The notes beneath the pieces are model-generated. The model was given only the letters and a program-made list of their open reading frames with translations, was not told where the DNA came from and did not search any database. A DNA stretch of 64,000 nt from Dipteris shenzhenensis (lineage: Eukaryota). A program made the translations under genes and the position numbers. This document shows, piece after piece, positions 1-64,000 of this stretch; position 1 is the first letter of the stretch; every line of letters begins with the position of its first letter. The stretch is taken from assembly GCA_047967505.1 (NCBI GenBank), contig CM106538.1. One strand, written 5' to 3'.

Positions 1-802
1 GTATGGATTGGACATGCTGTCCAAATATGGGATGACAGGCTGTAAGCCTATTTCAGTTCCTTTGGAGCAGAATGTGAAGCTGAGCACAGATGTAGGTGAC
101 CTTCTGGAAGACCCTACTATGTACAGACGCACAGTAGGAAGTTTGATTTATATGACTATTACCAGGCCAGATTTGAGCTATGCTGTTGGATTGGTAAGTT
201 AGTTTATGCAGGCTCCAAGGAAACCGCATTTGGATGCAGCTAGACGCATACTCAGGTATGTGAAGTCCACATTGCAGTATGGACTATTTTATGAGGCTAG
301 GGTTGAGATACAGTTGCATGGATACACTGATGCTGATTGGGCTGGTAGTATTTCTGATAGACGATCTACCAGTGGATATGTGTTCTCTTTTGGGAGTGCT
401 GCAGTCACCTGGAGCAGTAAGAAATAGCCTACAGTTGCCTTGTCGAGCACAGAGGCTGAGTATAGGGGTGCAACAATGGCTGCATGTGAGGTAGCTTGGT
501 TGCATAAGCTACTTTATGATATGCATCAGTCTATAGATGGGCCAGTTGTCATTTATTGTGACAACATGAGCAGTATACACTTGGCAAATAACCCAGCCTA
601 TCATGTTAGAACAAAGCACATTGACGTGCATTATCACTATGTGCGGGAGAAGGTTTTACTAGGTCTTATTGATCTAGTTTATGTCAACACAGAGGATCAG
701 GTAGCTGACGTATTCACAAAGGCATTGGGCGTAGAGAAGCCGTGCAAGTTTAGAGACTTGCTTGGTGTGGGAATTGGGATTGAGCTCGAGGGGGAGTGTT
801 GA
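1..802 (+). pseudogene. pol: Ty1/Copia pol 3' end (RT C-terminus + RNase H), family A, with premature stops
   Basis: In-frame segments read TRPDLSYAVGLVS*, GYTDADWAG...RRSTSGY, SSTEAEY, CDN and HxRTKHIDVHYH; stops at ~200 and ~425; PPT GAGGGGGAG at 788-796. Confidence 0.95.
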
Positions 803-1149
803 GATATCGAGCTAATCCACTCGTGATATGCTAGGGTGACTGTTGTGCATTTATGTCACCGACTTGTTAGCTGAAGATGCAGTTGGTACACCGCCCACGA
901 ATAATAGCTGGATGATAGCTATCCTTATCTACTCTAGTTCGTGGCTCACTTAGTATGCCACCTTAGTTAGCTGAGTTTGGTTTGAGACCCACATATAGGG
1001 TTCTTCTATTTCTTTGTACTAGAGTTGTTTTGGCTTACACAACTAAGAAGAGGAAAACTGTTTTTAGCCTCCACCTTTGTGTATTCCCCCATTGTGTATG
1101 TGAGAAAGCCGCAAGTGAGCTTCCTTCCTTCTCTCCCACTATCTTCATA
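797..1149 (+). repeat. 3' LTR of Copia family A
   Basis: Starts TGTTGAGATATC directly after the PPT; closely similar to the LTR at 61634-63013, which ends ...CTCTTCACA before a PBS. Confidence 0.9.
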
Positions 1150-2745
1150 GGTAGAGGTAACTTTGAATCCACATGTAGTGTACTTTGATCTGATAGCCAA
1201 AAATCAACAAGGTCCTTTGAAGGGAATTCGAAGGACCAAAGGGCCTTTGAAGAAGTGGAGCACAATTTGGATTGGTAATCTGCAAAGGAAACTAGAAAGA
1301 TATCCATCAAGCTTTGGTTGTAGGTTTGAGAACATGGCACAAGGCCACAAGGACAAAAGTGGATATACAAGGTTAACTACAAGTTTTAACTTGACAAAGT
1401 ATAAGGCATAATTGGTGGCTAGAGGGTTTGCATAGACAAAAAATATTGACTATGAAGACTTTCAAGCAAAATGAAGAAGATCCAAGTTGCCATCACAATG
1501 GTAAATCCATTCATAATGATCCATCTTCCAACATGTCCATTCATAGTATATCATCATTCAACATGTCTAAATAAACATGACAACAATGAGGTAATAGCTC
1601 AAATTCAAGATCTAGGGTGACAAGTTTTGTTGACTTTGGAAGGTACTATATGGGTTGAAATAGGCCCTAAGAGTGTGGTGTACTAGAGGAACAACTTTTA
1701 TACTTTAAAAGATTCACTCTGATATGGTGTCAATCATATGCAAACCCATATATCCATTCGAAGGGGGACAATAAATTTATGGTGATCTCATACATGGATG
1801 ATGTGATCATGATGGGGAATCATGAAGCAAATATTGAAGGCGAGAAGACTTTTCTACATGTAGACTTTGATATGAACATACTCAATATGCTTCATTACTT
1901 TCTCAACATTAAAATTTGGAAGGAGAATGAAGGATGTTCTCAACCCATGACTGATCCTACTAGAGATAGTGAAGTGATTTTGGATGCAAGAGTAAGGATA
2001 GATTTACTCCAATGGAGGTTCTAAGACCAGTGAGACTGAGCATGGAAGATGCTACTCAACTATAGTAGACTCAATTGTTATTGACCATAGTTGCTTGTGA
2101 GTTACTATATTTGATAAATACCCAACCCAACGTCACATTTGCTAATATAAGATTGTTGTTATAAGCTTGCATCTACACTAGAGGAGACACACTAGAAGGT
2201 TCAACTTCATGTGCTTTAGTGTTTGATGAGTACCACCCAATATGCAAAAGTTCATTACAAGTCCATCGAGGATCGATTGAGGTAGGCTTGTAGAGCTTAT
2301 CACTACTTGATAAAGCAAACTTACATCATCACCAAGTCCTTTTCTAAAGGATAATTGGAACATCTCATGCGATGATTAGACATAGGCCCACATTCAATAA
2401 TTAAGAGGGCATGTTGGAGACCTCTACCTCACATGTGAGTTCCCATTTGAGGAGGACAAAGAGGCAAGTGGTGATTTGTATTCATTATTTTGAGTGAATC
2501 CAAGTATGAATGGGTAATTTGGTCTTCATATTGAAGGAGAATTATGAACCCAGATTGTGGTCCGAAAGATAGGAGTCCCAAATTAGATTAGGATGATAGG
2601 TAAATCTATGAGCATCCTAAATTAGTATTTCAAAGACAAGAGTGTAGAATTTCAAGCTAGAAGTTGCACAATGGAATCAAGCCATCAACTAGAGCTTGAA
2701 AGTAGAGAGGGGCTTAAGTAACATGTAAGCAATGGACCCATACAG
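1150..2745 (+). mobile_element. Highly degenerate Copia RT/RNase H remnant with PPT and probable LTR from 2412
   Basis: Remnant motifs KYKA*LVARGF (~1396-1430), YGLK*A (~1648) and YMDD (~1791); purine tract TTAAGAGGGCA (2401-2411) followed by TGTTGG; right boundary approximate. Confidence 0.65.
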
Positions 2746-2780
2746 AGATCGAGTTTTTTTTACCACCCACTTGGGTACAA

Positions 2781-2885
2781 CTCTGGGGGCCGGGGGGGGG
2801 GGGGGGGGGTCACTGACAAATATGCAAGCATAGCACATGGGTTCAACATTTTTGTACATTTTTTACAAACAAATGGGTACCATTT
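2781..2885 (+). repeat. GGGGGGTCA-type transposon-end motif with an expanded G18 tract
   Basis: C(G)18TCACT...ATAGCACATGGGTTCAA resembles the reverse complements of 6010-6160 and 26800-26910, and the direct copy at 34364-34405. Confidence 0.45.
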
Positions 2886-3579
2886 AAAGGGGGTATTCAC
2901 ATATTGCAGAATTCCTAACATGATATCAAAGAGGTAAAGGTGTTTGAAAGGTTCCCAGCATAGTGTTAGAGCTTATCATGTTCCCCAACATGGTATAAGA
3001 CTTGCACATACCATCCATTGGACCTACCTACACATTGTGGGTTTTTCCAACATTAATAATATTGCGTGCAACATAGGTGTGTCTCTAACGTGTCTTGCTA
3101 GTTTAGTAAAACAATCAACATATGAAAATCATGTAAGTACTACAATTAGAGTATACACTCCCAAGTTTAACTAAAAGTGTTTTATACTCCTAAATAACTT
3201 CAAAACCAATTCAAAAAAATGAAATTTGAAATTATTTTAATAATTTAAAAGAGATATTCCATTTAGAAATTCCCACCTTGCAACATACTCCAAAAAGATC
3301 ATATTATTTATGTACATCGACCTACATCTTGTTTTCTTGGACATTTCTCTTGAATCAATCGTCAGATTGCATACATGGTTTAAAAAGGGGAAAAGAGAGG
3401 GTTGTGGGGTTGTGTCGGAAGAAATTCTTGTAATTGTGATGAATAATGATTCTATATTGGAAAAATTTAATGAATCTCTTGATGGCTTCTTATAATTTAT
3501 TTGTGCAATTTTGGTCAAGGTCCAAGTCACATTCAGGACATTTCTAGACCTCTCAATTTATGGAGCAACTAGTCTAAAT

Positions 3580-3755
3580 GATAAGAATTCATAAAAATAT
3601 GCCTCCTTTGTCATGTCCTCGATTTGAATTGGAAGGCTTTCCCATGAATAATGTTCCAATAATAAGAAATCACAGACATGCTTCCATCGTCAAGTACTCA
3701 CTTTTGGGATTGTTTTGAGGTTTCCGCATATGTAGGTCCAATTTTAAAATTATAA
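3580..3755 (-). repeat. Two degenerate tandem copies of the last ~95 nt of the reductase CDS, in its 3' UTR
   Basis: After the stop codon the minus strand repeats TATAATTTTAAAATTGGACCTACA...GAGTAC...GGAAGCA...TTCTTAT, then again ...GAAAGCC...GGAGGCATAT...TTCTTAT, matching the end of exon 5. Confidence 0.75.
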
Positions 3756-5534
3756 GAAATGATGTAGATATGCCTCCACCGTCGTGTACTCAAGCAAAGG
3801 GTATAGTTGTGAGGCTTCCCCACAAGTAGGTTCAATGTTGAAATTATAAAGCTCACCAAGGTAGAAAATTAAGTGAAAGTGACCCATCACTACCTTGCGA
3901 TATAAGTCAGCATCTGAGTGACAAAGAGGTGTTAGTGCACAATAATAGTGTTGTTAAAACCATCTCGTATATGGTAAGCTTAGGCGGTCACTTAAAGGAG
4001 AATTAAATGAATAGTATAGCACTTTCGAGAGTGACACTCAATGAAAATATAGCGCGATTGAGGATGCACTAATTTTCTAAATGCATACACCACTTTATAC
4101 ATTTATCAGAGCGTTTAGCTAATGAAAATATGGCAAAGGAAAGACCTTTCATCTCCTCAAGCCACAACTTCTCGGGGATGTAGGTCTTCTCTAGCACTTG
4201 TCCACATTGCTTTTCCCATATGGCTACAACCTCGTTCTGAGAGAGAATGTTTGCAGGTGGGCGAATGTATACTGTGGTGTTGACGACGCGAGGATCCTCT
4301 ATTGTCTTAATTACGTAGGTTCCAACATCCTCTTCGGCGACCCAAATCACTGCAACGAACGTTTCAGCCGTAGTATCAATCCTTCTTACCTTGATTTTCT
4401 ACGGAGGATAGACATGATTTTGAGAAACATGGATTTACATTTCGGGCATGACAACTGAAGATACGATTATTGTTCAATTTTCGTTTATGCAGAATTCAAA
4501 CAGGCACTGTTTCTGAGGCTAGTGATGCCCGTTGCGACCATTTCAGCGTGCACATCAGGCAATGGCTTTGAAGCAAATATATACGAGTACTCCTAGCTGA
4601 ATTTGAGATCGTTGCATATTATACAAGACCTTCTCGTCATCGCACCAGCAGCGACGCTTGTAAGTAATTTAGCAATTCACAAAATGAGTAACACACCCAA
4701 AATTTAAAAGGCTCACCCTTCTTATTGCCGTCTCCGTAGATAAGCACGTTGTCTGCAGGTGGCAAGAACCGGCTAAACTGCGCCAGGCCGGCTAAAAAAT
4801 AGCCCGCAAAACAGTTGGCAGAAACGTATGTGTGCGGAATTCCGGCTGACTCTATAGCACGCCGTACTTTCCGCTTGTCGGTAAAAACATCACCGACGGG
4901 CGAAGGACAATGCGAAACGCGGTCCGGGTCCATGCCAAATTCGGAAGGCAGAAACCTCTAGTACGTCCCCACGATGAGACAAGTGCCAGTCAGATTCAAT
5001 AAATTGCTTTGAATTTATAGCAAACATCAGGGACAGATCAGAAGCAGTACCTTAATATTTCCAGCTTCGTTGATAGCCTCGACGAGCTTGAGTTGATCCA
5101 GCAGCCGGTCTTCAGCGATGGCTGATATCACAATGTCCACCTGCTTTAGAGCCTTTACTAGGGTGCTTAAATCGTGAAGGGAGCCCTGCTATTCAAGCAA
5201 ACATGAACACATTATCGTTTGTATGGAACAGAGGACCCCATATTTATGTTCAGATCCTATCTTGAAATGCTCCCACGCGGGCTACCGTAAGTATGATATA
5301 TTTGATATATTATCAAACGCATTCCGCCGAAAGGATTGAACAATTTCTTACCTCTAGAAACCTGGCGCCAGATTTCTTGAGGGACATCAGCTGGCCGACC
5401 TTGTGCACATCCGATGCAACATCCGGGCGTACGAGCAGGAAGGTGGGATGACCAGCTGCCAAGCTTGCCCGTGCAATGTGCTTGCCGATGTATCCAGTAG
5501 CACCCACGATCAGCACACGGGCGGGCGTCGTCAT
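3750..5534 (-). CDS. NmrA-like / PIP-family NADPH-dependent reductase, most like pinoresinol-lariciresinol reductase (308 aa, 5 exons)
   Basis: Exons 5534-5352, 5185-5051, 4957-4717, 4349-4146 and 3913-3750; all introns GT-AG with consistent phases; 927 nt total. Motifs GATGYIG, RFLPSEFGMDPDR, DKRKVRRAIESAGIPHTYVSANCFAGYF, EEDVGTY and EASQLYP..EYTTVE. Confidence 0.93.
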
Positions 5535-6009
5535 GGTTGAGGAACTCGGCGCCTTTTCTTTGATTCTCTAATTTGAGCGAAGGATCATGGATGTTTTGTT
5601 TCTCGCCGTTCACAACACAATACACTATAATTTGAAGAGGAAGCAATCAGTGCCTGTGTCTCACTTCTCCTTCCCACAATTCAACTGTTAAGGGGGGTGT
5701 GCTGTTAAATCCATGGAGCTCTGTTGAGCAGACAGATAAAGATTGACACGATTACAACCAGCGGTTTTTCCTCTGAGTCTCCGATCCGATTTGCTCGCTG
5801 ATCTGTCTCTAGTAGTTGCGACGTTTAAACTGCACCAACGTGAATTGGACAGGCTTTTGTGACCAACCACTTAACTGAGTCTAGGAATCTATCTATTTGG
5901 AGCAATGCAGAAAATAAAAGCATCCCGAGGTTGGTTAAATTATTGGCACTAGAAAATATGTCACTATCACGTCAGTTCGATATAAATCATATTTCTAATG
6001 AAACGTATT

Positions 6010-6160
6010 TACAAAGGGGTATCATTTTTTTTAAAATAAAAAGCTCCGGTTTGTGTGGACAAAGGGTGTCTTCTAATCATAAAATATTCATAAATAAGGG
6101 ATTTCAGAAGTAGGCCTTAAACGCACATTATATAAAGGGTTAACATAGATTGACCCCCCG
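6010..6160 (-). repeat. GGGGGGTCA-type transposon-end motif (second copy)
   Basis: TAGGCCTTAAACGCACATTATATAAAGGGTTAACATAGATTGACCCCCCG is clearly homologous to TAGGCCTTGAACGCACGTGATATAGAGGGTTTATACATAGTGACCCCCCTG at 26858-26908. Confidence 0.7.
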
Positions 6161-8553
6161 CTAAAGTTATTGGCATAGAAAGATTTTTCTTGAGCATAAT
6201 CAATGTACATAACCAAGACATCATGGGGAAATCATTAGGATGGGAAGAGTAAAGTCATTTGTCATGTTTACACCATCCTCTTTGGCACCGATAGCCAATA
6301 TTACAAATTTACTCAAAATTCGACATTGAGTTGACCATTGTGGAGATATAGAACCTGGTTCTCGACTTGGTTGTACTTGGGAAATTTTTGGAGCTTTCTT
6401 TAAGATGTAAAAATTGTGATCCAAAACAAATAAAGTTATTTTAGATACAAGTTTTATGTATCTAGACCAGAGGTGTTTACAAAACACAATAGTTTATTTC
6501 ATTCATTTTGGAGGACTATCCAGGCTGAGTACCTTGACTCAAAAAGAGAGATCTGGAGCATACATGGAGATGATTCAAAAAGCATAATCTTCAAAGGATG
6601 CCTCATCTTGTGGAGGCACATCAACTGAAAGTAGATTGGCATTTTCTGTCTTTGAAGTTGCTTCCTTTTTGGCTCTACAAAACTTTTCATGATGATTGTT
6701 TTTGCCACAGGGTTTGCATGGATTGATCTTGAAGCAGTCTTTTGAGAGGTAATTAGTCTTCCCATAGTGATTGCAAGGTGAAAACTTGCCCTTCTGGATT
6801 TTTATGGCATAGGCTGTATCATTGCCTTTCCGGAGTTCCATGTGCCTTTCTTCTTCTTGAAGAGCAGAGATAAGACCTTCAAGATTAGGATTAGGAAGAT
6901 TTTTCAAAGTGGTAACAACATGATCATAATCTTCAGACATACTCTTGAGCAAAACTACCGTGGCATCATCTGTAGTGATAAGAGAGTTGATAGAAGCAAG
7001 TTGAGTCATGAGACTCCACATGTAATTGACATGGGCAGCTAAAGGAGTGCCACTAACCATCTTCAATTCAAAGAAAGCAATCTTAAGTGATAATTTTGAG
7101 ATGTGAGAGCTAGCACCAAAAATCATGTCAAGCTTCTGCCAAGCTTCTGAAGGAGACTCTAAGTTAGAGATGTGATGAAAATAGTCATCTCCTAAAGTAA
7201 GAGCAATGATGCCATATGCTTTCTCCTCTCTAGCAGGATCTCTTGTTGGGCATGTCGGAGCTGAGGATTCTCTAGCATTGGAGGCTGTTGAAGAAGAAGT
7301 TGAAGCCGTTTTGACAAGCCCCCAGAGGTTTTCCCTCATCAATGCAAATTTAACCTTCATCTGCCATGTGTGGAAGCCCTTACCATTGAACTTATCTATA
7401 TTCAATATGGTACCCATGAGAGGGTCTAACCCAGGAATTGGGCAGTGTCTTCTCTCTTACAAGGCTAGAAAAACAACTGAAAAGATTCAAAGTATAAGCA
7501 TTTAATGTATCAAAGACTTGTGACCAAATTTCAATCAATGATGCTTTTACTTACATGCTTCATAGAGGTGGCTAAATGAAAGTTTTCCAAGCAAATCTAG
7601 GTGTAACAACTCAAAGCAGAGCTGTATCCACAGTTGTACTGATGCTATTTAACACTTTAAAACATTAGAAATGCTAAAGTAGCATTTAATGTAGCATCAA
7701 ACTCACAACCTTGTCAAAACTGTCCAAAACACAGGCCTTAACTTGGAGGGCTTGTATCTCACTCTCCAAAGAAAAGAAAAAGGGGCTTTCTAAAGAAAAA
7801 GAAAGCTCATTTACCAGAGAAGATCCACTGAGTAGGAGAGGTGCAAATCCGTGTCACGTTGCCATAGCTAGCTTCTTTAAAGTCAACTAGTTTTTCTTTG
7901 TTTTCTCCTTGAATATGCAGCCATTGCTACTCAAATTTCAACACAAGATAGCCCAACGTATGGAGAAGCTTCCTCTGAAAGGAATTAGAGAAAGGTGGAG
8001 CAGGCACAGAGAAAATGTAGAACACAGATTCGACGATCTACGCAAAATGGCGACCAGCAGAGATGATGATACTTCAATTCCTTGCAGGTGAAGGTTTGCC
8101 CCTTTGAGAGGTATCTCCAGCAGGAAGGGCTTGGAGAATGGAGGGGAACCGGAGGAGAACAAGCTTTAGCAAGATTTGGGATGTAGGGGAAGAAATGGTG
8201 AAGATGAAGAAGAAGAAGATGATGTGGCACAAATGGGCTCAAGGGGGATCAAAGGGCTCTGATACCATGTTGGTAAACTAAAAAGAAAGCATGGAGTGAA
8301 AAACTCAGAATTCTTGCTTATGGAATGATGAAAGGTGAGGTCCTTAAGTAGGCACCTCTTACATGATCACTGACATCACTGATGACCTCTGAGCTCCACA
8401 ATCATCTCCTCAATCTGCTCATAGATTCTCTCAATCATCCTATGTGGCTTCTATCACCACTTAACTGTGCTTATGGGCACCTAATTGTGCCTCTAGCACA
8501 CACACATAGAAACCAAGGTGTGCCTGAGGCATAGACCTTGAGATATCCCAACA
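6161..8553 (-). mobile_element. Gag-only (TR-GAG-like) LTR retroelement, 3'-truncated
   Basis: 5' LTR 8268-8553 (TG...CA); PBS TGGTATCAGAGC at 8256-8267 (minus strand); long leader; Gag ORF ending in a stop with no protease or integrase after it; no 3' LTR found. Confidence 0.75.
6575..7417 (-). CDS. gag: Copia-type Gag (280 aa) with two C-terminal zinc-knuckle-like motifs
   Basis: IDKFNGKGFHTWQMKVKFAL, AWQKL and LLKSMSEDY; knuckles CNHYGKTNYLSKDC (degenerate) and CKPCGKNNHHEKFC; uninterrupted ORF. Confidence 0.85.
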   Translation of the reverse strand: MGTILNIDKFNGKGFHTWQMKVKFALMRENLWGLVKTASTSSSTASNARESSAPTCPTRDPAREEKAYGIIALTLGDDYFHHISNLESPSEAWQKLDMIFGASSHISKLSLKIAFFELKMVSGTPLAAHVNYMWSLMTQLASINSLITTDDATVVLLKSMSEDYDHVVTTLKNLPNPNLEGLISALQEEERHMELRKGNDTAYAIKIQKGKFSPCNHYGKTNYLSKDCFKINPCKPCGKNNHHEKFCRAKKEATSKTENANLLSVDVPPQDEASFEDYAF

Positions 8554-8719
8554 AAGCATTCTTCTCCAAACTCAAATCCTTTTGTACTCAAAAACTTTTC
8601 TAGGTAATTCTTTTTCAAGTTCACTTTCAAATTTATGATCTTCTTGTAAAGAAATTAAGGAATAGAAATTAGAGAGAGAAAGATAGAGAGAAAGAGAAAG
8701 AGAGGAGAAAAGTGGTGTG

Positions 8720-9775
8720 GGAGAGTGGCCACGGCTACTGCCACGACAACGAGAGTGAGGAGTAAGGGAGTGGAGGGAGTGGAGTGTGAGGGATTACAGC
8801 CGCTACTGCCCGCTAGTAGCTAGTGTGAGGAGTGAGCGAGTGAAGGGAGTTGAGTGTGATGGATTGGCTACAGCTGCTGTTGCGGCAGTGAGAGAGGAGG
8901 GAGGGAGTGGAGTGAGGGAGAGAGTGGCTGCAACCGCTACCGCGGTAGTGAGAGTGAAGAGTGAGGGAGTGGAGTGTGAAGTGAGGAAGTGTGAGGGAGT
9001 GGCCATGACCGCTTCTGTGGCAGCGAGAGTGAAGAGTGAGGGAGTGGATGGAGTGGAGTGTAAGGGAGTGGTTGTAGCCACTGTCGCGGCAGTGAACGTG
9101 GAGTGAGGGAGTGGCCGTGGCTATTGTTGTGGCAGGAAGAGCCTAGGAGTGAGGGAGTGGCCGCGGCCATTGCCGCGATAGCGAGAATGAGGAGTGAGGG
9201 AGTGTGACAGAGTGAGGGAGTGGAGTGTGAGGGAGTGGCCATGGCTACTGCACTGGCAACGAGTGAGGAGTGAGGGAGTGGAGGGAGTGGAGAGTGAAGT
9301 GAGGGAGTGGCTGTGGCCACTGCCGCGGCAGTGAGTGAGGAGTGAGAGAGCAGCCGCAGTAGCGAGAGTGAGGAGTGATGGAGTGGACTACGAGGGGATG
9401 GCCGCGGTCACTGCCATGGCAGCAAGTGAGGAGTGAGGGAGTGGGGAGTGAAGTGAGGGAGTTGGAGTGTGAGGGTGGCCGCAACCACTGCTGTGGCAGC
9501 AAGTGAGGAGTGAGAGAGTGCAAGTAGTGGAGAGTGAAGTGAGGGAGTGGCCACGGCCGCTGCCACGACAATGAGAGTGAGGAGTGAAGGAGTGGAGTGT
9601 GAGGTAGTGGCCACGGTTGCTGCCATGAGTGATGACAACGAGAGTGAGGAATGAGGGAGTGGAGGGAGTGGAGTGTGAGCAACTGGCCACCACAGCCGCT
9701 CTCGTCATGGCAATGAGAGTGAGGAGTAAGGGAGGATCGAATTGGAGGGAGTGGAGGGAGTGGAGGGAGGGAGGG
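8720..9775. repeat. G-rich degenerate minisatellite (~55-65-bp units built from GAGTGAGGGAGTG and GTGGCCACGGCT..GCC motifs)
   Basis: Directly visible recurring units with strong G/A strand asymmetry. Confidence 0.9.
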
Positions 9776-9800
9776 GGAGAGAGAGAGAGAGACAGAGACA

Positions 9801-9858
<58 letters not shown>
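9776..9858. repeat. (GA)n microsatellite
   Basis: Long GAGAGA run with a few interruptions. Confidence 0.97.
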
Positions 9859-9860
<2 letters not shown>

Positions 9861-9899
9861 CCACATGGGAATGGATTGCAATTGTAGTTTGGAAACGAA

Positions 9900-10870
9900 G
9901 AGAGCCTGTGCTAAGCAAGGTGCTTGTTAGCATTGTCCATGGCCATGCTTTGTTGAGGGGAATAAAATGCTTCACCTGACAGATAAGCACCAAACCTTCT
10001 CTTCAAGGGAATTGTCCCATGCAATTTGTGCCTCATATCTAGATCCTTTTACCTTAGGTCCCTGTATGATGGCACCTTGGAAGTATTCAAGCATTATCTT
10101 TGACTTCATTTTCTTTGCTTCCACAATAGGGAATTCTCCCATACAAGCTTGAGGATCTCGCATCAATTCAAGAAATTAGTTTGTTTTTGGAGGCGGCATC
10201 AAAAAGTGCTTTGCATCTTTCTTGGACTGAAAAAATTGTCTATTGCCAACTCTAGACGTCGTGGCGTAAATTGGGACTAAAGGGTTGTCCTTCTTTATTA
10301 TGATTGCAAGCACAGTGCCCCTCTAAAGCATATTGTGTTTTCCAAAAGTTGCACCCCATGGCTCCTCATGTTCCTTGAAATCCCTATTTGACATCACTAA
10401 GAACAACTTCTTTTTTTTTCGGACCAAGAACCAAGCTCTCTTATTGGTCTTAAGTACACTCCATTGTGGGAAGTCCTTTGGGGCATAATTTTTTCCATCG
10501 TATACTGCCAAGGTCATATCATTGACAAATTCTGAAACATCAACACCCATGACAATATTGGCATGCTCCATGATTCCTATATACAAAAACAATAAGGATA
10601 AGTCATTTTATATAGAACAATAAAATATTATTTGACAAAAGTACAATGTGTGCCACTGACAATCTATCCAATGATACAAGTATGACAATATGCCCAATGA
10701 TACCACTGTCATAATCTGCCCAAATATTGAATTTTGCTCATTGCTTAAGTCTTGTTGTGAGTATGAAACCGCATGTGAGCGAAGGGACTGACTCCAATTA
10801 GGAACTAGTCGGGAAAGTTTGAGGATGACTTCAATTGGCAACTTGGAAACTTATGTCTCCTCTAAGGCAA
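9900..10870 (-). pseudogene. Possible CACTA (En/Spm) transposase C-terminal relic
   Basis: Consecutive protein-like minus-strand fragments (ILKLSRLVPNW; YIGIMEHANIVMGVDVSEF; FQGAIIQGPK) loosely resemble the Tnp2 C-terminal region; an AT-rich tract follows at 10900-11600. Confidence 0.3.
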
Positions 10871-12727
10871 ACTAATCTATGCTAATCTAGAGTACACCAA
10901 CCATCGAAGCAAATAAAAGCAAGAAATAATTTCTTTTACAAAGTTCTTTTTAATTTTCTTAGGTTATAAGTGTACATAAAAAGTAAACTTAAATATCACT
11001 TTCAAGTTAAAAGGTAACTGTTCTGTAACTTCTAAATTTATAACCTAAATAAAGTTAAATTTAGGAAGAGAGAAAAATATTTATTTTTTTAAAATCTTAA
11101 TTTCATTTGGAAAAATAAATCTCTAAGTACTAAATTTACAATGCATATAAAATCAAATTTAGCAAATTAAAAATATAAGTAAAATTAAGTTTCAAATCTA
11201 CATAACAATTTTTAATCTTAAATAAGTTCAAATTTACCAAACTTAAAATGTAAATAGACAATTAAAATAAAAATTTTTAAAGTACGAGAAACTTAACATT
11301 TAAATTGTTCCTAATTTAATAATTATCTAACTACTAAATTCAAATTTTAAATTTTAAAAAAATGTAACTTAAAAAAAATTTATTTGTAAACTTAAAATTC
11401 AAATTCATTTCATTTCATTTCTAATAATCCTCGGTTCTTATGATTTTTACTTAGGTATGATTTTTAAAAAAATAAACTAAAAATTATAAAAGTGAGAAGA
11501 CTTAAAATTTTTTAAAAGGTTGCTTCAAAATTCAAATTTTAGGTTTTGAGATACTCCTCTCTACAATTTAAAATGTTTAAAAAGGTTGTTTCAAAGAATG
11601 AGGGAGGGGGGTGGAGCGGGGGGAGGGGAAAGGGGGGGGTGTGCACATGGCGAGGGGGTGCTGGGATGAGGGAGGGGTGGGGATTCAAATTTTGAATTCT
11701 CAGGCTCTCATGATTTCATTCCTCTTGTCATATGATTCATTTCTTCGTTTCTTCTTATCTTACCATCATTTTCATTCATCTTCTCCTCATTTTCTACTTG
11801 GTACGACTTCATATGGGCATGATTTGTGGGGTGTGTGTGATTGGGGTTAGGAATATCCACGGGTGAGGAGAAGGCATTGAAGACTGAGATGACTTCCTAA
11901 CCATCATACTTGGTGACTTCAAGATATGCTACATGAATTGTTTCAAAATTTCTCACCAAAGACCCGTGTGAGTCCTAGAGAGCTTGTAGCACTTTGTTAA
12001 CAGCCATAGCCCCATAATGAACATTATAGTCATAGAATGCATGGTAATGAGTGATTAGAGGTGATTGATCTTCATGATTTACTTTAACGGCTACAACCAT
12101 GGATGGAGCACAGTTGTGGGCCCTACGGGCTTACAGTTACAGGCCTTATGGGTTTTGAGCTATAAATGGCTCAAGATAAACCTCGCCAATCTAGGTTTTG
12201 AGCCTCCAATGGCTTAAGAATCGGATGGGTGAGGTTAACACAAGAACTATTTGGGACACCGGTACGAGCACCTCCTAATTCCCTGCTTGCCCCAAGAGCT
12301 CTTATATGGTTAACACAAGTGCTATTTTTGACACACGAAGAAGCGTAACAATAGGAGCTGCAATAGAAAGGGGGAAAGAAAGGATAGAGAAGATGCCTTG
12401 TCACCCTATGGGTCCAAAGCCTTGTGAATGGAAAGAGAGGGAGAGTGCAAAAAGGAAAAGGGTTGGCCCTCCCTTCAAAAGGTGACTTGTATAAAAGGTC
12501 AAATGGTTGACTTTGGTCTTCATTGTTGTATGCACCTTGTAGTTTGGAATACAAGCTCCCTCTTGTCTTCCAAGAGTGCCTTTGGGTGTGTTGTCGTTTC
12601 CCTTGTAGTGCCTTTATGTTTGCCACTCCATCCCCTTTCACTCTCTCCTTCCATCCTCCTCCCCCTCCCTTCTTCCCTCTCTTCTCTCCCCTTCTCCCTC
12701 TTCTCTCCCTTTTCCCCCTTCCCCCTT

Positions 12728-12885
12728 TTTCTTGTGGAAACACATCGCAACAATCCAAGAGCTGCTTGAGTGACACATGTGGATGGCTCGTGATTTGCAT
12801 TGCTCTCACAAGGAGTAGCTTGGAGTGGAGGCTCCATCGACATTCGTTCAAGATACCCCCATGACACATGAGTCACTGTTGAGAC
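12728..12885 (+). repeat. Dispersed repeat shared with 57437-57592 (probable LTR-element non-coding segment)
   Basis: Both copies read pyrimidine tract + ACACAT(C/T)GCAACAATCC...CACAAGGAGTAGCTTGGAGTGGAGGCTCCATCG. Confidence 0.85.
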
Positions 12886-13661
12886 TACATATCTTTGGCT
12901 CCATTGCTAGGGAGTTCAAGGTATGCTTTTGCATTGCATTTGCCTTCTCTCATCATTTACCCACCGTACATTGTTTCAAGCTTAACTTGGAGCTTTGTTA
13001 GTGGAGTTGTAGGAGTGGAATAGGTGGAGTTTGGATGGAAAAAAGGTGAAAACTGTCATTTTTCATTGGAAAGCTTGTTTTTTATGTTTGTTATTGTGAA
13101 GATTTCTGAGGTGTGTGTGATAGCAAATCCTAACAAAAACACCTAAAAATGGAGATGGAAGCTCAATTTCAAAATGGTTCTTGAGGGTGGACATCCCAAC
13201 TTGTAGAAATTTCTCATTCATGCACTAAGAGGATGTTTTTTGTTCTTCTTTGTTTAGTATAGGTAGTATAGATTTTGCATAGCACCCACAAACACTCAAG
13301 GCTAGAACAAAAACTCAAAAATCACTTGAAATCACCAAACGAAAGTTGGCAAAATTTGTGTTCTTAGACATTTCCTATCCCCATGGGTCATCGCCATAGT
13401 GCTATCTGTAAAGAATAAGGGAGAGAGATAGGAGACTCAAGTTCAGCTTTCTTCACAACACACAAAAGAGAGAGGACACAAGGTTGGAGGGTGAAGCCTT
13501 TCTTCACTTTTGCATACAACTACAATACAATAGAAGAGGGAAATACCCTATATGTCAAAACCTAGAATACGTGGTTCATATGTGAACCCAAACCAAAAAC
13601 ATATGTGGTAGTCTAACTACACCACGAGTACAACTAACATAGGCGGTGACATAAATGATAG

Positions 13662-15542
13662 TCATCCAGGAGATATGTCGGGGATAGAGCTTGATATCTC
13701 AACACTCCCCCTCAAGCTCAAATCCATCTCACGTACACCAAGCAAGCTCCTAAATCTGCGAAGCTTCTCGGTACCCAATGCCTTCGTAAAAATATCAGCC
13801 ACCTGCTCCTCAGTGCTGACATAGACAAGATCAATCTCACCAGCTAGAACCTTCTCTCTCACAAAGTGATAATGCACCTCAATGTGCTTCGTTCTAGCAT
13901 GATAAACTGGGTTATTAGCAAGCATGATGCTGCTAATGTTGTCACAATGAATGACAACTACTGCATGAACTGACTGTCCCATATCTGCAAGTAGCTTCCG
14001 TAACCAAGCTACCTCACATGCAGCCATTGCTGCACCCCTGTACTCAGCCTCTGTGCTCGACAAGGCAACTGTTGGCTGCTTCTTGCTGCTCCAACTGATG
14101 GCACCACTCCCAAGGGAAAACATAAAACCACTAGTAGATCTCCTGTCTGAGACACTACCAGCCCAGTCAGCATCTGTGTATCCATGTACCTGTAATGCAC
14201 ACCCAGCTTCATAAAACAGTCCATAATGCAATGTGGACTTCACATACCGCAGTATGCGCCTAGCCGCATCCAAATGTGGCTTCCTCGGTGCCTGCATAAA
14301 CTGACTCACCAGCCCCACAGCATAGCTCAAATCTGGTCGGGTTATAGTCATGTAAATCAAGCTACCTACTATGCGCCTGTACATAGTAATATCTTCAAGA
14401 AGCTCACCTGACTCTGCATTGAGCTTCACATTCTGCTCCAATGGAACAGAGATAGGCTTACAGCTTGTCATCCCATATTTGGATAGCATGTCCAAACCGT
14501 ATTGCCTTTGCAACAGCCATATCCCACTCGGGGATCTAATAACCTCAATGCCCAAGAAGTAACGCAGCTCTCCCAAATCCTTCATCTCAAATTTCTGCTT
14601 CAACAGCAGCTTCACTTCATTAATGTCTGCATCACTATCACCTGTAATAATCAAGTCATCAACATAGATGACTATAAGCACAATCCCTCTGTTTGTCCTT
14701 TTCACATAAAGTGAAAAATCTGAATTGGAAATCTGAAATACAATAGTGACAAGATATTGTCCTATCTTGTCTGACCATGCCCTCGGCGCCTGTTTTAAGC
14801 CATACAAGGCTTTGCGCAACCTGCATACAAAATCGGGGTGTGCTTTATCCTCATAACCTTCTGGCTGCATCATATAAACCTCTTCCTGCAAGTCACCATG
14901 CAAGAAGGCATTTTTCACATCCATCTGATGCAAAGACCATCCCTTTGCAGCAGCCATAGCAATTACTGCTCTCACGGTTGCCATCCTTGCAACTGGGCTG
15001 AAAGTTTCCTCATAGTCAATTCCATATGTCTGTGCAAAACCTTTGGCAACCAATCTTGCCTTGTACCTGCTAACAGACCCATCAGCATTGTGCTTTACTT
15101 TGTAAACCCACTTGCAGCCAATAGCCTTCTTATCATGAGGCAAAGGCATCAAATCCCAAGTGTGGTTTGCATCCAAGGCAGCCATCTCTTCATCCATAGC
15201 TGCTTCCCAATTTTTATGCCCTGCTGCATCCTCAAAACATGTGGGCTCTGGCTCCTCTAGAACCTTGACCATATAAGCATAGTGATGTGCTGTATACCCA
15301 TCATATCTCAGCCTGTCAACTGGATACTTAATACGAGTGGACCTCCGTACAACTGGATCAGTTGCAGGAGTCTTTAAATCATGCCTGCTTTTCCTTGCAC
15401 CAGGTGTAACAACAGAAGGAATCCCAAGTTCCTCATCAAGGCTCATTTCAGAGCCACTTGACTCTCCATCAACATGAGAGCTACCAGCAAACACATCAAA
15501 CACTGGAGCATGGTCCACTTTTTCTTTTCCCTTATGTGATAC
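13662..15542 (-). CDS. pol: Copia RT + RNase H, in frame with the upstream ORF beyond a single TAG
   Basis: RYKARLVAKG, QMDVKNAFLHG, LYGLKQAPRAW, YVDD, DADWAG, EAEY and RTKHIEVHYH; the frame continues through the PPT into the LTR. Confidence 0.95.
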   Translation of the reverse strand, partial: VSHKGKEKVDHAPVFDVFAGSSHVDGESSGSEMSLDEELGIPSVVTPGARKSRHDLKTPATDPVVRRSTRIKYPVDRLRYDGYTAHHYAYMVKVLEEPEPTCFEDAAGHKNWEAAMDEEMAALDANHTWDLMPLPHDKKAIGCKWVYKVKHNADGSVSRYKARLVAKGFAQTYGIDYEETFSPVARMATVRAVIAMAAAKGWSLHQMDVKNAFLHGDLQEEVYMMQPEGYEDKAHPDFVCRLRKALYGLKQAPRAWSDKIGQYLVTIVFQISNSDFSLYVKRTNRGIVLIVIYVDDLIITGDSDADINEVKLLLKQKFEMKDLGELRYFLGIEVIRSPSGIWLLQRQYGLDMLSKYGMTSCKPISVPLEQNVKLNAESGELLEDITMYRRIVGSLIYMTITRPDLSYAVGLVSQFMQAPRKPHLDAARRILRYVKSTLHYGLFYEAGCALQVHGYTDADWAGSVSDRRSTSGFMFSLGSGAISWSSKKQPTVALSSTEAEYRGAAMAACEVAWLRKLLADMGQSVHAVVVIHCDNISSIMLANNPVYHARTKHIEVHYHFVREKVLAGEIDLVYVSTEEQVADIFTKALGTEKLRRFRSLLGVREMDLSLRGSVEISSSIPDISPG

Positions 15543-18017
15543 CTACACAACACTATCAGGACTGCCATGTGACGATTCACTAGATCTCAATCTCCCTGTC
15601 CATGCATTAGATCCACTAGTAGAGGACTCTCTGGGTCCACTCAAGGCTTGAGATTGCTGCTCTGCATTTATTGCAGCATTCCCATTTCCTGCATCTGCAT
15701 CTCCTACCATAACAGTTGGTGCATACCAGCTGCTCATTTCATCAAAAACAACATCTCTGCTCACTTGCATTTTGCGGGTGGAAGGGTTATAACAGCGATA
15801 CCCTTTCTGGTGCTGAGCATATCCAATAAAGATGCATTTTTCTGCCTTTGGATCCAGCTTTGTTCTCTTCTCATCAGGAACATGAACATAAGCTATGCAA
15901 CCAAATACCTTCAAGTGAGAAATATCTGGTTTTTGGCCTGTATACATTTCTTCAGGCGTCATGCCATGGACAGCTGCAGTGGGGGTTCTGTTCATAATAT
16001 AAACAGCAGTTGCTACTGCTTTAGCCCAAAAATAATCAGGCATGTTTTTCTCATTTAGGATCGCCCGTCCTACTTCTGCAATATGCCTGTTCTTCCTTTC
16101 TGCAACCCCATTCTGCTGAGGGGTAGACCTGCATGAGTACTTCCTTTGAATTCCCTGTTCTTTCAGATATTCACAAAATTCTTCTGAAAAGTACTCTCCC
16201 CCTCCATCAGATCTTAGCACTTTAATATGCACACCTTTCTCTTTTTCAACCATGGCCTTAAAAGCCTTGAAATGGCTGAACACTTCACTTTTGTGCTTCA
16301 TAAAATAAATCCACACCTTCCTAGTGTAGTCATCAATAAACGTCACATAATAATGGCATCCACCAATAGAAGCAGCTTTGGTTGTCCAAACATCTGAATG
16401 GATCACTTCCAAAGGTCTTCTGCTCACCTTAGCATTTTTAGGAAATGCATGTCTGGCCTGCTTACCCATTTGGCATGCTTCACATACCTTTTGCATTCCC
16501 TCAACTCTGAATTTAGGCAAACCTGCAACAATGTTTTTCGTTTGCATAGATTTCAGCCTTTGTATATTCACGTGCCCAATGCGCTTGTGCCATATCTCAA
16601 TATCTGCAATGACACCTCTCCCATGCGCAAACATAGCAGCTTTCACCTCAGGCATATCAACATCCAAGGTGAACATTCTTCCATTTTTGTTGCCTTTCGC
16701 AACCAAGCGGCATTTATTTTTCAGGTCTTCAACAAAGCATCCATCAGGATTAAATCTAACCTGCAAACCTTGCTCAACCATCTGGCCAACTGAAACCAGG
16801 TTCTTAGTGATTTTTGGAACATGAAGTACATCTGCCAAGTACTTCGTTTTGCCATCCTGCATAGCCAATGGCACTTTACCAACCTGCGTAATTGGGTGCG
16901 CAGTATCATCACCTGTTTCAACATAACCTGGCTTATCCAAATTTCTGACATCATGAAACCACTCACCATGACTGGTCATGTGGTTAGAGGCACCTGAATC
17001 AACATACCAAACATCATTGCAAGCTGCAGCATCTCCTGACATGGAGTTAACCATATGCTGCATCACAAAAAGGTGCTCATTTCTATCGTCACCATGCCCA
17101 CTTGATGATGCATAGTTGCTTTGCTGCAACTTTCCACTTTTGATGTCATTCTGCTTTTTATAGCATGTATTCTCCTTGTGTCCATGCTTTCCACAATAAT
17201 AGCATTCTATGCTGCTATTTACTTGCTGGTTCCTTTGCCATGAACCACGGCCTCTTTGGCTCCCCCTGCCTCTAGAACTACCACGTCCTCCTCCATAGGA
17301 CTGGTTTTCCTGTTGTTGCTGTTGGTTCTGATTTCCTGCACGGCCACCAGAACGGCCTCTTCCTCTACCTCTGCCTCTACCTGTATTCGAGTAGAAAGCA
17401 GTCTCTTGAGAAGTTGAGGTGGCTGAACCACCATTCCTTTGCTCTTCACTCAGCAAGAGAGCAATAAGTTCCTGAAAATCAGGAAATGTTTCACGGACTC
17501 CAATAGATGTCCGAAATTGTGCATAATCTTTCCCAAGACCATTCAAGGTCACGGACACTAAGTCCTCATCATCAACAGGTGCTCCAATGGAGGCAAGAGA
17601 ATCTGCAAGGCCTTTCACCTTCAAGGAATACTCATTTATATTCATATTTTTCCTTTGCACATTGTGCAACTCCTGCTTTAGCTGCATCTTTCGTGCTTTG
17701 GTATTTGTGCTATACAGCTTCACCAATGTATCCCATGCCTCCTTAGGCGTCTCTAGATCCTGTATATGCACAATCATAGAATCTGAAATGCTAACGGACA
17801 GCCAATACAGGCATTTTCTGGCTTTTTCATGCCATTCTTTAAAGGCCTTCAATTCAGCAGGAGTGGGAGCAGCACCCAAAACTGGTTCTGCAGTTTCACC
17901 ACTGATGTAATCCCAAACTCCCTTTCCCATAAAGAAGTTTGTCATCCTGAACTTCCATGCTTGGAAGTTGTTCTTGTCAAGCTTCTCACTGACAATGGTA
18001 GACAGATTCTCAGACAT
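15543..18017 (-). CDS. gag-pol: Copia Gag-protease-integrase (from MSENL)
   Basis: CYYCGKHGHKENTC knuckle, WYVDSGAS protease, HxRIGH...CEAC, HSDVW, RSDGGGEY, QNGVAER and GKGY-like QKGYRCY; ends at an in-frame TAG. Confidence 0.95.
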   Translation of the reverse strand: MSENLSTIVSEKLDKNNFQAWKFRMTNFFMGKGVWDYISGETAEPVLGAAPTPAELKAFKEWHEKARKCLYWLSVSISDSMIVHIQDLETPKEAWDTLVKLYSTNTKARKMQLKQELHNVQRKNMNINEYSLKVKGLADSLASIGAPVDDEDLVSVTLNGLGKDYAQFRTSIGVRETFPDFQELIALLLSEEQRNGGSATSTSQETAFYSNTGRGRGRGRGRSGGRAGNQNQQQQQENQSYGGGRGSSRGRGSQRGRGSWQRNQQVNSSIECYYCGKHGHKENTCYKKQNDIKSGKLQQSNYASSSGHGDDRNEHLFVMQHMVNSMSGDAAACNDVWYVDSGASNHMTSHGEWFHDVRNLDKPGYVETGDDTAHPITQVGKVPLAMQDGKTKYLADVLHVPKITKNLVSVGQMVEQGLQVRFNPDGCFVEDLKNKCRLVAKGNKNGRMFTLDVDMPEVKAAMFAHGRGVIADIEIWHKRIGHVNIQRLKSMQTKNIVAGLPKFRVEGMQKVCEACQMGKQARHAFPKNAKVSRRPLEVIHSDVWTTKAASIGGCHYYVTFIDDYTRKVWIYFMKHKSEVFSHFKAFKAMVEKEKGVHIKVLRSDGGGEYFSEEFCEYLKEQGIQRKYSCRSTPQQNGVAERKNRHIAEVGRAILNEKNMPDYFWAKAVATAVYIMNRTPTAAVHGMTPEEMYTGQKPDISHLKVFGCIAYVHVPDEKRTKLDPKAEKCIFIGYAQHQKGYRCYNPSTRKMQVSRDVVFDEMSSWYAPTVMVGDADAGNGNAAINAEQQSQALSGPRESSTSGSNAWTGRLRSSESSHGSPDSVV

Positions 18018-19249
18018 TTTACAAATCACGAATTGCAACAGCAACCTGTAAACACAGCAAATGCCTCAGAAGGGCAAATAGCAAAACTTCTGCAAAGAGC
18101 CTCACAGGGGCAGATCTGCAACACTGACGAAAGTGGTATTTCACCACACAGTCACTTCCTCGTGACGATTTTGCATCAACAGGCAACAGGCATGAATCTG
18201 GAACTCCCAATATCTCTGCACACAGGCATACGATGCAATTTCTGTGGCACCTTTCCACCGACTAGCCGCGCGGTGGTCGCACAGCAAAAACAGGGCCTTT
18301 TTCTGAGTGCCTGCGAAGAACTTCCGCCCTCAAAACGGGCCCCGAAACGGCCTCAAATCAGAAAAATAAAGTCACCAGGGGCTTCGCCGTCTCCCGCAGC
18401 ATATACTGCGCTCTCGCCGCACCGCGAAGGACCTCTCAATCTGAAGCAGTGCACTCCTGCACTTCTGGCTGTGCTACCTGTAGAGATTTGCTCCCAAACT
18501 CGAAATAGGAAAGCTGCACTGGTCCTCTTACCAGGACACCACAAGCTTGGCTAGCTTTCTTGAGCTCCTTACCACGAACAAGGCTCTGATACCATGTAAA
18601 GAATAAGGGAGAGAGATAGGAGACTCAAGTTCAGCTTTCTTCACAACACACAAAAGAGAGAGGACACAAGGTTGGAGGGTGAAGCCTTTCTTCACTTTTG
18701 CATACAACTACAATACAATAGAAGAGGGAAATACCCTATATGTCAAAACCTAGAATACGTGGTTCATATGTGAACCCAAACCAAAAACATATGTGGTAGT
18801 CTAACTACACCACGAGTACAACTAACATAGTCGGTGACATAAATGATAGTCATCCAGGAGATATGTCGGGGATAGAGCTTGATATCTCAACACTATCTCA
18901 CCGACCTGTCTCCATAGTGCTATCCCCATGGTCAAATCTTCATTGACCTATTTTCTTAGCCCCTATCCCCACAACCTAACTTCTAACTACCATTTAACCC
19001 ACCGCCCTAATTAATACGTGTCAGAATTTGCTATCCCGTTGGTCTCGTAGGCATTGACCTGTGGTCTTGAGACTATGCCCATGACCCGTTGCCCTACTTT
19101 CAATCCCATGCTCGTCGCCATACTTACATCCTGCCACACTGAGCATCCCGCCACTCATAGCCTTAGCTCTAACCACATGATCATGGGCATACCATCTACA
19201 TTCCATCTCGCTGACACGTGTCAACTTCCTATCCCTAGCCCGTTGCTTT

Positions 19250-19340
19250 TGCTCTAACCCTATGCCCATCACTTTAGCTCTAACCCTACACTCGTCACTT
19301 TAGCTCTAACCCTACTCCCGTCACTTTAGCTCTAGCCCAG
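19250..19340. repeat. Short tandem repeat, ~26-bp unit CACTTTAGCTCTAACCCTAC
   Basis: Three to four visible copies. Confidence 0.8.
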
Positions 19341-21549
19341 ACCTCGATATCTCTTAGACAGTTAAAAAATACAAAATTAAATTTGAGCCGAGGTGTACCA
19401 CCTTGGAGATCTCATACATACACTTGACGTCTGAAAGAATTTTGTCCAAGGAAGCCGAGCCTCGAGGATAGTGTTTTGAGCTACGCTCAACCTGCCAAAA
19501 CTCAAACAAATATATAAATGAATGAAAAAGAAGATTAGGGTGTTCTGCACCCACCAAAACTTTTGTGGCTCTCTGTTTCTCTCTCTCCCTCTTCCGTTCT
19601 TGCTTCCGTTGAGAGCACTCTCAACTGGTATCAGAGCCCAAGTGATCTAGCTGAGCGTGCATGAATGCTTGAAGCTCAGTAACTCTGTGGGAGGAAGGAG
19701 AAGCTCTGTGGAAAGCTTTGTGGGTGACTACTTGCATTCGAGTGAAACATTCGAGTGTACACAGACCTTGGAAGAACCTTTGGAAAAGTCACTTTGGTTT
19801 TGCGAAGTGGTTTTGAGAGCTTGTTAAGTGTTTTCAAAGAAAAAGTCGTTTTTTGAGCTTTTCCCTGTTTCGTTTGATGACAGAGACCCCGTATTGACTT
19901 ATAGAGGCAACTATTGCTTGCTTTTGGTATCCACATCACTTCAGGAGCTTGGAAACACCTTCATTCTTGAATCTAGGATCATTCCATTAGATTTTTGACT
20001 CACTCTGTCAGTTTCTGCGTTTTTCTGCCCAGGTATTGGAACTCAAGTTTGGAGCAACCATTTGCAGATTTGTCAGTTCTGGTGGACTCAGGAGGTTCTA
20101 AAACTTCTATGTTGCTCATCATCACACTCCGGTGGAGTTTACAAACAGCTCTGTTTTCAAAAACGTTTTTCAGTCTGTGTGTTGCACCCAGTGATTGAGA
20201 CCATGGTTTCCAAATCCGTCTATCCCATTGCGTTCCGGACACCCAAAACCCCCTACTTGTCAGTTCTTATGCGATTCGGTGGAGGATTTTCAGAGTTATA
20301 GATCTCTGTGTATTCAATTTCATCTCTCTGTTATGCATTTTTCATTCTAAGGTTTTGAAACCTTAGATTTATGCCACATGGCAGTGGATAAGTGTTGACT
20401 CCCATTTCTCACTCATCGGTTGGGATTTTAGAGTTCCAGCAGAAGAGAGATATTTGTAGATTTTCTTGTTGAGTCTGATTATGCAATTGCACCCATGTTT
20501 TGAGGCATCTTAGGTTCTACTTTTCAGTAGTGGTCATTACCGTGGGACTATGATTTCTTGAGCATACCTTATGTAGATCACTCTGGTTGAAGTTTGAGCA
20601 GTGTACACTCATTCGTGGTGTGCATTGGGTTGCAGTGGATGATTTATAGGCCATTTGGATGCATTGTGGTCCTTATTGGATGCGCTAATAGGCCCAAACT
20701 GCCTTGTGGGATGCTATTTTTATGGACGCTTTGCACATGGATGCTATTTTATGCTGAGGGATAGCTTTAACACATTGTAGGTGATGCACTGATAGTGCTA
20801 TGCTCTCTTGGATGGGATATTATTAATGCATATGCCAGTGGACGATGTTTATGCTTGAGTCATTTGGCACTTATTGGCATTTTGGATTGCCATTGCAGTT
20901 GGCATTTTCTTTTGGGCCAGATTTGCTCATATGGATGCATAGTATATGCACATGAGTCAGATGCTTTGAGACATGAGTTTTGGTGATATTTCACTCTATT
21001 GTGGCATACACATTTGGGTGCACCTGGTATTTGGTGTGATTCTCTCTTGTAGGCACTAGCATTTGGGATTTTTGCTTCATTTGCATCATGGCATCCTCTT
21101 CCATGTCTGAAAAGGAGTTTTTTAGCATTAAGAAGTTTGATGGGATAAACTTTTCTTTGTGGAAAGAACAAATAAGGGATGTGCTTATTCAAAAGAAGTA
21201 GATTAAACCCTTGGCAGGGATTGAAGCTAAGCCTGCAAATATGTATGAGGATGATTGGAATGAGTTGGATGCATTAGCAAAATCTACTATTAGACTTCAT
21301 CTTGTAGAGTCAATTTATTTCACAGTAGTAAATGACCAGACTACAGAAGATTTGTGGAAGAAACTGTGTGCCACTTATGAAAAGGAAAGTGCCTCTAATA
21401 AAGTTTACCTCATGAAGAGGTTGTTTGAGCTGCAGATGAAGGAAGGGGTCTCCATTGCTTCTCACTTGAATAAATTCAATATTATTTTCAGCCAGCTTCA
21501 AGCTCAAAAGATGAATTTTGATGCAGAGACTAAGGCAATATTTCTCTTA

Positions 21550-23726
21550 TTCTCATTGAAGACCACATCATGGCTACGTATGATCTTCTTTGCTTCTGGA
21601 TCCCAGAGACGATAGCCCATCGCTCCACTTTCACCATAACCTAGAAAGATGCATTTCCTAGACTTAGGATCTAGCTTCTTTCGAAGCTCTTTTGGCACAT
21701 GTGCATATGCCTCACACCCAAATATACGCAAATGAGAGTAAGAGGGCTTCTTGCCATTCCATGCCTCTTCAGGAATACCACCATCCAAACTCTTACTAGG
21801 TGATCTATTGATCACATGCACTGCAGTCTTCATTGCCTCAGCCCAAAAACCACTAGAAAGACTTGCATTGGAAAGCATGCATTGCAACCTTTCTTGAATG
21901 GTACGGTTCATCTTTTCTGCAACTGGATTTTGCTCTGGAGTACGAGGGGATGTGAGCTCCCTCTTAATCCCACGTGTATCACAGAAATGCTGAAAGTCAT
22001 GAGAGAGATACTCTCCACCATTGTTAGTCCATAGGCATTTAAGCGTTCTACCTGACTGATTCTCAACCAAGGCCAGCCATTTCTGAAATACCTGGAACAC
22101 ATCACTCTTCTGAGCTATAGCGTAAGCCCACACTTTCCTAGTTGCATCATCAATGAATGTCACATAGTATTCAGCCCCGCCTAATGACCGTGTAGGCATG
22201 GGACCACATACATCTGAATGCACCAAATCAAGCTTTTCAAACTCTTTCTTTCCCCTTCTTTTATGGGCTGATTTAGTCTGCTTCCCATAGAGACAATGCT
22301 CACAAAATTCAAAATCAGAGAAACTCAAATGCGGTACATAACCCAAACGGCATAAGAGTTTCATTCCATTCTGGCTCATGTGCCCCAACCTGCAATGCCA
22401 CAAAGAAGTGCTTGGCTGCTCGGTTATTGCAACAACATGATCAAATACCCCTGACACATGTAAGGGATATAAAGTCCCACACTTGGCACCCCTGGCCAAA
22501 AGCATAGAGCCCTTCTGAATTTTCCAAATCTGAAAGCCAAAAGTGGTGTGAAAACTAGCATCATCTAGTTGACCCACTGAAATAAGACTCTTGGTCAGCT
22601 TAGGCACATGTCTCACATGTTTCAAAACAAATGCAGACCCATTTGCAAAAGAAAACTTTATGTCACCTACTCCCACTATGTCACATGCATAGTCATTTCC
22701 AAGATGCACACAACCTGTCTTTCCACTATCATAAGTGGAGAACCATTCCCTATGGGGAGTAACATGGAATGAAGCACCAGAATCCAAAATCCAATCCTGG
22801 GAATATGCATCATCTGAAGTGGTAAGCAACTCTGCAGATAAAGTAGACATGAAGAGAACATCATTGTCACTATCATATGTGACTGCATTGATCTCCTCAA
22901 TCTTCACTTTTCCTTTGTCCTCCCTTGGACTCTCTTCATTTTTATTTGCACCCCAATTTGCATTCTTTTTCTTATCCTTTTGCTCTCTTTTCAGCTTGTA
23001 GCAATCCTTTTTCATATGGCCCTTCTTGCCACAGTGGTAACACTCAATGTTTCATGCCCTGGATTTGCTATGAGACTTCCCTCTTTCTTGGGACTTCCCC
23101 CTTTGCACATTTAAGGCTGCATCCTGCTTGTTGCCATCCATAGACTTCCGTCTAATCTCCTCGGCCAACAAGCTACCCACAACATCATCAAATTTCAGTA
23201 CTCCACCAGGTGCAGAGTTACTGACAGCTGTTCGGAAGGTATCCCATGAGGATGGCAATGAACATAAGAGAAATATTGCCTTAGTCTCCGCATCAAAATT
23301 CATTTTCTGAGCCTGAAGCTGGCTGAAAATAATATTGAATTCATTCAAGTGAGAAGCAATGGAGACCCCTTCCTTCATTTGCAGCTCAAACAATCTCTTC
23401 ATGAGGTAAACTTTATTAGAGGCAGTTTCCTTCTCATAAGTGGCACACAGTTTCTTCCACAAATCTTCCGTAGTCTGCTCATTTACTACTGTGAAATAAA
23501 CTGACTCTGCAAGATGAAGTGTAATAGTAGACTTTGCTAATGCATCCAACTCATTCCAATCATCCTCAGACATATTTGCAGGCTTAGCTTCAATCCCTGC
23601 CAAGGGTTTAATCTGCTTCTTTTGAATAAGCACATCCCTTATTTGTTCTTTCCACAAAGAAAAGTTTGTCCCATCAAACTTTTTAATGCTGGAAAACTCC
23701 TTTTCAGACGTGGAAGAGGATGCCAT
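21550..23726 (-). pseudogene. gag-pol: Copia family B Gag-protease-integrase (nested antisense element)
   Basis: KFDGTNFSLWK, WILDSGAS, WHCRLGH...CEHC, HSDVCGP and FIDD; stop at ~23052; truncated after HDVVFNE. Confidence 0.92.
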
Positions 23727-25221
23727 GATGCAAATGAAACAAAAATCCCAAATGCTAGTGCCTGCAAGAGAGAATCACACCAAATACTAGGTGCACCCAA
23801 ATGTGTATGCCACAATAGAGTGAAATATCACCAAAATTCAAAGCTCAAAGCATCAAAAGATGCATCTGACTCATGTGCATATACTATGCATCCATATGAG
23901 CAAATCTGGCCCAAAAGAAAATGCCAATAAGTGCCAAATGACTCAAGCATAAACACCGTCCACTAGCATATGCATCAATAATATCTCATCCAAGAGAGCA
24001 TAGCACTATCAGTGCATCACCTACAATGTGTCAAAGCTGTCCCTCAGCTTAAAATAGCATCCATGTGCAAAGCGTCCATAAAAATAGCATCCCACAAGGC
24101 AATTTGGGCCTATCAGCGCATCCAATAAGGACCGCAATGCATCCAAATGGCCTATAAATCATCCACTGCAACCCAATGCACACCACGAATGAGCGCACAC
24201 TGCTCAAACAGCAACCAGAGTGATCTGCATAAGGTATGCTCAAGAAATCATAGTCCCACGGTAATGAGCGCTACTGAAAATAGAACCTGAGATGCCTCAA
24301 AACATGGGCGCCATTGCATAATCGGAATCAACAAGAAAATCTGCAAATATCTCTCTTCTGCCAGACTCCAAAATCCCAACCAGTGGTCTCAATCACTGGG
24401 TCCAACACACGGACTGAAAAACGTTTTTGGAAACAGAGCTATCTGTAAACTCCACCGGAGTGCGAATGATGACCTGTCTTTCCACTGTCATAAGTGGAGA
24501 ACCATTCCCTATTGGGAGTAACATGGAATGAAGCACCAATATCCAAAATCCAATCTTGGGAATATGCTGTGGGGGTTAAAGGTCACTGTGCCTTTACCCC
24601 GGTTATGTACAATACTCAAACACATATATAAATGAATGAAAAAGAAGATTAGGGTGGTTATGCACCCACCAAAACTTGTGTGGCTCTCTGTTTCTCTCTC
24701 TCTCCTTCTTCCGTTCTTGCTTCCGTTGAGAGCACTCTCAACTGGTATCAGAGCCCGGGTGATCTAGCTGAGCGTGCGTGAATGCTTGGAAGCTCAGCAG
24801 CTTTGTGGGAGGAAGGAGAAGCTCTGTGGGAAGCTTTGTGTGTGACTTTACTTGCATCCAAGTGTGCAGAGACCTTGGAGAAACCTTTGGAAAAGTCACT
24901 TTGGCTTTGCGAAGTGGTTTTGAGAGCCTGTTAAGAGCTTTCAAAGAAAAAGTCGTTTTTTGAGCTTTTCCCTGTTCCGTTCGATGACAGAGACACTGTA
25001 TTGACTTGTAGAGGCAATTATTGCTTGCTTTTGGTGTCCACATTACTTCAGGAGCTTGGAAACACCTTCATTCTTGAATCCGGGATCATTTCATTGGATT
25101 TCTGACTCACTGTGTCAGTTCCTGCGTTTTTTACCCGGGTGTTGGAACTCAAGTTTGGAGCAACCATTTGCAGATCTGTCAGTTCCGGTGGACTCAGGAG
25201 GTTCTAAAACTTCTATGTTGC

Positions 25222-27889
25222 TGTGTGCATCTTGGAAATGACTATGCATATGACATAGTGGGAGTAGGTGACATAAAGTGTTCTTTTGCAAATGGGTCTG
25301 CATTTATTTTGAAAGATGTGAGACATGTGCCTAAGTTGACCAAGAGTCTTATTTCAGTGGGTCAGCTAGATGATGATGGTTTTCACACCACTTTTGGCTT
25401 TTAGAGTTGGAAAATTCAAAAGGGCTCTATGCTTTTGGCCAGGGGTGACAAGTGTGGGACTTTATATCCCTTACATGTATCAAGGGTATTTGATCATGTT
25501 GTTGTAATAACCGAGCAGTCAAGCACTTCTTTCTGGCATTGCAGGTTGGGGCACATGAGCCAGAATCGAATGAAACTCTTATGCCGTTTGGGTTATGTAC
25601 CGCATTTGAGTTTCTCTGATTTTGAATTTTGTGAGCACTGTCTCTATGAGAAGCAAACTAAATCATCCCATAAAAGAAGGGGAAAGAAAGAGTTTGAAAA
25701 GCTTGATTTGGTGCATTCAGATGTATGTGGTCCCATGCCTACACGGTCATTAGGTAGGGCTGAATACTACATGACATTCATTGATGATGCAACTAGGAAA
25801 GTGTGGGGTTATGCTATAGCTCAGAAGAGTGATGTGTTCCAGGTATTTCAGAAATGGCTGGCCTTGGTTGAGAATCAGTCAAGTAGAATGCTTAAATGCC
25901 TACGGACTGACAATAGTGGAGAGTATCTCTCATGACTTTCAGCATTTTTGTGATACACATGGGATTAAGAGGGAGCTCACATCCCCTCGTACGCTAGAGA
26001 AAAATCCAATTGCAGAAAAGATGAACCGTACCATTCAAGAAAAATTGCAATGCATGATTTCCAATGCAAGTCTTTCTAGTGGTTTTTGGGCTGAGGCAAT
26101 GAAGACTGCAGTGCATGTGATCAATAGATCACCTAGTAAGAGTTTGGATGGTGGTATTCCTGAAGAGGCATGGAGTGGCAAGAAGCCCTCTTACTCTCAT
26201 TTGCATATATTTGGGTGTGAGGCATATGCACATGTGCTAAAAGAGCTTCGAAAGAAGCTAGATCCTAAGTCTAGGAAATGCATCTTTTTGGGTTATGGTG
26301 AAAGTGGAGAGATGGGCTATCGTCTTTGGGATCGAGAAGCAAAGAAGATCATATGCAGCCATGATGTAGTCTTCAATGAGAAGAAGATGCATAAGGCACC
26401 CATGAGGGATGTGGAAATAAGGAGAATCACTTTCCAAGATGTGAATCCACCTACATATGTTGATAGACAACAAGCTGTCCATGCACCAAATGTGCAAGGA
26501 ATGGTACCACCAAATACTCCCACAGGTATACAATTAAGGGTAGATGATGGATCATCTATTGGTGGAAATGATGAGCCAAAACTAGTGGCATTAGAGGATA
26601 TGGAGCTTATGTAGATGGATGTCAAGATAGCCTTCTTGCATGGGGATTTGCATGGTGCAGCTGGAAGGCTTTGAAGAAAAGGGCAAAGAGCATTTAGTCA
26701 AGCTGAAGATAGAAGGATTTTTTTTATTTCTAAAATTTATAGAAATAAATATACATAAGGGATTATTTAAAATAGTTTTGGAAAAAATTTACAGATTTGT
26801 ATAGAAAAGGGGTACATTTTATTAATGAAATTTTTTACAGATAAGGGACTTTAAATATAGGCCTTGAACGCACGTGATATAGAGGGTTTATACATAGTGA
26901 CCCCCCTGAGTGATAATCTTGGCACTATATGTGGATGATATGCTATTGGCTAGCAAGAATACTTATGAGCTAGACGCATTAAAGTCCAAGTTGCATGAGG
27001 CCTTTGATATGAAGGATTTGGGACCTGAGGTCATATTCTTGGTATGCGCATCACGCGTGATCGGAGTAGGAAACTCCTTTGGCTTTCACAAAAAGAGTAT
27101 GTTACAAAAGTATTACAGCATTTCAATATGGAGGAAGGGAAGGGAATGAGTACTCCATTTCCTCCATATGTGAAACTGAGTCATACAGATAATCCCAAAT
27201 CAGATGAGGAAAGGGCCATGATGGCCAAGGTTCCTTATGCATCAGCCGTTGGGATTCTTATGTACTATGCTATGATAGCTACTAGACCAGACATTGCATT
27301 TGCAGTGAGAGTTGTTGGCCGGTATATGGCTAATCCAAGAAAGAGGCATTGGGAGGTAGTTAAGTGCATCATGAGGTACATGAAGGGTACCAAGGAGATG
27401 TGCATCTGCTTTGGTAGAGGAGACATGTGTGTACTTGGGTACATAGATTCAGACTATATAGGGCATGTGGATAGTAGGAGATCCACTTCTGGTTACGTGT
27501 TCATCTTTGTAGGTGGTGCAGTGTCGTGGATGTCTCATGCACAGAAGTGCGTTGCTTTGTCTACCACAGAGGCTGAGTATGTTGCAGCCACAGAGGGTTG
27601 CAAGGAGGCTATATGGCTTGATCGGCTAGTGGGAGATTTGGGGATTCATACAGGTGTACCAACATTGCATAGTGATTCCATGAGTGCTATTCAGCTAGCA
27701 CGGAATCCGGTTTTTCATGCAAAGACCAAACACATTGAGGTCAGGTACCATTTCATCAGGGAGATACTTGAGGACAAGCGCATAGAGCTTGTCAAGGTTC
27801 ATACTGATGATAACCCTATAGATATGCTGATGAAGAGTCTACCTAGTCAGTGGTTTGAGTATTGTCATGTATTGATGGGCATTGGATAG
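25222..27889 (+). pseudogene. pol: Copia family B protease-integrase-RT-RNase H, with frameshifts and RT deletions
   Basis: HSDVCGP, MDVKIAFLHG, YVDD, TRPDIAF, EAEY and KTKHIEVRYH; interrupted at ~26710-26910. Confidence 0.92.
26710..26910 (-). mobile_element. AT-rich fragment ending in the GGGGGGTCA-type terminus, at an RT deletion junction
   Basis: Non-RT, AT-rich sequence ending TGACCCCCCTGAG; homologous to 6010-6160 and 34364-34405. Confidence 0.65.
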
Positions 27890-28123
27890 TATGCTCACTA
27901 GTTGTTCTCCCTTAAAGTGTATTGATGGGCACATTGTCCTTTAAGTGGGAGGTTGTGGGGGTTAAAGGTCACTGTGCCTTTACCCCGGTTATGTACAATA
28001 CTCAAACACATATATAAATGAATGAAAAAGAAGATTAGGATATTCTGCACCCACCAAAACTTGTGTGACTCTCTGTTTCTCTCTCTCCCTCTTCCATTCT
28101 TGCTTCTGTTGAGAGCATTCTCA

Positions 28124-31100
28124 GGTAGTGTACCTCAATATGCTTAGTTCTAGCATAATAAACTGGATTACTTGCCAACTACACTTGCCAACTACACACT
28201 ACTCATGTTATCACAATAAAGTCTGACTGGTTTTTCCACATGCAGTCCCAAATCCTGCAAAAGCTTCTGAAGCCAAGCGATCCCACATGCAGCCAATGCT
28301 GTACCTCTGTACTCTGCTTCTATACTAGACAACGCCACTGTGGGTTTCTTTTTACTACTGCAACTCACCACTGCACTACCAAGGTTGAATGCATAACCAC
28401 TAATGGATCTCCTGTCATGGGCACATCCTACCCAATCTGCATCTATGTATCCAACCAGTTCTATATCCTTTCCATACTCATAAAAGAGTCCATACTGATA
28501 TGTTTCCTTGACATAGCACATAATCCTCCTCACTACATCCAAGTGAGGCTTCCATGGCTTTAGTATAAACTGACTAATGAGTCCCTTAGCATATATTAAA
28601 TTAGGCTTGGTAATAGTCAGATAAATCAAGCTTCCAACCATCTGCCTATACATGGTACCGTCATCAATCTCAGCTCCACAATCAGCCATCATCTTCAGGT
28701 TTTGATCCAAGGGATATCCATTGGTTTGCAATCCTTCATGCCCAAGGCATACTACCTCTGCATAAGCCAAATGCAATCAGGTGTTCTCAGCACCTCTCTA
28801 CCAAGAAAGAACTTCAAGTCCCCTAGATCCTTCATATCAAACTCCGTTTTCAGCTTTCTCTTAATTTCAGCAATGCCATCATCATCACTACTAGTCAGAA
28901 TCAAATCATCAACATAAATCACCAACACGGCTGAAAGTTTTCTCATAATCTAGCCCATACTACTGTGCATCCCTTTGGTAACTAGCCTTACTTTATATCT
29001 TTCCACTGATCCATCAGACTTGCATTTTACTTTGTAGACCCATTTGTAACCAATAGGATTCTTGCCTTTAGGCAACTCCACCAAGTCCCAAGTCTGATTA
29101 CTGGCAAGGGCACCCATCTCCTCATCCATGGCATTCCACCAATGACCATGTTGCACAACCTTACCAAAGATAGTTGGCTCAGTATGTCCCATAACTTTTA
29201 TCATATATATGCATAATGCCGAGTAGGATAACCACTATAAGTTAACCTGTCAATAGGATACCTGACTCTCTATGACCTTCTCACTAGAGTGCCTGACTCT
29301 CCTCGTTCATGAGGAGGTATGTACCTACTTCCCTTAACTCCAGGTGTAGACACAGATGGTATACCTAGCTCACTATCCAAATTGTCACTACATGGCGAAT
29401 CATAGCCACAATTTTATGGTGGCCCAGGGACATCATTTTTAGCTTGCAAAAACACCTCAACAACCTTGGAAATTGTGTAACCTACCAGGATTCACTGTAG
29501 TAGAACTAGTAGATGTAGGCCCAGATATGGATGTACTAATTTGCTGATTTTTATCATATGTATGACTTGTAGATGCATCATTTGGAATAGCCACTTTCGG
29601 CTTGCCATACCAAGATTCCAGCTCATTAAAAACAACATCCTGACTCACCATAGTCTTCTTGGTCAATGGGTTGTAGCATTTGTAACCCTTCTGGTTCTGT
29701 GCATAGCCAATAAACACACATATTTCAGCTTTGGGATCCAACTTCCGTCTCTTTTCATCTGATATGTGCACATATGCCAAACTACCAAACACTTTTAAAT
29801 GATTGACATCAGGCTTCTGTCGATACAATTTCTCATATGGTGTGAGCATATGAATGCCAACAATAGGAGTGCGATTCAGCACATACATTGCAGTTGCAAG
29901 TGCTTCTGCCCAATAATAATCAGGTAACTTCTTTTCATTCAACATGGCTCCACCACACGAACCAATCACCCCATTCTTATGTTCAACCACTCCATTTTGC
30001 TCTGGTGTATATGGGCATGTAAGCTCCCATCTAATTCCATGATAGGCCAAGAAGTCATCAAATTCATTTGACATATATTCACCTCCATTATGTGATCTCA
30101 AGCATGTGATATATGACCCAAACTCCTTTTTAACATGTTGCTTGAAATGCTTGAAGGTAGGCAGGACCTCATCCTTATGTTTGAAAAAATACAACCATGT
30201 ATACTGGCTGAAATCATCAATAAATGTGACATAATCTGATGAACCTCCCATTGAGATAGTGTGTATGGGACCCCAAACATTAGAGTGAATCAACTGCAAA
30301 GGTTGACTACTCTCCCATAGATGCTTAGTGAATGGCAACCTTGATTGTTTTCGAAACTGGCATGTAGAACAAACATGCTCTAAAGTAGTATACTTGAACT
30401 TTGGTAGGCCAACAACAATGCCTTTATGCTGCATATTTTTCAGCTTCTGAATATTAATATGACCAATGCGTTTGTGCCAAATTTCCAAATCAGAGACAAC
30501 ACCCGTACCATGGGTAAATATGGTAGCCTATAGTTCTGGCATGCCTACATCTAAAGTAAACATTCTTTCTTACCTTTTCCCTTTCGCAATCAACTTGCAG
30601 CCATTACCAAACTCCTCAATGAAGCATCCATCCTTATTAAACCAGACTTGCAACTTCTGCTCAACCATTTGTCCAACAGACAACAAAATCTTACTAATCA
30701 AAGGCACATGCAACACTTCACATAGCTTCTAGGTCTGACCATCATGCATCACCAGAGTTGTAACATCCTTGTGTGTAATGTCATGCTGTGTATCATCTCC
30801 TATGCAAACATAACCATGCACACCAGGAGTCATCTCATCAAACCACTCTCCATGTGGTGTCATGTGATTAGATGCTGTTGAATCAATATACCATATATCA
30901 TCCAAGCCACCATCAGTAGGCTTATGATCCTACACATGCATCATAGCAAATAGCTAATCTGAGGATGTCTCATGCGCATGACTAGAAGAGGCAAAATGAC
31001 CATGTTGATTTGCCTTTCCTATTTGATTTGCTTGCTTCTTGAAATAGTCTCTAGCAATATGGCCAACCTTGCCATAGTAATGACATGTCTTATCACTATT

Positions 31101-32350
31101 AGGATTATGCACTGTTTGTTGCCGTTACTACCAAGTACCTCTACCATGAGAAGCACCTCTCCCCCTACCTCTAAAGGCTCCACCTCGTCTTTGAGGTAAC
31201 TGACTAGGGTTTTTAGGGACATGCTTGCCATCACCTCTACCATGAAATGAACCGCTGTGTCATCCACCATAGCCTCTCTGATCAGAGTAGAACACTGCAT
31301 CACTATTCCTTGAGCTACTGCCATTGGTATTTAGCCCAAGCTTCACTTCCTCATGGATCAAAAGAGCAACCAGCTCATTAAAATCTAGCATATTTTGCCT
31401 CACAAAAATAAAAGTGTCAAATGACTTATATTCAAGACCAAGTCCATTCAGAGTGACTGCAACCATGTCATCATCATCCACAGGAGCATCAATAAAGGCC
31501 AATTGATCAGCTATAGTTTTGATATAAGTCACATATTCTTGTATTGTTCTACCCCGCCTTAACATATTGTTGAACTTTTGCTTCAGCTGAATTTTCTCGG
31601 CACTTGTAGTTGTGCCATAATATCTTGTCAAGATATCCCACAGATTCTTGGGAGACTTGCAGTTCATAATTTACATAACCATGGCATCTAAAATAGATAT
31701 TCAAAACCAATGAAGTACCCTTCGTGCTCTTTCTAGGCAAGCTTTATGATTCTTAACTTGTTCTGCAGTAGAATTTCTTTCAGCAAATTAGGCTCTTTCT
31801 CATCACCTATAACCAAATCCCAATAACCTTTTCCAGTCAGGAAATTTTCCATTCAAAACTTCCAAATGGCATAATTATTTTGATCCAACTTCTCTCCAAC
31901 AATCTCTGTAATGTTGTCACTTCCACTAGCATTAGCCATGGTTTCCAACAGTAGATTTCTGTAACTTTTGGCTGTTTTGCACAGTCAATAACTTCCACAC
32001 GTTACCTCAGATGCAAAAACTATCAACTAACAAATTGTAGCCAATCCACAGCCCTACGACTTTCCAGTTTAGTGTAGGTCCAAATTCTGTAAGGTTTCAC
32101 TATTATTTGTTGCTAAAAATAGGCACTTGCACACTTTTGACAGCAGTCCGAAAACTTCCAGTTACTAGTTCAATGGATTAACTAGACTCAAAATGCCACT
32201 TTGCTACTATCACTGGCAAGGCATAGCATCTGTCAAGCTACTTGACACTAACATCCAACCATTGGGCATCCAAATACCATCACATATATCCATGAACATT
32301 GCAATATCATGCCTGCAACTTAGGACAAAACCACAACTCCATTAGAGGTA
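28124..32350 (-). mobile_element. Degenerate Copia (family C) gag-PR-IN-RT-RH, without LTRs
   Basis: Gag ATG at 31939; IN WHKRIGH / FIDD / QNGVVE; RT fragments with an internal deletion at ~28950; RNase H cut at 28124 by the family B LTR; right boundary approximate. Confidence 0.9.
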
Positions 32351-32399
32351 TCACAATCGGTAAGGTCTTCTAGTATGGAGCCTACCAAGAAGGAGAACA

Positions 32400-35180
32400 A
32401 TGAGCCCAAAGGATTGGATATGAGTGAGTTGGCCTAGAATCTACTGAATCAACTGGGCTAGTAGTGGAAGTTAGGGACCTCCAAGGAGACATTGAGTAAC
32501 CCCCCTTTGTTTCCAAGGAGAGACAACGTGTGGTGTGGGGTATGCAATGACAATCATCCCTCCAATGAGTGCCCTTGCATTAGGGCAAGGAAAGCACTCT
32601 AGTGCATACAATGCTATAGATGGGAAAACTACGACACCTCCAATTTCCGATTCCTGAGGGTCCTTCCCTAACCAATGTATGAAGTGAGACCCCCACTAGC
32701 CTTAACGGATGCACCCAACCGTATGAATGCACAAGGTGTCCCTTTATCCAAATCAAGGCATTATAGGGTACAACAGGCTCCCTTAATGTCATGCTTTAAG
32801 TGACAGGGGCCACATTTTTTCAATGAAGGACCCTATAGGGATATTACCTCGGTAGTTCCACCCATGACAAGACCTATGCCCTTGTGTGCTAGTTGCGGAG
32901 TAGAGCATTTATTCAAGGTTTGCCCCTTGAGAAGACCAATGACTCCAACCACCCTGCCTAAGAGCGCTATCATTAATTTGTTAAGTATTAAATAGGGTCA
33001 AGTAGCAAAAGTACCCTTGAAGTTCATCACAAGGATACAGGCCAAAGCCATAGGTAGGGAAATGAAGAAGCAAGCAAGGAAGGATAAAGTGCCCCTGCCA
33101 CAAAACCTCGAGGCATCCCGACCCCATAGAATAGGTCCAATGAGGAGACAACCACCCTTGCCACCTCCTCTATTTCCAGCCAACCCCCCTCCCAAGATGA
33201 CCCAAGTATGCCTCCATACCCGAATGTAAACAAGCTAGTGCGGGCTCAAGGCCTCACAACTCTGCCTCAATATAAGGAAACCTGTCTAGAACCAATCATG
33301 GAAAAAAAGCACGTAATAGACACTCAAAACTTGGTATGGGAATGCCAAGAGAAGTTCAAGCATAGGGTCAAGGCTAGCAAAGGGTCAGATACCATCTACC
33401 CATACCACTTGACAACTCACCAAGGAGCAAAGGCACTTAGGGTGCGCGAAAGGGTGAAAGAAGAGGAATGATAATCAGAGGCTCCAGACTTGATGCAGCA
33501 AATGTTCCTAGAGGACCCCATATTATAGAACCTAGAAGAAGAAGGAGACATTTACGGTCTCGAGGATGTGCTATTAGTAGGTGGGGAGACCTCTCAAGAA
33601 CCACATGATAGCATTGGGTTGGTAGCATTCCTCTCCACTGAGGTGAAGATGCCAATGGCCTCCTTATTAACAAGGAATCGTACCCCTTGGCGAGACCTCT
33701 TAAACTAGATGAATGGACAATTCCTGCCCCCAGGACCTACGATCCCCCAAGTTGACCAACCGCAGGAGGAAGGTCAAAGGTTACCCAAGGTCTCCATCAA
33801 TAAGCTGGGCCAATACTTTGAAGGTGATGATACTAATGTGGCCATCCCCATAACCTACCAGAACTAAAAGGTTGATGGCATCCTAGATGGGGGAGCAGGT
33901 GAGTGTCAACACCAAGGAATGCTGGGAGAGATGGGGAAAACCTTCTCTCGAGCAAACCCACTTGGTAGGGAAGTTAGCGGTGGAGCTATTGAACCCTTAG
34001 GAGTCCTCACCGCCATTAACATTAAGGTATTTGGCTTGACATGCCCCATTAGATTTGTAGTTATGTCCTTCACCTAGCAGGCTAGATATGAAGCCATCCT
34101 AGGTAGACCCTTCTTGCAAATGTCCAGACTTGTACATGATTGGCACACTTACAACATCTATTTGTTCCACAAGAAACAAATCATCTGAGTGGACTTGCAT
34201 ACATAGTTATGTACTTCACCTAGCAGGCTGGATATGAAGCCATCCTAGGTAGACCCTTCTTGCAAATGTCCAGACTTGTACATGATTGGCACACTTACAA
34301 CATCTATTTGTGCCACAAGAAACAAATCATCTGAGTGGACTTGCATACATACAAGACCCACCCCTCAGGGGGGTCACTATGTATAAACTCTCTATATCAC
34401 ATGCGAGGTAAACCTACCACCAGAATGGAAAGACCCCCAACTAGTGTTCCTTGCAGATGATGTCACCCCCAATGAGGAGAATTCTTTAACAGCCCTCCTT
34501 CAAGAGATTTGAGTATGCATGGATTTCAAAAAAGTCAATGCCACCACTAGGAGCAACCTCTATCCCATGCCATTCACAGAACATGTGCTAGAAAGAGTAG
34601 CTGGAAAGGAATTCTATAGCTTCCTAGATGAATTCTCTGGATACAATCAAGTCCACAAGATCAACATAAAATGGCCTTTGCAACCGAGTGGGGTGTGTAT
34701 CCAACCAAAGTAATGATATTTGCCGTACCAATGCACCCGCCACCTTCCAATATGGTTGATGATCATTGTCTTCAAGGAGGACCTAAGGGACTTCATGGAA
34801 CTCTTCTTGGATGATGTGTGTGTGAGCTTGACATGGGATGATCACCTGAGATGCCTGAAACTGGTCTTGGAAAGGTGCCAGTGGTATCATATATCCCTAA
34901 ATCCCCTCAAGTGCCAATTTTGGGTCAAACACGATGTGATTCTTGGCCATGTAGTGCTTAAGAATGGGATCACCATGGACTACAACAAGATCAAGCTCAT
35001 TTTCGAATTTCCACCCGGGCCAAGGGTGCGCAACAGTTTATAGGCCACATGGGCTACTATCAAAGGTTCATTCTATTCTATAAAGACATAGCCCAACCAT
35101 TGTACAATAAGTTAGTAGTCCTTGAGTGGACCGAGGAATGTCGAAAATCCTTCGAAACCCTCAAGCTAGCTCTGGCCACA
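32400..35180 (+). mobile_element. Degenerate Ty3/Gypsy (gag-like region, protease, RT fragments)
   Basis: Protease VDGILDGGAG (~33870) and ILGRPFL; RT CMDFKKVN..YPMP..SFLDEFSGYNQ, FLDD and LNPLKC; 146-bp tandem duplication at 34058-34350. Confidence 0.85.
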
Positions 35181-35308
35181 GCATCGTTCAAGCTGCCATG
35201 TGTCCGTAGTTATTTTTTTATTTGTCCATGGTTGATATGTTAAAGATTTTATTTGAGAATGTAAAATAATTAAAGGGCTTCTTGGGTGGGATTTAGTGTG
35301 GCATGCAT

Positions 35309-38284
35309 TGTTGAGAGTTGTGGTGCCATGAGCAGATGTAGAGCAAAGGTATGAGTAAAGGGCAAGCTGCCACACGGCATGGAGGAGATATCCCACATGT
35401 GAGCAAGCATATGGATGTAAGTACCCTCACCTATAAAAGGGAGGTTCATTTGAAGTAATATCAATCAAGCACTTTGCACTATCTCAAGATTGTCTTTATG
35501 AGTCCAAGCTAATCTATCTTGTAACCTAATTGACTTGAGTTATAGATCATGATAACTCTTAGGATTCATCCACCTTAGATTAGTATTGTCATTAGAGTAG
35601 ATTAGGGTCCATAGGAGAGCTCGGTCCATGTGATTCAACATGGTATCAAAGCTTAGGTCCTAGCTCTCCTAGATTAGATGTAGATTTTTTGATTGAGAGA
35701 TTTTCGTCAACATCTGAGAGACATTTCTTCTATTGACAGATTGTGTGAAAGAGAGACCTATGTTCTTATTCTGATAGTTTTTTGAGAGAGAGAGGTGTGA
35801 GCAAGGCAGGCTCAGTTTTTGAAATAGAGAGAAGGATCCTCAAGGCTCTCTAACCTTGACAACCACAAAAGCACCTTCATGCTTCCAATGTCCAACACAA
35901 AGCTCACGGGCAGCCCATCTCTCCTTGACCGACGATAGCTCCAAGTGCCTTCATGATAGACTATGAAAGATAGACCTCTCCAAATCGTCTGCCTTCAGCT
36001 AGCTCCATCCCATCTAGCTCTAGAGCTTCTCCAACAATGACCTTAGCTGCAGCATGCTCCATACAAAGTCTCTCCTTCACCAAACGATTGCTCTAGTCCA
36101 TCGTGATGCCTGTCCCTACTCTCCAGTTGCAAGAAACATGCCCATCAAATGCATTCTATAGCCTCAGCTACAATAGCAAATCCACCAAAGCTAGCAGCAG
36201 TGACTTTAGCTCCAACACCTTAACGACCACCTGCATTTCCTTCACTGCCTGTAATTTCATTGTGCCAAAGCTCACGTAGCTGACCCACATGCATTCCATT
36301 TGACCTTCTCCAAACAGATCCTCTTCTTGCAGCCAGCTAGCCCAGCTGGTGCACCTTCTCCACCAACTTTTGCCAGCATCTCTAGCAACTCTTGCAAGTC
36401 ACATGTGGCCTCACCCGACTCTAGTCTCAACATGCAGAAGCGGTTCCGTCCGTCCATAGCTCCAAGTGCTTTCAACCATCTACTGCTTTCGATTGCCTAG
36501 CCTCTTCTTCGCAAGCCTCCCGTCTGACACGCAACCCTACAGCTATGGAGATCATCGTTTGCGTCGCCTTCACCGTGTCGATATCGTTGCTGCAGATCTC
36601 AAAGTTTTCTATTCATTCTTGTCTAAGGTCTACCTTAGGACATGTGGTAGCTATTGGCAAAGACACGTGGTAGGATAATCTTTAACTATGATTAAGTTTA
36701 GCCTTACCTTGATGAATGGTTAAGTTAACTCACCACACTAAACCATGGTTAAGTTTAGGTGTAAGATTAGTTAACTGCCACATGTCAACCTCTTGCCAGG
36801 CACAGTTGCCTCCTCATAGGCACAGTTTGAATTCAGCATATGAACAACCTCTGCCACATCATCAAAGGCCCTCTTCTTCAAGAAAATTTCGACAAGCCAT
36901 AACTCCCAATACAGAAAGAATTTGCACACGCTTCTAAAAAGAAAAATAATTGGTTTCTCGAGCTCTACATGCCTGTCAACTCAAATTTTTTGTATGCAAT
37001 CAGACACTGCCAGATTTGAAAGTATCTTCAACTAGTAAGACCTTTGCAATGGCAATACACACCCCAACTGTTGAGAAGTTCACTAGGGAAGGATTTCACA
37101 CATGGTGTACACAAATGAGGTATCTCCTGATGCATCAAAAGCTTTGGAATACTGTACAAGAAGACATACCCACAACACAAAATGATGCATGAAAGGAAAA
37201 AGACGAAGCAGCACTATCACTCATTGGATTGCACTTAGGTCCAAACATAATTCATCATATAGACTCCAAGGATCATGCCAAGGATGCATGGGATGAGTTG
37301 AACAAAGTGTTTGTGCAAAGCCAAAAACCAAGAAATCCATCTTAAGATTTAATTCTATGGTATGCACATGGGCTTCAATGAATCCATGGCATAATTTGTC
37401 AACAAAATCAAAAGCATTATGACCCAACTAGAAGGCATAAATGCAAAAGTAGGGGAGAAAAATGCACTTGCAATTCTCCTTAAAAGCATGCCTATAGAGT
37501 ATAGTGCACTGACAACCCCTTTGAAGAATTTGCCAAATCCAAAGTTTGAGGAATATGTATCCTCTCTTCTTAAAAAAGAAAGAGAGTTAAAGGCATCGAC
37601 ATCTACATCAACACACAACAACTATAATGAAGAACAAGCACTATTCAGTAAAACATCAACGAAGGACTACCATTGCGGAAGGATGGGTCACTATCAAAGT
37701 GACTACAGACTGAAGAACAAACCAAAGTGTCACCATTGCAAGAAGCTCAGACACAAGGAAGAAGATTGCATATTGAAGAACCAACAGGTCAACTACACAG
37801 TATCATCATCAAGCCATGAGCCAAAAGGTGACATCAATGGAATGTATTGAGAAACAAAAAACCTTGCCAACCTTGCCTATATTTTGTTAATCAAACTTGA
37901 CCACCTGAGAGTAGCTATGAAAGCACCCAAGGGAGGATTTGATCTTGTAACTCACATCTGACCACCTTGTAGTAGCCAAAGGATCATGGCATCAAGGGGA
38001 GGTGTTGAGAGTTGTGGTACGATGAGCACATGTAGAGCAAAGGTATGAGTAAAGGGCAAGCAACCACATGGCATGGACGAGATATCCCACATGTGAGCAA
38101 GCATATGGATGTAAGTACCCTCACCTATAAAAGGGAGGTTCATTTGAATTAATATCAATCAAGCACTTTGGACTATCTCAAGATTCTCTTTATGAGTCCA
38201 AGCTAATCTATCTTGGAACCTAATTAACTTGATCATTAGAGTAGATTAGGGTCCATAGGAGAGCTCGGTCCATGTGATTCAACA
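35309..38284 (+). mobile_element. Complete Gag-only LTR retroelement (TR-GAG-like), 2976 bp
   Basis: LTRs 35309-35640 and 38003-38284 (TG...CA); TSD TGCAT on both sides; PBS TGGTATCAAAGC at 35641; PPT AAGGGGAGG at 37994-38002; gag only. Confidence 0.93.
37049..37850 (+). pseudogene. gag: Gag of the TR-GAG-like element (stops and frameshift)
   Basis: VEKFTREGFHTW, LLKSMPIEY..LKNLPNP and two knuckle-like motifs; homologous to the Gag at 6575-7417. Confidence 0.88.
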
Positions 38285-38904
38285 TGCATGTGGTCTTCAT
38301 TTATTGCATGAGGTGTATTGGAGAGGAGTGTCCTAAAAATTTCTCCACTTGTGATCTTCGAGGAGTGCAAGTGGGTTTTTCGACATGGTCACTCTTGTGG
38401 TGCTAAGGACTCGGATGGGCAAGTCTATTTCAATGAGGGAATCTAGGTTCATTGATGCTTTGAACAGATGTCTAGGAAGTGTTTTGGCTGCAGATTTCAT
38501 GTTCTTTTATGTGGTGGAATCGATTTGGGTTTTCCCCTAGAGATTGTCATTCTAGGGAGGACTTTGGGGAGAGAGATTGTGGGTGTGTGGTTCCTGTTTT
38601 TGTATAAAAGGGGTATACATTTTGGTTATACGTTTTTTAGTGGTGTTCTTTTCGTTTTGTTAGTACACCTATGGTTGATCATCTAGGGTCTCCTTAATTC
38701 ATCGAAACAGAAAGTAATACATTTGGGGCAAGGTGTCATCAGGAATCTAGAGCACTTCTCCAAATTGGCGCTTCTTGATTGAAATGTCCATCATGTGCGT
38801 TCACAAGCTCGTAAACATTATGGAAAATGAGTAAACATTCATGTGGAAGGACAAAGTTCGAGCAAAATTTTTGGTTCCCCATAGATTTTTATTGGTGTGT
38901 TGCT

Positions 38905-39176
38905 TGTGTGGGTTGTATTTTTATGTTTTCACTGTGTTCTGTTATGCCTTGCAAACATTGCAAAGGCATATAGCAAGGTGTAGAAGAAATCCCTAGGGGG
39001 AGAGCTCAAGCATGAAGGATATGATTGGTAAGGGATGTTTGTGTGGGTTGTATTTTTATGTTTTCATTATGTTCTGTTATGCCTTGCAGACGTGCAAAGG
39101 AATATAGCAAGGTATAGAAGAAATCTCTAGGGGGAGAGCTCAAGCATGAAGGATATGGTTGGTAAGGGACATTTGT
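38905..39176. repeat. Tandem duplication of a ~136-bp unit, possibly within a hAT transposase relic
   Basis: Two adjacent copies of TGTGTGGGTTGTATTTTTATG...GGTAAGGGA; downstream VGRSVACIFYANG (~39388-39426) resembles the hAT IARFFYANG motif. Confidence 0.75.
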
Positions 39177-40109
39177 GATACGAAAGTTCATCGTTCACCT
39201 TCTTCTATCCTTATTGCCTCTCCTAGGAAAGCAACAAAAGAAGTACAATTGCTGAAGCATTTGGCTATAAAAAAGTCAGCCAAAAAATCTTTGTCTATGG
39301 CCTTCCATGTGGCCACGAAGGGAGTGTATGCTAAAGGTGGGGTTTACTATGTGCTCTTTCGACATGAGTCTAAAGAATCAATTTGACGTTGGCAGATCTG
39401 TTGCATGCATTTTTTACGCAAACGGTAGCCTCTCGAGCTACTACTGCACTTATAGTGTTTGCAGAAGGACACTTATCAGATTAGAGCAATATTTGAAGGT
39501 CACCCCCCTGGTATGGTTGTCGTAGGATTCTTTTTGAATTATAGCATTGTGTGTAAATACTTCTTTATGTCATAGAGGTGGATCGACTCTTTAGAAGGAA
39601 GGAGTTTAAATTTGCTGTAATTTTTCTTGTGAATAACAAGGCTCATAGATTTCATTACAAACGTCATGCTTTTAGTCTTGAGCAAGACTTATGGGTTCTA
39701 TTACAACAAAGTTCATGCTTGTAGTTGCAAATTACTTTGAATGTTTTTAGTGTTAAGAGTAGGCCATAGAGTAATATGTGTGTTCACATTCATCACATAA
39801 ACAATCATAGCAACCTCAAAACATCATAATATTAGGCCATTGCATTCTTGTTGCTTGGAAAGAAGAGAACCTTTTTGTGAGAGTAACACATTGCCACCTC
39901 AATTAATGCCCCATACATCTTGTATGCAAAATTGCAATGAGTAGAGCATCTTTGTTAACGAAATATGAAAAGATAAGAGAGCCCTTATTGCAATTTGACG
40001 ATCGGAATGCAGGTGCACTAATCCTATGTCCTAGCACCTTCATATGGGGTATCGGGGGGGTGGAAATTCATTGCCGCCGTCGATTGACATAAGCTAAGTA
40101 ATAGATTGC

Positions 40110-40690
40110 ATCAAGTAGCGATTTGTGTTTGAAGGCAAACTATTGGCAAAGTATGGTACATACAAAGCAAAGGATGCCAACTATCACATGTGTACGAGGG
40201 TAGACTTCACAAAGAGACATAATTGTGAGACAATCACACTAGTTGCTCCCCACCCATACGTCGAACAATTCAAAGATGTGTTTCAGCAAGATTGGTTCTA
40301 TACAATGAATGACCATGGCAAAGAGGATCACACAGGAGGGAGGGACTTCATATAGTACTCATTGCATGTCGGTGCAATGACGATGATAATGAGAGGAGAA
40401 TCATTTGACAGCACTATCACTTTACTTCGTTACCATGTCATTGTGACATATGTGCCATATGCCAGCTCATTGATAAGGTCTCTTAATGGCACAATCTCCA
40501 CAATTGTGGACACTATATCGTTTGTCATAATCAAGGTCGACACTGGCAACACAACCGCTAACCAATTACTCATGGTGGCTGATTGTCTAAGAGATGAAGA
40601 TTGTGCTCGAGTGAGTTCTCTTTCCTGAACTTACCATTACCAAAAATTTTTTGATGAAACGTGACTCACACTTTCATATGTCGGAGTTAT
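40110..40690 (+). pseudogene. Possible RPA1-like tandem OB-fold fragment (Helitron-type cargo?)
   Basis: Consecutive in-frame ORFs: ITLVAPHPYVEQFKDVFQQDWFYTMN and IVDTISFVIIKV...LLMVAD resemble OB-fold strand patterns by eye only. Confidence 0.35.
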
Positions 40691-40692
40691 CG

Positions 40693-40917
40693 TTCATAGG
40701 TGAGGACAAGAACATTATGGCCCACCTTGTTTAGGAGTACAATGAATATGTACAATTTGAAGAAGATCTCATATATGCATGCGAATAATATGCTTGGCGT
40801 ATTCATAGGTGAGGGCAAGAACATTATGGCCCACCTAGTTTAGGAGTACAATGAAGAAGGAATCGTTATGTACACTTTCAAGAAGATCTCATATATGCAT
40901 GCTAATAATATGCTTGC
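40693..40917. repeat. Tandem duplication of a ~110-bp unit
   Basis: TTCATAGGTGAGG(A/G)CAAGAACATTATGGCCCACC...AATAATATGCTTG occurs twice. Confidence 0.9.
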
Positions 40918-42516
40918 TCCATGATCTTCAGCCTCAAGCATCGCCAACGACTGCTCCATATGTGCAACGACTCTCTTGCACGAGGCCTACCACCTTCTCA
41001 AGAGCAACTCTCAACCGATAGACCACCTAGAGAGTCTTCAACGGCGAGCATCTGCTCACAGCCAACCAGCAAAAGCGCATATGCTCCTCCAAGTGAGCAC
41101 ATGTTCCCGATGGCTCCTCCAATGGCCGTGTTCATCAACAAAATCCCACGAGACATCTACAATGCCCGACTCCTACCGGCAACCACATTCAGCGACCTGT
41201 GACCCACATCAAGACGATAGAGCAGCAGCATCCTTGCCTACAATCGCATGCATCTTGACAACCCAGCTTCTACGCTCCTTAGCAACAATGTCGACCACCA
41301 CGAGTGCTATTCTCGACACCAGAGCTGCAGCACCTCCCACAGGGCCGATGCCCACGAGCTGCAGCAGTACTCCATGCAACCAAGCAGACTGCAACGCCAT
41401 CAACCTCCAGCAGTGGACTTCTTCAGAGCAACCGGCAGTCCTCCAATGACGTCCTCATCTCTAGTAGCCCCGAGGGATCGAATGTCTAGCCACAACCAAC
41501 AGCCTCCACGCAACCTCCCTCAAAGCTCACGGACAAAAAACTACAAAACAGCCGCCTCACAAACTGCTCAGAGCTGCACAATGTTGCACACGTCCTTCAC
41601 AACATCAAACGGCTCAAAGAGCGCGAGACAACGGAGCTCCTTCCAGCATCGAGCAGCAATGGAGGACGTAGCCCTCATACCACCCGACAGCTCACCTCTA
41701 GAACATCCTTACGAAGAGCCAGGCCTCAATCCTACAGCCCATGTAAGATCCTCCACTCGCAACAGAGACGCACGAGCAGAACCATATAGACAAACCAACA
41801 AACGACTGTGGGCGTCGATAGAGATGACGACGATCAGTGACAGAGTCTTTGCAACTGACGGAATCTTATAGAATCTTTAGATTTTGGATGACATCTTTTT
41901 AGATTCCGGTGGCATCTCTTCCGGGGGTTACCACACACTAGGTGTGATCTAGTAGAGGCCACATGGCAGCTCTTATCTAGTTGGCCACATCATTAGCTTA
42001 GCAGCCATAGCACCATGTGCCATGTAAGCATCTTATCTTCCATGTGGCAAATCTCGACTAACATGCCAGCAATCTATTCCAAGTGCCACGCTAGCTATAC
42101 CTCTCTACCATGCATCAAAGACCCCCATCACAAGGCTGAAAGGTCAACCATTGACAGCACTGCCACATCAACACTTTTGACACGTCATCAATGGCCACTT
42201 GCCATATGATACCTCAGCAGGTCCAGACAATATGCCATGTTATCATAATGCCTCCTAGGCACAGGTCTCTACACAGAAATAGTTTTTCAGTTAGCATGTG
42301 ACCCACAATGCCACCTCATCACAAGCCACATCATCCATTTGGACCCCCTCCTTGGACAAAGTTTTGGCATAGATTTCAAATGCCCATATCTTTTGATCCA
42401 AATGGAATTTTGTAGTGCTCCAAAAGGCAATATTGCTCGGTAGCTTGCGCTGTACGCACCTATCACATCAGATCTCACATATTAGATTTTCACAGGCTAG
42501 CATCATCAAAACCTCA

Positions 42517-43101
42517 TCATCGGAACCATCTCCTGATCCTTTGCATCTTTGCAAGCATATATCTCTTCTCGATGTCATTCCTGTATCTAGTCTGGTAGAG
42601 ATCAGCTTCATGAGCAAAGTCACTATCTTTAAACTCTTTAAAGGCTTTGAGAAATTCTCCACGCTTTTGAAATTTGGCTTCCTTTAACTGAGGATCATCT
42701 TCAGGAAGTCTCAGAAACTTCATTGGACGGAGAGTGTCATTGCCCGCAAATGGAGTTTTAGCATTCCTGGTTTCTTCATACAACTTGCGTGCAAAATGTA
42801 CATCCAGCTTCCATTTATTTATGAACAAGGAAGCTCGATCAATGAATGGTGTGATGATGAGAAATTGTACCAATCCCCAAATATATCCCTCGTCTTCAGG
42901 AGGATGTAAAATTTCCACACTTACAAAAAAATCAGCAAATGCATCTTCTTCCTCCTCTGTATCCTCATTGTCACTATCCAATTGCTTGCCTGGTGCTAAA
43001 TAACCTGCACTCACTTGGTCTGCATGTGGAGTTGGAGTTCTTTTTTCTCTCTTAATTGGAATAGCTATGGGAGTTGATCCACAACAAGACAAAGCCCCCA
43101 T
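42517..43101 (-). CDS. Orphan 194-aa ORF with an MGxxxCC N-terminus and an acidic tract
   Basis: Uninterrupted, globular-looking ORF (MGALSCCGS...DSDNEDTEEEEDAF...); no family recognised. Confidence 0.5.
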   Translation of the reverse strand: MGALSCCGSTPIAIPIKREKRTPTPHADQVSAGYLAPGKQLDSDNEDTEEEEDAFADFFVSVEILHPPEDEGYIWGLVQFLIITPFIDRASLFINKWKLDVHFARKLYEETRNAKTPFAGNDTLRPMKFLRLPEDDPQLKEAKFQKRGEFLKAFKEFKDSDFAHEADLYQTRYRNDIEKRYMLAKMQRIRRWFR

Positions 43102-43109
43102 AGACACGC

Positions 43110-43351
43110 ACACAGACGTGTTTACTGAACTAAATAAAAAACTTACGGGCGCCTCTATATGTGCATCTATTTTTGCATCTGGAGACCCGCGTCTACCAAC
43201 GCGTCTATATAGTAGACACACGTGCGTATAGATGCGCACATAGATGCTAAAATAGATGCGCTATTAAACGCGTTTATAGACGCAAAAATAAACGCTTGTC
43301 CAACAGATAGACGCGTATATAGACGCATTTATAGACGCACTGATAGCCGTG
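43110..43351 (-). mobile_element. CMC-type (CACGG) transposon terminus with ATAGACGC subterminal repeats
   Basis: Ends ...CACTGATAGCCGTG (reverse complement CACGGCTATCAGTG); many (A)TAGACGC / GCGTCTA motifs in both orientations; composition changes abruptly at 43351. Confidence 0.55.
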
Positions 43352-43549
43352 CTTTATAATATATTTTTTAAAATTTACAGAATGCTGTGTATGTTGTGTA
43401 TGCTATATAGTTACAAGAATCCCATATCCACATTGTGTAATTTAATTCTTACAGCCAACCATATTTTAATTACAATTCCAAATAAAACATTACAACTCCA
43501 AAACGCACTAAAATTGAAAGCTCAAAAAGTGCTTGTATATACATATAGC

Positions 43550-43680
43550 ACGAAGCTAAGCCACGTCATGTGGCTTCAAGTACAAAAAATAAGGAAGCTA
43601 AGCCACGTCATGTGGCTTCAAGTACAAAAAATAAGAGGAGTCTATATACAGACAAGCCAGTGGCTTTAAGTACAAAAAAG
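43550..43680. repeat. 42-bp tandem repeat with an internal hairpin (AAGCCAC...GTGGCTT)
   Basis: Two full copies plus a partial copy. Confidence 0.85.
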
Positions 43681-43699
43681 AGTAGCTAGCACTACTTCT

Positions 43700-44530
43700 A
43701 CGACTAATCCTCGCTACCTTCCACACTCCCTTCTGTGCTCCCTTCTACGCCTCCTTCCTCGTCTTCCTCATCGTCTTGTGCACGGGCCTGTAAACAAGGG
43801 ACAACATATATTCAATGTATGAAAAATCAAATCTTTACTTATAATTTTGGCATTATTTAATTACTTTCAAATACCTCGGGGGCCGCTCTGGGTATACTGC
43901 TCCTCAGTAATCAACCCGTCATCATAGAAGTGCCTCCATGTATCTCCTCTGCAATGGTGGCGGTGGTAGGCTATCTCCACAGGAGTAGGGTATCTGCCCA
44001 CGATCTCAAGCTGCAAGACGACACACTTTGCGGAGGGATTAGTACAAAGAAACAACCTCCTAATAAACTACATAAGCAATATAATTTGAGATCGATACTT
44101 ACAAATTGGGCCTCCCATGATTCAACACCCCCTGCTCCAAAATGCGCTCTTTCATATTCCTCCATCTGGATCCTTCGTGCCTCCACGTGCTGCAAACTGG
44201 GGTCCTCCCTCACTGACTTCATTGCTTTCTTCCACTCACTCTTATGAGCGGTGTGGGGCGGGCCCCTTGGTGGTTGACCTCCCTCAAGCCTGGCAAGCTC
44301 CACTAGTGCCTGCCTCTTAAGCGAAGATCTTTTATTGCCAAGTATCGTAACAATCTTTGACTTGGCCCATTTATCTGTGAACTGGCGATTGGGGGGGTTA
44401 GGATGCCTAGAGTGAACAGCAACGAGGGTCTCATCAGCCAACCTCTTGGCTGGTCTTTGAAGTGGATAAAGCGATCTCTGTAATTGTTAGCAATTACAGA
44501 GCGCATGAAGGCCATGATGTCCTTCCCCTG
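43700..44530 (-). pseudogene. Spliced TnpA/Ptta-like transposon accessory gene fragment
   Basis: Exons ~44528-44103, 44010-43875 and 43787-43704 with GT-AG junctions; HFGAGG..W..QF|LEIVGRYPTPVE resembles En/Spm TnpA-like proteins; acidic tail; frameshifted. Confidence 0.5.
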
Positions 44531-44857
44531 CATATATGTGCCACCTCATCATTCCACATCATAGGGACTGTTGGAGCCATGTCATCACACCTTGCCACCT
44601 TGGCATACCTCGTCAACATTGCCACATCACCAATCCCTCCACCTCAATTTGCCATGTCAATCTACCACCTCATGAATGCCAACTCATCATGCCACATCAC
44701 ATTTCCACGTCATGGAAGAGACTCATATATTCCACACCATATTGCCACATCATCACCATGCATGGTGCCACATCAGCCACATGTATACACATCATGATGA
44801 TGGCGAGCCACATCATCAACATGCATGGTAAGTTATACATGCGTGTGATTTGAGTGC

Positions 44858-45196
44858 GTGAGGCATAGAATACCTCGATCGAGGTTTATGATCACGATGT
44901 GCATGAGGCATAGAATACCTCGATCGAGGTTTATGACCGCAATGTGCATGAGGCATAAAATACCTCGATCGAGGTATTCTATGCCTCGATCGAGATTATG
45001 ACCACAGTGCACGTGAGGCATAGAATACCTCGATTGAGGTATTCTATGCCTCACGCACATTGCCGTCGTGAGGCATAGAATACCTCGATCGAGGTTTATG
45101 ACCACGGTGTGCGTGAGGCATAGAATACCTCGATCGAGGTTTATGACCGAAGCATAGGATACCTCGATCGAGGTTTATGACCACAATCGAGGTATT
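44858..45196. repeat. Left subterminal array of the TACCTCGATCGAGGT palindrome (~45-bp units)
   Basis: About 9 copies of GAGGCATAGAATACCTCGATCGAGGTTTATGA; includes a 44-bp near-perfect palindrome at 45012-45055. Confidence 0.95.
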
Positions 45197-45439
45197 TAGA
45201 GTAACCACAAAAATTAGTTTCAAAACAAAATCCAACGTAATTTAGTAGCCGATTATTTTCAATCTTAGCACCTTCTCCACCAATAATAATCAAGAGCAAT
45301 CTAGTGGATGAGTAAGAGCAATCTAGTGGATGAGTTGAGGCTCTCTATAAGACACCACGTTTTGGTTCATTTCACCCATTCTTAGCCATTCTTGCCTCCC
45401 CATCACTTTGTCACACCTTCCATCCTACTTTCATTGAGA

Positions 45440-48366
45440 ATGGGTTCTCAAAGCCGTAGAGCTAGTAGACGTGAAAGATGTAGGAAACCCCCCCCTAAAA
45501 TCTCATTGACGAGGAGCGCAAGCGGAAGGCTCATGAGCGTAAGAGAGCCTCTAGAGTTCGAGCTCGCACTGCCACCACTGATCCACCTCCACCTCTACAT
45601 CCCACCTCCACCTCCACCCCCACCCCCACTCCCACCTCCATTGTCCCCCCCTCCACATCCTCGTCTGCTCCCCTACCTCTAGCATCTGCCCTTCCCCTAG
45701 CCACCTACATTTTGCCCTCCACCTCTACCTCTTCCCCCTCCACCCTCCTGCATCCCCCTCCCCCTCCCCCCGTCCCCTTGGTGCCTCCCTTTCCCCCTCC
45801 ACCCAACCATCTCCCATTGATCCCCTTGCCCCACCTTGCAGTAGCAGTGTTGCTTCACGATGTGACTTGCCGAATCCACTATCCGTTGTCGTACTAGCAA
45901 GATCGTGCAGTCTTTTTTTAGTGACCTCATGCCAGCTTCGCAATCTGCTCTTCTCATGTCCCTAATTGATCACCCTGACTTGGTAGAGTGTAGGAGGCTT
46001 GCTGGTCTTGGTGCACGTAGAGATAGGGTTGTATGTAGTGAGGTCCTTAGCAGTGTTCGATGTTCCTATGCTTCTATTAAGCATAGGAACTCCACTGATG
46101 CCTTGGCAATACGTCATGATATTGTGGCTGCCATTAGTAGACTTCATATGATAGGGCATGTGTGTACTGCTTCACGCCTTCTTCAGATTGCACCGCACAC
46201 ATTGCGAACAAGCATGATTAGGAGGCAGAGTCTAGAGGATAGTGAGACTGATGCCCTTTGGGATTCGAGTGGTCCTGCATGCACCTCACAGCGATCGATT
46301 GTTGGATGATTCCACTAGGTCCTTCATACAACAGTTTTGGGAGGAGCATTGCAGAGCGTCCCAGGTGTTCAAGAAGGCATTGCAAAAGAGGGTGTCACGT
46401 TATGTGTACATTGAGCATGGTGCATGTTTTTTGGAGTGTACCCAGAATGAGTTGTACACTCAGTTTGTAGAGGCACACCGAAAGTTCAGGATTGGGCAAA
46501 GGTCATTTGAGTGATGCAGGCCATGGTTTGTGCAATGCTCTCAGGAGCATGACACATGGTGTTGTTACTACCATGTGGATTTTGGATTGATGTATGACAT
46601 ATTCCGTTCCCTTGATGGTCATAGGGGAGTGGTTTCTACTAGCCCTTGTGACTTCATTCATTCCATATTGTGTACACGAGATGGCAATGCTTTATTCCAC
46701 TCCCTTGATTGTGTGGAAGGTAGGTGTACTTTGTGTGGTGACTTTGCTAGAGTGCCACGAGTTGCACTAGATACTTGTGATGTGTAGATGGTTCATTGGC
46801 AGTAGTACGAGTACAATACCCTGACATTAGATGGTGGTGCACAGTCGAGGAGGTTGCAGCTTGTGGGGAAGGAGACACCACGTGTTGTATTCATTGACAA
46901 TTTTTGAGGGAAGCTGTACCGCTTCATACGCCACTCGCACACTACGAAGTGGGAGGATCGTTAGTTTTGTGCATGTTTGAGGGCATTTCCTATAGGGGTG
47001 GTTGTCTCAGTGGTGGAATTTGCAGAGAATTATACCTTTGCACCACAGCATGAGATCCAATCGGAGTATTATTTCTCAGAACAGGTGATGTGTGATTGAG
47101 TTATTGGTTTTTTAATGGCCTCATTATATTGAATTATTTCAATAGCCATATTTTTTTTCAATGCCATATTGTAGGTTGCTATATTTGTGCACATTAGCTG
47201 TCATCATGCACAGGCTCATGTGGATGGCATTGATAGCACCATGGACTCACGCATCATTGTGTGAGAGTATCACTTCTACATTAGTGATGATCGATCGCAT
47301 GATGCCCATTTTGTGCAGCATTGCTTCACTTTGCATGATAGTTTCTTGAGGGATCATGGTGTCACATTGCAGCAATGCTAGATCTGGTCAGATGGCTATG
47401 GTGGTCAGTTCAAATCTGCTAGACAGTTTTATTGGTTCTGCAAATGGCACCGTGATACAGGCATTCCAATCATATGGAGCTACTTTGAGACAGGGCATGG
47501 TAAGGGAGAGCACGATGGTGCAGGTGCTTGCGTGAAGCGTGCTTTGCATCGATACCAGTTGTGTCACAGTGCTGATCGCTTCAAGGATGGACATGATGTG
47601 GTGCAGTGGTGCAGCCACACTAGTGCTATGTCCTCCTTTCAGTCGCGTGACAATAGGTTGGTGAGCCGATATTTTTAATGCATGGACATTGGGAGTCTTG
47701 ATCGGTCTAGGCCTTTTGATTGTTGTTCAGTGTCTGGCACTCTTGATTTCCATTCCATCAGGAGCATAGGTGAGTCTCACCCTGCGATCTTTTCTCAATG
47801 GTTTGCATGTTTTTGCTCTGCATGCATTGATGATGATTGGGGAGGTGCTCTATGATACCATGGGTTGATCCATGGGCACGACAAGTGCTTTCTCCCTTCC
47901 AGCCTTGGGAGGAGGTACATGATGATGATCAGGATACGGGATTCAATTCCTCTAGAGATTATGACCAGCTTACAGATATTTTGTGTATTGGTGATATCTT
48001 CGCGGTCATTGCTTCAAAGGGCAAGGAGGAGGGTTTGGATTATTACTTGTTGTAATGCTCTATGGTGAATAGTGTGCTGAATGAGGATACAGTGGATGGG
48101 CATGGGATCCACTTCAATGCTCATAGCATGATCATAGGTGGCCACTATTTTTAGTAGATACAGAGGCGTGGTCGCTATATTGAGTTCCAGGAATACATGG
48201 TGGATCAGGAGGCATAATGTATTCTCATCTTGTTGTTGCGATCAAGATTATTTTGAGTCGTGTTCGCATTCGCAAGTCGACGTCCACTCCATGATGGCGC
48301 CTTGCAGTGGAGGATCATGAGAGCATACTTGCAACTATTGGCATGAGAGTCGATCCTGAGAAGTAG
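45440..48366 (+). pseudogene. Sola2-like DDD transposase, intron-containing, with stops and frameshifts
   Basis: Manual translation gives IGQRSFE*CRPWFV..DTWCCYYH; VV(E)FAENYTFAPQHEIQSEYYFSEQ (47010-47084); GT-AG intron 47085-47174; YHFYISDDRSHD..FVQHCF; IWSDGYGGQFK (47382-47414); YFETGHGKGEHDGAGACVKR (47481-47540). Confidence 0.82.
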
Positions 48367-48495
48367 CACATTACATATCATAGTTTTGGGATCATCAATT
48401 GATCTGATAGATTTTTTTTGAGTATCACTAGTTGATTACATATTTTTGTATTCGATATGTATAGGCTCACTATGTGATATTTGAAGCTTTGCCTC

Positions 48496-50085
48496 TCACT
48501 CAATATGGCGTGCCTCCTCTACTCGTGCCTCACCACCTGGCATGAAATCACCATATGAAAAGTGTCGCGGAACACACGCTGCAACCACTGACGTATCAAC
48601 ACCCTCCTGTTGTAGCAAAGCTCTCTGTGCCTCCTCCCTGTAGTGCTCTGTCAAGACCACGTGGGCATATGGATCAATGGTCTGACGATGACGAGGATAT
48701 AGATCATCCATGCCTAGTCCTCTGTATGTGGCCACATCAATGTCAGCAAAGCATACAGGGCACACTGATCGTGCCACCATGTGGCGGGTCATGCAATGGA
48801 GATGTGCGATGTGGTCGCACCCTCGTCCAAACCACCCTATGGTGTTAAAATCCTCATGGCAAAGGATGCAAGTGGAGGTACGAAGCCTAGCTATGACTGG
48901 TGTGTCTATGGGTGTCCTAGTCGGCACATCTACAGAAGGACCGGGGTACAAGGCCACACTGGGGTCGATCCTATGGCGAGATGGATCACGACTAACATGT
49001 CTCAACTGTAAAATATAGTGCTCCGCTTGATGGTAGTCTATGCGTGTCTGAATCCTCTGCTCCTCCAAATCTGCCTCCAATAGTCATACATGAGACTCCA
49101 TATCCTGTCGCAATAGATGTGCTTGCAATGCAAACATGTCGCATACATGGTGAGAATTAACCAAAAAACTTCAGTTCAAAACACGCAACAAAAAAATAAA
49201 CTAAAATAATCAGAATAACTAACCTCACCCCTAGACTCGGCCAACAATGCCTCCAACTCTGCAATCCATGTGTCTCGAGTCTCCAACTCATGCTGAGGCA
49301 TTGTAGATATGGGAGGTGGTGTAGATGTGGGAGGCTCCATAAATGTGGGAGGTGGGGGAGGTGGAATCGAAAGTGATCTCAATAGGGCAGAGACCATGTT
49401 GTGCAAGGATGAGGCCACTAAATGAACATCCCCCTAATCCATCCTCCAACAATTTGCAATGTCGGTGCAAGGATAGTGTGCAGCTCTGGTGCCTCGCGTT
49501 AATGCCGAACACCTTCAGATTGACGCTCCTGATGCCCCATCCTACCATGTCTTGCTCCTTTGATCCTGGATGGGTACTAAGGTAGTCTACCCGATGACCA
49601 AGCACAAACTCGACATATAGTTGCATGGCAAATGACCTTGCTATCTGATGGTTGTGACGCAATCGACCACCATTCACAGTGAGATATCTCGGATAAATGT
49701 GTGCTGCTATGACGGGGTGCCTACAACGTAAAATATAAAAGGGCAGCCTTGATCGTGGTCGCATCGCCTCAGTGTAACGATCCCAAAACATATCCTCTAA
49801 GGCCTGCCTGTGAGGTGACTCACGCTCAAACAACTCTCGAATGGCTCTCCAATCCAAGCCATGACCAGTGATCTCTGCCTCAGCCTATGCCTAAAAGCTA
49901 TGCCTAAAAGGTATCCAAAATGTCCTCAACTGTGTCTAATCGACCTAGAGCATCAATGACTAATTCTAGACTCGCAACCAAGTGAGGGGGTGCCCTAGCA
50001 TCCTGCAGTGCCCTCATCTCAGCTCTCAAAATCACTATCTACATATGAACAGTGGTGCCAGAACCTATGCACTGGCTAGCACATG
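48496..50085 (-). pseudogene. Transposon accessory gene: N-terminal domain + Pro-rich linker + coiled coil + RING-H2 finger
   Basis: C-x2-C-x13-C-x-H-x2-H-x2-C-x10-C-x2-C at 48870-48751; intron 49223-49105 joins LEALLAESRGE|DMESHV*LLEADLEE in frame; upstream coding block ~49560-49860. Confidence 0.75.
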
Positions 50086-50659
50086 CACAAAAAAAACACA
50101 TGGAAATTAATATTCTATTTGGGTAATGAAAATAATATTCTATTCAATGGGACTTAATAATCTATTTACGTAATAAAAACTTTTAGCTATCCAATTTCGA
50201 TTGAATTTTTGCAAAAGCTCATGACAAGGTTTCATGGAATCACATAAGTCTTTGTATTTGTCTATGTAACTATATCCATATATAGATCTACAACCTTCCC
50301 TAGTTCCCTATTTCTATAGTTTCATGTGCCACCTAAAGGGATTGCTAGCGACATGACCTACCCTCTCCTATTTGTTTGATTGATTACACTTAGTCATGTA
50401 CTCCTTCATGAGGTAGGATGTCATTGGGATCATCCTATGCACCTAATGGTAGATGGGCCAAATGTGTGGCTATGGCTACAACAGTGCTATGTTGCAAATG
50501 CAACACATGCACTCCCTACATGCTCTAAGTTGCGCCACTCTTCAATGGAAGATGCACACATAATAGTTATTTAACGGTGTTATTGAAAAAGGGATTTAGA
50601 TGTACATCCTTAGTCTTATTTCATTTTCAAAAAAATTTCAAACTTTTTGTTAAATGCTA

Positions 50660-51230
50660 CACTTCCCTAATTTGAAAAATAATATAAAAACTACTTAATC
50701 TCTTTTTTAAAATAAACGAAATAGATGATTTTAAAAAACAAAATATATATGTTTTGACATTTAAATAAAAACTTCACTAACTTGAAAAATAATATAAAAG
50801 CTACTTTAAACTCTTATTTTCTTTTTTTTAATAGATGATTTCTAAAAACAAAATTTAAACGTTTTTATATTTAATTCAAAACTTTACTAATTTAAAAAAT
50901 AACATAAAAACTACTTTAATCTCTTTTTTTTTAATAGATGATTTTAAAAAACAAAATATATACTTTTTAACATTTAAATAAAAACTTCACTAACTTAAAT
51001 AACATAAAAGCTACCTTAAACTCTTATTTTCTTTTTTTTAAAGATGATTTTTAAAAATAAAATTTAAACATTTTTTTAGTTAAATAAAAATAGCACTAAT
51101 TTGAAAAATAACATAAAAACTACTTTAATTCCTTCTTTTCCAAATGGATGATTTTAAAAAACAAAATATATACATTTTCACATTTTAAATAAAAACTTAC
51201 ATAATTAAAAAAATAATTTTAAAAAACTTT
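50660..51230. repeat. AT-rich tandem repeat, ~105-110-bp units with alternating A/B variants
   Basis: CTAA(T/C)TT(G/A)AAAAATAA(T/C)ATAAAA(A/G)CTAC recurs at ~50668, 50777, 50887, 50990 and 51096. Confidence 0.88.
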
Positions 51231-51429
51231 AAAATGCATTTGAGATTTTGAAATATTTTATAATTAAATTAGATATTCCTATAAACTAAAATTTAAATAA
51301 ATTTTTACCAAAAAAAATGCTACATTAAAAAAACGTTACGTGGAATCTCCCGCTCCGTCCATCTCGGTCGTTGTTCGTCGCTACCGCAATTCTGTCGAGC
51401 TCCCATAAATCCGTCGATTTTGATGAGGA

Positions 51430-52137
51430 GGAGCTCGATCGAGGTTTGAAGAATGAGGGGGCTCCCTCTCTTTATATATGAAAATTTAGGGTTTCAGTAC
51501 CTCGATCGAGGTATTTCACATGCCACATACACATCGATCCATCATACCTCTATCGAAGTATAGACATGCCACGATACTTTGATTGAAGTATTTGACATGC
51601 CACATACACATCGCTCCATCATACCTCGATGCCTCGATCGAGGTATTCGACATGCCACATACACATCTGTCCAGCATACCTCGATCTAGGTATGGACCTG
51701 CCACGATACCTCGATCGAGGTATGTCAACTACCAGCCGGATGCCACATACCTTGATCATGGTATTGGACATGCGGCCAAGTCATCGATCCAGCATGCCAC
51801 GATCGAGGTTTCTGGACTTGCCACAGTACCTCGATCGAGGTATGTCATCTACCACGTCAGATGCCACATAACTCGATCGTGGTATTTGACACGACCGACG
51901 TCATCTATCCATGATACCTCGATCGAGGTATGTGGACTTGCCACAATACCTTGATCGAGGTATAGGTGGCTTGCCACGATAACTCGATCGAGGTATAGGT
52001 GGCTTGCCATGAGACCTCGATTAAGGTATAGGCTCGGTTGGTGAAAGAAAGTCTAGGACCTCGATCGAGGTATTGGCTTGGCTTGGTTGTCCTCGTGTGT
52101 GAATTTCATTGGAGACGATACCTCGATCGAGGTATTT
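51430..52137. repeat. Right subterminal array of the TACCTCGATCGAGGTA palindrome
   Basis: About 16-17 perfect or CpG-decayed copies separated by short GCCAC-containing linkers. Confidence 0.95.
51468..51494 (-). promoter_or_regulatory. Candidate core promoter of the RING accessory gene (telo-box + TATA)
   Basis: The minus strand reads AAACCCTAAATTTTCATATATAAAG, followed by a GC-richer exon-like block ending in a GTAACG donor (~51338) before the AT-rich tract. Confidence 0.45.
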
Positions 52138-52399
52138 CACACCAAAGCAAAACCTTTGTATTTTCACTCGAGGGGGTGTCACACTCACTCAAAAGTGGTC
52201 CGGAAGTGGACACCCTTAGCTTGCTACCTCCCTGTAGCTCCATCAAAGAAGTGCTAAGCACCTTCAGAACTACTCCCGATAGCTTCCCATTGCTCTCAAA
52301 GAAAAATAGGATAGAAAAATCCAAAGGAGTCACCTTTTCAGCAACAAAATCTCCATGCCATACCAATGGAGCTCCATGACAAGATACAGTGTAGTAGGC

Positions 52400-53150
52400 C
52401 CAAATAGGGACGTCCATTAGGACCTGTCGAGAGGCTACTACATTGGAGCTATCCAAGGTGAAGGAACAAGCCTCTTCAAAGTGCAGAAAGCCCCAATTGT
52501 GTGGAAGCAACTTACCCTGAGGGCTAAGCGAATCTTCGGTGACACTTCCATCCCTGGACCTTCTAAGAAAATCCCTAGTTTAGATGGAAGCGCTTTCAAA
52601 GGTAAGTTGCCTACCGTGAAGGTTTACAATGGCTTACTCAATGAAACGACCAAGTGGCTTTTCTCTTGTGCTGTTGTCGGATATATTCATGGCCCTCGTC
52701 CTCCTGCAATGTTTCTAGAGGGTTGGGTTATAAACTTTTGGATGCGTAAAGGTCTAAATGTTACAAGTATCCATTTCGTTACGAATGGATACATTGTTTT
52801 TCTTTTCAAGAAGTCTGAGATGGCGACCGAGGTCATTCAGAAAGGGACATGGACTATCAGGAACCAACCCCTCAGTTTTGGGACCCATTGCTTAATCCTG
52901 ATTTACCTACACCTTCCAACGCGCCCATTTGGGTTGAATTTTCAAATCTTCCTCTGTCTCTTTTCCCCCATCCTGGAAGCATTATATCTCCCTCTAGGTT
53001 AGTTTCTAGGATTAGAGATGGAAAGGTTCATCAACCCCACAAGTAATCCTCCAGCTTGTGTGCTAATGGATTTGGTTGTTGAACCTCCCAATGCCATTTG
53101 ATTGCTGGGTGGGGATGGATCTGAACTTTATTCAAAATGTATTCTACAAA
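52400..53150 (+). pseudogene. L1-type LINE ORF1 fragment (DUF4283/RRM-like)
   Basis: AVVGYIHGPRPP...WVINFW...NGYIVFLF...VIQKGTW, then frameshifted WDP...APIWVEFSNLP, a typical plant LINE ORF1 pattern. Confidence 0.8.
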
Positions 53151-53559
53151 AATATTCAAACTCCACAGGAAGAGAAGCAAAGCAAGACCACAGAGAGTTA
53201 GTTAGAAAGAGAAACGATGAAAGGAAATCAGATAGAGGAAGAGAGGGCCGAGGTCAATGAAGAGATCAAGGAAGATAGCTCAGGAGAATAGGAGTTGTCC
53301 CTAACACCTAGGACTTTGGGGTTCACTTAGAGCAAGCAGAACATGCCACTATCTCACATGAGGAACAACCTTTTGCCTTAGTGAAGGGGAAAAGAACAAT
53401 CCAGCTTGAAAAAAGGTTAAATTGCTCCAACCTAGACAATGCAACTCAGAAGAGTCTAGCAGAACAAGAGTACAAGGACTGCATGGCCTAGAAGTACACT
53501 GACATGAAACGGGTGCCTGCCATAGTAGTGCAGCACAAAATCCCCATGCTATACGATGC

Positions 53560-54820
53560 CATGCCAGTATGAAAATGCCCCTACACAATGAATCCTAAAT
53601 ACACATAGTGAGGGAAGAAATACAAAATCTCATAAATGTAGGATTATTCCATGAGATTGAGCATACAGGCTGGGTGTCACCCATCGTGATAGTCTTAAAG
53701 AAAAGTAGAAACATTAGAGTGTGCATGGATTTGAAAAAATTTAATGCTGCCACTAGATGCGACTACTACCTTTTGCCATTGTTCTAGAAAGGGTAGTCGA
53801 AAAGGAAGTATCTAGCTTCCTACATGGACTTTCAGGTTACAACCAAGTGTCAATCGCCCCGCAAGATCAACACAAGACACCTTCGCAACTCAATGGGGTG
53901 TGTATGCAAATAGGGCTATGATATTTAGATTAACCAATGCCTCTATTACCTTCCAACGGATGATGATCACAATATTCAAAGAGTATCTGAGAGACTTTGT
54001 GGAAGTATTCTTGGATGACATCTACATGAACTCGAAGTGGTATGACCATCGGAAATACCTCACATGGCTCCTCCCCCCGAAATGCCACTTATATTCCATA
54101 TTCCTCAATCTTCATAAGTGCTAGTTTTGTGTCAAACATGGTGTCATCCTAAGCCACATAGTGTCCCAAAATGGAATAAAATCTAAGGACCATAATAAAA
54201 TCAAACTTATCTTGGAGTTACCACCTCCCACCAATGCCAAGGGAGTCCAACAATTTATTAGCCACACGGGCTATTACAGGAGATTCATCTTGTTCTATGC
54301 GAACATAGCCCGCCCATTATACAAACTACTAGTATCCTTTGAGTGGACCGAGGAATGCCAAACATCCTTTGAAACCCTCAAACTAGCTCTAACCACCGCA
54401 CCAGTGTTGAGGTCACCCAACTGGAATTTAATATTCCATGTCCATATTGATGCCTCTAACTTTGCCATCGGATGTGTGTTAGCGCAGCCCGGGGAGTATA
54501 ATTTAGATTACCCGATATACTTTGCGAGCTACCAACTAAACGAGGCCAAGGTTAACTACACTAGCATGAAGAAGGAAGGTCTCACCATGATCTATGCAGT
54601 AAAGAAGTTTAGGCACTACTTGTTGGCTAACAAGATTATCTTCTTCGTGGACCATCAAGCATTGCTATACTTGGTAAACAAACCCTGCATGACTGGATGC
54701 ATCACTAGGTGGATGCTGACCCTTCTAGAGTTCGACTTCACAATCGCTACAAGTAAAGAAAAAACCCAAGTCCTGGCCAACCACCTATCGAGGATCCCGA
54801 ATGATGAAGCACCAACGTGA
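53560..54820 (+). pseudogene. pol: Ty3/Gypsy RT + RNase H remnant
   Basis: WVSPIVIV.KK..RVCMDLKK, SGYNQ, FLDD, HIDASNFAIGCVL and AVKKFRHYL; related to 34510-35180. Confidence 0.92.
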
Positions 54821-55581
54821 TTGGCCCAACACTTCTCTCTTCTTCCTTGATATTTGACTCCTAGAGGTCATCAAAGCAACAAAGGAGGCCCCGATCACCC
54901 TAGGGATGCCTCGTCCAAAGCCATCCATTACCAAAAGAAGACCACACCACCAACCCGTGCTTCCACTCATCCATCGCCACACCCCACCAATAGCTCAGTC
55001 AACACCAACCACTTGGACCGCCAAGGCAAGAAGGTCACCTGGGTCCCAAAGACGATGATGCAAACCTTGAAGGTGTCGAAGGCACCAACACAAGAACCTG
55101 AGTCTCCCTGAGATACAACACCACAAGAACCTACCGACAAACTGAACGAAGTTGGCCAGCCCCATGTTTGTGAGTACACACTAGTACCACAGATGGCCCC
55201 AAGGTAGCGAGTACGCACGAGTACTATGGATGGTCTGACTCAACACAAAGGTCACCAAAAACTGCTAGGGAGCCTGCAAGAACTAACCCCTCCCCTACGA
55301 GGAGCTACACAAGAACCTCCCTCTGGAGACAAACACTCAAAAGTAATGGCGAACGTACCCCCTCTGACGGTACCATCCTACTCATGAAAGCAAGGGTTTG
55401 CACCAAGGGCAGACTCATAAAAACTCACTTCTCCCAAGAAGATGGACCATGCCATAACAACTAAGCCTACTGCAAATGTGCCCCTAGTGTTCAAGGTAAA
55501 AAACAAGCTAGACACTTACTCTATGTGGCTCCTTACATGCTATCTAGCAGTACGGCATCCGCCTACACCACATTCCTCCTA

Positions 55582-55750
55582 ATCATCAAGTCCAAGTCTA
55601 GGTGATTCAGTATGGTAGACATCTCACCCAATGCACCCGTAGCCCACCCTGCCAAACACACCACACGTACACCCACGGTCAGCACTAGGTGATTAGGATC
55701 AGCCATTCATTTTTGTATTTGTTCATCATCTTGCACACTGACCTCACAAC
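55582..55750 (+). repeat. Direct repeat, second copy at 58455-58626
   Basis: ATCATCAAGTCCAAGTCTAGGTGA...CACGGTCAGCA...TTGCACACTGACCTCACAA occurs in both places. Confidence 0.85.
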
Positions 55751-55839
55751 CACACCCGCACTGCACAAGTGCACTCTACTCACTCACTCTCCCCCCCCCA
55801 CCACCACTCTCTCTTTTTTTTACTCCTTTACACAGTCAA

Positions 55840-56285
55840 TATCCCGTCGGTCATCACCACAAAGGTATCCTACCGGTCATTGCTATAGAGGCATCTTGTC
55901 GACCATCGTGATCCCAACATCTCGCCAGCTGTTGCCCAAGAATTATCCTGCTGATCAATGCCAAAGAAAGACCCTACCACCCATCGCCATCGTCAGATCA
56001 CACTGACCATCACCATCTTGTATCACACCAGTTGCGGTGGTCTTTGGCACATCGCACGATCGTCGCCATCAACTTACCGCACCGATCGTCACCAAAGAAA
56101 GACCCTGCCAATCATCGCCATCGACTTACCGCACCGACCGTTGCCATATTGTATCACTCCTATCGTGGTCTTTGCCACATCACACCAACCGTCACCATCG
56201 ACTTACCACATCGATCGTCGCCAAAGAAAGACCCCACCAACCATTGCCATCAACTTTACCACACCGATTGTCGCTATCTATTTAC
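55840..56285. repeat. Degenerate tandem repeats (CCATCGCCATC / CCAAAGAAAGACCC motifs)
   Basis: Motifs recur visibly through the interval. Confidence 0.75.
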
Positions 56286-56607
56286 CCCGCCAATCATCAC
56301 TATACCCATATCCTATTGGTCATGGGGATGTAAAATCTATATAAATAGGCTTATCCCATCGGGTTGTCACCATAGCAATTGCCCCCAAACTCTTGCAAAT
56401 GTGCTCAAAGTTCTGACAGTTTCCTACCCTCTTCCACTACCATCTAAATAGCCTGTTTATGTCCTCCTGCTCTTCCTCATCCACCAACTCCCTCATCACT
56501 CAACTGCCATCCCACTTTCTGATGGATCTCGAACACTAGTTCTTCGAGTTCGATTCGAATCAGACTCGAGACTCCACCCTCACCCTATCCTAGAGGCCAC
56601 TGCCCCC

Positions 56608-57270
56608 TTGGACTCCCAATGCACTCCGTCTACCACAATCTGCATGCCTTCTGAGATCCCTTTGGAAGACATGCAAGAAGAAGCAGAGACATCCACCAAG
56701 CAAACCACTCAAGAGGGTACCACTACAACAGGCATGTCTCCCTTGAGATCAAGAAAGCGCACCCCGATGCCATCAGTAGAAGAGTACAAGGTCATGCACT
56801 CCCAAGCACACTTACCACTTACAGAAGCATGGCTCCAAGAGCTAGATGCTTGTGTTGTACACTCGCACTTCGCATACGAGGGTCATGACTACACCCTCCA
56901 CTACCATAGAGTAGCAGCATATGCCACACTAAAGGAGCCACTAGTACAGGATGTTGCCTGCTTGAGTAGAGTGGCAGACCGCCACCTCCCATGTCACCTG
57001 GACATGAAGTTGCTAACTGAATTCCTCCAAGCATACAATAGCAACACCAATGTTGGTGACCTGCAAGATGCAGCAGGCAATCCCCACCACTACCAAATCA
57101 ATCATCAGGATATGGTACGTGTAGCCTTCAACCTTCCAGTCGTCCCAACGAAAAATATTCCAAAAAGAAAAAGTTGGACGCCCTCAAAATGGTCTGTCAC
57201 TATGACTGCCACAAGAGCAAGGGCCGCCTCTAGTTCACAACCATCCAAAAGCCCGAGGTGGCAAGACTAG
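56608..57270 (+). CDS. Extra ORF of unknown function downstream of Gypsy pol (probably 3'-truncated)
   Basis: 220-aa ORF with a disordered N-terminus and a globular-looking core (HFAYEGHDYTLHY...LLTEFLQAYN). Confidence 0.4.
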   Translation: MDSQCTPSTTICMPSEIPLEDMQEEAETSTKQTTQEGTTTTGMSPLRSRKRTPMPSVEEYKVMHSQAHLPLTEAWLQELDACVVHSHFAYEGHDYTLHYHRVAAYATLKEPLVQDVACLSRVADRHLPCHLDMKLLTEFLQAYNSNTNVGDLQDAAGNPHHYQINHQDMVRVAFNLPVVPTKNIPKRKSWTPSKWSVTMTATRARAASSSQPSKSPRWQD

Positions 57271-59169
57271 CAAGAGCCTTGCAATGTCTCACACAAGTCA
57301 AGCAGATAGACCATCATTAGTTCGTCGTGCCCTTGTGCCACTTTCTCCCCCTTCACTCTTCTCTTCTCTTCTCCTTCTCCTTCCCTTCCCCTTCCCTTCT
57401 CCTTCTACCTCCCTTCTCCCCTCTTCCCCTTCCCTCTTTCTTGTGTCGAGACACATTGCAACAATCCGGAGGCCGCTCGAGTGACACTTGTGGATGACTC
57501 GTGCTTTGCATTGCTCCCACAAGGAGTAGCTTGGAGTGGAGGCTCCATCGGCATCTCTTCAACATCCCAACATGTGGGCCACTGTCGAGACCCACAACAA
57601 CAACCTAGGATGATCAAAGCCATGGAAGGGTTTTTGACTTCTCCTTACCCCTTGCCAACAAGGGCGGTTCCATGAAAAAGCAAGGCCGGTGACACCAATC
57701 TCCTCACCAGCATCACAAACTCCAATACTCCACAATCACAAGATTCACAAGCATTGTGTTGCAACAAAGCTCCTAAAAGCCCAGGGCTACTATCAATGTG
57801 AGCGATATGTTTGGATCCCAAAGCTTCCAACAACACAAAGTATACAAACTCACACCACTAGGATTCGTAGGGTAGCAACAAAAAAACCTATGCCAAGTCC
57901 TGAGGTAGTCCCATAAGAACCTACCATCAAGCCAACATGACACACCATTTTATAAGCCCAAGGAATATCATGATCCCATGTATAGTGCAATTGAAGGAGA
58001 AAGTCAACAAGGTCATCGAGGGTGCAAAACAAGAACCTTCCTCCAAGCCCATGCAGGGTAGTTATGCAAGAACCTTCCTCCAAGCCCATGCAGGGTAGCT
58101 ACACAAAAAGCATGGTAGTTACACAAGAACCCTCCTCTAGGCCCATGCAAACACCTCAAAAGTCACCATGCTCAGGGTAGCACTTGTAGTGTTGCTCAGA
58201 CCTACTTCTATCAAATCAAAGGCCACAGTACCACAAGAACCTACCCTCACTTGGGTACAACCACACAAGAGCCCACATGCCTTGTTCCTAGGGAGGTCCA
58301 TCCATGTGAAGACTGTAATGCAAATACACACTTAACAACCAGAGTGATGAACAAAATCAGTACGTGTTTCACCTGGATGTTGACGAGGTATGTTGCTGTT
58401 TGGAATTCAACTCCACTACATTCCACATAATCAACCCTTCATTAGGTGTGCGATCATCAAGTCCAAGTCTAGGTGAGTTTGTATGGTAGTCATATCACCT
58501 ACATGCACTAGCAACTCACAAATCCTTGATAACCACAACACACACACCCAAAATCACGGTCAGCATTGGGTGAATATGGCCAATACATTTTTGCATTTTT
58601 GCACCCTTGCACACTGACCTCACAAGTTTATGTATCACTAAGTTTGTTTGCCCCATTTTCTCTCTTGGGTGGCACCCTCAACATGCGATAGCCCTCTCAA
58701 CAACTCTGACAGTTGTCAAAATTTCCATTTTCAAGCCTAATTGGTATCCCATCTGCTTACTTCCATCTCATTAGATTGTTGCCTTACTGCTATCTTGTCG
58801 GGGATCCAGTGCCATACCTCCATGTCTCCAACTTATTACCTTAGCTCTTATCCCCTTGAATTGTTGTCTTAGCAAAAATAGCCGACTCTGTCACTTTTCT
58901 ACGAAAATATCCACAATTTCCTACCCCCTTCCACACTACCCACCAGCCTCCATTTGAATGTCCTCTTCCTCTTCCTCCTCCATAGGCTCAGTCTCGTTAT
59001 GTGCATGTCCTCCTTCCCAATGGATCCCAAAAACGAATGCTTCAAATTTAAAAGGGAACTCAGCCTCCACCCCCTGAATCATGAATGGTTTTTTCCTATT
59101 AGTTTCATTAAGAAGCAAAACTTTTATATTGTTGTCAAAAGTTTGTATGCCTTGATGAGAAAAAATGCA

Positions 59170-61633
59170 ATATCATAAAGTAGCTTATGCAACCAAGCTA
59201 CCTCACATGTAGCCATTGCTGCACCCCTGTACTCAGCCTATGTGCTAGACAAGGCAATTGTAGGCTGTTTCTTACTACTCCAAGTGACTACAGCGCTCCC
59301 AAAAGAGAACATATATCCACTTGTAGATCGTCTAATAGAAATACTACTAGCCCAATCAGCATCAGTGTATCCATGCAACTATATCTGAACCCTAGTCTCA
59401 TAAAATAGTCCATACTGCAATGTGGAATTCACATACCTTAGTATCCGTCTAAATGCGGTTTCCTTGGAACCTGCATAAACGGACTTACCAACCCAACAGC
59501 ATAACTCAAATCTGGCCTGGTAATAGTCATATAAATCAAACTTCCTACTATGCGTCTATACATAGTAGGGTCTTCTAGAAGCTCACTGCATCTGCACTCA
59601 ATTTCACATTCTACTCCAAAGGAACTAAAATAGGCTTACAGCCTATCATCCCATATTTGGACAGCATGTCTAATCCATACTGCCTCTGCAAAAGCCATAT
59701 CCCACTTGTGGATCTAATCACCTCAATGCCCAAGAAGTAACATAGCTCTCCCAAATCCTTCATCTCAAACTTCTGCTTCAATAGCATTTTCACATGAAGG
59801 ATATCTTCAAAACTATAACCTATGATGATCAAATCATCAGCATAAATGACAAGTAGCATAATGCCTTTCTCTGTTTTTCTCACATAAAGTGAGAAATCTG
59901 CCTTGGGAATCTGAAAGACAATAGTGATAAGATACTGTCCTATCTTGTCTGACCATGCTTTGGGTACTTGCTTCAAGCCATACAAGGCTTTCTTCAACTT
60001 GCAAACAAACTTAGGATGAACAGCATGAACATAACCTGGTGGCTGCTCCATATAGACCTCTTCTTGCAAATCACCATGCAAGAAAGCATTCTTTACATCC
60101 ATATGATGTAAATACCATCCCTTTGATGCAACCATAGCAATGACTACTCTTACGATTCCCATCCTTGCAATTGGACTAAATGTTTCTTCATAATCAGTGC
60201 CATATGTCTGTGCATATGCCTTGATGGCTAATCTTGCCTTGTATCTATTCATAGAACCATCTGCATTGTGCTTCACCTTATAAACCCACTTGCAGCCAAT
60301 TGCATTGTTGTCTTTAGGCAAAGGCACCAATTCCCATGTGGCATTTACTGCCAAGGCATCCATTTCTTTATCCATGGCTTTCTCCCATTTTTCTTTTCCC
60401 ATGGCTTGCTTAAAAGAAGTGGGTTCTAGTTCAAAAGGAGTATCACTTTGACCATATAGGCATAGTGAATGGTTGTAAATCCATCATATTTCAGCCTATC
60501 CATAGGATACCTACCTCCAGTAGACCTGTGCAAAATAGGCTCACTACCAAGTGCTCTCAAAACACCCCTTGTCTTCCTTACTCCAGTTGTAATAATAGAA
60601 GGAATACCCAACTCATCATCAGGGCTCCTGTTCTGAGCCACTGGATTCACCATCCACATAAGAGTGACCTGCATTCACATCAACCATGAGCTGATATACT
60701 TTCTCTTTTCCTTTTTATGATACTTGCATACCCCTATTTGCATTGCTTTGAGGAGATCCTTCTGATCTCAATCTACCTGTCCATGGTAAAGTATGTGAAC
60801 CGTTGTTAGAGGACACTATAGGTTCACTAATATTTTGTGATTGCTGCTGTGAATTCTGTGTAGCATTACGATTTTGTGCATCTACATCATCAATCACATT
60901 TACTGGTTTATAACAGCTGCTCATCTCATCAAAAACATCTCTGTTCACTATAAACTTACGAGTAGAAGGATTATAGAATCTTTACCCTTTCTGCTGTAGA
61001 GAATAACCAATAAAGATGCACTTCTCAGCTTTTGGATCCAACTTGAATCTCAACTCATCTGGCACATGAACATAGGCAATGCAACCAAAAAGTTTCAAAT
61101 GAGAAATATATGGTTTCCTACCAATATACCTCTCCTCTGGCATCATGCCATGTATTGCTACAGTGGGAGTCCTGTTCATTATGTAGACTATTGTAGCAAC
61201 TGCTTCAGCCCAATAATAATCTAGCAAGTCTTTTTTGTTGAGCATGGCACGAGATACTTCTCCAATATGCCTTTTTTTCCTTTCTGCAAGTCCATTTTGT
61301 TGTGGGGTATGATTGCATGAATATTGCTGCTTTATGCCATGCTCTTGTAGGAAACTTGCAAACTCATTTGAGAGGTACTCTTCCCCTCCATCTGGCCTTA
61401 GGCATTTTATTTGTAGGCCTGTTTCTTTTTCAACCATAGCTTTAAAAGCTTTGAAATGCCCAAACACTTCAGTTTTCTTTTTCATAAAATACACCCAAAC
61501 TTTGATGCTATAGTCATCAATAAAAGTGACAAAATAATGACAGCCTCCAATAGATGTAGCTTTAGTAGTCCACACATCAAAGTGGATGAATTCCAATGGC
61601 CTCTTACTCTCTTAAACATGTTTAGGAAATGGT
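59170..61633 (-). mobile_element. Degenerate Copia family A internal region (IN-RT-RH), truncated at both ends
   Basis: HFDVW/FIDD/QNGLAER, HMDVKNAFLHG and YADD; the RNase H part is nearly identical to the reverse complement of 284-505. Confidence 0.92.
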
Positions 61634-63149
61634 TGTTGAGATATCAAGCTCCACTCGCAATATGCTAGGGTGACCGTTGTGCATTTATGTCACCAACTTG
61701 TAAGCTGTAGATGCAATTGGTACACCACCCGTGAATAATAGCTAGATGACAACTATCTTTACGTACTCTTGTTAATGGCTCAGTTAGTATGCCACCTTAG
61801 TTAGCTGAGTTTGGTTTGAGACCCACATATAGGGTTCACCTATTCTTTTATACTAAGAGAGTTCTTTTGGCTTTTACAACTAAGAAGAGGAAAATTGTTT
61901 TCAACCTCCACCTTTGTGTATATTCCCCCATTGTATGTGAGAAAGCTGCAAGTGAGACTCCTTCCTTCTCTCCCACTCTCTTAGGGACGAGCATTTTCTG
62001 AGCGAAATCTTCCGAGCGTCCGAGCGAAGGAAAAAAAAGCTTCCAACTATGCATAAATATGGCAAAAATCGATCAGAAGAAAACATAGTTTCACTTAGAA
62101 ATATGCAAAGTATTATAGCAATGCCTATTTTATACAAAAATCTTTAAGTGAATCTGTAGGAATGGTGAGAGCATAATGGGATGGCTTTTGAAGAAACCCA
62201 CATGTAGAGTGGACTTCTCTATGAAAATTCCCTTATGATCCTTCTTACAACTTTTACTTAATAGGGGGTGACATTGAAAACCCTCTCTCAACCTATCTTC
62301 ATGAAAGAGTTTCTTCAAAGAAAACTCATTGAAGCAAGCCATCTAGGTAGTTTCGCCAGCGAAACCCCTTTGAAGCAAGTCTCCCAAGGTAGTTTCGCTG
62401 GCGAAACTACCTTGGACAGCACTTTTAAAAGTGACATAACTTTCATATCCAATGTCCAAATATAGTAATTCAACCACTCAAATTGATTGGAACACCCCAT
62501 TTGAGCACATCTATGAAGTTATATTTTGGAAAATCTTCCATATATAGTATTAAATATTACATGTATTTTATGAGAGTGATATATAAGCCCAAGTTAATAC
62601 TTATTTATAGTAATTTAAACTTCTTTAAAAACATGTCCATAAATATGCTATAAAAACACTAAAAAGATATTGCCATATGATATAAATGTGTTAATAAGTA
62701 ATTATATATGCATAGTATTATTACATTGAGAGTGATTATGAGGAATGTTTCTTAAAGGAATCAACACTTTTTTAAGGTAATAACAGGGGTACAAAGGGAT
62801 GTCTCTAAATAAGAAAATTATGTTGTGTAAAAATGAATGAGTGACTAGTCTGTATATTTTTATGATAAAGGGATCTAGTTCTAGTGAAAATAAAAGTGTA
62901 AAAACCATGTTTCCTAAAGAAAAACATTTTTAAAAATCTCTTGAAAAACACGCTCGGATAAACCTGCTCATAGGTTTTTGCTCATAAAATTGATGCATCC
63001 CACTCTCTTCACATGGTATCAGAGCTCAATTCGTGGTACGGAGCTCAAGAAAGCAAACCAAATTCACAGTGTCCTCGAAAGAGGATTAGTGTTGCTTTCC
63101 TTTTTTTCGAGTTTGGGAGCAAATCTCTGCAGGTAGCATAGCCGAAAAG
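61634..63149 (+). mobile_element. Copia family A 5' LTR (61634-63013, interrupted by a MITE) + PBS + start of leader
   Basis: Matches LTR 797-1149; PBS TGGTATCAGAGC at 63014-63025; leader homologous to 18480-18582 (minus strand). Confidence 0.9.
61984..63001. mobile_element. ~1-kb non-autonomous TIR element (MULE- or hAT-like MITE) inside the LTR
   Basis: Duplicated flank ACTCTCTT; imperfect TIRs GGGACGAGCATTTTCTGAGCGAAA and TTTTGCTCATAAAATTGATGCATCCC; AT-rich non-coding interior. Confidence 0.75.
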
Positions 63150-64000
63150 TTTAAGAGTATTAAGAAAAACAAGAAGAGAGATATAGAAAGCAACCAGCAG
63201 GAGGCAATAGTCTCCTTCGCACACAGCTCATATTCACCCCACACAATACCATTGAACCATTGAACACTACTAAGGTCACACCCATACATAGTAGATAGGA
63301 ACTAACTATGGTTGAGTCAGTGTGACTCACCTTATTCACCTACTCAGACAATAGGAACAATAACAATGAGCTTGATTCCCAACACTCCCCCTCAAGCTCA
63401 AATAGGGAGCATAACACCAAGTAGCTCTCTAAAGTATGTAAACTTATCTCTACCCAATGACTTGGTAAATATATCTGCAACCTGATCTTCAATCTTCACA
63501 TGTATGAGATCAATCTTCTTTGATAACACCATCTCTTTGATGAAATGGTAGTGTACCTCAATATGATTAGTTCTAGCATGATAAACCGGATTACTTGCCA
63601 ATTGCACACTACTCATGTTATCACAATAAAGTTTGACTAGTTTTTCCACATGCAGTCCCAAATCTTGCAAAAGCTTCTAAAGCCAACCAATCTCACATGC
63701 AGCCAATGGTGCACCTCTATACTCTACTTCTGTACTAGACAATGCCAATGTGGGTTGCTTTTTACTACTCCAACTCACCGCTACACTACCAAGGCTGAAT
63801 CCATAACCACTAGTGGATCTCCTGTCATAGGCACATCTTGCCCAATCCGCATATGTGTATCCAACCAGTTCTATATCCTTTCCATACTCATAAAAGAGTC
63901 CATACTGATATGTTGCCTTGACATAGCGCATAATCCTCCTCACTACATCCAAGTGAGGCTTCCATGGCTTCTGCATAAACTGAATGAGTCCCACAGCATA
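63150..64000 (-). mobile_element. Copia family C 3' end: RNase H, PPT and 3' LTR (~63150-63384)
   Basis: RRSTSGY, CDNMSS and ARTNHIEVHYH; PPT at 63385-63394; RNase H closely matches 28124-28600. Confidence 0.9.

Follow-up and report, generated by a model that had tools for sequence, protein, structure and literature searches.

A decayed and probably two-gene DNA transposon of Dipteris shenzhenensis with a convergent RING-H2 gene

Introduction

In the genome of Dipteris shenzhenensis (GenBank assembly GCA_047967505.1, contig CM106538.1) a transposase pseudogene and an oppositely oriented gene with a RING-H2 finger lie side by side, raising the question whether both are parts of a single transposon and what a RING gene would do in it. 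The stretch of DNA analyzed, here called the window, comprises 64,000 nucleotides and is a patchwork of nested repeats, among them fragments of copia and gypsy elements and an ORF with DUF4283. The original prediction, made from the letters of this window, described the region as a Sola2-like element encoding a transposase and a ubiquitin-ligase-like accessory protein.

Results

The transposase gene

Relatives of the plus strand gene are found in conifers (annotated proteins from Cryptomeria and Taxus) and at 80 metagenome loci. Residues 93-919 of one relative, P0004 (942 aa), align to 45866-48351, and ORF-called relatives such as this one read through the intron of the gene (Table 1). The ATG at 45440 opens a reading frame (MGSQSRR...) similar to the start found at the related locus L006 (MGNVRNRGRK), and the frame ends with the TAG at 48364-48366. 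The motifs DFAENY, WSDG and GHGKGEHDG vary little or not at all among 27 sequences; the first catalytic Asp is lost in the copy described here, which reads VVEFAENY instead of VVDFAENY. No credible Pfam match, and no MULE Pfam match, was obtained for the transposase and 12 relatives. An AlphaFold model of the transposase core (pLDDT 74.5, pTM 0.75) best matched retroviral integrase cores (Z 9.6, rmsd 3.4 over 152 residues), with further matches to Mos1 (Z 9.1) and IstA (Z 9.1). Going by this model and the motifs, the transposase is a real DDE-type enzyme with an RNase H fold; the product of intact gene 1 would have been ~940 aa long, with a DD(E/D) core of that fold. A transposase on the plus strand between the arrays had been predicted, and the alignment and the fold both agree with it.

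The copy is pseudogenised, as had also been stated. The transposase carries the lesions given in Table 1, and exon 1 of the accessory gene contains stop codons and at least two frame changes, near 49890 and 49560. Stop codons are similarly dense in both genes (roughly 1.3-1.4 per 100 codons), which fits one shared age.

Table 1. Positions of the features within the window
Feature	Position	Strand	Description
Left subterminal array	44854..45193		9 ACCTCGATCGAGGT copies, 34-65 bp units, both orientations
Exact 22-bp tandem duplication	45292-45335	+	followed by TATA-like box
TATA-like box TATAAG	45346-45351	+	89 bp 5' of transposase ATG
Transposase pseudogene	45440..48366	+	DDE/RNase H fold (modelled); 12 in-frame stops, at least 3 frame changes, first catalytic D to E
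Pro-rich low-complexity stretch in transposase	45580-45800	+	
Transposase intron	47085..47174	+	90 nt, GT..AG, in frame
Spacer between convergent stop codons	48367..48495		129 bp
Accessory gene	48496 to ~50101	-	two-exon pseudogene, convergent with transposase; stop 48496-48498
Accessory exon 2	48496..49104	-	helical/heptad-like stretch, linker, RING-H2, 85-aa tail; in-frame TGA 49084-49086
RING-H2 finger	48751..48870	-	C-x2-C-x13-C-x-H-x2-H-x2-C-x10-C-x2-C, 8/8 ligands intact
Candidate accessory intron	49105..49223	-	119 nt, GTTAGT..ACAG, frame kept
Alternative accessory intron	49122-49228	-	107 nt, GT..AG, frame kept; exon 2 then starts at 49121
Accessory exon 1, decayed	49224..50101	-	candidate ATG 50101; stops ~50041, ~49900; further stops 49430-49550
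Orphan N-terminal domain	49561..49860	-	block ..RC.HP...AHIY.RY....GG....Q....FAMQL..EF.LG..VDY...
AT-rich tandem array	50661..51216		period 110 bp, 5.2 copies; between accessory gene and right palindrome array
Right subterminal array	51432..52133		15 ACCTCGATCGAGGT copies, 33-120 bp units, TGCCAC motif also in units
TATA-like box TATATAAAG	51470..51478	-	inner edge of right array

Palindrome arrays and layout of the element

The palindrome core ACCTCGATCGAGGT (14-16 bp) was searched in the whole 64-kb window, allowing up to two mismatches. All of its 24 sites fall into two clusters, nine in 44872-45193 and 15 in 51432-52133, and none was found outside the two arrays; the chance expectation is 0.04 sites, and 24 sites were reached in none of 100 shuffles. 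The predicted bracketing of both genes by two arrays of the same palindrome is clearly seen, as are the TATA-like box near each array and the convergent stop codons about 130 bp apart. From the minus strand box to the candidate start codon of the accessory gene the distance is ~1.37 kb, across the AT-rich tandem array. Neither a 4-bp TSD nor short TIRs were found at the ends of the element, and the window holds no second copy of it.

Palindrome arrays are also present upstream of the transposase in relatives, where CGATATATCG occurs four times in L003, L004 and L006 and TTCGGCCGAA four to five times in L014 and L016. At least four exact copies of a 10-14 bp palindrome were found at five of the 80 relative loci. 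Arrays at the ends are therefore a family trait, and so the right array marks the far end of the element. Those at both ends are most likely binding sites of the transposase, which would probably bind them as a dimer. The region 44850-52169 (~7.3 kb) is likely a single dead copy of a cut-and-paste DNA transposon with two genes, in line with the proposed decayed element in which the second gene converges on the transposase.

The accessory gene

The ORF at 48496-49083 on the minus strand holds the RING-H2 finger and can be joined in frame to an upstream exon by a modelled GT..AG intron of 107 or 119 nt, which is consistent with the spliced gene of the original prediction. This candidate intron is placed exactly where all exon-1 homologues leave the frame. 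Intact exon-1 ORFs were found in P0031 (261 aa), P0032 (258 aa) and P0078 (259 aa), which start with the same Met, end within ~20-30 codons of the same position and share only 47-60% identity with each other; P0079 and P0080 are additional partial ORFs. Conservation is focused in one block. Judged from these ORFs, exon 1 is real coding sequence under constraint, kept in at least three diverged lineages.

The orphan N-terminal domain shows 40-46% identity to P0027 and P0028. No host homologue of this domain was detected in an exhaustive phmmer search of 1.84 billion representatives, which returned two real matches, both short ORFs from Logan/ENA contigs; a third match was a repeat protein. For the transposase, in contrast, a database of this kind does contain annotated conifer proteins. 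The intact exon 1 in diverged lineages together with the lack of a host homologue argues against a recent neutral capture of a host gene, the counter-explanation that had been named at the outset. A structure model of exon 1 contained only low-confidence helix (pLDDT 36.6), and the Atlas gave no usable match.

The RING-H2 finger in exon 2 has the perfect C3H2C3 spacing that had been claimed. In six-frame translations of the window and the 80 loci (~660 kb) it is the only match to a C3H2C3 or C3HC4 pattern. In Pfam it matched zf-RING_5 (E 1.8e-4) and zf-RING_2 (E 2.5e-4), with scores under the curated cut-offs (21.7 vs 27.3 bits). When exon 2 was compared with the sequences of solved structures, RING-finger proteins took all of the top 38 places among 50 matches, and RING-H2 E3 ligases ranked highest; synoviolin, RNF38, RNF24, RLIM and RBX1 lead the matches of the RING, and all eight ligands align to synoviolin. 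Ile follows Cys1 and Pro follows Cys7, two traits of E2-binding RINGs, and a His stands where a Trp is found in many active RING-H2 ligases. Among 96 candidates from 5.8 billion protein clusters, one homologue of the RING exon was found, the decayed copy P0030, in which 60 of 95 residues are identical and four of the eight ligands are changed from Cys to Tyr. Of the predicted transposon-encoded ubiquitin-ligase module, the RING-H2 signature and its resemblance to RING-finger proteins are established, whereas ligase activity is what such a signature would suggest.

Association of the two genes

Contigs from sequencing runs match parts of both the transposase and the accessory gene at 80-99% likeness in all four runs, which stem from four studies; both genes are thus repeated DNA. 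In runs X1 and X5, the accessory gene is tiled by such contigs across both exons and the intron (rows 49009, 49158 and 49227), and contigs are also found on most of the spacer between the genes (rows 48405-48421 and 48533-48559).

The expectation that RING gene and transposase co-occur across families and species did not hold for distant relatives, since a RING-H2 finger was present at none of the 80 metagenome loci (596 kb). A match to the accessory gene was absent at 79 of these loci. The remaining one, L048, is decayed, with a transposase ~27% identical to the one described here, and within its outer repeat array, 3' of the transposase, the opposite strand shows a weak match to the N-terminal domain; P0028 is 24% identical to it over 86 residues (E 5e-5 when that locus alone was searched), and hmmsearch gave E 0.0023 over 13,885 ORFs. 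In the intact relative L006/L002, the only ORFs of at least 70 aa in the 1.9 kb 3' of the transposase are four of 70-75 aa. In the subfamily L027/L031, a convergent ORF2 is present that is unrelated to the accessory gene (0.1% probability in hhalign against the profile of exon 1). The RING gene is thus, at best, a feature of a single lineage.

Discussion

The accessory gene is likely part of the element and no host gene, and we consider it moderately probable that the element carries its own RING gene and that a RING-type E3 ubiquitin ligase is encoded by a two-gene transposon. Gene 2 would have encoded a protein of ~500 aa, starting with a short Pro-rich N-terminus and continuing with a lineage-specific helical domain without known relatives, a further helical segment, perhaps a coiled coil, encoded on both sides of the intron, and a C-terminal RING-H2; in intact copies exons 1 and 2 are presumably joined into this one gene. 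In such a ligase, substrate choice would fall to the orphan N-terminal domain, with a host factor or the transposase itself as the target, and a host E2 would be brought in by the RING. Ubiquitin ligation of such a substrate might benefit the element, be it by an anti-silencing role or by action on the transposase. If intact copies prove active, a RING-H2 helper gene would be unusual for a transposon.

The RING gene, or only its exon, might instead have been taken from a host gene by one transposon sublineage and be carried along with no function in transposition, comparable to the transduplication seen in Pack-MULE or CACTA elements. This would explain the lack of a RING in all 80 distant relatives, the occurrence of relatives with a single gene (L006) or an unrelated ORF2 (L027/L031), and the single, decayed further copy of the RING exon (P0030); Sola2 elements, in the passages available on them, swap 3' passenger regions, e.g., Fanzor (PMC3627910). 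We regard such a capture as unlikely, since at least three lineages, 47-60% identical, have preserved an intact exon-1 ORF of ~260 codons, which a neutral passenger would not have done. The N-terminal domain lacks a host homologue among the 1.84 billion representatives, the gene is complete with a promoter-like box, intron and stop codon and is no fragment, and the RING is divergent and sub-threshold in Pfam, unlike what a typical host RING-H2 gene would show if it had been captured recently.

Transposase, exon-1 ORF and RING ORF could also be a composite, with gene 2 stemming from a neighbouring inserted repeat, or with an artefactual splice that joins two minus strand genes. We judge this quite improbable: the same palindrome lies on both sides of both genes and nowhere else in the window, the stop codons are just 129 bp apart, contigs from other copies together cover exon 2, intron and exon 1 (runs X1 and X5), and the frame-keeping intron sits exactly where exon-1 homologues lose their frame. 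On the other side, no TIR or TSD delimits the element, no single run contig was seen to bridge transposase and gene 2, the window is full of nested repeats, and protein-search homologues cover exon 1 or the RING exon, never both; this last split arises because ORF calling on short contigs cannot yield spliced proteins. A distinctly doubtful reading is that the gene is element-borne but its RING is no ligase: the product would be a transposition cofactor in which the zinc-stabilised finger binds protein or DNA, e.g., an adaptor for transposase assembly on the palindrome arrays, a role that non-catalytic second proteins have in other two-gene transposons. Second proteins of two-gene transposons, such as the Myb-like protein of PIF/Harbinger and TnpA of En/Spm, are usually DNA-binding or regulatory, and the sub-threshold Pfam scores and the His in place of Trp would fit a non-ligase. 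Against it stand the canonical spacing of all eight ligands, the Ile and Pro residues shared with E2-binding RINGs, and the closest solved sequences, which are active RING-H2 E3 ligases.

Comparison with known systems

In maize MuDR, the transposase gene mudrA and mudrB are transcribed convergently, each from a promoter in a terminal repeat. The element described here resembles MuDR, PIF/Harbinger and En/Spm in combining a transposase with a second gene, and MuDR also in the convergent arrangement; its transposase family (no MULE Pfam match) and its second protein are unrelated to theirs. To our knowledge, none of the accessory proteins of MuDR, PIF/Harbinger and En/Spm is a RING finger. VANC of the Mutator-like VANDAL elements of Arabidopsis is a transposon accessory protein acting on host silencing and is the functional analogy behind the anti-silencing idea; VANC proteins are sequence-specific DNA-binding proteins that cause methylation loss and are not RING fingers.

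The finger itself resembles those of synoviolin/HRD1, RNF38, RNF24, RLIM and Arkadia (E 7e-4 to 6e-3, eight zinc ligands aligned), several of which carry their RING near the C-terminus. Unlike in these ligases, the likeness is confined to the 40-50 residue finger, and the rest of the accessory protein has no detectable relatives outside the transposon lineage.

The name Sola2-like comes from the original prediction and is a tentative label for this element. In the passages available, Sola elements are described as cut-and-paste elements of the DDE type, with an RNase H domain for which Pfam has no family (PMC5751038), as present in non-angiosperm plants (e.g., Sola1 in Physcomitrella) and as absent from angiosperms (PMC9033089, PMC9804982); Sola2 is described with variable 3' passenger genes such as Fanzor, a 4-bp AT-rich TSD and 12-21 bp TIRs (PMC3627910). 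Compared by description only, the transposase and its 12 relatives are like Sola in lacking a credible Pfam match; unlike in Sola2 as described there, such a TSD and such TIRs were not found at the ends of the element. These passages mention no RING gene, whereas the element described here probably carries one.

The RING of RAG1 is of the C3HC4 type. According to the parts of PMC4411706 consulted, RAG1 and Chapaev-type elements of the Transib superfamily combine a DDE recombinase of transposon origin with a RING that acts as a ubiquitin ligase, and the ancestral transposon had two genes. There the RING forms part of the transposase itself, in its N-terminal portion, whereas the RING-H2 here is at the C-terminus of a separate protein, and RAG1L and RAG2L are described as head-to-head genes (PMC4411706), in contrast to the tail-to-tail pair in Dipteris.

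Two palindrome arrays enclose a pair of convergent genes

In the 64-kb window, a scan for ACCTCGATCGAGGT, the core of the palindrome, that tolerated two mismatches at most yielded 24 sites against a chance expectation of 0.04. Nine of these sites fall into the left array and 15 into the right array, with none elsewhere in the window. Between the arrays, one gene lies on the + strand and one on the - strand, with stop codons 129 bp apart, and only an AT-rich tandem array is notable otherwise. The original prediction, that two arrays of one palindrome bracket a + strand transposase gene (gene 1) and a convergent - strand RING gene (gene 2), is confirmed at the level of observation. The tandem array sets the right TATA-like box about 1.37 kb from the candidate start codon of gene 2. 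On the other side, an exact 22-bp tandem duplication (two copies, 100% identical, 45292-45335) lies immediately 5' of the TATA-like box of the transposase gene.

Features of the window element and of related metagenome loci (L numbers)
Feature	Position	Strand	Remarks
Left palindrome array	44872-45193		units of 34-65 bp, both orientations
Right palindrome array	51432-52133		units of 33-120 bp, TGCCAC motif also present
AT-rich tandem array	50661-51216		period 110 bp, 5.2 copies; between accessory gene and right palindrome array
Transposase intron	47085-47174	+	90 nt, in frame
RING ORF (gene 2, exon 2)	48496-49083	-	
Upstream domain (gene 2, exon 1)	49291-49884	-	no Pfam match
Candidate intron of gene 2	49105-49223 (119 nt) or 49122-49228 (107 nt)	-	GT..AG, joins both ORFs in frame
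CGATATATCG, 4 copies	L003:1118-1221, L004:1641-1744, L006:628-731		few hundred bases upstream of gene
TTCGGCCGAA, 4-5 copies	L014:10-137, L016:666-773		few hundred bases upstream of gene
Convergent ORF2	L027:7029-8732, L031:3686-5302	-	568 aa and 539 aa, 69% identical

When the left and right flanks were compared for a TIR, the sole inverted match was 8 bp long (TTTGAGTG, 44849 and 52186), and no TSD was found in the single decayed window copy or in its relatives. Inverted repeats accompanied by duplications were also sought in 21 sources, where nothing convincing turned up, and no left end matching the divergence point of the related loci L002 and L006 was found. Three candidates were discarded: a 40-bp inverted repeat in locus L045, which begins at the contig end and is unconvincing as a TIR; an 11-bp hairpin at 44476-44501, which is within chance expectation; and a joint from 45043 to 52204, which as a deletion derivative is too weak, with two contigs having 20-nt sides. 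The 64-kb window contains no second copy of the element. The stretch 44518-44850, which abuts the left side of the left array, is rich in a TGCCACATCA-like motif, and a similar TGCCAC motif is scattered on the same strand in the right array; the element may therefore begin left of 44850. Contigs of other copies extend over 44400-44933 too.

The flanks hold other repeats at 52421-53002 (+), 54125-54820 (+) and 59611-61611 (-). Flank ORFs comprise a weak DUF4283 match (E 7e-5), a gypsy-like reverse transcriptase, and a copia-like reverse transcriptase with integrase, the gypsy-like and copia-like calls having been made by eye on translations.

Gene 1 encodes a predicted DDE transposase

A 98-aa ORF of gene 1 (47382-47675) matched 26 proteins at E <= 0.001 among 33 candidates, with identities of up to 65-69%; the named homologues come from Cryptomeria japonica and Taxus chinensis only. 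The longest relative, P0004 (942 aa), aligns with its residues 93-919 to 45866-48351. The coding sequence starts with the ATG at 45440, where the translation (MGSQSRR...) begins similarly to that of the intact L006 relative, and it stops with the TAG at 48364-48366. Between 45580 and 45800 the N-terminal ORF crosses a C-rich, Pro-rich low-complexity tract of TCCACC-type repeats.

A transposase profile found 0 matches among the sequences of solved structures. The Atlas puts the transposase near clusters that have no family and near one PF25273 (DUF7869) cluster (score 0.94); the DUF7869 assignment was unconfirmed by hmmscan, and no mention of DUF7869 was found in the literature searched. We modelled the core of the L006 relative from an alignment of 27 sequences. 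The resulting model (pLDDT 74.5, pTM 0.75) has the strand order b1-b2-b3-a1-b4-a-b5-a, as in the RNase H fold. Foldseek returned weak RNase H-fold matches, none at E <= 0.001. The exhaustive structural search (VIA-align) was topped by retroviral integrase cores (Z 9.6), Mos1 (Z 9.1) and IstA (Z 9.1), with Metnase, TnsB and Sleeping Beauty likewise among the top matches; Z values of 9-10 are only somewhat over the stated background of this search, 7-8. All 50 rows listed were RNase H-fold proteins (integrases, transposases, Argonaute/PIWI proteins and Prp8). Across the 27 sequences, D199 (GKGEHDG) does not vary, and D69 (DFAENY) and D158 (WSDG) hardly do; in the model this acidic triad lies on b1, where b4 ends and where the following helix begins, which are the expected elements. 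Given the fold of all 50 listed proteins and the placement of the acidic residues, we accept the gene 1 product as a predicted DDE transposase with an RNase H fold.

The original prediction called this copy pseudogenised, and both genes bear this out. The transposase coding sequence has 12 in-frame stops and at least three frame changes, two of which lie at sites of 1-nt disagreement with the contigs of other copies. In addition, Glu stands in place of its first catalytic Asp, as fits a dead copy. Exon 1 of gene 2 is interrupted by several stops and shifts frame at least twice; one shift, near 49560, lies at a 2-nt disagreement with those contigs. Judged by its sequence, the window copy of the transposase is dead. 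Among the differences from contigs of the public sequencing run X1, sites with A or T in the window and G or C in the contigs predominate (A>G 91, T>C 100; C>T 29, G>A 32), a bias that decay of this copy by C-to-T transitions of methylated DNA would be expected to leave.

Gene 2 probably joins an orphan domain to a RING-H2 finger

RING-H2 fingers follow the consensus C-x2-C-x(9-39)-C-x(1-3)-H-x(2-3)-H-x2-C-x(4-48)-C-x2-C with eight zinc ligands. Exon 2 of gene 2 encodes the finger C-x2-C-x13-C-x-H-x2-H-x2-C-x10-C-x2-C at 48751-48870 (-), which fits the C3H2C3 RING-H2 spacing with eight ligands. A six-frame search of the window and the 80 related loci (~660 kb) with C or H as the fifth ligand gave no further RING match. 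In Pfam, both zf-RING_5 (E 1.8e-4, 21.8 bits, curated cut-off 27.9) and zf-RING_2 (E 2.5e-4, 21.7 bits, cut-off 27.3) score under their curated cut-offs. When the sequences of solved structures were searched, the best 38 of 50 matches were RING-finger proteins, led by RING-H2 E3 ligases (top E 7e-4), and all eight zinc ligands align to synoviolin. RING ligases contact their E2 through a hydrophobic residue after Cys1, a Trp or similar residue after Cys6 and a Pro after Cys7; gene 2 has Ile after Cys1 and Pro after Cys7, and a His at the usual Trp position.

The candidate ATG of gene 2 is at 50101. Searching the decayed N-terminal domain encoded by exon 1 against 1.84 billion representatives with phmmer returned two true relatives, P0027 and P0028, and a third match that was rejected as a repeat protein; the clusters of the two relatives and a profile search added P0031, P0032, P0078, P0079 and P0080. 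Three of them, P0031, P0032 and P0078, are unbroken ORFs (258-261 aa) with a common start Met, and all three lose frame at one common place, which is the position of the intron in the window. Their mutual identity is only 47-60%, with one strongly conserved block. Some 260 codons kept open at this identity are unexpected for neutral DNA, which argues that exon 1 probably encodes a protein under constraint. The exon-1 relatives all come from anonymous Logan or ENA contigs, with 0 annotated host proteins among them; the transposase search, by contrast, does return annotated conifer proteins. No Pfam match was obtained with P0031 or P0078 and no usable Atlas match with P0031, and a structure model of exon 1 from a four-sequence alignment (A3) reached a pLDDT of 36.6.

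For the RING exon, 96 candidates yielded a single homologue, P0030 (60 of 95 residues identical), which is itself decayed, with four Cys ligands changed to Tyr. This scarcity is weak evidence either way, because an exon lacking a start codon would seldom be picked up when genes are called as ORFs from short contigs. A tighter exon-1 alignment found nothing in viral contigs. A hit in prokaryote genomes (L081, on a contig of 59% G+C from a metagenome-assembled bacterial genome) was judged to be chance, a 40-residue match anchored on the search pattern.

Contigs of other copies cover both genes, and second genes vary among distant relatives

The proposed pairing of the RING gene with the transposase may hold for close copies and was not seen in distant relatives. 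Contigs with 80-99% likeness covered both genes in four of four public runs from four studies (221, 32, 62 and 2209 contigs). A RING was found in none of the 80 related metagenome loci. The run contigs tile exon 2, the intron and exon 1 of gene 2 and most of the inter-gene spacer; no single contig bridging the transposase and gene 2 was seen among them. The shares of the window found in the runs are small (0.05-0.11), and none of the matching runs is listed as RNA; X2 may be an RNA run, and no conclusion on expression is drawn from it. The gap over 50541-51875 in run X1 reflects lack of cover only. Depth differed between gene 1 and gene 2 in run X5 and not in X1, and contig depth cannot rank the genes.

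The 80 loci were obtained by scanning metagenome contigs with the transposase alignment, whereby 87 of 590 pattern matches were confirmed. Among them, L001 contains an unbroken 1106-aa transposase ORF (1016-4333, +), which looks like an intact, intron-free family member, and L007 a 943-aa ORF. In five of the 80 loci, a short palindrome, CGATATATCG or TTCGGCCGAA, is repeated four or more times without mismatch just upstream of the transposase, and the ACCTCGATCGAGGT palindrome of the window element is absent from all 81 loci fetched. That relatives have palindrome arrays of their own suggests that binding sites and transposases have co-evolved. Locus L027 carries a 173-bp non-palindromic array upstream of its transposase. 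Short-repeat end arrays are thus a trait of the transposase family. This favours the view that the right array marks the element's far end, with the RING gene therefore inside the element.

What lies behind the transposase differs among the relatives. In the intact and apparently single-gene relative L006/L002, the ORFs of at least 70 aa in the 1.9 kb after the transposase are four of 70-75 aa only. L027 and L031, from a related transposase subfamily, are two colinear copies with a variable spacer, whose transposase DNA is 86% identical and whose convergent ORF2 combines a conserved N-terminal region with an extended acidic tract and a C-terminal half of long helices; as a homologue of gene 2 it was dismissed as unrelated (hhalign probability 0.1%). 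L048, a decayed and very distant relative, has a weak match to the conserved block of the N-terminal domain downstream of its transposase and on the opposite strand (tblastn with P0028: 24% identity over 86 residues, E 5e-5 against L048 alone; hmmsearch: E 0.0023 among 13,885 ORFs). Clusters of a telomere-like motif (CTTAGGGATTAGG) are present in L048 in forward orientation on the left (78-1258) and reversed on the right (4409-4816 and 9555-9959), and the match sits between the inner and the outer reversed cluster. A second copy of this element, L037, is colinear beyond the inner cluster. No RING remnant is visible in L048. Overall, this transposon group repeatedly shows a second gene in convergent orientation, of varying identity; the gene for the N-terminal domain may be old in one branch, and the RING has so far been seen in the lineage of the window only.

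Proposed function and comparison with known systems

The interpretation offered in the original prediction is partly supported. The window element is probably a DNA transposon with two genes, the second being an accessory gene of a new type. In the mechanism we propose, the transposase would bind the palindromes, whose dyad symmetry and number make binding as a dimer probable, and it would cut at the element ends. The second protein would act as a RING E3 ligase, with the N-terminal domain picking the substrate, for which a host silencing factor, a host repair factor and the transposase itself are candidates. That a DNA-transposon lineage encodes a stand-alone RING-H2 ubiquitin ligase as a convergent second gene, which ubiquitinates a host silencing or DNA-repair factor or its own transposase, is a tentative proposal that we consider somewhat improbable. 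If true, a cut-and-paste transposon would for the first time be found to carry an E3 ligase as an accessory gene separate from its transposase, a parallel among transposons to the way viruses hijack the ubiquitin system.

DNA transposons have few accessory genes, and these shed light on how mobile elements and hosts contend with each other; an element equipped with a ubiquitin ligase would bring in a new class of them. Since the window copy is dead, the locus matters as a pointer to its family and not as a functional gene. It points to a large, Pfam-less transposase family with short-palindrome end arrays in gymnosperms and other non-angiosperm sources, and the giant, repeat-filled genomes of conifers are a natural place for intact members.

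The transposase may be Sola2-like. No credible Pfam match was found for seven window pieces or nine relatives of it, a likeness to the RNase H domains of Sola, which passages of PMC5751038 describe as having no Pfam family, as is also the case for six other superfamilies. Sola2 elements have 4-bp AT-rich TSDs and TIRs of 12-21 bp according to parts of PMC3627910; for the window element, in contrast, the search gave no TSD and no TIR beyond the 8-bp match, and its ends were not located. Sola is present in non-angiosperm plants, as stated in sections of PMC9033089 and PMC9804982.

Full-text searches of the open-access literature found no report of a RING-H2 accessory gene in a transposon. Passages of Kapitonov and Koonin 2015 (PMC4411706) describe RING fingers as unknown in transposable elements outside the Chapaev/RAG1 lineage. 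The RING of RAG1 has ligase activity, a precedent for the use of a RING ligase module by recombinases of transposon origin (parts of PMC4411706). In Chapaev and RAG1, according to the same passages, the RING is fused to the transposase, whereas in the window element it is encoded in a separate gene.
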